From positions 352,001-416,000 of the forward strand of contig CAWVRN010000001.1 of NCBI GenBank assembly GCA_963932905.1: 64,000 bases of DNA, in the 5' to 3' direction. A program made the translations under genes and the position numbers. This DNA comes from an uncultured Bdellovibrio sp. (GTDB lineage: Bacteria; Bdellovibrionota; Bdellovibrionia; Bdellovibrionales; Bdellovibrionaceae). Each line of letters opens with the position of its first letter. The first letter of the stretch is position 1. Below the pieces are notes generated by a model. It saw nothing but the letters and a program-made list of their open reading frames with translations, ran no database searches and was not told the origin of the DNA. Below are positions 1 to 64,000 of the stretch, one piece after another.

Positions 1-194
1 GTTTTCGATACAAGTTTGAAATGTTCTATTTAGCTTGTGTTTTTGGACAAGTTCATTTCCGTATATTGAAAACGCAATAGGTTCTTGACTTGAAAGTTAA
101 GCTTAGTACTACAAATCATTTTAGATGTTATTGAACTGCAACACGAAAACATTCCTTTTCTAGACAACAAGATATGCAGTTGTAAGATGAAGAT

Positions 195-1139
195 ATGAAA
201 AAAATCAAAAAGAGCAATTCGCTTTATAGATTCATCCATGGTGCTGTCCTCGAAAAAGGTCATATTTATATTGCCGGAATAGCGAAAGAGTTAGAAGATC
301 GCAATGTCCCTCACACAATAATTTGGGAACGAATTGAGGGTGAGTGGAAGCGCTACCAGTGGAAAAATCGGACTTATGATATGGCCGCATTTGATAGCAA
401 TGGAGGCACAGCAGTATATGTGGGTTTCGAGGGAACCTTAAAGGTTAGAAGTCTACAATTAGGATCTAGTATTGAAGTTCTAGACGCTGGAAATGATGGT
501 CCGAGCTCTTTGCGTCCAGTTTCAAGCATTCGAGTGATTGGTGATTTTATATACGTCGTGGGAATGCGCCGGATGATTTATAGGCGCGCGCTCGACTCAA
601 ATATATGGGATCGCTTTGACGAGAACCTTCGCCTCCCTCAAAATGATCTGTTAATTACTGGTTTAGATTCTATAGATGGTCTCAACGTAGAAAACCTTTA
701 TTCAGTCGGCCGAAGCGGCGAAATCTGGCAGTATACAATGAACAATTGGTTAAAAGTTGACTCACCAACAAATGCTGATCTGTATGTGGTTCGATGTCTT
801 CCCGAGGGAGGCGTTGTCATCGGGGGCAAAGATGGTGCTCTCTTTATAGGTGAGAATAACAAATGGAAGCAAATTAATCATACCTTTCCTGAAGAAACTT
901 TCGTTGATGTCGAACTCTGGCAAAATCGGTGTTTTGTAAGATCAAGCAACGGCTCATTGTTTGAACTCGACTGGAAGAATAGACACGAATTAAATTTTAT
1001 CCAATTGCCTTCAGAATCACTCGTAATGAGTATGACTATTACCCCATCGAAAATCTATTTTTTTGGAGAGAACACAATTACTTCTTTAGATAAAAATGGA
1101 TGGAAAGACGAATCCCCTCCAGATAGCATTCTTTTATAA
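195..1139 (+). CDS. Beta-propeller-like repeat protein (possible immunity/accessory protein of neighbouring island)
   Basis: 314 aa ORF with repeated 'xYxVGxxGxIxxY...W' blade-like motifs (IYVVGMRRMIY, LYSVGRSGEIWQY, VVIGGKDGALF). Confidence 0.55.
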   Translation: MKKIKKSNSLYRFIHGAVLEKGHIYIAGIAKELEDRNVPHTIIWERIEGEWKRYQWKNRTYDMAAFDSNGGTAVYVGFEGTLKVRSLQLGSSIEVLDAGNDGPSSLRPVSSIRVIGDFIYVVGMRRMIYRRALDSNIWDRFDENLRLPQNDLLITGLDSIDGLNVENLYSVGRSGEIWQYTMNNWLKVDSPTNADLYVVRCLPEGGVVIGGKDGALFIGENNKWKQINHTFPEETFVDVELWQNRCFVRSSNGSLFELDWKNRHELNFIQLPSESLVMSMTITPSKIYFFGENTITSLDKNGWKDESPPDSILL

Positions 1140-1203
1140 TGGAATTAGAGCCTTGATGGTTTTTTACACCAAAGTCTCTAGTTTGAATTTCAAACCTTCA
1201 AAT

Positions 1204-1232
1204 AAAACGCTCTGCAAATCAGAGCGTTTTTT
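1204..1232 (+). terminator. Intrinsic terminator
   Basis: AAAACGCTCTG-caaat-CAGAGCGTTTTTT hairpin with T tract downstream of 195..1139. Confidence 0.75.
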
Positions 1233-1332
1233 CATTTCCAGTATCTCCACCACAAATTTAAATTGAAACACAAGTTCGAACCCATGACCAAAACTCTTTG
1301 TGTTCCTGATCCTTGTTCAGAAACCCCCAAGC

Positions 1333-1361
1333 CCTACCAGACGCCTACCAAAATCCTACCA
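1333..1361 (+). repeat. Three CCTACCA direct repeats at 11-bp period (putative integrase arm sites of the adjacent left-hand island)
   Basis: CCTACCA at 1333, 1344 and 1355. Confidence 0.6.
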
Positions 1362-1510
1362 AATTATGAAATACCCAGAAATTTCTAGAAATACTGAACC
1401 AAAAACACTACTTGGCTAACACTTTATTTTGTTTTGAGATTTTTTATTTTTGAAAAAATGATTGTAATAAATGGCGGATAGGATGGAAACCTAATCCAAT
1501 TAAGAACTTA

Positions 1511-1537
1511 GCAAGCCAAGTAGCCAGAAGGTAGCCA
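1511..1537 (+). repeat. GTAGCCA repeats (putative integrase arm sites, left end)
   Basis: GTAGCCA at 1520 and 1531, with a degenerate GCAAGCCA at 1511; the same motif is triplicated at 37728-37756. Confidence 0.6.
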
Positions 1538-1565
1538 AGCCTTACGCAAAAGGCTTGGCGTCACG

Positions 1566-2699
1566 TTATGTCACTATCAAATCGACGGCTTTGGCAAAAG
1601 CTACTGATTCCGGAAGAACCTTTAAGCTATCAGTGGTGCCAGTGATTTCAATCCCTGCAAGACGGATGTATCGATTCATTGTATCTAAATCTTTCCAGCC
1701 GCCTACTTTCATGACTTGAATCGGGGGTACACCTTGCTTCATTAACTGGGTTGCAAAACACGCACGCAGAGTATGAAACCTTACGCTCGGTAAACCAATG
1801 CCTCCACAAAACTGTCTGAGCCGTTTAGCCTGTTCACCTTGATCCCATCTACTGAGTCTTGGGAGAACGTACGGCCGATCAGGATCAGATCTTTTCAACT
1901 CTCTCAACAGGGCCTCTAGTTCCGGCGATATCGTTACAAATCGCCAGTAGCCAGCCTTTGTTGATTTTGTGCGCTTGGTTCGAGTGTCATAGGATTTAGT
2001 GACATGAATTAATTTATCTTCAAAATTCACGTCTTCCCACAACAAGGCATGCAATTCACCGTTTCGCATTCCTGTTAATAGGGCCACCGCCCAAATCGGA
2101 TACCACTCATGTTTTAAATTCTTAGCTTGAGTCATCAAAGTTCTTATCTGAGATAGATTTAATATCTCCGGAAGTTTGTCCTCTTGCTTTGGAAACTTAA
2201 AACTATGCATTGGACAAATAATCATTGGACTAATCAAACGATGCTTAGCTGCAAAATCATAAACTCGAATAATCACAGCTTTTATGATTTTCTGATGCCC
2301 TTGTGAAAGTCCCTTTTTTGTCAAATCACTAAAAAGTTCATGGCCATCAGCTAAACTAATATCACCAACAAATTTTGAGTTCCAGTGATTACAATGCCGC
2401 CTGATGCTAGCGATGTAGTCAATCCTTGTAGTCTCTTTTAAATTTTGAGCTTTTGCAGATAGCAAAAACTCTTCAAATTTATCCACCACATTCTTCCAGA
2501 CTTGTCCGGTGTTTTCTCTTTGCCAAAGTTCGCGCTGACATTCTTTTGTTAACTGGGCCTCTGCTCGAAGAGCTTCGGCCTGGGTTTTTAAATTGTTTTT
2601 TCGTTTCTGCAACCTTCCGCCACCATTTGTGGACCTGATATTGACATAAACTGAAAATCGCATTTGTCCTGAGTCTTTATCCAAATAAGATTGAATCAT
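1566..2699 (-). CDS. int: Tyrosine recombinase / integrase
   Basis: Catalytic motifs TGMRNGEL, FHTLR, GGW...RY; 377 aa; N-terminal arm-binding-like region. Confidence 0.95.
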   Translation of the reverse strand: MIQSYLDKDSGQMRFSVYVNIRSTNGGGRLQKRKNNLKTQAEALRAEAQLTKECQRELWQRENTGQVWKNVVDKFEEFLLSAKAQNLKETTRIDYIASIRRHCNHWNSKFVGDISLADGHELFSDLTKKGLSQGHQKIIKAVIIRVYDFAAKHRLISPMIICPMHSFKFPKQEDKLPEILNLSQIRTLMTQAKNLKHEWYPIWAVALLTGMRNGELHALLWEDVNFEDKLIHVTKSYDTRTKRTKSTKAGYWRFVTISPELEALLRELKRSDPDRPYVLPRLSRWDQGEQAKRLRQFCGGIGLPSVRFHTLRACFATQLMKQGVPPIQVMKVGGWKDLDTMNRYIRLAGIEITGTTDSLKVLPESVAFAKAVDLIVT

Positions 2700-2953
2700 A
2701 AATTATTCTCCATTCCGCTTGGACGGAGTAACTTTTCAACATCTCTTTTCTGAAACCTGAGTTTGCGACCCAACTTGTAGAACTTAATTTGTCTTCGCCA
2801 AACCATATTGCGAATTTGTCCTACAGATACCCTCAAAAACAATGCAGCTTCACGCGACGTTAACCATTCTAACCGATTGTCAAAGAACGAAGAAACTAGT
2901 GGTTCCTCAATTGAGGAGTTAGCCTCTCTTTCTTTAGTTATATCGAATTTCAC
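2696..2953 (-). CDS. Excisionase-like helix-turn-helix protein
   Basis: WLTSREAALFLRVSVGQIRNMV...KLGRKLRF is typical of HTH_17/Xis; overlaps the integrase start. Confidence 0.85.
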   Translation of the reverse strand: MKFDITKEREANSSIEEPLVSSFFDNRLEWLTSREAALFLRVSVGQIRNMVWRRQIKFYKLGRKLRFQKRDVEKLLRPSGMENNL

Positions 2954-3034
2954 TAAAAAAATCTATTCTATTTTTAGAAAACAAAAGTTCAGATGCGATG
3001 CTCGTAGTGTGAGATAATTTATTTTTAAATATCA

Positions 3035-3403
3035 CTATTGCGACCCCTTATCCTGCCTATCGGTTTTTAAGTCGACATTACTCACGATAGTCGAATCGCC
3101 TTTTGATTGCGTGCGGACTCGTGGCGTTTTATTCACTACACTGGCCGCTAACGACTCCCTCAGCGCAGCAATAAGCTCCTCATTACTAGCGCTCTTTTTT
3201 AGATTCTCACGTACAAGTTTTGATAGATTGGTGAAGGCTTTAGCCATATCCGACCTTGAAGACTTAAAATGTTTTGCACCAAACTCTCGAACAATCCAAG
3301 ATGTAACCTCCGAAGGGGTCGCGCTGACCCCTTTATTTGTCTTTAGTTCCTTAATCATCTTTTTTAAATCATCGGCCGCATCACTTGATAGAATGACTCG
3401 CAT
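3035..3403 (-). CDS. Hypothetical protein (possible DNA-binding ICE accessory)
   Basis: 122 aa ORF co-oriented in the ICE operon. Confidence 0.55.
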   Translation of the reverse strand: MRVILSSDAADDLKKMIKELKTNKGVSATPSEVTSWIVREFGAKHFKSSRSDMAKAFTNLSKLVRENLKKSASNEELIAALRESLAASVVNKTPRVRTQSKGDSTIVSNVDLKTDRQDKGSQ

Positions 3404-3409
3404 CAGATT

Positions 3410-3880
3410 TTATTTCCCACGCGTAGGCATCTTTTTTTGTCGCTTTGCCCATTCAGGTCTTTCAACAATAACTGATTCGCAGTGGGCCTCAATTAGCTTG
3501 TTTCCTTTGACATCAGAATCAAAGCACTGCGTTTCAACTTTTGGTTGAGTTACAAAGTAATCGCCTGGATCGGCTTCACTGCTAGCCATACTTGGCCGAG
3601 ACACATTGAACCGATCTAGATTCAATAAAGTTTCCTGCCGAATACGATTGTCTCTATCCTCAAGACTGCCGTGGATAAAATAACTTGCGGCAAGTCCAAT
3701 GGCCGCGCCAAACATAGCTCCGTTATTTTTGGCGCTATCATTGTCTCTATCGATTTGGCTATTAATAGCTGCTCCACTAATTGCTCCTATACCAGTACCT
3801 AGTAACAATGATTCTTTCATCGTAGTACATCCCATTAGCGATATTGTACCAACACCCAATATTATATTTCGTATATTCAT
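3410..3880 (-). CDS. Lipoprotein with glycine-zipper segment (possible T4SS-associated or entry-exclusion lipoprotein)
   Basis: Lipobox LMGC; GTGIGAISGAAI...GAMFGAAIGLAA. Confidence 0.65.
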   Translation of the reverse strand: MNIRNIILGVGTISLMGCTTMKESLLLGTGIGAISGAAINSQIDRDNDSAKNNGAMFGAAIGLAASYFIHGSLEDRDNRIRQETLLNLDRFNVSRPSMASSEADPGDYFVTQPKVETQCFDSDVKGNKLIEAHCESVIVERPEWAKRQKKMPTRGK

Positions 3881-3972
3881 AATTATCCTTCTAGAATTTT
3901 AAATTCCATATATTTAAAACTGACTCTAACTTTTGGTTGTCAGTTGCTCGTAATTTCAATTGTTTACAAAGA

Positions 3973-4011
3973 TTTTACTAACGGCGCGCCGCCAGTGCGC
4001 CGCTAGTAAAA
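3973..4011. other. GC-rich inverted repeat next to the relaxase (candidate oriT or terminator)
   Basis: TTTTACTAACGGCGCG...TGCGCCGCTAGTAAAA, 14/16 complementary. Confidence 0.4.
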
Positions 4012-4018
4012 CTAGTCA

Positions 4019-4762
4019 CTATTTGATTCCTAAAGTGACCTGATTTCTGTTTTTAAATGTCATTGATTTTGCAAGTGGTCTGAGGTCATGAAACAAAATA
4101 AAATACATTTTTGAATGGCCTTCAGGATGAATCTCTCGCTCGATCTGCTGAATTGCTTTCATTGTTGATTCGTCTTTGCAGAAATAAAACACTAAATCTA
4201 TGCTAGCATTGACATAGTAATACAAAATTTTGTCCCTATAGCGATCGATCCACTTCTTTGTGGGCTCATACTCAATCGCCACCGATTTTAGTTTTCCGTT
4301 CATATTTATAAATGCCGCCGCGTCAGATTTCATATTAATAAATGGCTTAAGACGTTCATCAGACTGCAAATGACTAAAACACTGTAGCATATTTTCTGTA
4401 TAATACACGTCCAACATTATTGATTTTTCAATGCGGTATCTAATATCAACTAATCCTGCATCATGTTCAAATGTGTAAGAATGAGTTGGTTTCTGCACAA
4501 ACTCCGCATCATAGATTTTCATCCCATACTCTAGGCCCGAGTCCGTAAGCTCGTAGAAAATATCATTTTTACTAATTCGTTTTTGCATTTTATCGCTAAT
4601 AAAACCGATATTCAGTAATCGCTTCAGGCATCGACTAAGACTCTTTTTACCTACACTTGGAAAAACTTGTCGGTGAATTTGATTTCTGGTCATTACCTTG
4701 TTTTCAATGAGGCCCCTTAACAAGAACCTCTCTCTGTCAGTCAGAATTGGATTCTTAGCCAA
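4019..4762 (-). CDS. Replication-relaxation / MOBC-like relaxase
   Basis: N-terminal winged-HTH-like region, FEHD motif, and D-x16-E-x-E-x3-K-x3-R-Y (SDAAAF...IEYEPTKKWIDRY) matching the MOBC PD-(D/E)xK signature. Confidence 0.75.
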   Translation of the reverse strand: MAKNPILTDRERFLLRGLIENKVMTRNQIHRQVFPSVGKKSLSRCLKRLLNIGFISDKMQKRISKNDIFYELTDSGLEYGMKIYDAEFVQKPTHSYTFEHDAGLVDIRYRIEKSIMLDVYYTENMLQCFSHLQSDERLKPFINMKSDAAAFINMNGKLKSVAIEYEPTKKWIDRYRDKILYYYVNASIDLVFYFCKDESTMKAIQQIEREIHPEGHSKMYFILFHDLRPLAKSMTFKNRNQVTLGIK

Positions 4763-4776
4763 TTTTATTTACTTTT

Positions 4777-6252
4777 TTATGTAGGTTCAGGTCCACTAGT
4801 CACTTCAACCGTTGCTTTAAATGGCAATGAGAAATTTGATCTTGCGCCGGTTTCAAATTCCATTTTGATCTTATTGATTTCATCTTTGAGTACTTCCTCT
4901 TTTACAAACGGAGTTTGCACTTCCGTAAAAGTGGTACCATTTGCCCATATTGCGCGCCCTTTGACATCGGGAAGTTCAAACGCCATTTTATTTCCAAGCA
5001 CGGTCATCGATCCCTGGAGTGTGTTGGCTCTGAAACAAATTCGGCCGCCCATGTTCTCTTGAATCTTTGTATCAATTGTATCTGTGGTCACTTTTTGAGT
5101 TGCAATAATGAGATTCATTTTAGCCGCTCGTCCTAGTTTTGCTAAATCGTCAGTGAGTTCTCGAGCTTGAGTTACATTTTTCGCACGCTCCTTACTGACT
5201 TTTGTCTTTCCATAAAGGACCGATGCCTCATCGACAGCTATGACAATATAGTCTTTCTTGTCATTTTCTGGATCAATTGCAATACGTCCATTTTTTTCTA
5301 GCAGATCAAAGCGATGGATCATTTCCTGCCTAAGTTTGGCTAGAAGTAAGTTAGCTTCAATTTCAGTTTTAGCAATGCTGACATTTGGTAGGCATGAAAA
5401 CTCTTTGGCTTCGATGCCTTTTTTTAGATCCAAAATGTAGACTTGAACATTTTTCGTGCTCTTTATTAGACTCAGCAGTGTTTGTTTAAAGAAATTACTT
5501 TTACCTCCACCGGAAGCCCCGGCTATCATCATGTGTGGAAGAGTCGACAACTCTTGAACTTGAATACCCCCTAGAGATTCTCCAATAGGAAACGAAAGTG
5601 ATTCGGTAATATACTTAGCCGTCTCCGAATAAGGTAACATAGTCGGTATAATCTTAGTCGTGCTTAAAATTTCAATAAACTTATTGTTCGCTGTTGTCCT
5701 AATTGATTCCACGGTGGCTCCCAAAGCCATTTCAAGATCTGACTTTTTCTCTAGATACCGGTCAACACCTATTCCAATACTTGAAACCAAAATCCTTTGC
5801 CTATGTTCATCTAAATTCACTACTTTGCTCACAATAGGCTCCCTACCTTGGGCGGTTTTTAAACCAAGGTGTCCAAGCGCCTGAGAAATCTCTTTCTTTT
5901 TATCTTTTGTAAAAAGGCCATACAAGAATCCCAGAAAGGCAATTGGACTAACAATTAATAGCAACGTATGAATCACAATTGGTAGCGGCATTTCTTCTAC
6001 GAGTATTTCAACCACCGTCGGCGTGAACACATTTGGAAACAATAAATGTAACAATTTGAGATGCTTGTAGTTCGAAAAAACAGTCAAGAAACTTATCCAG
6101 CTCCAAACAAAAGTCATAAAGTATAGACTCTTAAATCGGTCAAAAAGCTCTGCTATCCCCCGTATACTAATTCCTGCCAGAAAGGAGACAACTTTCATCA
6201 TATCGTCAAACCCTTTAGTGGAATGACCAGCCTTAGATTTTATTTGTGTCAT
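4777..6252 (-). CDS. FtsK/SpoIIIE-family ATPase, probable coupling protein
   Basis: N-terminal TM segments, Walker A GASGGGKS, Walker B IAVDE, GRAAKMNLIIATQ. Confidence 0.85.
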   Translation of the reverse strand: MTQIKSKAGHSTKGFDDMMKVVSFLAGISIRGIAELFDRFKSLYFMTFVWSWISFLTVFSNYKHLKLLHLLFPNVFTPTVVEILVEEMPLPIVIHTLLLIVSPIAFLGFLYGLFTKDKKKEISQALGHLGLKTAQGREPIVSKVVNLDEHRQRILVSSIGIGVDRYLEKKSDLEMALGATVESIRTTANNKFIEILSTTKIIPTMLPYSETAKYITESLSFPIGESLGGIQVQELSTLPHMMIAGASGGGKSNFFKQTLLSLIKSTKNVQVYILDLKKGIEAKEFSCLPNVSIAKTEIEANLLLAKLRQEMIHRFDLLEKNGRIAIDPENDKKDYIVIAVDEASVLYGKTKVSKERAKNVTQARELTDDLAKLGRAAKMNLIIATQKVTTDTIDTKIQENMGGRICFRANTLQGSMTVLGNKMAFELPDVKGRAIWANGTTFTEVQTPFVKEEVLKDEINKIKMEFETGARSNFSLPFKATVEVTSGPEPT

Positions 6253-7139
6253 TTTTCCACATAAGTTTTTGTTAAGCTCACAATGACATCTCGCCCGGCG
6301 GGAACGGTGATATAGTCCTCGGTATCCTTAAAGGATTCGATCTGCCGGTTAGCTTCTTCCTGGGCCGAAGTAGACAAACCCTTTTTAATGGCATTTTCAA
6401 TACTCGCTTTAGGCATTGATTGCCCTAATGAGTTCATAGTTTCGCGCTCCATCATTATGTCACTAGCACCTGAGGCAACACTTAACCCCAGAGCAGCAAA
6501 TACCCGAGTGTCCGACTCAGTGTTTGTATCACCAGCGATTCCGGTGGAATAATTTTTAGGGTCCAAAACTTGGGCGCTAATATCAAATTCCTGCTCAGAT
6601 GGAAATAGGCCCTTGTTGATTTGGATACTGACTTTGCGTCCTCGTCCTGAATACATAACCTGTCCAAAAAGGACGGTGCCTTTTTCCAGTTCAGTTCCAT
6701 ACTTTGACCGGCCACCATAAGGTAATAAGATTTTTATTATTTGCCCTGGCTCACGAGTATCAACTGCCGTTAAAGTTTTTCCGATCATATTAGTTCCAAT
6801 CGGAATGCTTCGCTCTGGATCACTAGCTCCGTCTCTGACAATAACTTGACTGGCTTTTAAGTTAATCTTTGCCGCCTGCATACCTGACGTTGATCGATCT
6901 TTATTTCCCTTTGCGCTGCTTTTCGCTGAGGATTTTCCGTCACCTAAAATTTTTTTGGCTGTATCTGAGTACGTTCGCCTGTTGTCATGATTTACATTTG
7001 ACTCATTTTTATCGCGTTCTTTGCCGCTATTAACAAGTCGTTTCTCCGATTGCCCTAGAAAACTTGTGTCTTCTTTGTCTGACAATATGAATGCTGTAAT
7101 AATCATCAAAAACAAAATAGGGCCTCCTATGAGGCCCAC
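6249..7139 (-). CDS. VirB10/TrbI-like T4SS core protein (true start may be upstream, ~7250)
   Basis: N-terminal TM, IPIGT...GK, GIAGD, ITVPAGRDVIV C-terminal motif; position in the operon. Confidence 0.75.
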   Translation of the reverse strand: MGLIGGPILFLMIITAFILSDKEDTSFLGQSEKRLVNSGKERDKNESNVNHDNRRTYSDTAKKILGDGKSSAKSSAKGNKDRSTSGMQAAKINLKASQVIVRDGASDPERSIPIGTNMIGKTLTAVDTREPGQIIKILLPYGGRSKYGTELEKGTVLFGQVMYSGRGRKVSIQINKGLFPSEQEFDISAQVLDPKNYSTGIAGDTNTESDTRVFAALGLSVASGASDIMMERETMNSLGQSMPKASIENAIKKGLSTSAQEEANRQIESFKDTEDYITVPAGRDVIVSLTKTYVEK

Positions 7140-7246
7140 TCGCTTTAAGTTTACGACGTTTTTTTCACCATTTCGTTTTAAAAAGTACGACTTGATATCG
7201 GAAATTTTTCCTTTAAATAGGTTCCATCTATTTTTTTTGACTGAGT

Positions 7247-8011
7247 TTATAAAAACTCCTTTTTCAATAGAAAACTTTGATTTTCATTTGGCAACGATAT
7301 CAGTACTTTAGCATCTCGTTTTGAATCACTAGAAAAAAGGACCCGTACTTTAACCCGCTCATTGCTTTCAATTTGAGATTTTTCTTTCACGATCACTTGC
7401 TTATCCAAAGTCGCTCCATCTCGAGTGACCAATAGTTTTAAATCCTTAAGATCCAATTTATTTTTCGATGAATTCAATGCAAATAGATCTAAAGCATTTA
7501 GCTTCACTCCTTGAATGGATTGGATAGAATCGGGTCTAAGAATCAAGCCGTTCTTGAATTTTACTTCTATGCCGCGAATTTCTTTTTTCTCCGAACTAGC
7601 AAGGGCTCGATAACTAAATACCGGCCGCTGTTGATTTACTGAATCCCATTCTACCTTTACAAGGTCATCATGACTTTTATTCCCAACAATAAGATAGAAT
7701 CCATAGGTTCGATTTTCCGAATAGACAAACATATTGGTTTTAATTTGTCCGTGTGGCTGAATGGCAATATCATTTTCAATAAACTCAATGCCGAAATAGT
7801 TTTGATTTCCAATTACTATTTTCTTTGGCTTATCTTTAAATCTTAATACCGTTGATTTTCCTAGGCTTAGATTAATCGATTCCATTGAGCTAGGCCCTGC
7901 CACGATAGTCCTAACACCTCCCGCTAAAGCCATGTGGCACAGCGCCAATATCCCTAGTAATAGCACCAATAGCCTAATCGCCTTTTGCACCTTCATGCTC
8001 GATGATACCAT
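7247..8011 (-). CDS. VirB9/TraK-like T4SS periplasmic protein
   Basis: Signal peptide, INLSLGKSTVLRF...TNMFVYS.NRTYGFYL; lies between virB8-like and virB10-like genes. Confidence 0.65.
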   Translation of the reverse strand: MVSSSMKVQKAIRLLVLLLGILALCHMALAGGVRTIVAGPSSMESINLSLGKSTVLRFKDKPKKIVIGNQNYFGIEFIENDIAIQPHGQIKTNMFVYSENRTYGFYLIVGNKSHDDLVKVEWDSVNQQRPVFSYRALASSEKKEIRGIEVKFKNGLILRPDSIQSIQGVKLNALDLFALNSSKNKLDLKDLKLLVTRDGATLDKQVIVKEKSQIESNERVKVRVLFSSDSKRDAKVLISLPNENQSFLLKKEFL

Positions 8012-8600
8012 TTACGTATAGACCAAGCAGATTCCAATTCGTAACAGGTCCATCAACAATTTGAAAAGAGGCCTCACAAGGGACCACTAGCGGTATGCCC
8101 GAAATGCGAAGTACTTTATCGTATGTAGCCGTAATTTCCTTTTCGTTCACGTTGATTTTAACATGGGCGATGTCCTGTGAAACGGATTGGTTTTTAAAAT
8201 CCCGATCTCGCCTTTGAAGAAGCTGAATATTAATTTTTTCAGACAAAGCATCGCTAGTGAATGGACCTATTTCTTTTATGATTTTATCAGGATCAAGTTT
8301 TTCCCATTTAAAATATAGAAATAAATATTCCGTTAGAAAGCGACTAATTTGTTCTTCATCAATCTTAAAAGGCTTAGACTCACTTTTAAGCGGTATTTTA
8401 CTTGATCCGTCGTCATAAATCACAAGCGGTGATTTCAGCGATTGAAATAAAACCACGCACAGTAAAAGCATTCCTATACCGGCACAAATAGCGCCAATCC
8501 ATTTGTAAAGCCGTAGCTGATTATTTGTATCAATCCAGTGATCAAGAGTTGATCTTACAGTTTTTAAGTTTTCTTTTTTTAAACTATCTTCGTTTGTCAT
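7974..8600 (-). CDS. VirB8/TraE-like bitopic T4SS protein
   Basis: Single TM followed by an NTF2-like region ending GLYVNGI; ATG at 8600 with purine-rich RBS. Confidence 0.6.
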   Translation of the reverse strand: MTNEDSLKKENLKTVRSTLDHWIDTNNQLRLYKWIGAICAGIGMLLLCVVLFQSLKSPLVIYDDGSSKIPLKSESKPFKIDEEQISRFLTEYLFLYFKWEKLDPDKIIKEIGPFTSDALSEKINIQLLQRRDRDFKNQSVSQDIAHVKINVNEKEITATYDKVLRISGIPLVVPCEASFQIVDGPVTNWNLLGLYVNGIIEHEGAKGD

Positions 8601-9537
8601 TTCTTCCTTGTTTTTGATCTTTAGGTAAAAATAGATTTTCATATGTTTTTTTCATTTGATTCAGTTTTGGATTCAGTCGTTGCCTTAGTAGCTCCGCTCT
8701 GCCAACAAAAGGGTTAGTGATGGGCTTAGCTGCAAATTTTCCACCGGAAACAGCGCCGCTAGCTATGCCTTTAGCAAGTTTTGCCATTTGTGCTTTTAGA
8801 GCAACTCCTGTTGCCATAGTCGGAACAGCCGTAATAGCTGAAGCCGCGCTTTCCATACCATCATTAACTAGTGATCTTGTTGCAATTGGAATAAATAGCA
8901 TGCTTAGACCGATGGATAAGTTGATAATTATAGACATCAAATAGTCTTCCATCCCGGTCACTTTTGGATTCATAGCTAGCTTGAGTAACAATACGCCAAG
9001 AAGACTCCACAAAATTTTCCAAAGCACCACTTGCACTAGCCCCTTGTAGAGACTAAAAGTCACATGTTCAGTTTGTCTAGCCACATAGGCTAGTATCATC
9101 AGGGGGGAACACACAAATAAAATGGTCCACACAAAGTGAATCATTGCATTTGAAATAAAAAATCCCAAGTAGGCAATGATATAGGCCCCTATATTAAAGA
9201 TATAGAGTGCTGTCTCCCTAAGGTTGAACCAATCATTACTTGCGCTATTATAGTTTGGCCCAAGGTTCTTTAAAACGTCCCATAGTTTTTGAAGTCCATC
9301 AATTTTATCGGTAATGCTATCGCCGATTGTGGCAATAGCATTCAAGGTGGTATCAAAACTATATAGCAGTATCACCGAAACTAAAACCCTCCGGAAAATG
9401 TCTTTAACATCGGGCTCGTCATTTTTTAGAAACTCCATCACTATTAGCAATAGAACAAGGGGCACAATAAGAACCCAGTACGTCGAAACTAGTTCGCCGC
9501 GCAGACTTCGTCCCACATCGCTTAAATAATCAAACAT
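8584..9537 (-). CDS. VirB6-like polytopic membrane protein
   Basis: Multiple TM helices and Ala/Gly-rich C-terminal tail; operon position. Confidence 0.7.
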   Translation of the reverse strand: MFDYLSDVGRSLRGELVSTYWVLIVPLVLLLIVMEFLKNDEPDVKDIFRRVLVSVILLYSFDTTLNAIATIGDSITDKIDGLQKLWDVLKNLGPNYNSASNDWFNLRETALYIFNIGAYIIAYLGFFISNAMIHFVWTILFVCSPLMILAYVARQTEHVTFSLYKGLVQVVLWKILWSLLGVLLLKLAMNPKVTGMEDYLMSIIINLSIGLSMLFIPIATRSLVNDGMESAASAITAVPTMATGVALKAQMAKLAKGIASGAVSGGKFAAKPITNPFVGRAELLRQRLNPKLNQMKKTYENLFLPKDQKQGRNDKRR

Positions 9538-10266
9538 TTAAAATTTGATTAAACTCATTTGTGGGTTGAGTTCTTTAAAACTCTTTCCAAGATCCTGATT
9601 CACTCGCTGAAAGTTCGTAACGCTATCTTTTCCCATTTTGTTTTGCATTCCAAACTGCTCGCTTTGTAGTTTTAGCATCTGCGTATTAAGCCGAATCAAT
9701 TGCGACAGTGACCTAAGAATCTGAGCGCTGGTTTCCGCCTGTATTCTCATAGCCCCCTTGGGCGATGCTGCCCGGCTATCGATGGCCACTCGAATTGAGT
9801 TTTCTTCTTGCTTCACTGAGTATTCTTTAAAATCGTTTATCATTCTAAGACTTTCTGAAATGGTTTGATCATGTAGTCTTTGCATAAACTCTTCTTTGCT
9901 CTTAGGAACAGCACCATAGATTTCTGAAATCTTTTCCACAGCCTTTTTGAAATTTCGTATTTCAGAAAGTACTTTTTCATCTTTGATCGGTAAGGTTTCA
10001 ATAAGACCCAATGAATTATCTAGTCCCGAGTTAACCAGCCTCAAGTAATCCCGCTGGTCTTTTGCAAGTTCAATCATGGTCTTAAGCTGATAATACCGAC
10101 GAATATTCTCCTCGAGAATTTTTATCAAGTAGGAAACCTGTGTCCATCCAGATCCATCGGTAAACGCTCCAGCTTTTGGCGGGATCATGAGACCAATAAT
10201 TAAAAAGACAATTGCCGAGATCCGAAAATATCCCGCTGACAATATTTTTAATTTAAACACCTTCAT
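9538..10266 (-). CDS. VirB5/TrbJ-like secreted helical protein
   Basis: Signal peptide, coiled-coil, Gln-rich C-terminus; lies between virB4-like and virB6-like genes. Confidence 0.55.
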   Translation of the reverse strand: MKVFKLKILSAGYFRISAIVFLIIGLMIPPKAGAFTDGSGWTQVSYLIKILEENIRRYYQLKTMIELAKDQRDYLRLVNSGLDNSLGLIETLPIKDEKVLSEIRNFKKAVEKISEIYGAVPKSKEEFMQRLHDQTISESLRMINDFKEYSVKQEENSIRVAIDSRAASPKGAMRIQAETSAQILRSLSQLIRLNTQMLKLQSEQFGMQNKMGKDSVTNFQRVNQDLGKSFKELNPQMSLIKF

Positions 10267-12680
10267 GATCTATCCAATTCGTTTTCAAAGGCAAGTCGTT
10301 GCAGAATTTGAATCTTTGATTCATTCGGATGCCTATCCTCCATTTCTTTAATTTTTGCTTTTTCATTTCCGTCACTGGTGCAGATCCAGTAACTCAGTGG
10401 TTCCGGAACTAGTCTAAGAATAGCCTGATTTTCATCCTGCATAAGATAAAATTCAGAGTACTTTCCTTTCACGATCTCAAGGCTTTTTATCGCTTCTACT
10501 TGAGAGTCATTGAAATCAAAACTCGATTTAAAATCGTTCCAATCGATTTTTCGTTGACGCAAAATGAACACGTTTGTTGTATTCGGCATTAAGCTCTCGG
10601 CTAGGTCTTTGTCAGACAAAAAATCTCGATAGTTTTGGGAAATGCAATAAATCCCAGCGTTATATTTTCTAAAGGTACGAAAACAATCGATAGCAAAATC
10701 TCTTCCGCTCTCTGTTTTGAAAAGACGCTGAGCCTCATCAATTATCAACAAGTAAGGAGTTTGAAGGTCCCTAGCTGCCTCTGTCTTAATATAGCTTGTA
10801 AACAGCAGTAAAAATATGTCTTTTAACTCGCGATGGTTGTCTAGTCCTTTGATTTCAATCGTGATTAAATCTGATTTTAATTTTACGTTACTTTGCCGAT
10901 CTAGCATTCGTCCATAGGCCGTGTCGCCAGTCCAAGAAAATAATATTTGAGCGTATTTTCTCATTTCAGGCTCCACATGCTCAGTAAGAATTGTTTTTAA
11001 ATCAGTTAATACTGGAACCCGATCTTTTACACTTTGGTACATTCTAAAAATCGACTCTTCGAGAAGGGCTTTTTCCCGCTTTGGAAGCCCTTTTTTATCA
11101 TCGTCTTTTAAAATCAGCTCTAGCACTCCAAGCATCATTTTAATTCGTGATGGAGTCGGTACGAGTTCCCCCTCCTCAAGATCAAATAAGTTAATCGAAA
11201 TTCCTGATTCTAAAGTCAGGTCGATAAACTCGCCGCCAAGTACCTCAAGCAGCCGCTGCGATGAAGCGCCGTTATCAATCCATATAATTTTTGGATTTGG
11301 CTCTTGGCCGTAGAACTGTAGCATCAATTGGGCGACGCTAAACGATTTACCGGAGCCGCTACCGCCAAATACAAGCCCATTCCAATTGGGAAGTTCCTTA
11401 GCAAATGGGTCCAGTGAAAAAAGTGAATTTTCTCGATTTGGCAGCAAGCACACCGGTCTATTGTTACCCAGCCAGCATGAATAAAACGGTAGCAAGTGCG
11501 CGGCGTTTGACGTTTTAATCTTCTTAAGCCTAAACCCTTTGCAAATTGACGGCGCAGCCGCCATAAAAGCTTCCAGACCCGCATAGGTTTCTTGTATCCC
11601 TTCGGCCTGGTTTAAAGATCGAAAGGATCGCAAAACTTCGTCGGTTTTCGTTTCAAGTTCTTCTTGACTGTCGGCCCAAACGACGACGTTAAAATCCATC
11701 ATTACAATTTTCTCACACCCCTCATGAAGTTCACGAGTTAGACTCTCAATCTGCTCAAACTGGGTTTCACTTTCAATATCAGAAACATTCTTGCTACCTG
11801 AAGCCATCGAGCGCGCCACTCTTCGGCCTAGTTCAAGTTTACTTAGCTCCTTTTTTTGATTCAGACTTTTCAAATTTTGACTGATCCAAAAATGAAATGG
11901 CAGCTTAGTGAAATTCTCAATCATAGCCGCATGTGTTTTTCCTTCTGGCAAAATGGCAAGCGTTAATACCCGGAATTTTAAGTCAGAAATGGTAATAGCG
12001 TCTTTATCTACACTTATATCACTCAGTACAATTTGTTCAGACAGGGTATGATCAATTGAATCTTGACGAAGATACGGTAGGCCTATGCCTTCATGACGAG
12101 GTTTATTAAAATAGGTAAAAATATTTCCGTACCACTCAATAGGATCAATTTCAGTTGGAAATAGTCCCGCCGATTCAAGACCACTTTTAACAAGCGTCAT
12201 CGTTCTTTCAAATTTTTGACGATGTTGATCGTAGTCCTTCTTTGTCATTGCCTCAAATGATTCTCTTTTTTGCCAAAATCGTCTTTGCTTCATTCGATGG
12301 CTAGCGGACCTAACAAAGACAAAAATTTCTGGCACAAAATATTCTCGGTTTTTTGCGTTCTTTCTTAAATAGTTGACCCTGGCCTCACGTACTGGTTGAT
12401 AGCTATCTTTACAATTTTTAGAAACATCTTCGTGCTTTTGAATAATGCTTTCGACATCATGATTAAGTTTATAAAAAAGCTGTAAAGAATACTCTTCGGG
12501 CAAAGAGTTAAGGAGTCCCTCTATTTTTTCCGAAAAGTAATTTACCTCCGCCGGTGTTTTTAAACTGATATCGTTTCCGATAACTCTAAATCCCGAACCC
12601 AAAGATGCGTCACTAAAAACGACTAACTTGTCGTCTAGGTGCCAAAGTCCTAGCATGTCTTTAATTTGATTTGCCATCAA
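10263..12680 (-). CDS. virB4: VirB4/TraC-family T4SS ATPase
   Basis: 805 aa; Walker A GGSGSGKS, IDNGAS, Walker B IIDEA, FRKYNAG.SQ. Confidence 0.92.
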   Translation of the reverse strand: MMANQIKDMLGLWHLDDKLVVFSDASLGSGFRVIGNDISLKTPAEVNYFSEKIEGLLNSLPEEYSLQLFYKLNHDVESIIQKHEDVSKNCKDSYQPVREARVNYLRKNAKNREYFVPEIFVFVRSASHRMKQRRFWQKRESFEAMTKKDYDQHRQKFERTMTLVKSGLESAGLFPTEIDPIEWYGNIFTYFNKPRHEGIGLPYLRQDSIDHTLSEQIVLSDISVDKDAITISDLKFRVLTLAILPEGKTHAAMIENFTKLPFHFWISQNLKSLNQKKELSKLELGRRVARSMASGSKNVSDIESETQFEQIESLTRELHEGCEKIVMMDFNVVVWADSQEELETKTDEVLRSFRSLNQAEGIQETYAGLEAFMAAAPSICKGFRLKKIKTSNAAHLLPFYSCWLGNNRPVCLLPNRENSLFSLDPFAKELPNWNGLVFGGSGSGKSFSVAQLMLQFYGQEPNPKIIWIDNGASSQRLLEVLGGEFIDLTLESGISINLFDLEEGELVPTPSRIKMMLGVLELILKDDDKKGLPKREKALLEESIFRMYQSVKDRVPVLTDLKTILTEHVEPEMRKYAQILFSWTGDTAYGRMLDRQSNVKLKSDLITIEIKGLDNHRELKDIFLLLFTSYIKTEAARDLQTPYLLIIDEAQRLFKTESGRDFAIDCFRTFRKYNAGIYCISQNYRDFLSDKDLAESLMPNTTNVFILRQRKIDWNDFKSSFDFNDSQVEAIKSLEIVKGKYSEFYLMQDENQAILRLVPEPLSYWICTSDGNEKAKIKEMEDRHPNESKIQILQRLAFENELDRS

Positions 12681-12987
12681 TTCTAACTCCTAATATTTTT
12701 TCACGATTTGATTGGTCATTTCCGGCGGCAAAGAATCCCTTGGTTAAATGAAATTTTACCAAGTGGATAAGATAGTCATCCGGCTTTCCTCTTTTTCCAA
12801 AATATAAAATGCCGAGTAAAGTGGCCGGTAAGACAATCACAAAAATAACAGACAATGAGGTCCGACCAAAAAACAAATTCATTGTTGAAGCAAATATCAG
12901 AACGGCTAAAATGTCGGGGGCTTCCATGCCCCCAATTTTGATTTTAGCGTCCAGCTTCCTGTGGACAGTAGATTCTTTAAACTCCAC
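12661..12987 (-). CDS. VirB3-like membrane protein
   Basis: 108 aa, two TM helices, immediately upstream of virB4. Confidence 0.7.
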   Translation of the reverse strand: MEFKESTVHRKLDAKIKIGGMEAPDILAVLIFASTMNLFFGRTSLSVIFVIVLPATLLGILYFGKRGKPDDYLIHLVKFHLTKGFFAAGNDQSNREKILGVRIDGKSN

Positions 12988-13298
12988 TACATCCCTGAAA
13001 TACTTTGAAGCCAGCGGATAAGCATGGGTGCTAAAAACCCAACAATACTAGCCACTGCCACAAGTACCATTCGAGACTTTGCCTCAGCATCACCCGTTGC
13101 TGCCAGTATCGCTGCATACACAAGGCCCAGAACGCTGACCGCAGGCAAGAGCACGTTTACAAGTCCCTTTGTTACGCCGCCCACCTTACTCTGAAAGTCG
13201 CCGCCTCCGTACTGCGCAAATGATAGTTCTGGCATAAAAAGGGTAATGCCAATATAGGCAATTGCACCCAAAGCAATCCAAGATTGATTTTTTATCAA
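12987..13298 (-). CDS. VirB2/TrbC-like pilin
   Basis: Signal peptide ending ELSFA followed by two hydrophobic helices; upstream of the virB3-like gene. Confidence 0.75.
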   Translation of the reverse strand: MIKNQSWIALGAIAYIGITLFMPELSFAQYGGGDFQSKVGGVTKGLVNVLLPAVSVLGLVYAAILAATGDAEAKSRMVLVAVASIVGFLAPMLIRWLQSISGM

Positions 13299-13301
13299 AT
13301 A

Positions 13302-13640
13302 CTACTCTTCCGTGTGAAGTGCTAAAATCCGTGAATAAGGTCCTAGTTCCATAAAAATATAGGGACCGGCACTTTTAGAGCTTTTCCCCGAACCAATCGG
13401 CGAAGACCGAACAAATTTTCCTTCTTTTCTTAGACTAACATCAACGCGGTAGTGAACCGTTTCGCCATCCGACCCCGTTGGCCTTAAGAAAATGTATTTT
13501 TCATCGGGCATGGCATCGACCTTAAGTCGAAACTCACCTTTATCTTCGTGGTAGAATGCTACTCCCGCCGGAAATTTTCGGCCGGTTTCTTTATCAATCC
13601 ATTCAAGATCTAATTTTTTATTTTTTACTCTGTTTTCCAT
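13302..13640 (-). CDS. Small beta-rich protein, possibly DUF736-like ssDNA-binding
   Basis: Internally duplicated G-x-(A/G) strand pattern (PAGVAF...FRLKVD; PIGSG...YIFMELG). Confidence 0.4.
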   Translation of the reverse strand: MENRVKNKKLDLEWIDKETGRKFPAGVAFYHEDKGEFRLKVDAMPDEKYIFLRPTGSDGETVHYRVDVSLRKEGKFVRSSPIGSGKSSKSAGPYIFMELGPYSRILALHTEE

Positions 13641-13689
13641 ATTTAATTTTCCTCCCTAGAATCTAGTTTGTTGTTTGTTTTGTTCTGCT

Positions 13690-13941
13690 TTATGCTGATT
13701 TAAGGTTTAAAAGTTCTTCTCTCATTAAACTCAGCGCCTTAGCGTGGGTCACTTTTACGTCGTAAAGTTCCATACCCAGTGTTTGAGCAATATGTTTTAG
13801 CCCCATGCCTAGCCAATATTTTAAATATACGATGGCCCTCTCGTCGGCTGGCAAATTCATCGCTATTTGTTTAACCTCCAATTTTTCTTTGTCGTTCAAC
13901 GGAAAACTCCATGTCTTCTGGTTTTCTATTTTCACGTGCAA
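13690..13941 (-). CDS. Stand-alone sigma-70 region 4 HTH protein
   Basis: LPADERAIVYLKYWLGMGLKHIAQTLG...VKVTHAKALSLMR. Confidence 0.8.
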   Translation of the reverse strand: MHVKIENQKTWSFPLNDKEKLEVKQIAMNLPADERAIVYLKYWLGMGLKHIAQTLGMELYDVKVTHAKALSLMREELLNLKSA

Positions 13942-13948
13942 TTACCTT

Positions 13949-14161
13949 TCATCCTAAAAAGTGAATTCGCATAAATTTAAGTTCATTTTGTCGCTTGATT
14001 TCATCAATCTTGCGATCATCAACTTCACTGCTGAATAGTCTTTTCCAAAAACTATTCTTTAGTTCTTTTCCCATTGGAATTTTCGAGTTCTGATTTGTAT
14101 CTTTAGGCGCATTCTTTTTCATCTTGTTCCGCCTCCTCTTTGCTATCGATTTCGTTTTCAT
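13949..14161 (-). CDS. Small basic hypothetical protein
   Basis: 70 aa ORF in the leading part of the ICE operon. Confidence 0.45.
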   Translation of the reverse strand: MKTKSIAKRRRNKMKKNAPKDTNQNSKIPMGKELKNSFWKRLFSSEVDDRKIDEIKRQNELKFMRIHFLG

Positions 14162-14321
14162 TATAGGAAAGTATTTCCCTTGCTTCCCTCAATGCTTTCA
14201 AATTCTCTGCTTCGGGATCACTCCAGTAGTCTTCAAAATAAAAACATCCTGAGCAGTGCGAGTAGGTTCGCAACACTTCTAAATTCCCCCCGCAACGCGG
14301 GCATTTTTTTCTAATTGCCAT
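14103..14321 (-). CDS. Small zinc-ribbon protein, first gene of the transfer operon
   Basis: CPRC...CSGC; RBS GAAGGGGG upstream. Confidence 0.6.
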   Translation of the reverse strand: MAIRKKCPRCGGNLEVLRTYSHCSGCFYFEDYWSDPEAENLKALREAREILSYNENEIDSKEEAEQDEKECA

Positions 14322-14875
14322 AATTGGCCCCCTTCAAAAGGACGTCTTTGTTGCTGTCCTTTCACCAATTACTAATGCAAAAAACAGTGGGCTTTATGCC
14401 AGCCCGATAACATATTGGAATGAGAAACAAATTTGATTTGATGTAGATTTTGCCTAGGGATGCAAAGTTCGTTTTCGCGGAGTTCGAGTTCGCTATTAGA
14501 CGAGCTTACCGTTCACAGAAAATAACCTGATACGATTTGGGATTTTGCAATGGGGATTCAATCCTCGCCCACTTGAAACTGCAATAAAATGTATCTATCA
14601 AACAGTTGGGGACTGGAACCAGTTTATCTAAACTTTTATTTCGACATTAGTAAAACGAGCTTGAATTCAATGTCCAACTAAATCAAGTGTATTATTATGA
14701 TATTTTTTTCCACTAGTGTTTGTAAATCATATTAGATTATGAAGTACTCTAATTTAACCAATCGCCTTCTTGTTGTAAAATCTCATTTCTAGATACAATA
14801 AAAATTGTTTACCCTTAAGTCTTGGATTTAGAAATCCGAGACTTTTATCGAACCAATCTTAAGGGGAGCCATCTC

Positions 14876-17800
14876 ATGTATCGCTTAACGGCTATCGCTA
14901 TTCTATTGTTTGCTCAGTTCGTCCTTGCTCAAAACACCGCAGATCAGGTTGTGGTCTTTCCTGATAAGACCTACCGTGGCTCCTTCAAATCGGTCAATCA
15001 AGTTACCGAAACAATTAGCGTCACTTCAGACGCAATCAAAAATGACTTTATCATTAAGATGAAAAACGCCGACGGTCAGAATCACGAAAATGTCGTCTGC
15101 GCGGGCGGACTACTTCAAAAATGTTCCTGCGGTCTTAAGAACCTTGCTAATTTACTTTATCGCACTTTTTTCAGAGTTGAATATGCCGAAATCACTTGGA
15201 ACGGTAAAAAGGTAGTTGATGCAAGTACGTTCAACAAAAATGTCGCCCTACTTTCAGTTTCGGTAAAACCAGAGTTAAATAACTCCCTGGTGATAAAATA
15301 TAGGGGATTCTTTACTTCGTATTTCTCCCTTGGAATTTATCGTCCGTCTTCACCGAAAGACACTACCGCACCGACAATTTTGACTCAGTTGCGTAGCAAT
15401 ACGTTTACAAATCAAAAATCGGTATCAGTAGAAATTCAAGATATTTCAAATGTCACATCAACAGTTTCCATCAATGGGGCCGTAGTTAAATCGTCAACGG
15501 CAAAAAGTTTTACTTTCGATCTTGTCAACGGAAACAATAATATTGAAATCAAATCTCAAGATCAGTTTAACAATATAGCTTCGCCAGTGCTGATTTCAAA
15601 TGTGGTCTTAGATCAAACGAACCCAAGTATTTCTCTGTCGTCGAACGATCCGGTTTATGTTAACTCACTACCGAAAACTTTAGCTGTCCAGTTCATATCA
15701 AACGAGCCTTTGAAATCGCTTCTCGTGAATTCAAATCAGGTATCGTTAGATGAGAGTGGTAAAATCGGTGTCTATAATCTAAACGTGTTGCAATCTGGCG
15801 CCAATAATGTCGCCGTTCAACCGACAGATCTTGCGGGAAATGTATCAAATCAAAATTTATCTCTTTCCGTAATATTGGATAACACTGCTCCTGTTATAAC
15901 CTTTGGAATAGCCGAAGGAACGTTAACTAATCAAAGCTTGATCGTAGTTCCAGTGAAAATTACAGAGGCGAATGATGTCCATTCGATTATCAAAGTTAAC
16001 GGTGTCGATGTGCTCAGGACAGGCGCAAAGGAATTCGATTTCGAAGCTAGCCTTTTATTAGAGGGTGAAAATCAAATTCAGGTTGAAAGTACCGATATTG
16101 CTGGGAATATCGCCATTTCTGAAATATTGAAAATACAAAGAGATACTGTTGTTCCAATTTTAACCATCACCTCTCCAACGCCGAATCAAATTTTGCAAGA
16201 TATCCAATTTACATTGTCCGGTTCGTTTAGCGAAGCCGTAAGCACGCTAAAAATAAACAATAAAGATATAGTTTTGTCAGCAGATAAAAAATCATTTTCC
16301 ATTCAGTACTTAACCCAATACGAAGGAGTCCAAGAGATTCAATTTCTAGCAGAAGACTTAGCCGGAAACATTTTAGAAAAATCAATATCGATAGAGATTC
16401 ATTCGCCGCTTCTAGTACCTGAGTTAATTTCATTAACTCAGGTCGAAGACCAGGTTTTTATCCACGGTGCCCAGCAAGCCTCTCGACCTGGTTTAACGAT
16501 CAAAGCCAGCGAAGGTTTTTTAAGCTTTAACACTGATGAATCCATCGTTAACCCAGACGGCAGTTTTTCATTAAAACTGACGCCATTCCAATCGGCGACA
16601 GTTTCAGTTGAAGACCCACGAGTGAATCAAACCTCGTCATTCGTTGTTCAGTTTAGCGGCATCACAAGACTTTCTGGTATTATTCGCGACATTAACGATG
16701 TGGCCATTCCAAATGTGACTGTCTCTCTATCTGGAACTACGTTTCAAACCGTTACTAACGGCCAAGGGGCATTTAGTTTTGAACTTAATATTTCCGGAGA
16801 CCAAACTCTTAATTTTGATGGCTCAACGGTTCCGACTTCGTTCACTGGACCAAGTCGATACTTTTCAAAATCATCAATGTCTATAAACCTTGGTTATGCT
16901 CAGCAAAATATTTTAAACAGACCGATTTATCTAACTCCGACTCTTTTAGATGGAACGCAGACGCAAGTTGTCGCCAATCAACCTGCTAACGTTAGCAGTT
17001 CGCACGCTCCTGGCGTAGAACTGGCTGTTCCCTCTAATGCGAGTGTATTTCCGTCTGGTTCTGGTCAAGGCAGTATAAATATTATGACCATTCCTTCGGA
17101 TAAAGTCACAGTGCCAGTTCCGGCCAGCGCAGTTCCAAATGCAGTGGTTTCTTTGGAACCTTCGGGTTTGAGATTTAATCAGCGTGTCGAGTTAACGCTG
17201 CCAAACTCGTATGAACTAAAACCGAACACGGATATGGTAATCTTTAGTATGAATTCCGCCAAAGGTGCTTGGGAAATTGATGGTATTGCCAAAGTTTCTA
17301 GCGACGGACAAAAAATCAAGACCCTTCCTAATCAAGGGATATCCCATTTTAGTATCGTTTATGCAGTTCCTTTGATGCCGACTTTGACTGGGTTAGTTGA
17401 CAGTAACCTAAACGCCGTTGATAGCAGTAAAGATTCCTACGAAACAAGTTTGCAACTTCCCTCGTTTAAAATTGGAGACGAATCTTTTTCACCGCAACTA
17501 AAATATAAATCAATCTGGGCAAACCCTACTGCCTTTGTCTCTAATTATATCGAAATTCCAGAAAAGACGATTACATATTCTAAGTCGTCGGCCTCACAAA
17601 CAAGCTCCTATAGCTCAGTTTACGTCGGGAAGACTTGCGATATTTTTCGTTGCTATTCTCGTTATGCAGATTTTTATACAAACACGTTTTATAATTCGAG
17701 TGTAAACCAGGTTTCTAGTTACGTGCCCAACGGAATTAAATCTCAATTTTTCATAAGCTCGATTAAATCCAGCGACATTGCAACAGGAAATATTTCTAGC

Positions 17801-20800
17801 GATCTATCGAAAGTAACGACTGAAATTTTCGACGATGGCGAGCGTAAAGGCCTGGTTTCAAAAATCGCCAATTTTTCTGATCTTAGTCAATTCTCTGCTT
17901 TACCAATGAGAAACATGGTATCTTATGCTGTTGAACTAAAAGACCCAAGCACGAACAAATACCTTGAATCGGGACTCTACCCATCACTCGCAAGATATCA
18001 AATTCAATTAAAAAACCTTACCATCAAAACAGTTCAAGATAGCGTTACAAACAAAGGCAGGTTTGACTCTAGTTATATTCCCATAGACCAAAGAAATATT
18101 CAGCAGAATACGACGACTACAAAAACCACGCTCGAGACCCAAGTATTAAGCGACTTCCTTCCTAAAGATGTCACTGCAAACGTCGTAGTTCAAAACAAAG
18201 TTGATTCCATATCTGGTCGAGGATGGAAAATTAATGGATACCAACAAATTCTGAATCCAGCTGCGCGAAATATTGTAATTGAAGAGGCCGATGGTTCGGT
18301 AAGTACTTATGAAATGAGTAATATTATTTCTACTGTTTATCAGCCAAACAACGCTTCTATAAAATTAGATCAGGCTTTAGATTTCTCTCAGTGGCCCAAA
18401 ATAGTTACAAGTTACGTTTCTGATAACGGAAAGAGTTACCTAGGCGAAGTTGATTTGTCACAAGCGCAGCCATCTTCTATTTTAGGTCTATTTGAAATAG
18501 GCTCGGCTTCTGGGGCGCTCGGAAATCAGGGCACTTATATTTGTATCGAGTCTAATTACACCGGATCATTTTCTACCACTCGACATTCATACCTTTTTCA
18601 ACCACAACTGTCTAATTTAAGAAGAATATCTAATGGTCGATGGATTGCTACAGATACCAGATCACATAGAGTGGTTGAAATCGGATCAATGCCTAAAGAT
18701 ATCGCCGGAAAGAAGGCAACAATCGAGGAAGTACTAAATTTAAATTTTGGTATTGAACGAATCGATGCAAACTTGGATGGCGTAAATCAAACCTGCCAAT
18801 CGGTGTTTGGGGTCAGCTGTGGAATGCCAGTCGTCGATCAGGCAAATTTATCGTGTACTTTAGCCCTACCTAATGAATGCCCTCCGGGAGTCATTTGTAA
18901 GCCAAGTCCCCCTAAAAAATTTATAGCTAGCACAGGTGATGGTTATCTTTCTACCTATGAAGGCGACGATATTCAGGGTCTAGCGAACTCAGGGCCAAAT
19001 GGGATAGGTCTAAATTCCCCGCAAGGAGTGGTGCTCGATAGTCTGAATAACATTTATATTGCAGATTTCGGAAACAATCGCATCAGAAAGATAGATGCCC
19101 AAACTTCTACGATATCAACTATAGCCGGAAATGGACAAAATTTAAATTTCCCGGAAAACCCAGGGTTAGGCACTAGTGTATCGATTTATCACCCGAAACA
19201 ACTTTTACTCAATTCCCAAAACGAACTATATATTTCAACAGAGAAAGGATTGATTTTAAAACTTAAAACAAACGGACAAATTGAAAAAGTCGCTGGATTA
19301 CCTGTTGAAGAGGGCGGTGTTTTTGCGAATCAAACAAACGCTCTTGTGATGGCTTTGAATAATCCAAACGGAATGGCCATCGATGAATCGAAAAATTACC
19401 TATATGTTGCTGATACTGGTTATCACCGTGTAGTTAGAATCGACCTAGTCAACCAACAAGCTGATGTTATCGCCGGTAATGGTAGCTGCAACTTGCAAGT
19501 TAGCGGGGATGGATTTGCAGCGACGAACGCTTCACTTTGTAGTCCGACTTTTTTACATCTTGATAATGACAAAAATCTGATTGTCCAAGAATCGGGACGA
19601 AAGGCAATACGTAAAATTCAGTTTACTGAAGATAATCAATCACAAGACCTTACCTTTATTGCTAGTAGCAAAGATTTGTCCGTATTGATTAAACACGCTG
19701 ATGGATCTTGGAATCGAAAATTTCGTGATGGCTCAAGTGTAACATTTAGTTCTCTGGGACTTCAGGTGTCCTCTACGGATCGCCTTGGCAGACAAAATAT
19801 TTTCAGTTATGACACTGAAAACAAGATTTCAAAAATTAGTTTTTTCACTGGACAAGAAATTAACTATTTCTACAGCGGTAGACTTTTAAATCGAATTCAA
19901 GATAGCTCAGGTCGATCCACCCAGTTTAGCTACACCGATGGAAAACTAACGAACGTTAGACTTCCCGATGGCGCCGAAAAACAATTTGAATACAATGAAA
20001 AGGGAATGCTTGTTTCTGAAGAGAATCAACTTGGCCAAAAACTCGCGATCGATTACCAATCAAGTAATCGCGTGAACAAAATAAAACTAGCAGATAACAA
20101 AGAAGTTCAATGGAATGATGCTGTTTCCAAAACTCTCACTACGGGATCTAATGACAGTAACTTACTTAAAGGAGTTGGGCTAGCAAGCAATCAAGGCAAC
20201 TCTCAAATCACAGATAGTAATGGCGGCACTACGGTCCTAGTGCCTGACATTAATGGCTATACCTCTATTGCTTCAAATGCGATGGGGGCACAAACAACAA
20301 TAAATAGGGACTTTGAAGGTTTACCTTTAGCGATTGTTCGGCCAACTGGCCACGCGACCCATTTTTCTTACGATCCACTAACTAGAGACGTGGCTTCAAC
20401 GAGCGAATATTACAATTTAGATACCGACCCGGTAGTAAGAAAATTCACTTACAATTCATTCGGTCAAGTCTTGACCGAGACTCAATCCGTTAGAGGCGCA
20501 ACAGATCAAACTACGGTAAAAGAATACTCAAGCGAGGGACTACTTTTAAAAATAACTTCTCCAGACGGAAGTAAAATCGAAATGACCTATGATACCAACG
20601 GTTTTATGAAAACTAGAACTGTGTTCCCTTCATTAGCAGCGGCCGGACTTACAACGACCTACATAAGAAATCAAAAGGGCTGGGTTATAAAACTTATTGG
20701 TCCAGATAGCAAAGAAGTTACATTCTCATATGATCTTTCAGGAAACGTAATCGAGAAAATCGAAAATATCTCGGCATCAACAACCGCAATAACGAAATTT

Positions 20801-22936
20801 GAATATGATATTTTCAATCGTCTGACTCAGGTAACCTCCCCTAAAAACGAAATCACCAAGTATTCGTATGATGAACTAGGAAATCTTCTTTCCGTTTTGG
20901 ACCCAAAAAACAGGATGACTAGTTTTGAATATAACAGCCGAAATCAACTCATTAAGAAAACAGACGCTTTTGGCGCGATTGTCGAAATGAATTACGACGG
21001 CAACGGTAATATGACCTATATGAAGGACCCTAATGGTAATGTTAGGTCGATGCAGTACAACTTGGTGAATGACTTAACTCAGGTCACTTTACCTGACGAC
21101 GTCATCACATACATTTACGATGTTCCAGGAGAAAAAGCGATATCGGCAAGCAATAAGAATTCTACTATTTCTTATTTTAGAAATTTAAAGGGCCAGAATT
21201 TAAACGAATCTATTTCCGGCGCTGGTGATCTGTCAAGCTACCCTGATTTTTACATATCATCAGAATACAATCGTCGTGATTTGCTATCAGAGCAGCAAAC
21301 TCCTGTGGGAAATATTTCCTATGGCTACGATGAACTTAATCGCCTAACCAGCATGAACGCATTTTCAAAAAGCTACAGTTTTAAATATGATGGAGCTTCA
21401 CGACTGAACGAAGTCATAAGAGGAAATATTAAAACTAGCTACGCCTATCAAGATCAGCAGCTTAGAAAAATTACTCATGCTAACTCTAGCGTGTCGCTAG
21501 CTGAGTATGAATACAGCTACGATTTACGAAACTATCCGACACAAAAAAGGTCTCTGGCTAGCGTTGTCGACTATGGTTACGATCAAAATGGCCAGCTAAT
21601 TCAGGCAAGCGGCAGCACAGTCAGTGAGACTTACAGCTATGACAATATTGGAAATCGAATTTCTGATCAAAGTCGCACCTACGAATACGACGTCACGGGC
21701 CAGAGGTTAAATCAGGACTCGTTCTTTACGTATCAATATGACAATAACGGCAACTTAATAAATAAAATTTCAAGGGATGGTCTAAAAGAATCGCACCACT
21801 ATGAGTATTCAAGTCTGAATCAGCTGATAAAGGTGCAGGTAATGAGTGGTTCAATCGGAGCACTTGCCACCATACGCGAGATTAGCTACGCTTATGATGT
21901 GCTAGGACGTCGAATGCAGAAAAGCGTAAAGGACTTCGTGAACTCTAAAGCTTACACCAGAAAATATGCATACAACGGCAGTAACATCGTTGCAGAGTAT
22001 GATGGCGGTAATGCACTCCTAGCAAAGTACACGCATTCGCCATTATCGGCTGATGATTTGCTTGCGGCTGACATTTCCGGTCAAGGCGTGGCAGCTGGTA
22101 TAAGCAATCAAAGCGGAGTTTTGTATTACTTAAAAGATCACCTGAACTCTGTCACTGAAATCGCTAACGAAGCTGGAAATGTAGTTCAAAAATTTGAATA
22201 TTCTAGTTTTGGAGAGATTCAAAAGATTAAAGACGGCAGTGATAATGTGGTGTCATTCACTCAAGCTCCGGTAAAAACAAGTTTTACATACACAGGTAGA
22301 GAGTTTGAACCTGAGACTGGGCTTTATTATTATCGTGCGCGATACTATGAATCGAGTAATGGGCGATTCTTACAACAAGATCCTGATCCTGGAGTTTTGC
22401 GATTGCCCGAAACAATCAACAATCGATATTCTTATACTGCGAACAGTCCTTCCTTTAAATCCGACCCAAGTGGCAAGGTTTGGTGGGTCGTTGTTGTTGC
22501 TATTGTCTCTTTTGCTACGACGGCTTTCGAAAATAATCGTAATGGAGGAAACTTCCTCCAACAATACGTTAAGAATTTTGCGATTAGCGCGCTACTATAT
22601 GGAATTGGTTATGGCATTGGAGAGCTTTTTGGCTTCCCAACTGCGTATCAAGGCGCGAGCGCAAGTCAAGTCGCTATAGACTCTGCTCGTTCAATTGGGA
22701 TTAATGCCGGTATCGAAATTGGTGCGGCTAATGGCTATTGGAGCAGGGATACGGCTACCCTTGGGCTTTTAGGAATCGGATACGGCGATGCCTATTCGAC
22801 GGATCAACTACAAAATGGAACTGATGCGGCTTTGGTTTTGGGTAATATTCTTACTGGCAATGGCCCTACCAGATATCCAATAGGTCCGGCAATAGGAGGA
22901 TTCATTGCAGTGGATGCACAAATACCTAAGTTTTAA
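14876..22936 (+). CDS. Teneurin-like RHS/YD-repeat protein with Ig-like stalk and C-terminal toxin domain
   Basis: ATG at 14876 after AAGGGGAG; Sec signal peptide; DTTAP/D.AGN Ig-like repeats; NHL repeats (IYIADFGNNRIRKID, LYVADTGYHRVVRID); YD repeats; RHS core YTGRE...YYYRARYY...QDP...DPSG. Confidence 0.92.
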   Translation: MYRLTAIAILLFAQFVLAQNTADQVVVFPDKTYRGSFKSVNQVTETISVTSDAIKNDFIIKMKNADGQNHENVVCAGGLLQKCSCGLKNLANLLYRTFFRVEYAEITWNGKKVVDASTFNKNVALLSVSVKPELNNSLVIKYRGFFTSYFSLGIYRPSSPKDTTAPTILTQLRSNTFTNQKSVSVEIQDISNVTSTVSINGAVVKSSTAKSFTFDLVNGNNNIEIKSQDQFNNIASPVLISNVVLDQTNPSISLSSNDPVYVNSLPKTLAVQFISNEPLKSLLVNSNQVSLDESGKIGVYNLNVLQSGANNVAVQPTDLAGNVSNQNLSLSVILDNTAPVITFGIAEGTLTNQSLIVVPVKITEANDVHSIIKVNGVDVLRTGAKEFDFEASLLLEGENQIQVESTDIAGNIAISEILKIQRDTVVPILTITSPTPNQILQDIQFTLSGSFSEAVSTLKINNKDIVLSADKKSFSIQYLTQYEGVQEIQFLAEDLAGNILEKSISIEIHSPLLVPELISLTQVEDQVFIHGAQQASRPGLTIKASEGFLSFNTDESIVNPDGSFSLKLTPFQSATVSVEDPRVNQTSSFVVQFSGITRLSGIIRDINDVAIPNVTVSLSGTTFQTVTNGQGAFSFELNISGDQTLNFDGSTVPTSFTGPSRYFSKSSMSINLGYAQQNILNRPIYLTPTLLDGTQTQVVANQPANVSSSHAPGVELAVPSNASVFPSGSGQGSINIMTIPSDKVTVPVPASAVPNAVVSLEPSGLRFNQRVELTLPNSYELKPNTDMVIFSMNSAKGAWEIDGIAKVSSDGQKIKTLPNQGISHFSIVYAVPLMPTLTGLVDSNLNAVDSSKDSYETSLQLPSFKIGDESFSPQLKYKSIWANPTAFVSNYIEIPEKTITYSKSSASQTSSYSSVYVGKTCDIFRCYSRYADFYTNTFYNSSVNQVSSYVPNGIKSQFFISSIKSSDIATGNISSDLSKVTTEIFDDGERKGLVSKIANFSDLSQFSALPMRNMVSYAVELKDPSTNKYLESGLYPSLARYQIQLKNLTIKTVQDSVTNKGRFDSSYIPIDQRNIQQNTTTTKTTLETQVLSDFLPKDVTANVVVQNKVDSISGRGWKINGYQQILNPAARNIVIEEADGSVSTYEMSNIISTVYQPNNASIKLDQALDFSQWPKIVTSYVSDNGKSYLGEVDLSQAQPSSILGLFEIGSASGALGNQGTYICIESNYTGSFSTTRHSYLFQPQLSNLRRISNGRWIATDTRSHRVVEIGSMPKDIAGKKATIEEVLNLNFGIERIDANLDGVNQTCQSVFGVSCGMPVVDQANLSCTLALPNECPPGVICKPSPPKKFIASTGDGYLSTYEGDDIQGLANSGPNGIGLNSPQGVVLDSLNNIYIADFGNNRIRKIDAQTSTISTIAGNGQNLNFPENPGLGTSVSIYHPKQLLLNSQNELYISTEKGLILKLKTNGQIEKVAGLPVEEGGVFANQTNALVMALNNPNGMAIDESKNYLYVADTGYHRVVRIDLVNQQADVIAGNGSCNLQVSGDGFAATNASLCSPTFLHLDNDKNLIVQESGRKAIRKIQFTEDNQSQDLTFIASSKDLSVLIKHADGSWNRKFRDGSSVTFSSLGLQVSSTDRLGRQNIFSYDTENKISKISFFTGQEINYFYSGRLLNRIQDSSGRSTQFSYTDGKLTNVRLPDGAEKQFEYNEKGMLVSEENQLGQKLAIDYQSSNRVNKIKLADNKEVQWNDAVSKTLTTGSNDSNLLKGVGLASNQGNSQITDSNGGTTVLVPDINGYTSIASNAMGAQTTINRDFEGLPLAIVRPTGHATHFSYDPLTRDVASTSEYYNLDTDPVVRKFTYNSFGQVLTETQSVRGATDQTTVKEYSSEGLLLKITSPDGSKIEMTYDTNGFMKTRTVFPSLAAAGLTTTYIRNQKGWVIKLIGPDSKEVTFSYDLSGNVIEKIENISASTTAITKFEYDIFNRLTQVTSPKNEITKYSYDELGNLLSVLDPKNRMTSFEYNSRNQLIKKTDAFGAIVEMNYDGNGNMTYMKDPNGNVRSMQYNLVNDLTQVTLPDDVITYIYDVPGEKAISASNKNSTISYFRNLKGQNLNESISGAGDLSSYPDFYISSEYNRRDLLSEQQTPVGNISYGYDELNRLTSMNAFSKSYSFKYDGASRLNEVIRGNIKTSYAYQDQQLRKITHANSSVSLAEYEYSYDLRNYPTQKRSLASVVDYGYDQNGQLIQASGSTVSETYSYDNIGNRISDQSRTYEYDVTGQRLNQDSFFTYQYDNNGNLINKISRDGLKESHHYEYSSLNQLIKVQVMSGSIGALATIREISYAYDVLGRRMQKSVKDFVNSKAYTRKYAYNGSNIVAEYDGGNALLAKYTHSPLSADDLLAADISGQGVAAGISNQSGVLYYLKDHLNSVTEIANEAGNVVQKFEYSSFGEIQKIKDGSDNVVSFTQAPVKTSFTYTGREFEPETGLYYYRARYYESSNGRFLQQDPDPGVLRLPETINNRYSYTANSPSFKSDPSGKVWWVVVVAIVSFATTAFENNRNGGNFLQQYVKNFAISALLYGIGYGIGELFGFPTAYQGASASQVAIDSARSIGINAGIEIGAANGYWSRDTATLGLLGIGYGDAYSTDQLQNGTDAALVLGNILTGNGPTRYPIGPAIGGFIAVDAQIPKF
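21909..22402 (+). repeat. 494-bp direct repeat, copy 1 (RHS core)
   Basis: Appears identical to 23507-24000 (offset 1598). Confidence 0.9.
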
Positions 22937-22946
22937 AGAATACACT

Positions 22947-23495
22947 GTGCTGTTTTATATTGCTTTTTTTGTATTACTTTCCTCGTGTGCAACGAATGGC
23001 GTTCGTATAGAGGAAGGCCATTACGAAGTTGGGCAACAGCGAATATTCGCAGCTTTTAATCCAGAATTCATTTATTTGAACAAAGTTTCTAAAGAGGAAA
23101 TTATGGAAGATTTGGAGGTGGAGTTTAGAAAATATAAATATTTTAATTCGGATGGGTCCTCTATCTCTTCCAAGTATGTATTTAATGAACAATTCTCGAT
23201 GTCTAACACTAGAAATAGATATTCCGAAAAACTTAAAATGCTGTATCTATTTTCTTGCATCGTATACTGCGAAACAGCATACGATACCGTCTGGATAAAA
23301 CTATCCATTACTAAAGGAGAAAAGATAGTTTACGAAATTGAAAAAGAAGATACTATTACGTATCGTCAAAGCATATTTCTATTGCCTGGCGTTTTACTAC
23401 TTCCATTTGAGAACTACCCGAAAAAAGTAATATTAAACCTACACAAACGTGTTTTGGAGCAATCTCTTTTAGATCAGGTAAAATGGCTCGAGTGA
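22947..23495 (+). CDS. Putative immunity lipoprotein
   Basis: Directly follows the RHS stop; GTG start; lipobox LSSC; AT-rich. Confidence 0.65.
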   Translation: MLFYIAFFVLLSSCATNGVRIEEGHYEVGQQRIFAAFNPEFIYLNKVSKEEIMEDLEVEFRKYKYFNSDGSSISSKYVFNEQFSMSNTRNRYSEKLKMLYLFSCIVYCETAYDTVWIKLSITKGEKIVYEIEKEDTITYRQSIFLLPGVLLLPFENYPKKVILNLHKRVLEQSLLDQVKWLE

Positions 23496-23506
23496 GAACC
23501 GCAACA

Positions 23507-24000
23507 GTCGAATGCAGAAAAGCGTAAAGGACTTCGTGAACTCTAAAGCTTACACCAGAAAATATGCATACAACGGCAGTAACATCGTTGCAGAGTATGA
23601 TGGCGGTAATGCACTCCTAGCAAAGTACACGCATTCGCCATTATCGGCTGATGATTTGCTTGCGGCTGACATTTCCGGTCAAGGCGTGGCAGCTGGTATA
23701 AGCAATCAAAGCGGAGTTTTGTATTACTTAAAAGATCACCTGAACTCTGTCACTGAAATCGCTAACGAAGCTGGAAATGTAGTTCAAAAATTTGAATATT
23801 CTAGTTTTGGAGAGATTCAAAAGATTAAAGACGGCAGTGATAATGTGGTGTCATTCACTCAAGCTCCGGTAAAAACAAGTTTTACATACACAGGTAGAGA
23901 GTTTGAACCTGAGACTGGGCTTTATTATTATCGTGCGCGATACTATGAATCGAGTAATGGGCGATTCTTACAACAAGATCCTGATCCTGGAGTTTTGCGA
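23507..24000 (+). repeat. 494-bp direct repeat, copy 2 (RHS core)
   Basis: Appears identical to 21909-22402. Confidence 0.9.
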
Positions 24001-24636
24001 AGACCGAGCAGTATAGTTAACAAATTTGTGTACGCAGATAATCGACCGACGTTACTCACTGATCCTAATGGAAAATTTCCACTTTTTGCAGCAATTGTCG
24101 TTGCTGGTGTTGTAGGTGGAATCTTTGGTGGGTACAATGCAACTAGAAACGGAATGAGCTTTTGGTCTGGATTTGCTTCGGGAGCTTTAATTGGTGTTGG
24201 CAGTGTTGTTGCTACCTGGGCCGGTGCGGCCTTGCTGACGTCAGCTGTGGGAGCTATGGGCTACACTGTTGGAGGAGGTTCTGCGCTCGGAATAGTTGCA
24301 GGCGCCGTTGGTGGAGGGCTTGGGAACATGGTTCTTTATGGCGGACTTCTTGGTGCTCGAGGTACCTCTTTGTTCATTGCCGGCCTAGCCGGGGCATTAA
24401 GTGGAGGAATTGCTGGCGCTTATGGCTCCAACTATGGCCAAGCAGGCGGAATAGTTGCTCCAGCAAATCAGGCCACAGCCATAGAAGCCGTAGATTCGTT
24501 CAACAGGACGATTACTCCGATTGACATTACTAATGACCCGACGAAATTTATTAACGATCTTTTTAGGCAAAATCCAGATGGTAGCTGGTCAAATGGCGCA
24601 CCATCTATGGATGGATCACCGGTATATAGGCACTAG
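23512..24636 (+). CDS. Orphan RHS core with alternative C-terminal toxin cassette
   Basis: First ~163 aa identical to the main RHS core; diverges after DPDPGVLR; DPNG followed by a Gly/Ala-rich hydrophobic tip. Confidence 0.85.
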   Translation: MQKSVKDFVNSKAYTRKYAYNGSNIVAEYDGGNALLAKYTHSPLSADDLLAADISGQGVAAGISNQSGVLYYLKDHLNSVTEIANEAGNVVQKFEYSSFGEIQKIKDGSDNVVSFTQAPVKTSFTYTGREFEPETGLYYYRARYYESSNGRFLQQDPDPGVLRRPSSIVNKFVYADNRPTLLTDPNGKFPLFAAIVVAGVVGGIFGGYNATRNGMSFWSGFASGALIGVGSVVATWAGAALLTSAVGAMGYTVGGGSALGIVAGAVGGGLGNMVLYGGLLGARGTSLFIAGLAGALSGGIAGAYGSNYGQAGGIVAPANQATAIEAVDSFNRTITPIDITNDPTKFINDLFRQNPDGSWSNGAPSMDGSPVYRH

Positions 24637-24637
24637 T

Positions 24638-25243
24638 ATGGAAAAAATTTACTCGCCCAGTCTAGTATATAGTGGATACCTAAAGTTTATGTATTCAAAA
24701 CTGCTTCAAAGAAATATTCTATTGCCCCTATTGGGTTTCTATATATTTATGGTTTCTTTGAATGTTTTAGGCAAATCCATTCTACTTTCAGTGGAAATGA
24801 AAGAAATTGTTTTTGCGCCATTAGACCTTTTAGTGTCCCAAATGGAATACGTAGGACTTTTTATTCCCATTCTGATAGGCCTCTATATCGTATTTGCTTC
24901 GGGTATGTGGTTTCAAAAATTCACTATTCGTCAAAATAAAATTGTAGACCTTTTTCCAAAAGAAAAAGAGTTTAGTTTGTCTGATATTGTGCGGATCGTA
25001 CTTTTTTCTCCCAACCTAGGTCAAATTCATTTACAATCGGTATCTAATAAGTTAATGCACTCTGTATATTGGCATGGTAATAACGAAAAAGAATGGTTAG
25101 ATTTTTTAAATATCCTTGTGTCACAAAGGCCATCAATAAAAAATAAGATTTATATAAATACTGGCAAATGGCGAGTCGGGAAAATAGAAATTTCAACGGT
25201 TGAAGATAGCTACTCTGAAATTTTAAAAATCTACCATAAATGA
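24638..25243 (+). CDS. Putative membrane immunity protein for the orphan toxin
   Basis: ATG 1 nt after the orphan RHS stop; two TM helices. Confidence 0.65.
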   Translation: MEKIYSPSLVYSGYLKFMYSKLLQRNILLPLLGFYIFMVSLNVLGKSILLSVEMKEIVFAPLDLLVSQMEYVGLFIPILIGLYIVFASGMWFQKFTIRQNKIVDLFPKEKEFSLSDIVRIVLFSPNLGQIHLQSVSNKLMHSVYWHGNNEKEWLDFLNILVSQRPSIKNKIYINTGKWRVGKIEISTVEDSYSEILKIYHK

Positions 25244-25431
25244 AATTAGAAAAAATTTATTCTCCTAAGAAAATTTATAAAAATTTTTACAGCTTTGCTA
25301 AAGAAAATTCTCTTGGGAAAAATCAAATTCTGGTAGCGACTATATTTATATTCTTTTTTACTGCTGTACTGGCGCGACAGTATCAAGCTCATAAAACCTT
25401 GCCTATAAGGCCTTTCACGGTAAAGTTTTGA
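25240..25431 (+). pseudogene. Truncated paralog of the preceding immunity gene
   Basis: Shares the N-terminal EKIYSP motif and the position of the first TM, then ends at 63 aa. Confidence 0.5.
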
Positions 25432-25613
25432 AAAATTTCGTCTGGAGAAAAACATTTAGCATAGATCACTTGAAATTAACTAAGCACGGAAAGACCTGGC
25501 AGGTGAGAAACAAGGCCGCCAAATCTACCCTACTTTCCCGATCAACAAAACAGACTATTTAGAATTGTGAGTAAGCTAATTTAGATTACCAAAAATTTCA
25601 ACAAACTGATCAG

Positions 25614-26594
25614 CTATCGAAAATAAGAAAATCTACCGATTGAAATTTTGTTTTCGGTAGAAATTTCAAACAGTTTATTCAAATACAAATAACCAGTGGC
25701 TAGCATTTTTTCCGAAACTATAGCCTCACACCAACCCTGACGAAAAAAATAAGCGTGACGATCAATATCTTTTTTGAAGTCCAAATACGGATAACATGTC
25801 GATTCAACAACATCCCCCGCGAGCCAATACAAGTTATCACTCCCAACAAATTTAAAATAAAAAGGAACATCACCCCGACTAAGTTGAATTTTTTCAGAAT
25901 CAAGAATATTATCCGGAGGGTTGACTAACGAACTTTTATATTCTGATGTGTTTCTAACAATGACTCGAACGGGGTGGTCTTTCAAATCCAGATTCTCAAA
26001 AACGTTATCGATTTCTTTTTTCTTGCCCACCACGATACTAAACAAATCCAAATATCCATTTACCATTTCCTGCTTCTGTTCAAGAGTGTGCGCTGTTTTG
26101 TTATTTGCAAAAACACCAATACCAGCCAGTTCGTACCCAATATGTTTAAATGGCAAAAGCAGTGTCTCACTTGGCAAAATCAGCCGGGTAAACACGACTT
26201 CCGCATCGACGACTTGAAAATGACTTTCCGTTTTAATCAAGTTCTGCTTATGCAAGTCTCTGATTCCAAAAATATAACTGTAGGCGATGAGTACGCCAAA
26301 TGCATAAAAATGTTCGTTAGTAACATCCCCAGGCCATTCAACTACTTCTTTTGATCTACCTCGCCATTTTCCAAGTATTTCAATATCGAGATTAAACAAA
26401 TAGTGTGAAAGCGCTTTATAAGGATCGCGCGCTTTGATTTCAAAAATATTTTTAAGCGGACTTGTTTGTCCAAAGAACAACCATTCCCAGTAAACCGATC
26501 TGGGTTTATCATAATAAAAACAAGGCAAAGCGTCCGTGCCTCGCTGAACTCTTTTAACCTGCTGTCCGAAATTATGCGTATCTGCTAAAAACAC
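25614..26594 (-). CDS. Stand-alone LanM-type dehydratase/kinase domain (DUF4135-like), no cyclase
   Basis: Motifs DTHNFG, KPR, FGVLIAYSYIFGIRDLHKQN, VVDAE, VRVIVRNTSEY, E..QLSRGDVPFY. Confidence 0.85.
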   Translation of the reverse strand: MFLADTHNFGQQVKRVQRGTDALPCFYYDKPRSVYWEWLFFGQTSPLKNIFEIKARDPYKALSHYLFNLDIEILGKWRGRSKEVVEWPGDVTNEHFYAFGVLIAYSYIFGIRDLHKQNLIKTESHFQVVDAEVVFTRLILPSETLLLPFKHIGYELAGIGVFANNKTAHTLEQKQEMVNGYLDLFSIVVGKKKEIDNVFENLDLKDHPVRVIVRNTSEYKSSLVNPPDNILDSEKIQLSRGDVPFYFKFVGSDNLYWLAGDVVESTCYPYLDFKKDIDRHAYFFRQGWCEAIVSEKMLATGYLYLNKLFEISTENKISIGRFSYFR

Positions 26595-26599
26595 GAGTC

Positions 26600-26680
26600 C
26601 TATCCTGCTGAACTGAGTCCAGCATTGTGACTTTCAGCTTCCGCTTCTAAAGCTTCTAGGTCGATATAAACAATTTCCAT
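26600..26680 (-). CDS. Putative RiPP/signal precursor peptide MEIVYIDLEALEAEAESHNAGLSSAG (26 aa; not in the ORF track)
   Basis: Strong RBS GGGAGGG 3 nt before ATG; fills the gap between the kinase stop (26709) and the dehydratase start (26594); acidic leader and Ser-containing tail. Confidence 0.85.
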   Translation of the reverse strand: MEIVYIDLEALEAEAESHNAGLSSAG

Positions 26681-26708
26681 ATACCCTCCCTTTATTGGGT
26701 TAATTCCC

Positions 26709-28478
26709 TTATTGGACGAACTCCGAAGCCATTTGATTTTCAAAATCAAATTCGATTTCAGAAAGTGCATCTTTTGGGATTATTTTTACTTTTAATTCGC
26801 GAGCCCGGTTTTTGACTGCCTCATCGTCGTACATTCCTGTGACAAGAAAGCTCTCAAACTTAAGACCATGCCTGTCGATTAGGTCCAGGCCATTTGATTT
26901 TGATTTTAAATCGTAGTCCATCAAGAACAGACGTGATGAAAAAATGTCATTTTCATTCTTTAGCAACCATTTATCAAGTTCAGTATCCGAGTATAAGTGA
27001 ACAAGCTTTAGCATATCAACATCATCTTGGAGGATATGCTCCCACGTTTTATGAATAAGCTCATCGTCGTCTACAATTACTAACTCTTGGCCTGGAAACA
27101 ATTTGATTCGGCTACCTTGGCTTAACATGTTCACGCGTTTTTCAGGAATTAAAGGAACCGTCAAAGTAATCGCCGTCCCAATACCTTCCTCTGACACAAT
27201 TTCTACTCTGCCGTTTAGCGAATCCAAAATATTTTTAACATGAAAAAGTCCAAGGCCACTGCCGTTTGTCTTTCCAAAGGTGGCGCCCTCGCTCATTAAC
27301 TTAGGAATTATGTCTTTAGGAATACCTTTGCCTGAATCTTTGATAAGGATCAAAATGTTTCCTTCATCCTTCGACAGACTTAATTGTATTTGGCCTTTAT
27401 CTGAAATAGCTTCAATGGAGTTTGTAACTAAATTTAGCAATGCCAAGGTTATCTGAGTGCCTGATCCCGCCATTACTAATTTTGGCCCAACACGATTTAC
27501 AAAATCTATTTCTATAGACGTCGTGAAATTCACGCTAAGCTCATTTCGTTTTTGTTCTACAATCTGGTTGATAATTTGAACTAGTTCGAATTCATCAACC
27601 TGCTTTGGTTCGCCAGTTGCGTTTGACTTGATTAATTTTTTTGAAACTGACGAGATTTGATCAACGATTTTCTTAAGAGCTTCTTTGTCCAATTCACTGT
27701 TTCCATTTGATTTATTTAGGCAAAGAGACAGTGCGCTTAGAGAGCCATTCAGGGCATGACTGACTTGTTTTGCCATTTCTATTTGGCCTTCTAAAAACTT
27801 TTTTTGAGAAACTTCAGATTCAAGTTCATTTATTCGTTGAAAAAGTCGCTCCAGCGAAGAATCAAGTTTTTTAAGTTCGTCAATTTTCACGTCCTCTAGT
27901 AAAAGCCCATTTTTTGCTGTATGGGACAAATTACTTTGCGCTTGAGTTAGCGTTTCAATTCGATTTTCAAGTGGTTTTGCAATTTTATTTGCTACTTTCG
28001 AAAGACTCTTTTTTAAGCTTAAAAATACCAAAATTAAAAATCCTGCAAATACTGAGATCAGGGCGAGCAACCGATATAGTGGGCTCATGAGATCAGTTTC
28101 GATTTCAAGTTTCATCACTTGACCGTTTGGTAAAACTTCTGAGTATGAGTCAAATGATGAAAATCCAAATTTTGTCAGAGGGCCAGCATGTGCCCAATGT
28201 CGCTCATTTAAAAAAAGATCTGCGCGAACGGGAAACTCTTGGGTTTTTGACCACGTATCAACAATTCGATTCAATTCGCCATCAAGATTGAAAGTATTTT
28301 GACTAGTCACCTGCGCAACTATTATTTCCTTTAAATGTGAAACGATAAATTGTTTTGATTGTTCTTTGGTGTGTATGCTCCACACTAAAGCGTATACTAC
28401 AATCCCTGCGATGGCCGCCACTAAGCTTAGTGTAAGAATGGTTTTTACTTTCTGGTGAATCAGTTTTGATAGTTTCAA
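26709..28478 (-). CDS. Hybrid sensor histidine kinase (2 TM, HisKA, HATPase, C-terminal receiver)
   Basis: QVSHAL H-box, NLVTNSIEA, DSGKGI, GSGLGL; IVDDD...MDYDL receiver. Confidence 0.92.
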   Translation of the reverse strand: MKLSKLIHQKVKTILTLSLVAAIAGIVVYALVWSIHTKEQSKQFIVSHLKEIIVAQVTSQNTFNLDGELNRIVDTWSKTQEFPVRADLFLNERHWAHAGPLTKFGFSSFDSYSEVLPNGQVMKLEIETDLMSPLYRLLALISVFAGFLILVFLSLKKSLSKVANKIAKPLENRIETLTQAQSNLSHTAKNGLLLEDVKIDELKKLDSSLERLFQRINELESEVSQKKFLEGQIEMAKQVSHALNGSLSALSLCLNKSNGNSELDKEALKKIVDQISSVSKKLIKSNATGEPKQVDEFELVQIINQIVEQKRNELSVNFTTSIEIDFVNRVGPKLVMAGSGTQITLALLNLVTNSIEAISDKGQIQLSLSKDEGNILILIKDSGKGIPKDIIPKLMSEGATFGKTNGSGLGLFHVKNILDSLNGRVEIVSEEGIGTAITLTVPLIPEKRVNMLSQGSRIKLFPGQELVIVDDDELIHKTWEHILQDDVDMLKLVHLYSDTELDKWLLKNENDIFSSRLFLMDYDLKSKSNGLDLIDRHGLKFESFLVTGMYDDEAVKNRARELKVKIIPKDALSEIEFDFENQMASEFVQ

Positions 28479-29995
28479 TTTGACCTCATCAAAATCGTTT
28501 CAAAAGGCATCGTATGAAATCCAAGTGGATGGGCTGGAATCGTTTCTACTTTATCACTCCACAGTCCCGAAGCCGGAGTGCCAAAGTAAAGCGGGATATT
28601 TGTGTAATGCGCGAGAATCGATTTCTGTATATCTTGATACATTCTAGATCTTTTTTCCTGACTAAACTCTTTGGCAGCGCTAGCAATCATCTCATCAATT
28701 TTTGAATCATCGACATGAAAATAATTTGATTCGTATTTTCCTTTAAAATAGGTCAGAACTGAATAGCCGTCAGGATAATCTGTCCCTTTACGACTGACCG
28801 TAGCTTCGGCGGTTTTTGAAAACATTCGTGTGAGTTTTTCGCCGCGAGAAAATTCTGTCAGAACCACTTCGATTCTATCGGTTGTCCATTTTTCTTTAAG
28901 ATACTCAGCCAGTTTCTTATCAAATTCAGATCCAGCCAAATAGTCCAGCACAAAGGAAACCTTTTTGCCGTCGTAGGGTTTATAGTTTTGCTCCAATATT
29001 GGTTTTTCGAAAATCGCCCCATAAAATCCATCTGGAATTAGACCAAATGCTGGAATCAACTTTTGATCTCCCAAAGTTTTTACAAGATGCTTTTGGTCGA
29101 TTTTGTAATAAAGCTCTCGTCTAACTTCAAATGGTACAAATTTGGGATTTAGAATAACAAATGATTCATACGTTAACTCAGTCGGGCTTGATACCCAGCC
29201 CATTTTCTTAAGTTTCACCGTCGAATCGGCATCAACTTTGTCAGTGTCTAAAGAATCCGTCTGATCAGTCATCGCTAGGCTGATAGGACTCTCTTTCGTA
29301 GCAAAAAATGAGATTAAAAGCGGAGGACGCGCACTATCAATGCTGTCTTTGCGCCATTTCTCTAGCGTGTACTTTGAAATTTCAGTTTTTTTAAGTTTAT
29401 AGGGTCCACTAAATCCACCTAGTACCGACAGATTAGGATTTGATTTAAAATCCTCTATGTCCAGGATAGCACAATCAACAACGGCCAGTTGTTTTAAAAA
29501 TAGAGCCGATGGATGAGACAATGAAATTTGAACCTCAGATTCATTTTTTACTTTTACTCCGAATTTTTTTAGATCCCAGGATTTTTTAAACTCATCAGCA
29601 CCGGAAATCACATCGATATCGGCAGCCATCGACGAGCCCAAATAAAATAGTCGAGCTAGACTCATTTGAACATGAGTAGCCGTGATTTTCTTTCCGTTAG
29701 AGAAATTTAAGTTTTTAAGCTTTACGGTATAGCTTAAATGATCATCGGATTCGCGCCAAGACTCAGCTAAATCCGTAAGCACATCTCCGTTCTGATTGTA
29801 TCTAAATAGCCCCCGATGAAGCTGCATAGCGATCATCATAGAAAACGCGTCTTCCATTTTCTGAGGATCAATTTGTAAATTTACATCAGGCAAATGAATA
29901 TTTAAATTCATGTTTTCCTTTCTCTCTTTAGTACAAGCTAACATCGCGATGGTTGTCGCCCCTAAAAGGACAATTTTAAAGTGCCGGGCGATCAC
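28475..29995 (-). CDS. Family 5 (OppA/DppA-like) solute-binding lipoprotein without cognate permease
   Basis: Lipobox MLAC; IDPQ, GLFRY, DLAESW, FSNGKKITA, GPY, IPLY. Confidence 0.88.
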   Translation of the reverse strand: MIARHFKIVLLGATTIAMLACTKERKENMNLNIHLPDVNLQIDPQKMEDAFSMMIAMQLHRGLFRYNQNGDVLTDLAESWRESDDHLSYTVKLKNLNFSNGKKITATHVQMSLARLFYLGSSMAADIDVISGADEFKKSWDLKKFGVKVKNESEVQISLSHPSALFLKQLAVVDCAILDIEDFKSNPNLSVLGGFSGPYKLKKTEISKYTLEKWRKDSIDSARPPLLISFFATKESPISLAMTDQTDSLDTDKVDADSTVKLKKMGWVSSPTELTYESFVILNPKFVPFEVRRELYYKIDQKHLVKTLGDQKLIPAFGLIPDGFYGAIFEKPILEQNYKPYDGKKVSFVLDYLAGSEFDKKLAEYLKEKWTTDRIEVVLTEFSRGEKLTRMFSKTAEATVSRKGTDYPDGYSVLTYFKGKYESNYFHVDDSKIDEMIASAAKEFSQEKRSRMYQDIQKSILAHYTNIPLYFGTPASGLWSDKVETIPAHPLGFHTMPFETILMRSN

Positions 29996-31154
29996 TTAAA
30001 ACTCCAATTTTTTTCGTGCTACTTAGCACCACTAATCCAATTCCAATACTTATAGCTACTGCTGCTCGAAGCAATGTTTCTGTTTCAATCGGTATAATTT
30101 TTGACCAGACTCCTACTAAAATTTCACCAACAGACAAAATGATAACCATGATTGCAAATCGAGCACTTGAAACGGCGCCGATAGCTGAAACCGGAGTGTC
30201 AGCCTGAATGTGCCCAGATATTCTATGCAAAATAACCCAGTAGGATATATCTTTTATAAACATAACAATAAGGGTTTCAACAGTTGGTCCCGCGATTTGA
30301 CCCAGAAGTAAAAACGAGCCGCCAAGCACAAACCAAAACGGAATAGAGCTAAATTTCTTAGCGAATGACCTCTCCATAAACCCAGCAATCCAAACTGATA
30401 AACCATAGCTTGTAAGAAACAATGCATTCCAAACGGCGCTATCTCCGGCCACACGAGCAAAGAATGAAATCAAACCGCCAACAGAAACAGCAAGACCTAT
30501 ATCAAGTATCGCCGCCCGTTTGTTAAAAATGAAATGCTCTTTAAATTTTGTACTCCATGAAATGTTTCCCTGATTTGATTGATTTATTTTCTCTTCGTCT
30601 GGCATAAAATAAACTATCAGTCCGTTAACTAGAAACGTTGCCAAATCAATAAGGATTGCTACCTTAAGTGAAAGATACTGTATAAGTACTAAACCAATAA
30701 GCCCCGCAAACAGCGTGGCGCCCTGACTGGCTTTCATTTGCCAAATGGCGTGCTTGGCGTTGGAATCATAACTGCCGTCACTCAATAATTTTGATATTTT
30801 AACTCGGCTCCCGGTTTGAAAATTTACTAACACTGCTCGAAAGACACATAGGCCTAGAAATAATATGTAGTTCGTCTGAGTTTCATTCCATGTCCAAAGA
30901 AGTAAAAGAGATACAATACCGGCAAGGACTTCAAGAACAACCACTGTTTTCTTAGCACTAAACTGATCGGCTAAATGTCCCCACACGCCTAGAATAAAAA
31001 CAGGTATAAAACGTTGTAGCCCCAGAATTAAACTTATCTGCCCAAGATCAAAACCCGCTTGAGGCATAAACGCCACGAGACAAAGATTAAATGCAAGGCT
31101 CCCCATCGAAGACAAAAACTGACCTAAATAAAAAAGAAATGCCTTATTAAACAC
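29976..31154 (-). CDS. MFS transporter (macrolide/peptide exporter-like)
   Basis: About 12 TM segments, GQFLSSMG, GHLADQFSAK motif A. Confidence 0.88.
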   Translation of the reverse strand: MFNKAFLFYLGQFLSSMGSLAFNLCLVAFMPQAGFDLGQISLILGLQRFIPVFILGVWGHLADQFSAKKTVVVLEVLAGIVSLLLLWTWNETQTNYILFLGLCVFRAVLVNFQTGSRVKISKLLSDGSYDSNAKHAIWQMKASQGATLFAGLIGLVLIQYLSLKVAILIDLATFLVNGLIVYFMPDEEKINQSNQGNISWSTKFKEHFIFNKRAAILDIGLAVSVGGLISFFARVAGDSAVWNALFLTSYGLSVWIAGFMERSFAKKFSSIPFWFVLGGSFLLLGQIAGPTVETLIVMFIKDISYWVILHRISGHIQADTPVSAIGAVSSARFAIMVIILSVGEILVGVWSKIIPIETETLLRAAVAISIGIGLVVLSSTKKIGVLSDRPAL

Positions 31155-32566
31155 TAGATAGACCTTTCAAAAATTTGATTTTCTGTAAGGCCAAGGTTTT
31201 TCTTCATTTCAAAATATCGTGTTTTTCCAATTCCTAGTAATGAGATTAGCTTTTTATTGTCGCCGTTTAAAATTTGTAATGCTCTCCTCAGATAGTTTTT
31301 CTCGACCCAGTTTATTCCTAAGTTAAATGTATCGGCGGAAATCTCGCTCTCAGACTTTGGAAATAGATCGTTCGGAATACCTACTTCACTAGGAGGCGAC
31401 GGCTGACTTTGCAAGCTCAAATGGTCCGGCTTAATCCATGTTAACGAGTCACTTTTGGTATGGATACAGGCACGTTCAATCACATTATCAAGCTCGCGAA
31501 TATTGCCGCGCCAAATGTGGTTATCTAATTTTTCTTTCGCGTCGGTGGTAAGCTTTGCTAGTGGATGATACTTTTTTATAAACGCCTCAGCCAAAACCGC
31601 AATGTCTTCTTTCTTTTCTCTAAGCGGCGTAGTGTAGAGCATGATCTTATTTAGACGATAAAATAGGTCTTCCCTAAATTTTCCTTCGTTGACCATTTTT
31701 TCTAAATTACGATTGGTCGCTGCGATTATCCTGACGTCAACGGCAATTTCTTTTTCTGATCCCACTGGAGTTATCACTTTTTCCTGCAACACCCTAAGCA
31801 AACGAACCTGCGCAGATAAACTCAGTTCGCCGATTTCATCTAAGAAAAGGTCGCCTTTGTTTGCCGCTAAAAACAAACCCTGATTGTTTTCCGTAGCGCC
31901 AGTGAAGGAGCCTTTTTTGTGTCCAAAGAGAGTGCTTTCAATAAGATTTTCAGGAATGGCGCCGCAGTTAACCGCAACGAAAGGCCTTTTAATATTTCCT
32001 TCTTGCAAATGAAAGGTTCTAGCAATCAACTCTTTTCCAGTGCCTGCTTCACCTTGAATCAAGACTGTCGCGTTTGTGCCCTTGTATTTAGCGATTTCAG
32101 ATTTTAGTTTTAAGGTGGCTACTGAGTTTCCAAGAATCTGATAATGCGAAGATTCTTTGGCCGCCGCAACTTTTGCTAAGTCTGACGTTTCTTGTTTTAT
32201 GGCCGACATTTTTAAGCAATTAGAGATCCTAAATTTTAAACTAGCGACTAGGTCTGGGGAGTTCTTAACGACATAATCGTCGGCTCCAGATTTCATCATG
32301 TTGACGATTACTGACGGATCGCTTTCACTAGTGAGGATAATAACCGGAAAGTCTTTACTTCGCTGTTTTACTGCCCTGAGGACATCTAAGCCAGACACCT
32401 CGGGCATGTTCAAATCAACGATCATTAAATCAGGACGAGCTTGCCCAAGAAGGCGAAAAGCCAATCCAGCCTCAGTAGCTGTGATTACCTTATACTCTTC
32501 AGCTAATGCATCCTTGAGCTGATCCAGGTGATTTTGGTCATCATCTAAAAGCAAAAGTGTTTTCAT
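31154..32566 (-). CDS. NtrC-family sigma54-dependent response regulator
   Basis: Receiver (LLDDD, VDLNMP), GEAGTGKE, GSFTGA, LFLDEIG, FREDLFYRL, GNIREL, C-terminal HTH. Confidence 0.95.
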   Translation of the reverse strand: MKTLLLLDDDQNHLDQLKDALAEEYKVITATEAGLAFRLLGQARPDLMIVDLNMPEVSGLDVLRAVKQRSKDFPVIILTSESDPSVIVNMMKSGADDYVVKNSPDLVASLKFRISNCLKMSAIKQETSDLAKVAAAKESSHYQILGNSVATLKLKSEIAKYKGTNATVLIQGEAGTGKELIARTFHLQEGNIKRPFVAVNCGAIPENLIESTLFGHKKGSFTGATENNQGLFLAANKGDLFLDEIGELSLSAQVRLLRVLQEKVITPVGSEKEIAVDVRIIAATNRNLEKMVNEGKFREDLFYRLNKIMLYTTPLREKKEDIAVLAEAFIKKYHPLAKLTTDAKEKLDNHIWRGNIRELDNVIERACIHTKSDSLTWIKPDHLSLQSQPSPPSEVGIPNDLFPKSESEISADTFNLGINWVEKNYLRRALQILNGDNKKLISLLGIGKTRYFEMKKNLGLTENQIFERSI

Positions 32567-32592
32567 CTACGCCCCCTGACGTTAGATAACAT

Positions 32593-32609
32593 AGCGAGAA
32601 CAATGCCAA
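32593..32609 (-). promoter_or_regulatory. Sigma54 -24/-12 promoter for the signalling operon
   Basis: Minus strand TTGGCATTGTTCTCGCT = GG-N10-GC, ~27 nt upstream of the regulator ATG. Confidence 0.75.
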
Positions 32610-32696
32610 AATCCGAAGCCCGGAGCTAAAACATTGAATTTACTTTTAAATCGAATCTTATCGTAGAATTACGACATTTCTGTAGAAGGACCTAGA

Positions 32697-32714
32697 AGTT
32701 CGCAGAGGCGAACT
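32697..32714. promoter_or_regulatory. Candidate upstream activator sequence
   Basis: Perfect inverted repeat AGTTCGC-AGAG-GCGAACT ~90 bp upstream of the -24 box; IHF-like ATTCAATGTTTTA (minus strand, 32627-32639) in between. Confidence 0.55.
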
Positions 32715-32852
32715 CATCGTGAATTTTTTATAAGAAGTGTATTGAATCTAGCCAAAGTCACCATGCCATTTTCTTAATGTATTCGCACGGGCCGCTTGAT
32801 TGTGATCCGGAGTACCGAGTCGTGAAAGCCCTAACCGCCACCGAGCCAGGAC

Positions 32853-33701
32853 CTAATTTTTATATTGTGGAAAATTTAGTTTTACCAAAGTTTCGGCACG
32901 GTCTTTACTAAGCTTGTCGTTTTTATTTGCAGCCATAAATTGTTTTAATAGTTCACTAACGTCTTCATATAAATAATTTTCTCTTAGCTTTTCTATAGCT
33001 TGAGTAACCAATTGATAACCTTTCATTTGTGTAGGAAGGAATGTGTTTTCTTTGTAATCCATAGGACGAACAATTACTTTCGAAAAATAAGCAATTTTAT
33101 CACTTTTAGAAACCTCTAGTTTTTCAACTATATCCATAAATGATCGTTCCGTATTAGAAAGATTTTTAACTGTTTCATCCAACGTTAGATTTATTTCAAA
33201 CAACGTCGTGTCTGAATTACCAACAAGAATTTCTAAGATTTTAGACTTTAATCCGTCTGATCCCGGGGACTTTTTTTTAGAGGGCATGACATTCAATGCA
33301 TGATACATTCCCAGCAGACGTCCAATTTTAGTTGCTGAAATACCGACAGCAAACCGATCATATTCGACTCTATCATCCTCGCCCAAATATTTCAATGTCC
33401 AGTCTTCATATTGTTCGACGACCTTCAATTGCTCGGCTTGGTTCGTTTCATTTGGAAGTGCAGCGACAGCTTTTTTTGAGGCCGATTGTTTTAATGAATT
33501 AGTGAGTTTCGCTGTCTCAGACGCGAAGGAAGTAAATGAGGTCGCCTGTTTGGGGGGAGTGAAAATCTTAATGTAGCGGATTTTTCTGTTTGGCGCCTCG
33601 ACTTTAATTTTTATCACATCGTTCGATTTTGATGCGGGTGTCTCGGCGCCGCTGTTTAAACAAAGAATCGAAAACACAAAAACATATTTTAGATAGTGCA
33701 T
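32853..33701 (-). CDS. Secreted hypothetical protein
   Basis: 282 aa, N-terminal signal peptide. Confidence 0.65.
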   Translation of the reverse strand: MHYLKYVFVFSILCLNSGAETPASKSNDVIKIKVEAPNRKIRYIKIFTPPKQATSFTSFASETAKLTNSLKQSASKKAVAALPNETNQAEQLKVVEQYEDWTLKYLGEDDRVEYDRFAVGISATKIGRLLGMYHALNVMPSKKKSPGSDGLKSKILEILVGNSDTTLFEINLTLDETVKNLSNTERSFMDIVEKLEVSKSDKIAYFSKVIVRPMDYKENTFLPTQMKGYQLVTQAIEKLRENYLYEDVSELLKQFMAANKNDKLSKDRAETLVKLNFPQYKN

Positions 33702-34007
33702 AATTAAATTCTATGTCTAAGGTCGAAAAAGACAAATTGAAAATGGAAACCAACCGCCAACAGGGTCAAAAGTCGGGATGACGAAATAGCGTTATTAGCT
33801 AAAAATACCATACAGCTAGCCCCATAATAGGAAAAGAGTCGTTGTTATTTTGTTTCCCAGTGTTACCTATGTTAGAATTGGTCATTAGGAATTAAACTAG
33901 ACAGAGCCCTGCCGTTCGGAATCACTATCGGTCATTTGATATAGTAAGCCGTAGCCAAAGGTCCTAGGCCCACTACAAACATTTATTCATTTTCTTATAG
34001 CTGCAAA

Positions 34008-34703
34008 CTACTTAGGGATTGCCTCTATATCTCTAATTTGCTTTTCAAAGAAACTCTTCATCGTCACATTAGTTTCTAATTCAATACAACGTTTAAAGGC
34101 CGCTTTAGCTAGCTGGCTATTGCCCAGTTTTCTGTAAATTGCACCTAAACATCCCCACGACCGTAAGTGATTGGGCGCCAACCGCACACATGTTTCAAGA
34201 TGTGGAATTGCCTGCTGAGTTTGCTCATCGATCCAAAATAAGTGCGTACCTAACAGAAAATGAGCCTGCAAATGTTTTGGAGAACGGCGTAGAATACTTT
34301 TCAATTGTCTCTCGCCATTGTCATCATACCCCTTTTTCAACATATTTTTAGCGTCTATAAACTCTATATAATCTAAAACATCCCCATTGGAAGGATCGAT
34401 CAACCTTGCTTCAGACAATACACTACGAATTTGCATCGACGGAGCATCTGTCTCGATCAGAATCTTTACAAACAACAAAATAAAACCTATATTTGTTTTT
34501 GAATCCGGATCTTCCAAGTAGAGCTTTCTTGCCAAACTCAGTGCTAAATCTAACCGACCTGATTCATATATTTCAGCCAGTGATTTACTTTGAGCAAACT
34601 TTTCATTCGAAGAGTTAGACATCACGGTTTTACAAAAAGGACAGACGCCCACGGATGGACCACTTAAAGCACCACAACCAGGACAAATAACTTCAAAACT
34701 CAT
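34008..34703 (-). CDS. Zinc-ribbon plus TPR protein
   Basis: CPGC...CPFC N-terminus; TPR-like helices (AHFLLG, SWGCLGAIY..LG). Confidence 0.8.
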   Translation of the reverse strand: MSFEVICPGCGALSGPSVGVCPFCKTVMSNSSNEKFAQSKSLAEIYESGRLDLALSLARKLYLEDPDSKTNIGFILLFVKILIETDAPSMQIRSVLSEARLIDPSNGDVLDYIEFIDAKNMLKKGYDDNGERQLKSILRRSPKHLQAHFLLGTHLFWIDEQTQQAIPHLETCVRLAPNHLRSWGCLGAIYRKLGNSQLAKAAFKRCIELETNVTMKSFFEKQIRDIEAIPK

Positions 34704-35654
34704 TTAAACCTTCTTTCCACATTTGGCACAATATCGATCAGCAGCCGCCAAAGCTGATTGACAATTTAGACATGTTTTTTTCGCTTCTAATACTGGACTA
34801 TCGTTTTTTTCCTTCTCCTTGGAATCTAATCCCATCAGTCCCTTTCCAAGCATCAAACCCATCATCATTTGAAGGGGATCATTTCCTGTTCCATCATTGG
34901 CTTGGCCAAGACTCACGGCTGCTTTATACAAAAGATATTCCTTTTGGGAGCCGATGATTTGAATGGCCGTTTTAGCCTCCATCGCGTCTAAAACCTCTTT
35001 AGAAGGAAGCGCCGACAGCACTTGGATTTTATTGACCAATAGACCGAATTCTTCAATTTCTTTGTTCAAGTTAATTTCAAGATCTTTAGAAAGAGCATTG
35101 TAGGAGGCGCCCAATTCGTCCAGTTTTTTAACTTTCTGAATTGACTCGGGCAAAAGTTCAACAATTTGACCCTGAATAAATTCTTCAATTTCCATAACCG
35201 AATAAGTAGATCGACTTCCCATGATTTTAGTAAAAAACGTCTTGGGATTATATATCGAAACGTTAAAATTCCCAAACGAGCGTATTGGTACAGCGCCATA
35301 ATCTTTAAAATTTGCCATCACTGGTTGAGGCGTTCCCCACCGTCGGGCAGTAAAGGAATGATTCGAAACAAATATCAATTCACACTGCAAAGGACTCTCG
35401 AAACCGAATCGCCAATTCGCCAGCCGAGTCAGTATCGGCACGTTTTCTGTTTTAATCTGATGAGTGCCTCCGCCAAAAATATCGGCAAGCTGCCCTTGAT
35501 AGATGAAAAGGGCCCATTGGGTCGGGCGAACGATCAGAGCGGTTCCATTGTACAAATCTACAGAACCAGCAACAGGAACTTTTGCGGCCAACAACCCTCC
35601 TGATGGGTCTTCGAATTGATAGATTCCTCTAAAAAATGTTGATTGAGTTGTCAT
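34704..35654 (-). CDS. SPFH/band-7 domain protein with C-terminal zinc ribbon
   Basis: LIVRPTQWALF..QG, PIL..L, RWGT..P, CLNC...CAKCG. Confidence 0.85.
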   Translation of the reverse strand: MTTQSTFFRGIYQFEDPSGGLLAAKVPVAGSVDLYNGTALIVRPTQWALFIYQGQLADIFGGGTHQIKTENVPILTRLANWRFGFESPLQCELIFVSNHSFTARRWGTPQPVMANFKDYGAVPIRSFGNFNVSIYNPKTFFTKIMGSRSTYSVMEIEEFIQGQIVELLPESIQKVKKLDELGASYNALSKDLEINLNKEIEEFGLLVNKIQVLSALPSKEVLDAMEAKTAIQIIGSQKEYLLYKAAVSLGQANDGTGNDPLQMMMGLMLGKGLMGLDSKEKEKNDSPVLEAKKTCLNCQSALAAADRYCAKCGKKV

Positions 35655-35949
35655 CGAACTCCTATTTTAATTTTGAATACTCTTTGCAATTAGTTCATCG
35701 GAAAACCGAAGCGAGTTCAACTATATCTTTGTATTTTCTGGGTTAGGTGAATTACAATTAGATAGCAAAGATAAACAATTTTTTGCATTCGCTTTAGGTC
35801 AGTAGACCAATCGCGGTCAATTGTTTGCAACACAGGACGAAATACCTGTTCACTCGAGACAATGGTATGACTCTTGGAATTTAAAACAAAACTTACATCC
35901 TAGGGTCTACCAATTGGTCTTCAAAAAGAGTAATATCTATACAAATACA

Positions 35950-36597
35950 ATGAAAGATAAAAAAATGCCTCTGATCATCGTCTTGTTTTTAGTTTTCAAC
36001 TTTCCACAGACATCGCATACCGAAATGACAGACGCCGTGAATATTAAAAATGGTCTTTTAAATTTCGAAAAATCTGAAGCTGATAAAATTGAAAGACAGC
36101 GACAACTCATTTTAAATAGAAAACTAAGAGGCTGCGAAAACGTCAGCCTTGCGTTGGACTGTCTAAACACATTTGTAAAGACCATGATCTTTAAATCGAT
36201 TTCTGAGATTGCTACAATTACTAGCATAAACAATGAATGCCTCAAAAGCGATCTCGCCAGCAAATCAATATCTTTAGGCTGGGGGTTGGTGAAATCAAAT
36301 GAAAACTCGATACTGTCTCTTCAGAATGTGGATCTAACCAAATCTTGGCTCGCATCATATAAGCTAAAATACTCTGTGGATTTAAAATTTATAGAGAATG
36401 TCAGAGATAATTTGATTTCTGATCAAAAAAAAGCACACGAAAAGCTGATTGAAGCAATCGTTAAGAATGTTGAAGTTATATGGAAAAATGAAGATAAGGA
36501 ACTTAAAAAGAAAGAACTGCATGCAAAAGGATTGGAACAGCTAAAAAAACTGAAGCCTATTCGTGATAGAAATTTTCAATTTCCGATTAAGCAGTAA
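35950..36597 (+). CDS. Secreted hypothetical protein
   Basis: Signal-peptide-like N-terminus from ATG 35950. Confidence 0.55.
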   Translation: MKDKKMPLIIVLFLVFNFPQTSHTEMTDAVNIKNGLLNFEKSEADKIERQRQLILNRKLRGCENVSLALDCLNTFVKTMIFKSISEIATITSINNECLKSDLASKSISLGWGLVKSNENSILSLQNVDLTKSWLASYKLKYSVDLKFIENVRDNLISDQKKAHEKLIEAIVKNVEVIWKNEDKELKKKELHAKGLEQLKKLKPIRDRNFQFPIKQ

Positions 36598-36652
36598 AAA
36601 AATATACATAACTACTTTTGTTAATACAAACTTAACACAATTTGGAGCTACA

Positions 36653-37105
36653 ATGATTAAAACTATTTTTCTTATACTTGTATTTTCTTTTTTCTATCAC
36701 CCGGTTTTTGCTGAAAGTGGTCGGTATGTTTCTAATAAAGTTGATTGGGTGATATCGAATTCTAAAAAGTTTAAAGGCTACATGAAATTGGAAATGAATG
36801 GTGACAATTCATTTTCAGAAATGACCCTTGGTCAACTTTCATTGTTTCACATAGGTTTTACTTGCAAAGAAAAATACTTTCATGAAATTGAAAAAGATAG
36901 CCAAATAAAAAATAATGAAAATACGGTAACTACGATATTTAAGTGTTTAGATGCGCAGATAGATAATAAATCGATTAATCACCACGAAGATTTGAAGTCT
37001 GCTTGCCCGACGGACGTTGAAAGCCAAGACTCCGAAAAACATGCTGGTGAATACACCAAAGAAATTAATAAACTTTGCAGAACCTATTTCAAACGCTACA
37101 ATTGA
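36653..37105 (+). CDS. Secreted Cys-containing hypothetical protein
   Basis: RBS GGAG, signal peptide ending PVFA, four Cys. Confidence 0.6.
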   Translation: MIKTIFLILVFSFFYHPVFAESGRYVSNKVDWVISNSKKFKGYMKLEMNGDNSFSEMTLGQLSLFHIGFTCKEKYFHEIEKDSQIKNNENTVTTIFKCLDAQIDNKSINHHEDLKSACPTDVESQDSEKHAGEYTKEINKLCRTYFKRYN

Positions 37106-37206
37106 CGTAGGGAAAAACAGCTAATATCAACCAGACTTCCTATTTTCTAATTTTTCCAGTATTGGAAAATAGCCACAAACTATCTTTGTCCCGAGCTGTG
37201 TGGCAC

Positions 37207-37238
37207 AAAAAGGCGGCAGGACTTATGTGCCTGCCGCC
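37207..37238 (-). terminator. Intrinsic terminator
   Basis: Minus strand GGCGGCAGG-N9-CCTGCCGCC-TTTTT after 37253..37453. Confidence 0.75.
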
Positions 37239-37252
37239 GTAATAGCGCTAAT

Positions 37253-37453
37253 CTATTCAAGATTCTTTCTTAATGTATCAAGATCTTTTATGGTTTCATT
37301 TAGTATTGTGTAGAACCCAAAAAGAACATCACCGTAATCTAACGGTAAAGAATGATCGGGATTTTGTGTCTCTAAAAAGTGACTGATAAATCTCAATTTG
37401 CACATGCTAACTTTAAGTTGATCGCAGACATCGACAGAATTGCTTGGTTCCAT
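37253..37453 (-). CDS. Small hypothetical protein
   Basis: 66 aa, RBS AGGT, followed by a terminator. Confidence 0.55.
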   Translation of the reverse strand: MEPSNSVDVCDQLKVSMCKLRFISHFLETQNPDHSLPLDYGDVLFGFYTILNETIKDLDTLRKNLE

Positions 37454-37460
37454 TCGTTAC

Positions 37461-37619
37461 CTACCTTGTTAGCTTTCGACTGAAATTTGAAAGTGATGGA
37501 TGGCCTTTTTGTATTTGCTTTAGGGCCATGATTCTCACCTCTCGGTGTACTTTCTCGCCGGCATAACCGGCACCAAATAAAATCATTAGCGCCACAAAAA
37601 TTTCTTTAACTGATTCCAT
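37461..37619 (-). CDS. Small membrane protein, 52 aa (MESVKEIFVALMILFGAGYAGEKVHREVR...; not in the ORF track)
   Basis: RBS GAAAGGA, ATG at 37619, TAG at 37461, 7 nt before the next ATG; one hydrophobic helix. Confidence 0.6.
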   Translation of the reverse strand: MESVKEIFVALMILFGAGYAGEKVHREVRIMALKQIQKGHPSLSNFSRKLTR

Positions 37620-37727
37620 AGAACATTCCTTTCAGGATTTTTTAAAAACCCAGTGATGATTAAGTTTTGTTCTTGGACAACAGATTAAAATGGTCGGTAC
37701 TGAGCGCGTGAGCTGAAGTGTATTTAA

Positions 37728-37756
37728 GTAGCCACGAGGTAGCCAAAAAGTAGCCA
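37728..37756 (+). repeat. Three GTAGCCA direct repeats at 11-bp period (putative integrase arm sites, right end)
   Basis: GTAGCCA at 37728, 37739 and 37750. Confidence 0.7.
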
Positions 37757-37901
37757 ACTCGGGTGATGGGTCGTGATTTCGTGTGATGATACTGGAAAAT
37801 TACTTTTTTTCGTCGAAGCTAAGTTATTGTTTTTATTCGTTTGTGAAATCGCGTAGATAAAAAAATACCTCGAAGCTTTTGGCCGCGAGGTTCTTGTAAT
37901 T

Positions 37902-37992
37902 TGGCGGAGACGGTGAGATTTGAACTCACGGTAGTCTTTTGGACTACGAGCCTTTAGCAAAGGCTTGGTTTCAGCCACTCACCCACGTCTCC
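37902..37992 (-). tRNA. tRNA-Ser(GCT)
   Basis: GGAGACG...AGCCT-TTGCTAA-AGGCT, long variable arm, GTTCAAATC, CGTCTCCGCCA. Confidence 0.95.
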
Positions 37993-38188
37993 GTCTATAT
38001 AAATTATCGAATTCAATAAACTTTTTTTGGTAAGTATCAGGATCTAAAATCTTGATATTATAGCTGTTTTCGAAAGTGCCATACCGATTCAGGTAAATCA
38101 AGGCATAATTTTTAGGAAAATATACGTGAAGGAACAAAACGTTTGATTTTAACGCGAAATAATATTATTCCCTTCACTTCTCTGTCGT

Positions 38189-38265
38189 GCGGTCGTAGCT
38201 CAGCTGGATAGAGTACCTGACTACGAATCAGGTGGTCGGAGGTTCGAATCCTCCCGTCCGCACCA
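38189..38265 (+). tRNA. tRNA-Arg(ACG)
   Basis: GCGGTCGTAGCTCAGCTGGATAGAG, CCTGA-CTACGAA-TCAGG, GTTCGAATC, CCA end. Confidence 0.95.
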
Positions 38266-38342
38266 ATTTTTTTATTTCACCATTGATGAAATAAGTCCAT
38301 ATAACCTTGGTTTTTCCAATAAATCTTCGCATACTAAACCTA

Positions 38343-38879
38343 ATGGCCACTATTTTTTCTCACGCGGTTGTTGGGTGCACCATGGTTGGATTGCTACCAG
38401 CCAAAATGCGTACTAAATCCGTTTACCTATTTGCAGGCGCTTCGGCGATGGTTCCTGATATTGATTATCTTGGTTTCATTAATAATATTCCCTATGCCAG
38501 CCTATGGGGTCACCGAGGCATGACCCACTCTTTACTATTTGCAGCTATCACGGGGTTGGTGATTGGGTTGCCGCTGGCGTCTTTGCAAAAGGCGCCGATA
38601 GTTCGTTTAAGTGTCTTCTTTTTCCTGACAACGATTTCGCATGGAATTATTGACGCCTGCACAACCGGTGGGCTGGGTGTCGCTTTCTATGCGCCCTACA
38701 ACACTCTCCGTTATTTTTTCCCATGGCGGCCGATCGCCGTTTCCCCCATGGGAATGGGCTTTTTTTCTGAGCGTGGACTGGTTGTTTTGATCAGTGAACT
38801 GTATTGGATTCTTCTTCCCTGCCTAGGATTGTTGCTATTGCAGTTGGCATTAAATTGGAAACGCAAAACCGTAAGTTAA
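38343..38879 (+). CDS. YdjM/YbcI-like membrane metal-dependent hydrolase
   Basis: SH, PDID, HRGMTHS, SHGIID motifs. Confidence 0.88.
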   Translation: MATIFSHAVVGCTMVGLLPAKMRTKSVYLFAGASAMVPDIDYLGFINNIPYASLWGHRGMTHSLLFAAITGLVIGLPLASLQKAPIVRLSVFFFLTTISHGIIDACTTGGLGVAFYAPYNTLRYFFPWRPIAVSPMGMGFFSERGLVVLISELYWILLPCLGLLLLQLALNWKRKTVS

Positions 38880-39029
38880 TTTTATCCCACTTATAAATAT
38901 TTTTAAGTACCAAAAATCCGCGTTTTTCCCTGCGGAAAAGAAATTCTTACATTTGCTTAATTTTGTAAAAAATTATTTGCGCTTAGGAATTATATCGTAG
39001 AGACTCGGCTGCACATCTAGGAGGGGTCC

Positions 39030-40529
39030 TTGAAAACATTATTAACGACACTATTATTCGCGGTTGCATTTTTTAATTTCAACCAAGCCTCGGCTCAAAA
39101 TAACCAAGTCAAAGAATGGACTGTTTTAGTCTATCTAAATGCAGATAACGATCTTTACCGTTTTGGTTTTTTGAATATGGCTCAAATGGAAGCCATCGGT
39201 TCAACGGCAGGTATGAACGTAGTTGTTCAGTTTGATCCAGAACCAGCAGGTCAACCAACGACACGCTATTTTGTGACTAAAAGCCCAAATCCAGTTAACG
39301 GCAAAATTACCTCTCAGGTACTAGAGCAGTTGCCTGAAACAGATATGGGAAATCCAAAAACACTTTCTGATTTCTTGGTTTGGGGTGTTCAAAAATATCC
39401 AGCTAAAAAATACGCAGTTATCGTTTGGAATCATGGTAACGGCTGGCAAGGTGTTTCTTATGACGACAACCCACGGTCACATTTAACAATGCCTGAATTG
39501 CGTGGTGGTTTCGAAACCATGAACATGGCTATTGCACAACAACGAGGTGCTCGTAATCGCGGTCCTCAAATCGATTTAGTAAACTTCGATGCGTGTATCA
39601 TGTCTGCTCTTGAAGTTGGTTACGAATTAAAAGACGTTGCTAAATTTATGGTTGGCTCACAATTCAATGAACCTGGTGAAGGTGAAAACTATACATTATT
39701 CCTAGCCCCAATGGCAGCTAAACCTGCGATCACGCCTCGTGAATTGGCTGAAGTTATGGTTTACCAATACAGTTTGAACTACAAAGGTCGCTCAGGCATT
39801 AACTACGCGGCGGTTGATTTATCTCGCATCAATAACTTTGTTGCTGGTTTCAACCAAACAGTCGGCGTAACAAGTGCATCTCCTAATAAAGCTAAAATTA
39901 AAAATGCATACGGAAGTGGAAGCTTTGACTTAGTAACTGGTTTAAATAACGCGCGTGCGGCAGCTGGTACTGATGCCAATGCGACAAATGCTTTGGATCA
40001 AATGATCGCAGCGTACGGTTATCCTAAAGAAGGTATCGAACGCGCGGTACCCAATATGCGCGAATCATTTGCATCGGCTGGTTTAACGGTTTCAAGATTT
40101 AAACCATCGCAAGTAAATTTCAAAACGTCAGTAAATGGTCAATGGCAACAAGCTCCAATGGTATTGGGCGCGAATGGTCAGTACGAATACAAATTCCAAC
40201 GTCGTCCAGCTCAATACTACGTAGTATCTGCTGGTGGTACACGTGGACGTGAAGTCGCAGTACGTGATGCTTTAACCACTGTATTACGTGACGATGCAAA
40301 TCCAATCGTCTTCCATAATCAATTTCCTGAAACAAGTCCGTTAATCGCCGACTCTTATACGCTACAAACTAAAGGTGCACATGGTATGACACTTTTCTCT
40401 TTGGCAGGTATGATGAGTGCTCGTAATCCCTCAACGGCGCGTTTTGGTACTGATATGTTATCTCAGTACAAAGAACTATTATTCGCTCGTAATGGCGCGC
40501 CTAACTGGACAGCGTTCTTCGGTCTATAG
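39030..40529 (+). CDS. Clostripain-family (C11) cysteine peptidase, secreted
   Basis: WTVLVYLNADNDL, WNHGNG, FDACIM; signal peptide. Confidence 0.9.
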   Translation: MKTLLTTLLFAVAFFNFNQASAQNNQVKEWTVLVYLNADNDLYRFGFLNMAQMEAIGSTAGMNVVVQFDPEPAGQPTTRYFVTKSPNPVNGKITSQVLEQLPETDMGNPKTLSDFLVWGVQKYPAKKYAVIVWNHGNGWQGVSYDDNPRSHLTMPELRGGFETMNMAIAQQRGARNRGPQIDLVNFDACIMSALEVGYELKDVAKFMVGSQFNEPGEGENYTLFLAPMAAKPAITPRELAEVMVYQYSLNYKGRSGINYAAVDLSRINNFVAGFNQTVGVTSASPNKAKIKNAYGSGSFDLVTGLNNARAAAGTDANATNALDQMIAAYGYPKEGIERAVPNMRESFASAGLTVSRFKPSQVNFKTSVNGQWQQAPMVLGANGQYEYKFQRRPAQYYVVSAGGTRGREVAVRDALTTVLRDDANPIVFHNQFPETSPLIADSYTLQTKGAHGMTLFSLAGMMSARNPSTARFGTDMLSQYKELLFARNGAPNWTAFFGL

Positions 40530-40649
40530 TTTATAGATACGCAGTAGCCACGGCACAGCTGGCTATTTTCTTCCTAACACATTTCTGATTCGACAAGCGA
40601 TACCCTCAAGGGGTATCGCTTATTCCAACTAGTCATTTAGGGGGAACGA

Positions 40650-41543
40650 ATGAATAGAATTCAAATTCTTTTACTTTCACTTTTTACAGTCCTGACGGTT
40701 ACGGCGGCTCCATTTAGATTTGATACTCGTAATCCACGAGTACTTCAAAATTGGAATACCTATGCAATTGTCGGCGACGCAGGCGTGCGTAACGGTACAA
40801 CCGAAGCGCTAAGAAAAAATTTAGCAGCTAATCAGATGTATCAGTTAATCATGCCAGGTGATAATTTGTATATTCCAACAAGTAATTATCCGGCTGTTTG
40901 GGATATTTGGAAAAAAGAAGGATTTCAATTTCCATTAGTAGCCATCGGTAATCATAATAAAGGTTATGCTGAAGAAGTCGCTTATTTTGGAATGCCTGGC
41001 GAATACTATGCTGTGGAAAGTAAAGGCGCATTGTTCCTTGTTCTAAATTCAGATAACAAAAACAACTACGCAAAACAAATTGCCTGGGTCGATCAAGCAT
41101 TGAGCCAATCGAATTACACTTTAAATTTTGTTATATATCATCACCCAAGCATCACTGTTTCAAACACTCACAACTGGGAAGAAAGAAAAGGATTCCAGGA
41201 CGGCATGCGTGCGGTAATTAAAAAGCACGCGAAAAAGATTACGTCACTTATCGTCGGTCATGATCATTCTGCAGGATTGTTTGCATTGGATGAAGTGCCA
41301 ATGATTTTAAGCGGTGCTAGTTGGGAAAGTCGAAACATCGAACTTCCTGTAAAAAAAGATCCATTGTTTGTTGCCACGGGTTTGTGGGCAACAACTCAAG
41401 GTGGATACTGGTGGGGCAAGTTGGATTACAACGCTCTTACCAAAGAGGTGTATGTGCACTTCAATCGTTTCGATAAACAACAAGATAAATGCACGTTCCG
41501 AATTTTACCTAAACCAATCGCGAAATCACAAAACTGCAAGTAG
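40650..41543 (+). CDS. Secreted metallophosphoesterase
   Basis: GD, GDNLY, GNH, HHP, GHDH motifs. Confidence 0.88.
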   Translation: MNRIQILLLSLFTVLTVTAAPFRFDTRNPRVLQNWNTYAIVGDAGVRNGTTEALRKNLAANQMYQLIMPGDNLYIPTSNYPAVWDIWKKEGFQFPLVAIGNHNKGYAEEVAYFGMPGEYYAVESKGALFLVLNSDNKNNYAKQIAWVDQALSQSNYTLNFVIYHHPSITVSNTHNWEERKGFQDGMRAVIKKHAKKITSLIVGHDHSAGLFALDEVPMILSGASWESRNIELPVKKDPLFVATGLWATTQGGYWWGKLDYNALTKEVYVHFNRFDKQQDKCTFRILPKPIAKSQNCK

Positions 41544-41596
41544 TAGAGTTCAAGACAAGGAGGGGCGTTAACCCCTCTTATGGCCCGAAGTTAAAA

Positions 41597-41845
41597 CTAA
41601 GCTTTTACTGACTTCTTTTTCTTTTTAGATTTTGATTTTTTCTTTTCGCTTGCTACCGAGCGATCTTTCTTTTTGTCGGCAGTAACTACTTTTTTATTTT
41701 TAGTTTTTTTAGCTACTTTTTTGCCTTTTTTAACTGACTTGGATATGTGAGCTTTTTTACCACTTTTCTTTTTGGCTTCAGCCATGTTCGAGAAAGCAAA
41801 AGTGAAAACTAACATTACGGCTAGAACTATATTTTTTAACTGCAT
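41597..41845 (-). CDS. Small secreted lysine-rich protein
   Basis: Signal peptide ending AEA, then a very basic tail; RBS AGGAGG. Confidence 0.75.
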   Translation of the reverse strand: MQLKNIVLAVMLVFTFAFSNMAEAKKKSGKKAHISKSVKKGKKVAKKTKNKKVVTADKKKDRSVASEKKKSKSKKKKKSVKA

Positions 41846-41864
41846 TGGGCCTCCTATAGACTAG

Positions 41865-41891
41865 CTATCGGTCTAAGTCCGTTGGACTTAA
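41865..41891 (-). promoter_or_regulatory. Sigma28 (FliA)-like promoter
   Basis: Minus strand TTAA-N15-ACCGATAG upstream of the Lys-rich gene. Confidence 0.45.
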
Positions 41892-42008
41892 GTCATTTTT
41901 CACAGCTTCAAGGGACCTTATGACGATGGTCCAGGGTTTTGATTTGATTGCAGTTTTTTTCAAACGTGCGGTAAGCAAGGCGTTTAGGCATCTCAGATTG
42001 AGACAAAG

Positions 42009-43022
42009 TTATTCGATAATGGTGATTTTATCGCCGGTAGTTTCCACCAAATCCTGAAGATAGAACTGAGCGCGCGAATGACAGATCATGCGCCATTGTT
42101 CATGGAACGAAGTGTAGGTAAATACGGTGCGGTTCTTATTTGGATAAGTGACATCAACTTTGTAAATATCGCCCTTAAGTTCGCCCGCAAAACGTAGCTT
42201 TTCACTTTCGAAGTAGCAATAATTTTGATTTGAACTAATTGAACTAAAGGGCACTAGCATTCCTTCAACCAAGTAGGAATCCTTCAATTTCAAATTCGGT
42301 TTATAGATCGGCATTAGGGCATCATTAAAGTGAAATTTTAAATTCGCAACTGTTAATGGCCTCATTTCTTGAGGTGAAAATTTATTTGAATTTTTGGATT
42401 TTAAGAAATGAAGAATATTTTGGAATTCATCACAGTACGGTTTTATATCGTAAAATGAATAGGTATTATTATCGCGAGGGCATTCTGTGTATTGGTAATT
42501 ATAGAAAAACTGATTGCACATTTTCTTCGAAGCCAGAGCCAGATGGAAATCCGCTTCATCATTGGTATCCGAATTTTCAATAGTTTTAATGGCCGAGTAA
42601 AATTCGGCTTTCTTGGTGATAACAAATTCAACGAGTTCGCGACTACATGCTGTTTTTGGCTTGGCAGGCTCAATCTTTTCTGGGTCTTTAGGACTTGCGT
42701 TAGTAGATGGTTTTGATTTGGTTGAAATATTTTTTAAACATTTTAAATCAAAATCATTGGTGTGAATTCTAAGCTCTGATCCATCAACGACCGAGAAGCA
42801 TTTTATGCCTGGGTAGTTTGCATAAAATTCTTCACACTGAACTAGGGTGTCTGCAGTTCCTGCCGGTAAATTCAAAATTTTTTCGTACTCACGAGAATAT
42901 TCTTCCGTGCACAAACCGCCAGAATTCACGGCTCGAGCCTTAGGAGAATCGGCTTGCGTGCAACCATTTAAAACCGAAACTATCACTGATAAAAATAGAA
43001 CAAAACCAGACTTTTGAAGCAT
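42009..43022 (-). CDS. Cys-rich lipoprotein, hypothetical
   Basis: Lipobox LNGC; two related Cys-patterned segments. Confidence 0.7.
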   Translation of the reverse strand: MLQKSGFVLFLSVIVSVLNGCTQADSPKARAVNSGGLCTEEYSREYEKILNLPAGTADTLVQCEEFYANYPGIKCFSVVDGSELRIHTNDFDLKCLKNISTKSKPSTNASPKDPEKIEPAKPKTACSRELVEFVITKKAEFYSAIKTIENSDTNDEADFHLALASKKMCNQFFYNYQYTECPRDNNTYSFYDIKPYCDEFQNILHFLKSKNSNKFSPQEMRPLTVANLKFHFNDALMPIYKPNLKLKDSYLVEGMLVPFSSISSNQNYCYFESEKLRFAGELKGDIYKVDVTYPNKNRTVFTYTSFHEQWRMICHSRAQFYLQDLVETTGDKITIIE

Positions 43023-43290
43023 GTGTAGGTCGTCTTAGCCAGCTTGTGAATAATGGTCAAGACGGGCTCTGCAAATCGGCTTAGGAAAGCCAAAAAACGG
43101 CCTCCTTTCCTATATTTATTTCAAAGTAGGTGCTGGCCTTAAATGTAACTGCTTGCCGCAAAATTGGCAGAATCAACGATCCAGTTTTGGCCATTAGAGT
43201 TTTAGTGTCATCGGGCTGATCTTTTCCCATGGCATGTTGTTTGTTAATTATAATTCACAGAAGGGTCCGATTTAAGTTGGGCAAAAGAAT

Positions 43291-43869
43291 ATGATCAAAT
43301 TTATTACAGTTGTTTTAGTTGCTTCCTCTAGCGTATTCGCAACCGGTTTAGCCACGGCGGCGGCCCCCCCTGCATTAGTTCCAATCGCTCCCACAGCAGT
43401 CACTCCAATTATTCGTGCGGGATTGCCTTTACCTAGTAGTCCAATCGTCAACACTGTAAAAAGCTATAAGGAATGGAAGAACGAAAAAGTCCAACTCGCT
43501 ATCAAGAAAGTAACGATCACTAAGGCTCAGATTGAATATAGGAAACTGAACAAGCAATTTTTGCAAAAGAGCGAACCCGTAGCGGCTAAAGACCCAGAAA
43601 CTGATCGCTTAGAGGCTTTGTTAAAAAACGATCTTTACGCGTTAGAAGTAGCTCAAGAATTAAGCGTTACTGACTATTTTGCTATATATTTAACAAAACA
43701 AGAAAATAAACCCGACGCCTATAAAGAGGCGGCAGCAAAAATGACCCCGGATGAGGTCGGCCAACTAATCAAAGCCTACGCAGACTCAATGTTTTCTTCT
43801 AGCGGAACGTCGGCGCCAGTAACCAAGGTTGGTCCTACGGCCATGGAAAAGTCCGAGCCAGCAAAATAA
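43291..43869 (+). CDS. Secreted hypothetical protein
   Basis: Signal peptide, helical core. Confidence 0.7.
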   Translation: MIKFITVVLVASSSVFATGLATAAAPPALVPIAPTAVTPIIRAGLPLPSSPIVNTVKSYKEWKNEKVQLAIKKVTITKAQIEYRKLNKQFLQKSEPVAAKDPETDRLEALLKNDLYALEVAQELSVTDYFAIYLTKQENKPDAYKEAAAKMTPDEVGQLIKAYADSMFSSSGTSAPVTKVGPTAMEKSEPAK

Positions 43870-43974
43870 TCCCATCAACCCTGTCAAAGCCTTGTCCTAC
43901 AACCGATTTAGCCTTGTCGCTGCTTCGCAACACGTGCGGTCACACCCTACTCTTAGAAATCTTTAGTCCTTTAC

Positions 43975-44004
43975 CTTGACAGCTTTTACAGGCAAACCAT
44001 ATTA
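43975..44004 (+). promoter_or_regulatory. groESL promoter (sigma32- or sigma70-like)
   Basis: CTTGACA-N15-CCATATTA upstream of RBS AGGAGG. Confidence 0.55.
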
Positions 44005-44035
44005 CTTAATATCGCAAATTTTTTAGGAGGCCTTA

Positions 44036-44335
44036 ATGAGCAAAGAAATCGGTGTAAGACCATTACATGATCGTATTTTAGTAAAACGTGTAGCAGAAGA
44101 AGAAAAAACTGCGGGTGGATTATTTATCCCAGATACAGCTAAAGAAAAACCACAACGCGGACAAATCGTAGCGACTGGTAAAGGTCGTGTTACTGAAGAC
44201 GGAAAAGTTCTTCCTCTAGAAGTTAAAACTGGCGACAAAATTTTATTCAGCAAATACGCAGGTACAGAACTTAAACTTGATGGTTCCGAGTACTTGATGA
44301 TGCGCGAAGAAGATATCTTGGGAATTATTAACTAA
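44036..44335 (+). CDS. groES: Co-chaperonin GroES
   Basis: [11 protein letters not shown]...[18 protein letters not shown]. Confidence 0.98.
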
Positions 44336-44382
44336 GTCGCACGGTAAGTAAGTGCGCTAAAAAAATTATTAATTGAAAATAA

Positions 44383-46047
<1,665 letters not shown>

Positions 46048-46081
46048 TCTTTTTGATTACATATATTTCGTTCGTCCTAAG

Positions 46082-46109
46082 AAAAGGTCGGCCACAAGCC
46101 GGCCTTTTT
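46082..46109 (+). terminator. Intrinsic terminator after groEL
   Basis: AAAAGGTCGGC-cacaa-GCCGGCCTTTTT. Confidence 0.85.
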
Positions 46110-46194
46110 GTTTTTGTGGGTCTTTGCTGAGACTAGTGTGTTGCGGAAGATCCTGGGATGATATTTAGTTTCAGATATCCACGAGGTGGAACTT

Positions 46195-47688
46195 TTAAAA
46201 AGAGTATTCAATCCCAGCGAGTGTCGACATCAGTTTGTGACTTATGCTGTTGGTTGGGTCTGTGCGGCTGCCGGTAGTGGCATCGAAGTCGGAGCTGTAG
46301 GATTCAAACGACAATTCGAATACGTACGCTAGGTTTAATGTCTTCATGTATCTAACTATCATTCCAAAATCGTTGATTTGTATACCAGATGGGCTGGCTT
46401 CGGCTGAGTCTTTCAGAGTTTTAGATAAAAAATAATTGAAGTAGAGGCTTAGATCGATTGGATTTTCTTCTGACACTGCAAACGTTCCCTTGAATCCCAA
46501 CAGTGTTCCGCCGTAGCTTAAACCAGAAAGACTGAGCGGATTTGATTTATCTGGCAAGGCTTGGAATGAGCCGATTCCAAGTGCTACCTGGAACTGAGGA
46601 GCTCTGGCTGAGCTATCTAGTTCGTAGTTATACTTCGCTTTGATTTGATACTGACTCAGACTCATGTTTAGGCTGCCGGGTTCTGAGCCTTCCATGGGGT
46701 TGTTCATTTTAAATGACGACTGTCTGATGAATAGTTCTAAATGGAATTCTGGATTCAACCATAGTTCCGCAGAACCTTTGATTGTTGGAGTCAACCACTG
46801 CGATACTGTTTTGTTTCCCGCGGTTAGGAAGTTTACGTTTTGTGAGTACTGTATCAAGCCACCCGAGATCGAGAATTTTCCATATTGCGGCGGTTTTCTT
46901 GGAACCCATTCGCCTTGGGGAACTGCTGTTGTACCGGGTTCTATAGGTGCTGTTGGAGCCGCTAAGGTAGGTTTGTCTAATTTGGAGAATTCTAATTTTG
47001 TATCTTTCTTCAAAATTTGAGCCTCACGTTCGAATTCTATTTTTCCGAAACTTAGAAACTCATCGACTTTTGTTAAAACTATTTTTCCTAGCACTATTTT
47101 TTCTGATGAAATGTAGACTTGGGTTTTTGGGTGTAGATTTAGTTTCGCAATATGGATTGCGAGTACTTCTTGATTTGGGACTACTCCGTGGGCCGCTCCT
47201 ATATTGATTGTAACCTGGTCTTGAGTACGGCTTAGGATTATTCCATTGTATGGAATTCTAGCTTTTAAGCTGTGGAATAACGTTTCGTAGTGGCCTAAGA
47301 TTTTTTCAGTTTCGAAAATATTTTCAATTTCTTTACTGTCCTGAATTACGATTCCGCTTTTGAATAGCAGACCCATTTTTAGCGTATAAGATTTTGGATT
47401 CTTTGTCAGACGGGACTCGATCACAAGGTCTGCATCCTTTTTTCCGACCGTCACGTCCCATTGATTTTCATTTTCGATGATATCTTTGATCTTAGCTTCA
47501 GCTTTAGATGCGTATATTAAATTTACGTTATCCGAGAAAGGTTCTAGATATACAGTTCTTATTTTTACCGCGGCATCTTCGTTATTTATGTACGCCGGAG
47601 TTTTTGCAAGTATTGAAAAACTGAACAACTGCGCTATTAAAAATGTAAACCAGAAACTCGACCAACGATGAAGTGAAATTGGGTTCAT
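46195..47688 (-). CDS. Probable outer-membrane beta-barrel protein
   Basis: Signal peptide; amphipathic strands; C-terminal GIEYSF. Confidence 0.7.
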   Translation of the reverse strand: MNPISLHRWSSFWFTFLIAQLFSFSILAKTPAYINNEDAAVKIRTVYLEPFSDNVNLIYASKAEAKIKDIIENENQWDVTVGKKDADLVIESRLTKNPKSYTLKMGLLFKSGIVIQDSKEIENIFETEKILGHYETLFHSLKARIPYNGIILSRTQDQVTINIGAAHGVVPNQEVLAIHIAKLNLHPKTQVYISSEKIVLGKIVLTKVDEFLSFGKIEFEREAQILKKDTKLEFSKLDKPTLAAPTAPIEPGTTAVPQGEWVPRKPPQYGKFSISGGLIQYSQNVNFLTAGNKTVSQWLTPTIKGSAELWLNPEFHLELFIRQSSFKMNNPMEGSEPGSLNMSLSQYQIKAKYNYELDSSARAPQFQVALGIGSFQALPDKSNPLSLSGLSYGGTLLGFKGTFAVSEENPIDLSLYFNYFLSKTLKDSAEASPSGIQINDFGMIVRYMKTLNLAYVFELSFESYSSDFDATTGSRTDPTNSISHKLMSTLAGIEYSF

Positions 47689-47779
47689 GACTTAATTTTC
47701 GTATGTATGCGATAAGTGGTCAATTCCGCAAGTCGTCTGGTCCTGCTTTTGTCCAGATTAAACAGAAAAATTAGGAATC

Positions 47780-48202
47780 GTGCCTGACCTAGTTCAAAAT
47801 AAAAATATGGTTAGATATATCATTGCCGACGATGCTCCATTCATTCACGAGATTATAAAAAACGTAATGCCCGACACTGCTTTTGAACACGTAGGGTCAG
47901 CCTATAATGGTCTTGAGGCTATCGACCTAGTGAAGCGCACGCTACCAGATGTTGTGTTTCTAGATTTTGTAATGCCGACTAAATCGGGTGTGGAAGCCAT
48001 CACTGAAATGAAACAAATTTGGCCAGATTTAAAGATTATTGGTGTATCGACTGTCGATAATAATGGGATCATTCAAATGGCTATGCGTAATGGAATGAGT
48101 GCGTTCATAGAAAAGCCATTTACTAAAGACACCCTATTCGAGGCGCTGGCATCTGTAGGTTACGTTGTGGATTCGCATCAAAAAATGAAAGAGTCAGTTT
48201 AA
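47780..48202 (+). CDS. CheY-like single-domain response regulator
   Basis: IADD, FLDFVMP, KPF. Confidence 0.9.
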   Translation: MPDLVQNKNMVRYIIADDAPFIHEIIKNVMPDTAFEHVGSAYNGLEAIDLVKRTLPDVVFLDFVMPTKSGVEAITEMKQIWPDLKIIGVSTVDNNGIIQMAMRNGMSAFIEKPFTKDTLFEALASVGYVVDSHQKMKESV

Positions 48203-48228
48203 ATAAATAGAGGGACAAGGATAAGCAT

Positions 48229-48489
48229 ATGATCGGAGATCTTTTCATTGTAATTCGGTATTTCGTAATTTCCATTATTATCGTGGGAGCATTGCAAGTT
48301 GAAATGAAAGGTAAAAGTCTAGAAGGACATGTGACCGATTGGTTCTACACATCGAATGTGCCTCAGCACATCAGAACAGCGGCTAAAGGTGGCGCGCTAT
48401 TAATTGAAAATGGGGCTCACTCGACTAAACGTTTCTTTAAAGATATGTTTAGCAGCGCCTCGGGCTCTGTTGAGAAAGCCAGTCGCTAA
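48229..48489 (+). CDS. Small membrane-anchored hypothetical protein
   Basis: 86 aa, N-terminal TM. Confidence 0.6.
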   Translation: MIGDLFIVIRYFVISIIIVGALQVEMKGKSLEGHVTDWFYTSNVPQHIRTAAKGGALLIENGAHSTKRFFKDMFSSASGSVEKASR

Positions 48490-48548
48490 ATTTCAAATCA
48501 ATCAGAGCGATTGAGACATCGCTCTGACCGTTTAAAGTTTTCAATTAG

Positions 48549-48734
48549 TTATTTTGGTACGCCGTTTGTTGGTGTAGAAGCTACGTGTAGCGGCGTTGCT
48601 TGGGCTGGTTGCTCCTTGTCTGCTTTAGTGTATGCACCTTCTGTTGAATTAAAAGTAGAGTCTGCTTGAGTGCAATCCGCTAATGCGAATGAGCTAGAAA
48701 ATGCAATTACAAGTGATAGGATTAATGCTTTCAT
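48549..48734 (-). CDS. Small secreted protein
   Basis: RBS AAGGAG, signal peptide ending ALA, 61 aa. Confidence 0.7.
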   Translation of the reverse strand: MKALILSLVIAFSSSFALADCTQADSTFNSTEGAYTKADKEQPAQATPLHVASTPTNGVPK

Positions 48735-48774
48735 AAATGTCTCCTTATGAATTATCGTTCTGCTTTTTTATCAT

Positions 48775-48791
48775 TGCGATACATGTGCCAG
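48775..48791 (-). promoter_or_regulatory. Sigma54 -24/-12 promoter
   Basis: Minus strand CTGGCACATGTATCGCA = TGGCAC-N5-TCGCA. Confidence 0.75.
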
Positions 48792-49141
48792 AGACATTCA
48801 TTTTGAGACCGAAATTTCAACGTACTTTCAATGACTTAACTGCGCATCAAAATGAGACGCTGTCTAAAGTCTATACATGTGTAGGATTGAAATAGTCAAA
48901 ATGAGATAATAGCTTTGAAAGAGATTATCTTTAAGGCTTATTATTCCTATTTTAAAATTGCTGAAAGGGCATCCATGTCTTTTTGAAACTGTGTGGTTAG
49001 GAATGTCTTCACCGCAATAACTGCAGGCAGTATTTTCTATGTTGTTCTCTGACAGGCATTCCGGGCATAGACGAAATTAGGTGTTTGTTGAGTTCTGAAT
49101 ATAAGTTTTGAAATTGGATATATAGCCATAGCTCAATGGTT

Positions 49142-50233
49142 CTACTGCTTGGAGTCTTGTTTCAAATCCCGCCAAGATTTTCCATCGCGGGCTTTCGGGT
49201 CAAGCTGAGTTTCCTGAACATTTTTATTGTGTTCGGATAATGATTCTGTAAAGCGTGTTGTTCCGTCATTTTGGCTTACGAAAAATAGGAATGGTGTTTG
49301 AGCTGGCTCAATCGCTGCCATTAGAGAGGCGCGGCCAGGATTTGAAATCGGTCCGGGAGGCAAGAAAGCAATGACGTAGGTATTGTATAAATTGTCTTTC
49401 GAAAGCAAATCATTACGAGTGATATTGTTTTCTAGTTTCTTGGATAAAATTGATTTTCCATACAGAGTAGTCGGATCGGTTTGCAACTTCATTTTCTTTT
49501 GGATGCGATTGTGGAAGACCGAGGAAATTAACGGTCTTTCTTTGGTATTTCCCGTTTCCTTTTCGATAATACTAGCAAGCACTAGTATCTGTTCGCTATT
49601 CAGATAGGAAATCTTATTTTGTTTTAGAACATCATCAAATGTTTTGCGAAACATTCTGACTTGCGCACGAATGATGTCTTTCAGTCCCATATACTTAGTG
49701 ACTTGATACGTTTCTGGGTACAAATAACCTTCAAGGCTTAGTATGTCCGGCGATAAAATTAATTTTTCGGCATACAGTTCTTTAATAAATGCTTTATCAA
49801 AAACAAGTTTTAAAAACTCGTCTTTGGTGCCAACTTTATTTTTTTCAACAATTTCAGCGATTTCAAATAAATTGTAACCCTCTGGGACGGTAAAAGGGCG
49901 AAACATGCTTTTGCCAGATACTAGAACATTTAGAATTTCACTTGGGCGCATTTCCGTGTTCAGAGCGTATTCGCCGACTTTGATTTTAGAGCGCAATCCT
50001 ACTAGACGAGCATAGACATTAAAAAATTGAGCATTCTTAATTAAATCTTGGGATTCTAGCTCGTTGGCTATTGTCATGAATGATTTTTGGGGTGTCACTT
50101 CGTAAACGACTTCTTTTTTATCGACTGACGCTTTTGAAAATACAAATGTCCAATACAAATAGCCGCCAAAAAAGACGACCGAAAAAACCAAAGAAAATAG
50201 GCCCAAGAAAAGTACACGTTTAGGTTTGCTCAC
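49142..50233 (-). CDS. mltG: Endolytic transglycosylase MltG
   Basis: TVPEG, LEGYLYPETY, LASIIEKE, LQTDPT, PPGPISNPG. Confidence 0.95.
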   Translation of the reverse strand: MSKPKRVLFLGLFSLVFSVVFFGGYLYWTFVFSKASVDKKEVVYEVTPQKSFMTIANELESQDLIKNAQFFNVYARLVGLRSKIKVGEYALNTEMRPSEILNVLVSGKSMFRPFTVPEGYNLFEIAEIVEKNKVGTKDEFLKLVFDKAFIKELYAEKLILSPDILSLEGYLYPETYQVTKYMGLKDIIRAQVRMFRKTFDDVLKQNKISYLNSEQILVLASIIEKETGNTKERPLISSVFHNRIQKKMKLQTDPTTLYGKSILSKKLENNITRNDLLSKDNLYNTYVIAFLPPGPISNPGRASLMAAIEPAQTPFLFFVSQNDGTTRFTESLSEHNKNVQETQLDPKARDGKSWRDLKQDSKQ

Positions 50234-50255
50234 TTATATCCTTACTTTTATATTT

Positions 50256-51749
50256 CTACTTAACTAAAGTTAAACCAGGTAAATTTTTAGTTTCGTCATA
50301 ATCTGTAAAGTCTTCTAGACTGGCAATCGGAGTTGTACAGTATTGGATTGCATAGTGAGCTGATGGACGATCGTTACCTGATTTCCCCAAACCACCAAAA
50401 GGCAACTTAGAACTGGCACCATTTGTTGTGCGATTCCAATTTAACAAACCTACTTTAGCGTCGATCAAAGCTTGCTGGTATAAAGCTTTATTTTTAGTAA
50501 ACAGGGCCATGACGAGACCGTATCCGGTAGCGTTGACGGTATCGATGGTTTCGTCAAAATCATCAACTGTGTAGATAGCGACGTTAGGACCAAAAATTTC
50601 GCTTTTTTGATAAATAGATTTCGGATCGAATTTTTTAACTAAATGAATAGAGGGCGTAACGTAGTGACCTTTAGTTTTTAAATCTAAAGCTTTACCCCGC
50701 ATCATAGATTCACAATTTTCACGATTCGCAATTTCTTGGAAACGAATATATTTTTCTACCGCGGCTGCGTTGATCAAAGGTCCCATGAAAGGATTTTCTG
50801 ACCAGTGGCCAATCGTAAGTTTTTTTGCTGATTGATAGAATCGTTCAATAAAACTATCGGCGATTTTCTTATGTACGAATATACGGCTGGTTCCAGAACA
50901 ACGCTGACCCGAAGACAAATAAGCGCCAGTCAGTGTTTCGTAAATAGCTTTATCCATATCCGCATCGTCCCACACGACAGTTGAATTTTTGCCGCCCATT
51001 TCAAGCGCTAGAATTTTCCAGTAGTGAGTCATTGTTTCCTGTTTAATTTTTAAACCCACTTCGTAAGATCCGGTAAACAAGATACCGTCTACGTGTTCGT
51101 GTGATACTAAACGACGTCCCGATTCCCCGTCGCCTTGAACCATGTTGAATACGCCCGGGGGGAATTGAGCTTTTTCAAAAAGCTCTGCATATAACTGACC
51201 TACATAGGGAGTTTGCTCAGAGGGTTTGAATACAACTGTATTCCCTGCGTATAAGGCAGGAATGATATGACCGTTAGGCAGATGCGCTGGGAAATTGAAG
51301 GGTCCGATAACAGCCATCACTCCGCGAGATTTGTGGCGTATCACGCCGTCGACGTGTGGCAATGCTTGCGGAATAACTTCTTCTTGGATCAATTTACTTG
51401 AAAAATTAACGGTGATATCGATTTTGCTAACTAAGGCTTTAGCTTCTGTCGTTGAATCCCATAGAGGTTTTCCTGTGTCACGAGCGATAGCTTTGGCAAG
51501 CTCAGCTTCATGAGACATGAATAATTCTTTTAGTCGAAGTAAGTACTCTTTACGAGTTTCAATCGGCGTGTGAGCCCATTTTTTATAGGCCTTATGGGCG
51601 GATTCTACCGCGTGATCTACGTGATCGTGTCTGAAAGGAACCGTCATGACTAAGTCAGATAAGTCGGCAGGTGAAATATCTTTAAATTCACCATCATGTT
51701 TTTCAATTTTGACAAACTTACCGTTGATAAAGTCGCCTTTGTAACTCAT
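50256..51749 (-). CDS. astD: Succinylglutamate-semialdehyde dehydrogenase-like ALDH
   Basis: GPFNFPAHLPNGH, LALEMGG, GQRC, TNGASSKLPFGG.G.SGN.RPSA.YA. Confidence 0.88.
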   Translation of the reverse strand: MSYKGDFINGKFVKIEKHDGEFKDISPADLSDLVMTVPFRHDHVDHAVESAHKAYKKWAHTPIETRKEYLLRLKELFMSHEAELAKAIARDTGKPLWDSTTEAKALVSKIDITVNFSSKLIQEEVIPQALPHVDGVIRHKSRGVMAVIGPFNFPAHLPNGHIIPALYAGNTVVFKPSEQTPYVGQLYAELFEKAQFPPGVFNMVQGDGESGRRLVSHEHVDGILFTGSYEVGLKIKQETMTHYWKILALEMGGKNSTVVWDDADMDKAIYETLTGAYLSSGQRCSGTSRIFVHKKIADSFIERFYQSAKKLTIGHWSENPFMGPLINAAAVEKYIRFQEIANRENCESMMRGKALDLKTKGHYVTPSIHLVKKFDPKSIYQKSEIFGPNVAIYTVDDFDETIDTVNATGYGLVMALFTKNKALYQQALIDAKVGLLNWNRTTNGASSKLPFGGLGKSGNDRPSAHYAIQYCTTPIASLEDFTDYDETKNLPGLTLVK

Positions 51750-51763
51750 CTGGACCTCGTTAA

Positions 51764-52792
51764 TTATTTCTCAAAATCAAAAGGAGCTACAAACACCTCT
51801 TGATCAGTCTCTATCTCTAAAAGATCTCGTACTTTAGACGGAATAGCAATTTCGTCTGCCCTTTGGTCGCAGGCAACTACCATGGCACGAAAATTCGACC
51901 CGGGAGTCCCGATAAATTTACGAGTTTGGAATTTTGGATCTTTGAATTCAGTAATCCGAGCGAACTTACCATTTTTAATAGGAAGGATATCTTTAGTTTT
52001 GCAACCATAATGAGGACCACCATCAAAGGGATCTACTTCATCGAGGTATGTGAAGCCGATGCTTTCAAGTAAATGTTGCGCAGGCTTAGTTGCCTCGCCA
52101 ACACGACCCAGAACTAAACGGGCTTTGGAATCTAGTAAGGCCAAATAGATATCGTCTTCGGGGAATAAGCTTTGGATAAACTCTTTATGGGTTTGGCTTA
52201 AAAGATCAGCCTCTTGGTACGGTAGTCCAGTAAAGCGACGACCAAGAGCTTCCCAAAACTCACTGCGGCCTTCTTCAGTTAGTGGCGGCGTCAGTTCGCA
52301 TAGTACGCGGTCCTGAAAGCGGTCCATATTTAATCCCATAAAAAGAAATCGAGCCAAACTGATTTGTTTACCTAGTTTTTCGGGTCTGCGACGATAGGAC
52401 CTGTCTATCAATAGGCCGCCAATTTCCGTGGGTCCGTCGGTATCTAGTTGAAATCGTAAAACTTGGTGGATAAACCCAGTTCCCAAATCTTCAGAGAAAT
52501 GATTACGTTTTAGGATTTTAAAGAAATAGTGTGGAATTTCGTCGCTACCGTGCTTGGCTAGGATTAATGAACTGCCCATAACTTGCTGTTCTTCAATGTC
52601 TTCAAGTACAAACAAGTATTCGGATTTATGCTTAGGTAATTCGCCTGCAAATGACCGAATACTTGTTTCTACTTTTTGAGTCAGAACTTTTTTGTCGCCG
52701 GGCAGATTCAAAAGATTGAACTGCTTAGCAAGATCAACCAGCTGGTTGATATCTTTGGTGTCGACAGGTCGTACGATAAAACTCATAAACAA
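51764..52792 (-). CDS. astA: Arginine N-succinyltransferase
   Basis: SEFWEALGRRF, EGRS, VDPFDGGP; adjacent to astD. Confidence 0.88.
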   Translation of the reverse strand: MFMSFIVRPVDTKDINQLVDLAKQFNLLNLPGDKKVLTQKVETSIRSFAGELPKHKSEYLFVLEDIEEQQVMGSSLILAKHGSDEIPHYFFKILKRNHFSEDLGTGFIHQVLRFQLDTDGPTEIGGLLIDRSYRRRPEKLGKQISLARFLFMGLNMDRFQDRVLCELTPPLTEEGRSEFWEALGRRFTGLPYQEADLLSQTHKEFIQSLFPEDDIYLALLDSKARLVLGRVGEATKPAQHLLESIGFTYLDEVDPFDGGPHYGCKTKDILPIKNGKFARITEFKDPKFQTRKFIGTPGSNFRAMVVACDQRADEIAIPSKVRDLLEIETDQEVFVAPFDFEK

Positions 52793-54138
52793 AACCTTTC
52801 TATAACTTTTGTATAAAACTGCGTGGCTTTTTCTAAATCTTCCACTAATACGTTTTCATTTGGTGTATGAATATTGTTTTCGCGCAAGCCGGGCCCAAAA
52901 CACAAACAATCGACATTTAGTCTTGAAATCAGACTTGATTCATTCGTCGATGACAATGACGTTAAATTATTTGGCAAATTCATTTCGGACAAAATATCGC
53001 GACAGCCTTTAGCAAAAATAGACGTCTCTGATGAACTAAATGGCTTTTTATAATCTGTAATTCTAAATTGACTTTCATTTTTTACGCATGACTGGCGAAG
53101 GAAGTCCATCCATTTATCAAATGTATCTTGATTGATTGATGGCAAAATACGGCAGCTACCACTCATCAAAATATGATCTTCTAACGTACGAATCAGGCCG
53201 ATATTTAAGGTCGGGTGATTCGGCGAATACGCGTTATCAGTATGATTTTTAAATTCTGACTCCAAAGATTTAATTGCATTGAAAATGTTTTTAATTTTTG
53301 AATTCACCGGGTTGCTTACTGGGGTGAAATCTAACTCTAAAAATGCATGACTAGGGACAGTGTTATAGTTATTTCCCCCATCGATTTCCATAATCGCAAC
53401 GCTTTCGGGAATCATATCTAGGTAATTTAGCATTTTCACAATGGCGCTATCACCTAAGTGTGGGTGGGCAGAATGAGCCGATGTTCCGTGAAAAACTTTA
53501 CTTTGTGTCGAGGTGCTTTCACGCAAGTTGTGTTCGGTGCGATATTGAATTTCATCGCGTGAAAACGGGATGATGATTTCAACACTTACAAAACCTTTGG
53601 CGGCATTCGCAAGGCTCAGATTTGTAGGCTCGCCAATCAGCGCGAATTTTGGATTCACTTTGTTTTTTCGAATTAGTTTTAGACAACCTGTCATTCCTGT
53701 TTCTTCGCCATAAGTGCCAACCAGAACTGGCGGTAATTTAAAATTTGGATTCTTGCTACCGATCGACGCCATAGCTCGAGCCTTACATAAGAAATCTAGT
53801 TTTACATCGGCCGAACCTAAACCATAAATTCTATTATCCACGATTGTAGCATCAAAAGGATTGTTGCCGGTAACGGACCATAAATGAAATGGTCCGGGAT
53901 CCACAGTGTCCAAATGATTCTGTAAAAGCAGTTCCAAGCCAGGTCGTTCAGAATTGTGTCTAACAATAATATTCGCTTCTTCGCCTAATGCCGAAGATTC
54001 TATTTGTTCTTCCACATGAAGTCCAAGTGATCGACAAAACTGCGCTGCAAACTCGACCGCTTTTTTAGAGCCTTGAGTAGGAGTGCTATCTATAGAAATG
54101 AATTCCCGGCAAGCTTGGACAAATTCCATCGATGACAA
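52783..54138 (-). CDS. M20-family metallo-amidohydrolase (ArgE/DapE-like)
   Basis: HLDTV, GLGSADVK, GEE, IGEPT, NIHTPNE. Confidence 0.88.
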   Translation of the reverse strand: MSSMEFVQACREFISIDSTPTQGSKKAVEFAAQFCRSLGLHVEEQIESSALGEEANIIVRHNSERPGLELLLQNHLDTVDPGPFHLWSVTGNNPFDATIVDNRIYGLGSADVKLDFLCKARAMASIGSKNPNFKLPPVLVGTYGEETGMTGCLKLIRKNKVNPKFALIGEPTNLSLANAAKGFVSVEIIIPFSRDEIQYRTEHNLRESTSTQSKVFHGTSAHSAHPHLGDSAIVKMLNYLDMIPESVAIMEIDGGNNYNTVPSHAFLELDFTPVSNPVNSKIKNIFNAIKSLESEFKNHTDNAYSPNHPTLNIGLIRTLEDHILMSGSCRILPSINQDTFDKWMDFLRQSCVKNESQFRITDYKKPFSSSETSIFAKGCRDILSEMNLPNNLTSLSSTNESSLISRLNVDCLCFGPGLRENNIHTPNENVLVEDLEKATQFYTKVIERFCL

Positions 54139-54141
54139 AAG

Positions 54142-55518
54142 TTACACGCCTTCCAATAAGGTTTTTTCGATTACGTTTAACGCAATTTGAATATCTTCGT
54201 CTTTGATACACGCAGGAACTAGGAAACGCGCCCGCACGGGATCTTTGCCGCAAGGGAAACCAATGACACCATTAGCAAATAGTTTTTTCAAGAATACATC
54301 AGCTTGTTCTTTTTTGCCTTCAAATGGAGTGAACGCAAGCATTAGACCCATACCGCTAGCGTCTGAAATTTTGCCTTTGCAGGTCGTGTTACCCATCTTT
54401 TCAAATCCACTGATAAATTTATTATGAATTTGCATAATGCGACCCTCTTTTCCAAGGTAGCCTTCAGTCGTTAACATATCTAGCATTTCCATTCCAGTGT
54501 GCATAGAAACAGTTGATCCCGAAAATGTACCTGCGATCAAACCCGGTTTAGGGTTGTACTCTTCAGTGTAAAGAGTCGCGCCGATTTGCGCCGTTTTCGC
54601 GATCGTTACAAGGTCAACATATTTACCAATATCTAAAGTTTCAAAAGCGAATAATTCACCCGTACGACTGAACGTTTGAACTTCATCCGCCCAAACAGCG
54701 ATGCCATTGGCCTTACAGAATTCTAATAGAGGAACAAAAAATTCACGGTTTGCGGGCATGTAGCCCCCCTCACCTAGCATCGGTTCAAAACCAAATACGC
54801 TGATGTTTTTGCCATGTTTTTCTACGTGTTCTTTTAATGCGCGAAGAGTTTTGTCGCCCGATTGAGGATCTTTTTTATCATAAAATGGGATTCGCAATAC
54901 TTCGTTGTAATCTGGCAAACCTTGTTTGTAAGCCGGGTTGTCAGTGACTTCCGCCATCATTGTTGAACGACCAGCAAATGCATTTTTAAAACCAAGAATC
55001 ATACGTGCCGGGGAATTTTTTTGGCGAGATAATTTTAAGGCATTTTCATTAGCCATTGTTCCGCAGGTTGAAAGCCAAGCGTATTTAAGATTGCTTTTTT
55101 TAGACGCTAGTTCGACCAATTTTTTTGTGAAGTTTACGTACTCTTTGTTCGGCTCTAAATTACCTTGAGTTACGACATCCATGATCGCGCCTTTAAGTGC
55201 CGCTTTGATCACGCGAGGGTGTGAATGGCCGAATAAATGAATTCCAATTCCATTGATCAAGTCTAATTTGATACTGCCGTCTTCTAATTCAACGTAGGGG
55301 CCGCGACCAGCTCCGCTGCCAACATAAGGGTAATGCAAAGGACGACCGCGAAATTGGCCAGCAGTGTCCATCCATTTCTTGCCGTTATCTTGAAATTCAG
55401 GCGACGAAGCTTTGATACCTGATACTTGCTGATTGTTTTTTTCAACTTCTGTAACAAGATCTTGGATAAGTTGATTAATTTTCTGATTAGTATTTAGTTG
55501 TTGTCCGATTAATGGCAT
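54142..55518 (-). CDS. Class III PLP aminotransferase (AstC/ArgD-like)
   Basis: EPMLGEGG, DEVQT..RTG, IAK, GTF. Confidence 0.88.
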   Translation of the reverse strand: MPLIGQQLNTNQKINQLIQDLVTEVEKNNQQVSGIKASSPEFQDNGKKWMDTAGQFRGRPLHYPYVGSGAGRGPYVELEDGSIKLDLINGIGIHLFGHSHPRVIKAALKGAIMDVVTQGNLEPNKEYVNFTKKLVELASKKSNLKYAWLSTCGTMANENALKLSRQKNSPARMILGFKNAFAGRSTMMAEVTDNPAYKQGLPDYNEVLRIPFYDKKDPQSGDKTLRALKEHVEKHGKNISVFGFEPMLGEGGYMPANREFFVPLLEFCKANGIAVWADEVQTFSRTGELFAFETLDIGKYVDLVTIAKTAQIGATLYTEEYNPKPGLIAGTFSGSTVSMHTGMEMLDMLTTEGYLGKEGRIMQIHNKFISGFEKMGNTTCKGKISDASGMGLMLAFTPFEGKKEQADVFLKKLFANGVIGFPCGKDPVRARFLVPACIKDEDIQIALNVIEKTLLEGV

Positions 55519-55661
55519 AAAAAAATCCTTTGGTTACACCGTTTTCCCTGCGGAATTAGTATAAAATGAAATCTAATAAAGTTCACGCTTTTAACACCTG
55601 GGTCAAAGTCGGGCTGGGGAGCTAGTCAACAGTGTGAAAAGCAGATACATTCTTAAATTAA

Positions 55662-56438
55662 ATGAAACTAGTTAGCGTATATAAAACCTATTTTATTGTT
55701 GTTTTACTTTTAACGGCCCTCGGTAGTGGTGCGCAAACGCATTTCGAAAAAGGATTGGCGGCCTATCAGGCGAAAAACTACGCGGAAGCGCAAACCAATT
55801 TAGCGGCGGCTTTAGAAGAAGCTCCAAATAATCTGGCAGTCCTAAACAACATGGCACTGACGCTATTTGAGTTAAATCAAAAGGGAAAAGCTCTCGCCTA
55901 CTGGTTAAAAGCTCTTAAATTAGATCCTGGTTTTGAAGAGGCTCAAAAGGGTGCTACTTTTGTTCGTTCAAAGCTGGCCCCAAACGCGTTTTCGGTGAAA
56001 GACACAGATTTTGAAAGTCTGCGAAAGTCGCTGCTGACGGGGCTTTCATTGAATCTTTTGTTTGGACTAACCGCAATAACTTTTCTTGTCGCGGGTCTTC
56101 AATGGATTCGGCATTTAAGTCAGATTAAAAAAGCCGCACTGGAAGAAGCCGCCGCTCCGCCGGTCACCTTAGTGTCGATCGCATTTAGCACTTTTTTTGT
56201 TCTGTGCACAGTCTTGTTAGGCCTAAAAATGTGGGATCATTTGACCCCGCGTGCAATCGTTACCAAAGAAAAAATTGAACTTAAGATTGCGCCTGGAGCT
56301 GATCAAAGTAAGATTGTTGAGTTGAATGAAGGCACCGAAGTGGAAGTCGGTTTAGTTAAAGATGCCTGGGTTCAAGTGAAAATACCTGGAAATTATTCTG
56401 GTTGGGTTAACAAAGAAGAAATACAAATTATTTTGTAG
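55662..56438 (+). CDS. TPR plus TM plus SH3b protein (BatE-like)
   Basis: N-terminal TPRs, two TM helices, EG.EV...WVQV...GWV. Confidence 0.75.
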   Translation: MKLVSVYKTYFIVVLLLTALGSGAQTHFEKGLAAYQAKNYAEAQTNLAAALEEAPNNLAVLNNMALTLFELNQKGKALAYWLKALKLDPGFEEAQKGATFVRSKLAPNAFSVKDTDFESLRKSLLTGLSLNLLFGLTAITFLVAGLQWIRHLSQIKKAALEEAAAPPVTLVSIAFSTFFVLCTVLLGLKMWDHLTPRAIVTKEKIELKIAPGADQSKIVELNEGTEVEVGLVKDAWVQVKIPGNYSGWVNKEEIQIIL

Positions 56439-56447
56439 AAAGCAAAC

Positions 56448-56939
56448 ATGAGTTTATCGATATTTTGGGAAAACATTTTTAAAAAAGATCGACAAGTTTG
56501 GACTGTCCAAGAGGCACTTAAAAAAAATATCGTTTTTAAAGATTTAGCACCACGAGAAATAAATCAAATTCAAAATATCACCCATTTGCGTAGCTACAAA
56601 GCTTCGGAAGCCATCTTTAAGCAAGGTGAAGTGGGTGTCGGAATGTATATCATTTCTAAAGGATCAGTCGATATTATCTATGATGATAATCGCATCACTA
56701 CCCTGAAAGAGGATGATTTTTTCGGCGAGTTAGCCTTGGTGGAAGAGCGTGGGGAGCGAACAGCAACTGCCGTTGCTAAGGAAGATACGCAGTTGATTGG
56801 ATTTTTTAAGCCGGATTTGATTCAAATCATGAATCAAACACCAGAAATCGGTGTTAAAATACTCTTTCGAATCGGCCAAGTCATTGGTACGCGTTTACAC
56901 GAAACCACAGCTTTGGTGAAAACACAGCAAAGGAATTAG
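56448..56939 (+). CDS. Cyclic nucleotide-binding domain protein
   Basis: IFKQGE.G..MYII..G.V, FGELAL...RTATA. Confidence 0.9.
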   Translation: MSLSIFWENIFKKDRQVWTVQEALKKNIVFKDLAPREINQIQNITHLRSYKASEAIFKQGEVGVGMYIISKGSVDIIYDDNRITTLKEDDFFGELALVEERGERTATAVAKEDTQLIGFFKPDLIQIMNQTPEIGVKILFRIGQVIGTRLHETTALVKTQQRN

Positions 56940-56940
56940 C

Positions 56941-57987
56941 TTGGACATTCTTAATCGAATACGACGAATCAAGCTTTTGTTTTTTTTGGTTTCACTTGTG
57001 TTCTTTTTATTTCTGATTTTTTGGGTAAAAAATTTACTGATTTCGTTGTTCCTGGCTTTAGTTGGATTTTTTCTTTTGAAACCATTTGTAGATTTTCTGG
57101 TGCGGCAGGGTTTGAGTCGATTGGTTTCGACGCTATTTCCATTTTTATTTTTCTCGTTAGTATTATTCGGTTTATCATTGGCAGTTTTTCCAGTTTTGGG
57201 GAACCAGATAGATGCGTTGAAAGCGGAACTTCCAAAATATGTCGAAGGGACGCAGAAGATCCTGCAGTCTTGGGAATCAGGGATTTTTTCTTTTCTGCCG
57301 GCGGATTCAAAGCAACGACTTGGCGTCGAGTTAAGTCAAAAAGTGCAACGATTTGCGCAATCAGTATTCACTGATTTGCCCGAAATATTGTCGAACTCAC
57401 TGACCGTACTATTTTTAGCGCCGTTTTTGTGTTTTTTCATGTTATTGGACGGAAAAGAATTTTATCGCCGCATGATTTCAGCGGTGCCTAATGCGTACTT
57501 TGAACTTTCAATGTATTTGCAACATCAAATCATGGAACAAATGGGTGGTTTTATTCGTGCGCGATTGCTTGAATCTGTAATCGTGGGATTTGTGATTTGG
57601 GTAGGCCTAGGTATCATACAGTTTCCTTATGCATTAATATTGGCAGTTTTTGCGGCACTGATGAATTTAATTCCTTATTTGGGCCCGTTGATCGGCATTG
57701 TACCTGGGGTTTTGATCGCTTTGGTAAATCAAGAAACAAATGCAGTGACATCCTACATCGTATTTATTTATTTGGTGGCTCAGCTTTTGGACGCCTTAAT
57801 CATCGTACCTATGGTGGTCGCCCGTATTGTTAATTTGCACCCAGTTACCGTTGTATTGGTTGTGATGGTGGGTTCGCAGACTATGGGGATTTTAGGGATG
57901 ATTATTTCGATCCCTTTTGCGAGTGCTGTAAAGATTATTTATGCTTCGATTTATCAGCATATTACTGATGGAAAACCCCTAGCCTAA
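56941..57987 (+). CDS. AI-2E family transporter
   Basis: FFMLLDG, NLIPYLGP, LHPV, G..GM...IP. Confidence 0.9.
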   Translation: MDILNRIRRIKLLFFLVSLVFFLFLIFWVKNLLISLFLALVGFFLLKPFVDFLVRQGLSRLVSTLFPFLFFSLVLFGLSLAVFPVLGNQIDALKAELPKYVEGTQKILQSWESGIFSFLPADSKQRLGVELSQKVQRFAQSVFTDLPEILSNSLTVLFLAPFLCFFMLLDGKEFYRRMISAVPNAYFELSMYLQHQIMEQMGGFIRARLLESVIVGFVIWVGLGIIQFPYALILAVFAALMNLIPYLGPLIGIVPGVLIALVNQETNAVTSYIVFIYLVAQLLDALIIVPMVVARIVNLHPVTVVLVVMVGSQTMGILGMIISIPFASAVKIIYASIYQHITDGKPLA

Positions 57988-58031
57988 AAACCAGCTTGAC
58001 AGAAAATAGACCCCCCTAATAAATTCACTTT

Positions 58032-58823
58032 ATGCTACGCAAAATACTTTCCATTGCCCAAAAAGTCGCTTTATCAATAATTCCCATTTTTGCAGTAATT
58101 CTGATGGCTTCGTGCGCTTCAGATGAAAAGAAAACAGATTCGGCTGAGTCTACTTTTGCCGTCGCTCAAGAATACGAAAAAGATGAACGTTTCGAAGAAG
58201 CCATCAAAAAATATTCAGATGTAAAAAACAAATATCCATACTCTCAATTTGCAACAAAAGCAGAACTGGCGATTGCGGATGTTTATTATAAACAAGAATC
58301 TTACGGTGAAGCTCAAATTAATTATCAAACGTTCCGTGAACTACACCCAACTCATCCACAAATTGACTATGTAATTTTCCGCACGGGATTAAGTTTTTAT
58401 CAGCAATTACCAGAAACGATCGATCGTGATTTATCTCTAGCAAACGACGCTATTACCGCGTTTGACGAAGTGATGAAGCGTTTTCCAAAATCAGAATTTG
58501 TAAATGAAGCGAAAGAGAAAAAAGAAACATCTCTTAAAAAACTGGCTGAAAAAGAAGATTACGTTGGTGATTTCTATTTCAAACGTAAAATTTATGATAG
58601 CGCTTTACTACGGTACGAATTTCTTGTGGCCAACTACCCTAAGTTAGGACTTGATGAGCGTGCATTAGCGCGTGCCTATTTTTCAGCGGTCAAAGTGAAG
58701 GATCGTGTTAAGACTAAGAAGTATCGTGATATGTTAAAAACACAATTCCCGGACTCTAAAGAATTAACGGCGTTAAAAGACGCAGAAAAAGAAGCTGGCG
58801 AGACAGACAGGGTGCAGGACTAG
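58032..58823 (+). CDS. bamD: Outer membrane assembly lipoprotein BamD
   Basis: Lipobox MASC, YPYS, HPTHP..DY, DRD, FPKSEF. Confidence 0.9.
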   Translation: MLRKILSIAQKVALSIIPIFAVILMASCASDEKKTDSAESTFAVAQEYEKDERFEEAIKKYSDVKNKYPYSQFATKAELAIADVYYKQESYGEAQINYQTFRELHPTHPQIDYVIFRTGLSFYQQLPETIDRDLSLANDAITAFDEVMKRFPKSEFVNEAKEKKETSLKKLAEKEDYVGDFYFKRKIYDSALLRYEFLVANYPKLGLDERALARAYFSAVKVKDRVKTKKYRDMLKTQFPDSKELTALKDAEKEAGETDRVQD

Positions 58824-58825
58824 TT

Positions 58826-59554
58826 GTGATGGAATACTCGACAGAAGCTCTTTTCCAAGAAGCAAAACAAAATTTTATCGATGGTAATTACAAGATGGCG
58901 GAAACGATGCTGGCGCAGCTTTTGACTAAACCGCAACGTAATCCTGAAATTCATCAAATGCTGGGCACAATCTATTACGATCAAGGTAAATTCAACAAAG
59001 CGATTAAATCATTCCAACGAGCTTTAGAATTAGACCCTACTTACACCGACGCCAGCGTTGGTTTATCTATCATTCTGAACGATATCGGTCGCTATGATGA
59101 AGGTAAAAAAGTATTTAATGATGCTAAGAAATTATTAGAACTTAGATCCAATCGTCCTGATCCGTACATTGACGAAAAAATCGCGAACAAACATGAAGAG
59201 CTTGCGGATTTATATTCGCAGTACAAAAAATTCCCAGAGGCTTTGGAGCAATTATTAAAAGCTCAAAAACTGTCTTCACGTCGGGCCGAAATCACGATGA
59301 GAATGGCGGAAGTATACGTTCAAATGGGTAATGCTGATCGCGCGATCAAAGATCTTAAAAATCTAGTGATTGAATACCCGCAATTTATTCCTGCTAAAAA
59401 TAAACTGGGCGTGATTCTATATAATGAGGGTCGCACTCGTGAAGCCGCGGACCAATGGGAAAGCGTTTTGATGAGAGATCCTCAGAACCCAGAAGCTATT
59501 AGATATTTAAAACAAATCGGCGCCTTAAGGGGCTCTAGCCACCCAAACTTGTGA
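58826..59554 (+). CDS. TPR protein
   Basis: Multiple TPR motifs. Confidence 0.85.
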   Translation: MMEYSTEALFQEAKQNFIDGNYKMAETMLAQLLTKPQRNPEIHQMLGTIYYDQGKFNKAIKSFQRALELDPTYTDASVGLSIILNDIGRYDEGKKVFNDAKKLLELRSNRPDPYIDEKIANKHEELADLYSQYKKFPEALEQLLKAQKLSSRRAEITMRMAEVYVQMGNADRAIKDLKNLVIEYPQFIPAKNKLGVILYNEGRTREAADQWESVLMRDPQNPEAIRYLKQIGALRGSSHPNL

Positions 59555-59555
59555 G

Positions 59556-60080
59556 ATGACTATGAAACTGAATAAAGATGACATGATTCCATTTCTAACT
59601 GCGAAAGAGATCGACGAGATCATCACGAAGTTAGCGAATAAAATTCAAGACGAATACTACGGCAAAGAATTGGTGATGATTTGCCCGCTTAAAGGTTCAG
59701 TTCATTTCATGGCTGACTTAATGAGAAAATTAGAATTAAAAATGACAGTAGATTTTGTTTATCTGACATCATCAGGTAAAGGATCTGTTGTAAAAATTCA
59801 AAAAGATATTTCTGAAAACATCGTGAATAAACACGTTCTGGTTGTAGAAGAAATTATCGATTCAGGTCGTAAACTTAGCTTCTTAAAAAATCGTTTGTTG
59901 AATGCAAACCCTGCGACTTTAAAAATCGCTTGTTTATTAGATAAACCAGCACGCAGAGAATTGCCAATCAAGCCAGATTTCGTAGGTAAAGTAATTGATG
60001 ATCGTTACGTAGTTGGTTACGGAATGGATCAAGAAGAATTAGGTAGAAATTATTCTACTATTTATCACTTCAAAAACTAA
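59556..60080 (+). CDS. hpt: Hypoxanthine phosphoribosyltransferase
   Basis: LKGS..FMADL, VLVVEEIIDSG, LLDKP.RR, VVGYGMD. Confidence 0.9.
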   Translation: MTMKLNKDDMIPFLTAKEIDEIITKLANKIQDEYYGKELVMICPLKGSVHFMADLMRKLELKMTVDFVYLTSSGKGSVVKIQKDISENIVNKHVLVVEEIIDSGRKLSFLKNRLLNANPATLKIACLLDKPARRELPIKPDFVGKVIDDRYVVGYGMDQEELGRNYSTIYHFKN

Positions 60081-60107
60081 AAATAGTATATAATTATTTT
60101 TTACTTT

Positions 60108-60138
60108 AAAAAGCCTCGGATAACACCGGGGCTTTTTT
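60108..60138 (+). terminator. Intrinsic terminator after hpt
   Basis: AAAAAGCCTCGG-ataaca-CCGGGGCTTTTTT. Confidence 0.85.
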
Positions 60139-60427
60139 GTTTCTAAGATTAGCTACGATACAACGACATTAACAATGAATAAAACAACGACACAAACTAC
60201 GTACAGGCGGATTAACTGCTTTTGCATGATTTTCCTTGGGGATTAAAGTTCTGACTGTAAAAATATCAGTCAGTAGATTGTTTGGTCAACGGTCACTGAC
60301 AAAAGTCTGGTCTGTATCGATCGCCGAAATGTCTCATATCGAGAAGTTTTTCTTTTGCCCTCATGTTCTAGGAAAAAATGTTCGATAATAATCTTAAGCG
60401 CAATAATCTAAACGCCGTGGAGGATTT

Positions 60428-60613
60428 ATGAAAACAGCTAGAAAAAATAAAGTGAAATTTTTGAAGAACCAAAAAGGTCAAGGTATGGTTGAGTATATCT
60501 TGTTACTTGTGGTCGTTGTTGGGTTAGTTTTTGCTTTCAAAGGCAGAATCACATCTAAATTCAACGAAGTTATGGGTAAAACTGAATCAAGCATGGACGG
60601 CGTAGTTAACTAG
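60428..60613 (+). CDS. flp: Flp-type pilin
   Basis: G|QGMVEYILL prepilin motif with hydrophobic helix. Confidence 0.9.
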   Translation: MKTARKNKVKFLKNQKGQGMVEYILLLVVVVGLVFAFKGRITSKFNEVMGKTESSMDGVVN

Positions 60614-60625
60614 TTAGGTTGATGA

Positions 60626-60817
60626 ATGACAATAGAATACGTTCTTCTACTTTTTTGTATGTTCATGATTGGCATTAAGTTTTTCTTTAGTGCGCCAATG
60701 GAAGCATTTCGTGACTACGGTCCGGTGCTTGGTGCGCGTGTTGAGAAACACTTAACGACTGGTCATGGCTTCAGAATGGAGAACGGTCAGGCGCTTCAAT
60801 GGCAAAAAGCAAAATAG
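60626..60817 (+). CDS. Flp/pseudopilin-like small protein
   Basis: MTIEYVLLL hydrophobic N-terminus. Confidence 0.65.
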   Translation: MTIEYVLLLFCMFMIGIKFFFSAPMEAFRDYGPVLGARVEKHLTTGHGFRMENGQALQWQKAK

Positions 60818-61068
60818 ATTTTAAAAATAGAAAATCCAAAGGGCAGTTTGTCGTTGAAGCCGTGCTTTTATTGTCAGTGGGAGTAATGCTTTTGATGGGT
60901 CTAAAGAAATGGGCCGATGAAAAGCAAATTTTTGCTAACATGCTGACAAAACCATGGGCTAAAATATCAGGTATGATAGAGAACGGTGCTTGGGGTGATC
61001 CCGCATCGACTCGAGCCATGCATCCTCATAACCACCAAAAGGTGGCGACTCTTCAACAGGAACCGTAA
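60799..61068 (+). CDS. Tad pseudopilin-like protein
   Basis: KG|QFVVEAVLL motif. Confidence 0.7.
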   Translation: MAKSKIDFKNRKSKGQFVVEAVLLLSVGVMLLMGLKKWADEKQIFANMLTKPWAKISGMIENGAWGDPASTRAMHPHNHQKVATLQQEP

Positions 61069-61098
61069 AAAAGCCACTGATGGCTTAAGGGAACTGAA

Positions 61099-61740
61099 AT
61101 GGCTTCGGCTAGGATTAACAGAAAAAATTCAAAAGGATTTTTGACCGTCGAATTTTCGGTGGCACTGTTAATTAGCGTTGCATTCAGTATTATGTTTTTT
61201 TGTATTGCATTTACTTTGTCGACAGCGTTTGTCGCCCAATATGTGGCGTTCTCAGTGGGAAGAATATACTCTGGTGGGCATGTCAGTGTCACCGAACAAG
61301 AAGCTTTAGCACGAAAGAAATTTACTAAAATGATGGCTGCGCCAGGAATGGGGAAGTTATTCTCCCAAGGTTGGTTTACGCTTGGTTATGACAACCCTGC
61401 TTTTCGCAGCGGTGTGGGTGGAGAAGTTTTCTCCGATTATACCAGCGCTAGTCCAGATGGGACCAGGTTAGCGGCGACAGGTGTGCGTTTAGTATTTGGA
61501 ACAAAATTACTAAATTTAAAATTGGGACCCTTGGGCAGTACAAACCCGAATGATGAACCCATGAACGCCAAAGTGACCGGCTTGATGATTAGAAACCCTA
61601 CACAGGAAGAATGTCAGAAGTTTTTTAATGTCGAAAATAGACATCGTGCTTTGATAGATATTGATGGACGATTTGGCCAATACGATACTCAGGCAGGCAG
61701 TAACCCGAAGTACTTTCCTATGGAGGATAACGGATGTTAA
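61099..61740 (+). CDS. TadE-like pseudopilin
   Basis: KG|FLTVEF plus TM. Confidence 0.75.
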   Translation: MASARINRKNSKGFLTVEFSVALLISVAFSIMFFCIAFTLSTAFVAQYVAFSVGRIYSGGHVSVTEQEALARKKFTKMMAAPGMGKLFSQGWFTLGYDNPAFRSGVGGEVFSDYTSASPDGTRLAATGVRLVFGTKLLNLKLGPLGSTNPNDEPMNAKVTGLMIRNPTQEECQKFFNVENRHRALIDIDGRFGQYDTQAGSNPKYFPMEDNGC

Positions 61741-62273
61741 GAAGCCAGCTAAGAAATGAAAAAGGGATGGCAGCTCTTGAAGTCGTTGGTATCTTTGCAG
61801 TGATCATGATTCTATTCAATTTCAGTTTAGGTTTTTTCGGCGTTATACAAACAGGCATTTTAAAAAGCATGGCAGCTAGGAACTATGCCATGGAAACTTA
61901 TCGTTTTCGTAGTAATTTGGATTTTTTTTGGCGTGAAGCTGCCAATCCAACCGATCTATCAAAATTTAGAAAATTTGGTAATCGATTCCATGGGATCACA
62001 TCTGAATATTCAGTGGATTCGGATAAATGGGTCGCGACTGCACGTCCGATTTCATTTGTTAGTTCATTCGGTGGCACTGATCAAGACGGAAATGAATACA
62101 ACCGCACTCCGCAAGCCGACAACAATGTGACTTTGCATAACACGACGATTTATCAGATACGGGATGATGGCAAACCTTTGTTAGACGATAAAGATAAGTA
62201 TAAAGCTTACCCTGTATGGATTAAATCTACTTACGGTATCTGCATCAACTTTGACTGCTCAAAAACTAACTAG
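61734..62273 (+). CDS. TadE-like pseudopilin
   Basis: KG|MAALE plus TM, AAR motif. Confidence 0.75.
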   Translation: MLRSQLRNEKGMAALEVVGIFAVIMILFNFSLGFFGVIQTGILKSMAARNYAMETYRFRSNLDFFWREAANPTDLSKFRKFGNRFHGITSEYSVDSDKWVATARPISFVSSFGGTDQDGNEYNRTPQADNNVTLHNTTIYQIRDDGKPLLDDKDKYKAYPVWIKSTYGICINFDCSKTN

Positions 62274-62533
62274 TCATTGCTCTGACTGTGCATAATTTAT
62301 TCACTCAAAGACTTAGTTTACAGAAATCACACTTTCCTTTTTTCACCCGCCCCGATTGCTAGTTATCTATGTTTCATACTGAGACGTTTAGGAAAACTAT
62401 CTAAACTTTCGACAATGAAAACAGTAAAATGAGTCTAGGTCTGTGGGGATTGTCGAAAAAATAGATAAGGAATACGTACTAAATACCGATAGATAATCGA
62501 ATAGTTTGATTAAATTTTCGAGAGGTCACTACT

Positions 62534-63412
62534 ATGGGAAACGAGTCAAAAAATCTTTGGATTTCCATCTTTGCTGGCGCCTTTGCTGCGTTCATGATTT
62601 ACAGTTATGCGCAGGAGCAGCGCAAGGCTATCAAAGAACAACTGGGTGCGCGAAAAGTTGTAGTGGTCGCTAAAGAAGATATTCCAGAAATGACGACGAT
62701 CTATGATTCGATGCTGGAAACAAAATCAGTTCCGGTAGATTTCGTTCCTGATGGTTTCTATTCTAACATGCAAGACATCGTAGGTAACGTATCGGCAGTT
62801 CCATTTAAAAAAGGCCAACCTGTTCTAAAAAATCATTTGTATTCACCTGGTGCAGACACCGGTATTGCCCTTCAAGTAGCGCCGTCGAAACGCGCAATTG
62901 CAATTCCAGTTGATGAAGTTCGTGGTGTTGCAAAACTAGTTCGTCCAGGTGACCGCATTGATATTTTTGTGGCGCTGGATATCGGTAAGGGTGCAGCTAT
63001 GCGACGAGAAAGTTTTTTATTGATGCAAAACGTAGTAGTTCTTGCCACTGGTGTCTCAGTTCAGAACAACATCCCACGTCTAATTGAATACGATTCAACT
63101 GGAAAAAATGCGATACAAACCTCTCTTACCGGCGATACGAAATATGGTACCATAACGATTGAGGCTGAGATTAAAGAAGCTCAGGATTTGGTATATATTT
63201 TATCCACGTCGCCAGGAAATATTTATCTGACTCTTCGAAATCCAACAGATGGAACATTGAAGGCCAGATTACCAAGTTCAACTGCAGATTCAATTTTGGC
63301 CCGAGCTACCGAAGGTAACGCAGCAGCAGTACCGGCTCCCGCATCAGCACCAACTCCTTCTTTTGGGGGGAATGTGCCAGGCGGAAAACCAAACGGCGGC
63401 GGCGGACGGTAA
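62534..63412 (+). CDS. cpaB: Flp pilus assembly protein CpaB/RcpC
   Basis: VVVAKEDI (SAF), RAIAIPVD, PGDRID, QNVVVLA, LTLRNP.D. Confidence 0.92.
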   Translation: MGNESKNLWISIFAGAFAAFMIYSYAQEQRKAIKEQLGARKVVVVAKEDIPEMTTIYDSMLETKSVPVDFVPDGFYSNMQDIVGNVSAVPFKKGQPVLKNHLYSPGADTGIALQVAPSKRAIAIPVDEVRGVAKLVRPGDRIDIFVALDIGKGAAMRRESFLLMQNVVVLATGVSVQNNIPRLIEYDSTGKNAIQTSLTGDTKYGTITIEAEIKEAQDLVYILSTSPGNIYLTLRNPTDGTLKARLPSSTADSILARATEGNAAAVPAPASAPTPSFGGNVPGGKPNGGGGR

Positions 63413-63432
63413 CAGGTTTAAGGGGGATTCAG

Positions 63433-64000
63433 ATGGCGATGTTTAAAAATCTATTAGTGGTGTTTCTACTCCTTAGCTTCCAATTTTCATTGGCGCAAGA
63501 TGCTGGTGGAGACGATAACGGGGCTGATGAAGCCAACACCGAAAATGAAGACAAATTGGCGGCAGACAAGACGGACACGGACAACGTAGTCACCGATGGA
63601 AACGAATTGAACGTTTCGTATCGTCAAGCTGAATATATAAATTTAACTTTTGGCATCGAAGAAGATAAAAAACTTCCTCCATTGCCTAAAAATGTTCGCT
63701 ACGACGGGTCCTACAAGGGTTTCGTTAAGCTAGAGTTCAACAGAAAATTAAACTTATTTCGATTTAAGCCTATCAAAGAAGGTTTTGGTACGCTTGTTAT
63801 CTATGACAAAAAGAACAATAAAAAAGTTGTCGAGTATCGCATCAGCGTTCGTAAGAATACTTTAGATAAAGTCGTTATCGAACTTAAAGGTATGCTGGCA
63901 GATATCGATGGTATCGCAATTAAGATCATCAATAATAAAGTTGTAATCGATGGTCAGGTATTAACTCCAAAAGATTTAATGCGTATTAAAAACGTAATTC
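63433..64000 (+). CDS. Probable CpaC/RcpA-like secretin, N-terminal part (truncated by window end)
   Basis: Open frame MAMFKNLLVVFLLLSFQFSLAQ...KVVIDGQVLTPKDLMRIKNVI with signal peptide and BON-like segment; follows cpaB. Confidence 0.7.
   Translation, partial: MAMFKNLLVVFLLLSFQFSLAQDAGGDDNGADEANTENEDKLAADKTDTDNVVTDGNELNVSYRQAEYINLTFGIEEDKKLPPLPKNVRYDGSYKGFVKLEFNRKLNLFRFKPIKEGFGTLVIYDKKNNKKVVEYRISVRKNTLDKVVIELKGMLADIDGIAIKIINNKVVIDGQVLTPKDLMRIKNVI

Follow-up and report, generated by a model that had tools for sequence, protein, structure and literature searches.

A 26-residue candidate precursor peptide paired with a cyclase-less LanM-type enzyme in a sigma-54 operon of an uncultured Bdellovibrio

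The only cyclase-less relatives of the LanM enzymes known to us, PoyF and EmbM, are rare and play an accessory part. These two proteins, together with CcaM, are the nearest described relatives in kind of the enzyme that we analyze here, and they belong to long-leader precursors and to other settings. In the sections of the cited articles that are covered here, PoyF, of the polytheonamide pathway, is described as a stand-alone LanM dehydratase domain without cyclase that carries out dehydration without ring formation (PMC9505594), and EmbM, of the phospeptin pathway of 'Ca. Eudoremicrobium', as a cyclase-less LanM-like enzyme that is the sole maturase of a Cys-free precursor in which two adjacent Thr residues are phosphorylated (PMC9505594, PMC9259500). 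The same sections report that EmbM stops at phospho-Thr, being without the elimination residues, and that the phospeptin cluster also includes a histidine kinase and a response regulator (PMC9505594). CcaM (LanMbC) of the dehydrazoles is presented, in the part of its article covered, as a divergent DUF4135 dehydratase, leader-independent and azole-dependent, whose dehydroalanines stay as such with no lanthionine being formed (PMC10676384). Because the DUF4135 survey in that part of the article left out proteins of fewer than 500 aa (PMC10676384), the family of short enzymes treated in this study, which we call mini-LanM, falls outside its scope. In the DUF4135/LanM, phospeptin and Bdellovibrio literature, as covered by abstracts and selected passages, we found no description of the enzyme or peptide family or of the cassette in which they lie.

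The regulatory genes that accompany the enzyme have a familiar architecture, in which a permease-less periplasmic binding protein, a hybrid kinase and an NtrC-type activator are combined much as in LuxP-LuxQ-LuxO, AioX-AioS-AioR and CBP-ChiS, where binding-protein-assisted two-component sensing is joined to a sigma-54 activator. Peptide control of conjugation is likewise familiar from Gram-positive bacteria (PrgZ/pCF10 and PhrI-RapI of ICEBs1), and the presence of an OppA-family binding protein on a conjugative element recalls the OppA-like capture of pheromones on conjugative plasmids. To our knowledge, ribosomal peptides that a LanM-type enzyme has modified play no part in systems of the LuxP, AioX, CBP, PrgZ or PhrI type.

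The window, by which we mean the whole stretch of 64,000 nucleotides that was analyzed, contains a six-gene operon whose genes lie on one strand, overlapping or abutting one another, in the order NtrC-type activator, MFS transporter, SBP_bac_5 lipoprotein, hybrid kinase, peptide and enzyme. Its genes and signals are as follows:

32697..32714, minus strand: palindrome AGTTCG-N6-CGAACT, putative activator binding site, some 105 nt before the sigma-54 motif
32593..32608, minus strand: sigma-54 promoter motif TGGCATTGTTCTCGCT, with 27 nt between it and the activator ATG downstream
31154..32566, minus strand: NtrC-type response regulator / sigma-54 activator (Response_reg and Sigma54_activat, E 8.7e-67)
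29976..31154, minus strand: MFS transporter, putative exporter (PF07690, E 4.5e-13; weak match to TIGR00900)
28475..29995, minus strand: lipoprotein solute-binding protein of family 5, peptide/nickel/opine type (PF00496, E 1.6e-26; lipobox ...MLAC)
26709..28478, minus strand: hybrid sensor histidine kinase with two TM segments, a periplasmic loop, HATPase_c and a C-terminal receiver
26684..26690, minus strand: Shine-Dalgarno sequence GGGAGGG, 3 nt before the peptide ATG
26600..26680, minus strand: candidate precursor peptide gene, 26 aa plus TAG (ATG 26680-26678, stop 26602-26600)
25614..26594, minus strand: stand-alone mini LanM-type (DUF4135) kinase/dehydratase, 326 aa, GTG start (PF13575 and CylM fold)
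26525..26544, minus strand: terminator-like hairpin with U-run inside the start of the enzyme gene, a possible and weak attenuator

The cassette is a variant that combines known kinds of system, namely the cyclase-less LanM RiPPs and the circuits built from a binding protein, a kinase and a sigma-54 activator. The reading that we prefer, and to which we give somewhat better than an even chance as a whole, is that a RiPP-type precursor is dehydrated at a Ser-Ser pair and feeds an autoinducing circuit.

The original prediction for this DNA had placed a 26-residue peptide with a strong ribosome-binding site (GGGAGGG) exactly between the kinase and the enzyme, and both statements hold: the Shine-Dalgarno sequence runs from 26690 to 26684, the kinase stop (26711-26709) is followed after 28 nt by the peptide ATG at 26680, and the peptide stop is followed after 5 nt by the enzyme GTG at 26594. 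The ORF list gives this frame as a 56-aa ORF that begins at ATG 26770 on the minus strand and overlaps the 3' end of the kinase gene; the 26-aa start is internal to that ORF. From the homologous loci it is this internal, SD-preceded ATG at 26680 that is conserved as the start. The translation of the frame is MEIVYIDLEALEAEAESHNAGLSSAG, with three Ser, one His and no Cys, Lys or Arg.

Enzyme homologues were found in 12 of 61 related genomes, the second copy in the window's own genome included, and the further enzyme loci comprised 15 from genome contigs and 25 from metagenome contigs. After the duplicates L001, L006, L020-L022, L026, L029 and L031 had been dropped, 20 loci were examined for the peptide, as were 23 metagenome loci (L054 and L059 have no upstream sequence). 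A search for small ORFs upstream of homologous enzymes had been proposed with the original prediction, which would have been weakened by their absence; an SD-preceded ORF of 24-28 aa from the same family stands directly upstream of the enzyme homologue at 43 of 44 family loci, a count that overstates independence because related loci are kin. These 43 loci contain 33 distinct peptide sequences, every one of the 43 genes has an SD-like motif before its start, and the gap from the peptide ORF to the enzyme match ranges between -1 and 39 nt (-1 meaning that the ORF ends 1 nt inside the match). The sole family locus without the peptide, L033 (39% identity, 181 nt of upstream sequence), shows in the peptide's place the end of a transposase-like ORF about 70 nt upstream. 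The peptide is also missing at L012 (27% identity) and at L034, which is part of a longer frame and 23% identical; as distant relatives, these two are outside the family count. As a control for chance, an SD-preceded ORF of 22-30 aa ending 0-25 nt upstream was seen for only 8 of 1310 ORFs (0.6%), the control set being the ORFs of at least 250 aa on the first 12 contigs of the same genome.

Comparison of the peptide genes using Nei-Gojobori counts showed pS > pN in all 189 informative pairs (medians 0.79 and 0.33), these pairs being mutually related and not independent tests. Between the window copy and its paralogue in the same genome there are 13.5 synonymous and 2.5 non-synonymous differences, and between the window copy and locus L003 three synonymous differences and none non-synonymous. 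When the 131,071 six-frame segments of the genome were searched with a profile built from the peptides, two and no more matched (E 8e-13 and 2e-12; the next at E 3.2), both directly upstream of the two enzyme paralogues; the profile contains both matched sequences, and therefore only the absence of further copies is informative. We conclude from these patterns that the 26-aa ORF is almost certainly a real gene and not a chance frame. The alternative that the ORF is untranslated, its conservation being that of an RNA or DNA regulatory element, is hardly credible when synonymous changes dominate every informative pair, when start codon, Shine-Dalgarno sequence and length are kept across the 33 distinct sequences, and when the local fold is no better than that of shuffled sequences and no known Rfam family is matched across 25400-33000.

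The hairpin at 26544-26525 was considered as a terminator after the peptide gene and is retained as a weak feature only, its fold being no better than shuffles (z = -0.70).

Four RNA-labelled runs contained small shares of the stretch and were compared with it over 25400-32700. Two of them, metatranscriptomes from two studies, yielded one short contig each across the peptide gene (26539-26776 with 0 mismatches and 26564-26755 with 2 mismatches); because these contigs are of low depth and the libraries possibly contain DNA, they offer a weak hint of transcription. The third run contained one piece within the enzyme gene, and the fourth (X16) is probably DNA. Pieces from RNA-labelled runs at 31.5-32.0 kb were not taken as cassette transcripts: they come from other organisms and match the conserved AAA+ domain only briefly and with mismatches. 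Stretches that no piece covers carry no information.

The enzyme encoded next to the peptide matches the DUF4135 family (PF13575) with 56.3 bits against a cut-off of 29, and does not pass the LanM model TIGR03897 (46.6 against a cut-off of 304); no LanC cyclase match was found by Pfam in its 326 aa. Its AF2 model (pLDDT 90, pTM 0.91) has CylM (E 7.8e-9) and LicM2 (E 1.1e-7) as its top Foldseek matches, and structural alignment gave Z = 18.6 with CylM (PDB 5DZT; rmsd 3.2 A over 275 residues) and Z = 15.9 with LicM2 (PDB 6ST5), above the values for lipid kinases of the PI3K/Vps34 type (Z <= 12.0). The alignment begins at CylM residue 248, so that the enzyme starts at the P-loop and is without the roughly 250 N-terminal residues as well as the cyclase. 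Compared with the LanM enzymes CylM and LicM2, it therefore shares the lipid-kinase-like fold, the Pfam family, the phosphorylation and elimination residues and a small gene directly upstream, and differs in its length (326 aa versus about 900-1000) and in having neither the N-terminal part nor the LanC-like cyclase.

All nine residues known from CylM to act in phosphorylation and elimination are retained, their roles being taken from the mutagenesis reported in the part of PMC4550811 covered here. HMM alignment to CylM and LicM2 places D113, H115, N118 and D130 on the phosphorylation residues D347, H349, N352 and D364 of CylM, and K30, in a KPR motif, is placed as the catalytic Lys (CylM K274) through the KPR motif of LicM2 and its spacing; these five are invariant in an alignment of 18 sequences. 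In the elimination set, R210 and T216 (CylM R506 and T512) are also invariant in the 18 sequences, and D5 and H7, placed through the LicM2 alignment on the P-loop residues D252 and H254 of CylM, are conserved at 90% or more.

The enzyme has 124 homologues at E <= 0.001, with lengths of 215-364 aa among the matches listed; those that are named are assigned to Bdellovibrionaceae, Bacteriovoracia or Bdellovibrionota MAGs. Searched with a profile, 1.84 billion representatives gave at least 269 clusters (50% identity) at E <= 1e-30, the best 150 of these 269 being 151-423 aa long, and no fused or longer form was found among proteins of 572-2000 aa, which is weak evidence. The kinase and elimination core, encoded on its own in about 330 aa with neither cyclase nor LanM N-terminus, may hence be a working unit in its own right in at least 269 clusters. 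It is paired with one tiny candidate precursor at 43 of 44 loci, and its partners in the circuit are a binding protein, a kinase and a sigma-54 activator. This identity of the enzyme, a cyclase-less and N-terminally shortened LanM type, and its context of a sigma-54 operon and a conjugative element go beyond what the original prediction had stated.

The 33 distinct peptides share two hallmarks, namely the acidic helix I-[DN]-L-x-x-L-E and, at the C-terminus, G-x-S-S-x(1-3). By alignment column, Ile is found at 8 in 32 of 33 peptides, Asp or Asn at 9 in all 33, Leu at 10 in 30, Leu or Ile at 13 in all 33 and Glu at 14 in 31; column 20 is occupied by an aromatic residue or His; and Gly23 (31 of 33), Ser25 (33 of 33) and Ser26 (32 of 33) precede one to three variable residues before the stop. 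Net charge lies between -3 and -7 across the family. Cys occurs in five peptides only, always after Ser-Ser, and not in the window copy. The residue before the conserved Gly is Ala, Gly or Ser in 28 of 33, giving Gly-Gly in seven.

Several claims of the original prediction can be read against this alignment. The acidic N-terminal part, which is conserved, and the tail of small residues, both of which it had noted in the window copy, are borne out. Its observation that a GG cleavage motif is missing is right for the window copy and wrong for the family, seven members of which read GG. It had drawn the mature part from SHNAGLSSAG; the conserved pattern suggests that the functional tail is shorter, the invariant unit being G-x-S-S-x(1-3). 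A conserved leader followed by a variable core had been expected; in the alignment the most variable columns (21-22, 24 and 27-29) surround the Ser-Ser, and [AGS]-G comes before x-S-S. Its view that the peptide is the substrate of the adjacent enzyme has become the most likely one, given the strict co-occurrence with a family that modifies Ser and Thr, and its placing of the protease elsewhere agrees with a conserved cassette that contains none.

Because of this strict co-occurrence with an enzyme whose family acts on Ser and Thr of ribosomal peptides, we consider the peptide to be the most likely substrate of the adjacent mini-LanM, a relation well supported by co-conservation and by enzyme chemistry and, in our judgment, highly likely. 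The first two thirds of the peptide (I-[DN]-L-x-x-L-E-x-E-[AS]-E), acidic and prone to form a helix, would serve as the recognition, or leader, part, and the C-terminal G-x-S-S-x(1-3) would bear the modification site. There the mini-LanM would phosphorylate the invariant Ser with ATP, and probably the neighboring Ser as well, and would then eliminate the phosphate to give dehydroalanine. Since 28 of the 33 peptides are without Cys no lanthionine is expected, and since in addition there is no cyclase the product would be a linear dehydro-peptide or a short fragment of it. The enzyme resembles the dehydratase half of LanM and departs from a lanthipeptide synthetase in having no cyclase, in its length and in the lack of a Cys-bearing substrate.

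The position of the mini-LanM among the cyclase-less enzymes can be specified further. It is like PoyF, here compared by description only, in being a stand-alone LanM dehydratase domain, and unlike it in serving as the single enzyme for a 26-aa precursor, whereas PoyF works on a long proteusin precursor with an NHLP leader within a large multi-enzyme cluster. It is like EmbM in that both are cyclase-less and the only maturase, the precursor is Cys-free (in the window copy) and it presents an adjacent pair of hydroxyl residues. In contrast to EmbM, the mini-LanM keeps the elimination residues, and the EmbM precursor, EmbA, has a Nif11-type leader and a Gly-Gly site, neither of which is present in the window peptide.

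It may be argued from the phospeptin pathway that the peptide, while still the substrate of the enzyme, ends as a phosphopeptide with two phosphoserines. The EmbM precedent, with its two neighboring hydroxyl residues, no Cys and no cyclase (in the covered parts of PMC9505594 and PMC9259500), speaks for such an end product, as does the fact that the target in this peptide family is also an adjacent pair. EmbM, as described in the part of PMC9505594 covered, is without critical elimination residues, whereas the counterparts of D252, H254, R506 and T512 are invariant or nearly so in the 18 sequences compared here, and we accordingly regard a phosphopeptide product as improbable. Because the elimination residues are kept, dehydroalanine is favored over a stable phosphopeptide, and dehydration is rather more probable than phosphorylation as the end state.

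Turning to the regulation of the cassette, the motif TGGCA[CT]-N5-T[CA]GC[TA] occurs once per locus, just upstream of the activator, at 12 of 12 loci (11 of the 11 loci that cover the region plus the paralogue in the same genome). A loose sigma-54 pattern with up to two mismatches gave 24 matches over the window against 26 expected, which is the level of chance, so that the site at the operon is meaningful because of its position and conservation only; none of the transfer genes is preceded by a strict motif. Further upstream, at -102 to -107, a perfect 6+6 palindrome is present in 8 of 12 loci; visual inspection showed an imperfect form in three loci and none in one (L024). Its half-site varies by lineage (AGTTCG, AGTCTC, GTCTAT) with the dyad symmetry retained, and it looks like a putative site for a dimeric activator. 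From the sigma-54 motif, the palindrome and the layout of the operon we predict positive autoregulation of the operon that ends in the peptide and enzyme genes.

The neighborhood is itself conserved, the five neighboring proteins all being syntenic in 11 of 15 genome-contig loci. At the remaining loci, matches to the binding protein and MFS transporter are in pieces at L027, L021 is reduced to the enzyme, the peptide and the C-terminal part of the kinase, L033 begins at the enzyme and L034 is the distant relative already mentioned; L023 is truncated by the end of its contig. Clustering of the flanking ORFs across loci revealed no additional gene conserved with the cassette, and no protease. 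No ABC permease gene lies beside that of the family-5 binding protein, and the cassette contains no ABC exporter and no HPt domain that could link the receiver of the hybrid kinase to the regulator. A C39 peptidase was considered as the protease of the cassette and rejected, the one stand-alone match being on contig C9 and unlinked to it.

In the preferred reading, the co-conserved MFS transporter would export the modified peptide, the lipoprotein of family 5 and the hybrid kinase would sense the product in the periplasm, and the NtrC-type regulator would then activate the operon's own sigma-54 promoter, closing a positive feedback. As judged from gene content and promoter signals, such an autoinducer loop is the best-fitting but unproven reading, with about an even chance of being right. 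The parts of the whole that we infer are the substrate relation, the choice of dehydration over phosphorylation, the way in which the peptide is processed, exported and sensed, and the target of the circuit. The missing protease and HPt domain in the cassette count against the preferred reading, and where leader recognition is concerned so does the loss of some 250 N-terminal LanM residues from the enzyme. Export of peptides by MFS transporters is unusual, and we count this against it too, along with the distance and the mixed ligands of the binding protein's closest solved relatives and the tail that the two peptides of this genome have in common.

The lack of a protease and of an ABC exporter in the cassette, together with the lack of a signal sequence in the peptide and of a canonical double-glycine site in the window copy, would also suit a peptide that acts inside the cell, either as a small acidic factor that regulates, or partners with, the kinase or the enzyme, or as a co-translational uORF that sets the expression of the enzyme, and the spacing of 5 nt suggests translational coupling of the two genes. 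What makes an intracellular role quite improbable is that an invariant Ser lies beside a Ser/Thr-modifying enzyme, that the conservation goes far beyond what a coupling uORF needs, and that the MFS transporter and the periplasmic binding protein are conserved alongside the peptide.

A different fate for the product arises when the binding protein is considered. Its solved relatives are distant (best E 7e-13) and their ligands varied, including peptides, opines and nickel complexes, which leaves room for a secreted RiPP effector (an antimicrobial, a protease inhibitor, a metal binder or a predation factor) that is not the ligand of the sensor, the latter responding to another cue and the MFS transporter serving for export or self-protection. 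Many RiPP clusters come with a two-component system and a transporter, and a Rhs-type toxin module is found nearby on the element. We nevertheless consider an effector unlikely, because peptides of such strong negative charge (-3 to -7), in which very little varies, are unlike known membrane-active ones, and because a permease-less binding protein before a kinase, behind a self-activating promoter, fits a sensing loop.

Returning to the reading of a dehydrated peptide that feeds an autoinducing circuit, a more specific version of it can be drawn. If the [AGS]-G pair, which presumably resembles the double-glycine leaders and does so only in part by the count of hydrophobic positions, were a cleavage site, the released part would comprise only 4-6 residues. 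A quorum system of modified peptides borne on the element might then operate, in which dehydroalanine formed from Ser-Ser and a cut after [AGS]-G would yield a dehydro- or pyruvoyl-peptide of 4-6 residues that would be exported by the MFS transporter, captured by the OppA-like lipoprotein and read out by the hybrid kinase and the sigma-54 activator, so as to count neighboring carriers and tune transfer or cargo. We offer this version tentatively and think it doubtful in its full extent. Were it true, the RiPPs would gain a new class, a LanM-type enzyme would be devoted to making a signal, and a Gram-negative lineage would have a peptide autoinducer. If, more simply, the product is the ligand of the sensor, the Bdellovibrionota would have, encoded on a mobile element, an autoinducer that is a ribosomal peptide modified by an enzyme; the system would then open a tractable way into the study of communication between predatory bacterial cells and provide a minimal scaffold for installing dehydroalanine in peptides.

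The genes that bear on the mobility of the cassette lie downstream of it in the window:

14822-25243, opposite strand to the cassette: Rhs-type toxin module, between the transfer genes and the cassette
1566..14321, minus strand, the same as the cassette: conjugation and integration genes

Among the products of the transfer block are a pilin of the TrbC-like kind, sigma70_r4-like and VirB3-like proteins, VirB4, TrbI, a coupling protein of the FtsK type, a Replic_Relax protein and an integrase, with Pfam matches to Phage_integrase, Replic_Relax, FtsK_SpoIIIE, TrbI and the TraC/VirB4 type. Genes for type IV secretion, a relaxase-like protein, a coupling ATPase and an integrase are together on one element, which marks it as an integrative conjugative element. 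In other genomes, genes for sigma70_r4-like, TrbC-like pilin, VirB3-like and VirB4 proteins follow the cassette at 0.7-4 kb downstream (L020, L026-L029), a pilin-like gene lies at +7.5 kb (L024), and only weak VirB4-like matches are present 11-13 kb downstream at L030 and L031; the VirB4 query found no match in the genomes of L022 and L025. The cassette is hence usually, not always, part of a conjugative element, and it is linked to the transfer genes by adjacency only. A search for attachment sites as repeats of the tRNA-Ser region near the integrase end returned only a 21-nt match of 90% (E 0.03), and comparison of the flanks with nine genomes of the genus resolved no empty site.

On contig C3, which bears the genome's second cassette, a VirB4 of 89% identity lies about 40 kb downstream of that cassette and on its strand. 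The kinases of the two copies are 72% identical and both peptides nonetheless end in the tail AGLSSAG, a common tail that does not fit simple private 'pherotypes'. At the nucleotide level the two copies of the element share two blocks at 78-80% identity, one of transfer genes and the other of the cassette.

The conjugative backbone of the integrative element carrying the cassette (the six-gene operon that includes the 26-aa peptide and the LanM-type enzyme) is present in two copies in this genome, the second of which lies on contig C3, where a second cassette is also found.

1566-14321 (-), conjugative-element backbone: VirB4, TrbI, FtsK-type coupling protein, Replic_Relax protein and integrase
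G000:C3:47600-59152, second copy of the backbone, about 80% identical to the window copy at the nucleotide level

Because the DNA similarity between them ends short of the integrase gene, the two copies appear to carry different integrases. The surroundings of the cassette also differ between the copies, and in the window a toxin module separates the cassette from the transfer genes.

14822-25243 (+), Rhs-type toxin module, on the strand opposite to the cassette
23512-24636 (+), 374-aa ORF, downstream of the Rhs protein
32748-37232, stretch of about 4.5 kb between the cassette and the 386-nt segment
37233-37618, 386-nt segment that directly adjoins the cassette in the C3 copy

Given this direct junction in C3, comparison of the two copies points to the stretch 32748-37232 being either an insertion in the window copy or a deletion in the C3 copy. 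In addition to genes for a TPR protein and an SPFH/Band 7 protein, it contains two other ORFs and one of 282 aa that matches no Pfam family. The Rhs module encodes an Rhs/YD-repeat protein of 2704 aa, followed by small ORFs and the 374-aa ORF; over its first 1.5 kb, the Rhs gene matches a second copy on C3 at 89% identity. The 374-aa ORF looks like an orphan toxin tip, because its N-terminal part repeats the last conserved Rhs segment (an identical 16-mer occurs at 22150 and 23748).

Comparison of the cassette with that of a sister genome (locus L020) yielded nucleotide identities of 90-98% between 32745 and about 26146; over 25600-26145, in the latter half of the enzyme gene, identity drops to 70% and 56%. 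This drop midway through the gene indicates a recombination breakpoint inside it, a mosaic that the overall protein identity of 73% to the L020 enzyme conceals. Two other related loci are decayed cassette copies: L021 retains the kinase C-terminus, peptide and enzyme only, and in L033 the end of a transposase-like ORF occupies the expected place of the peptide gene.

Further features lie past the integrase gene and at the presumed end of the element on the other side of the cassette.

1178-1482, 305-nt stretch just past the integrase gene
37902-38265, back-to-back tRNA-Ser(GCT) and tRNA-Arg(ACG), adjoining the presumed end
39030-40529, clostripain-family peptidase just past the tRNA pair

The 305-nt stretch has an 85% identical repeat 2.4 kb ahead of the window start (G000:C1:349553-349849, same genome), and may be left over from an attachment region or from an adjacent element.

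47780-48202 (+), stand-alone receiver-domain gene
48775-48790 (-), strict sigma-54 promoter motif TGGCACATGTATCGCA

This motif, near the receiver-domain gene, and that of the cassette are the only strict sigma-54 promoter motifs in the 64-kb window.
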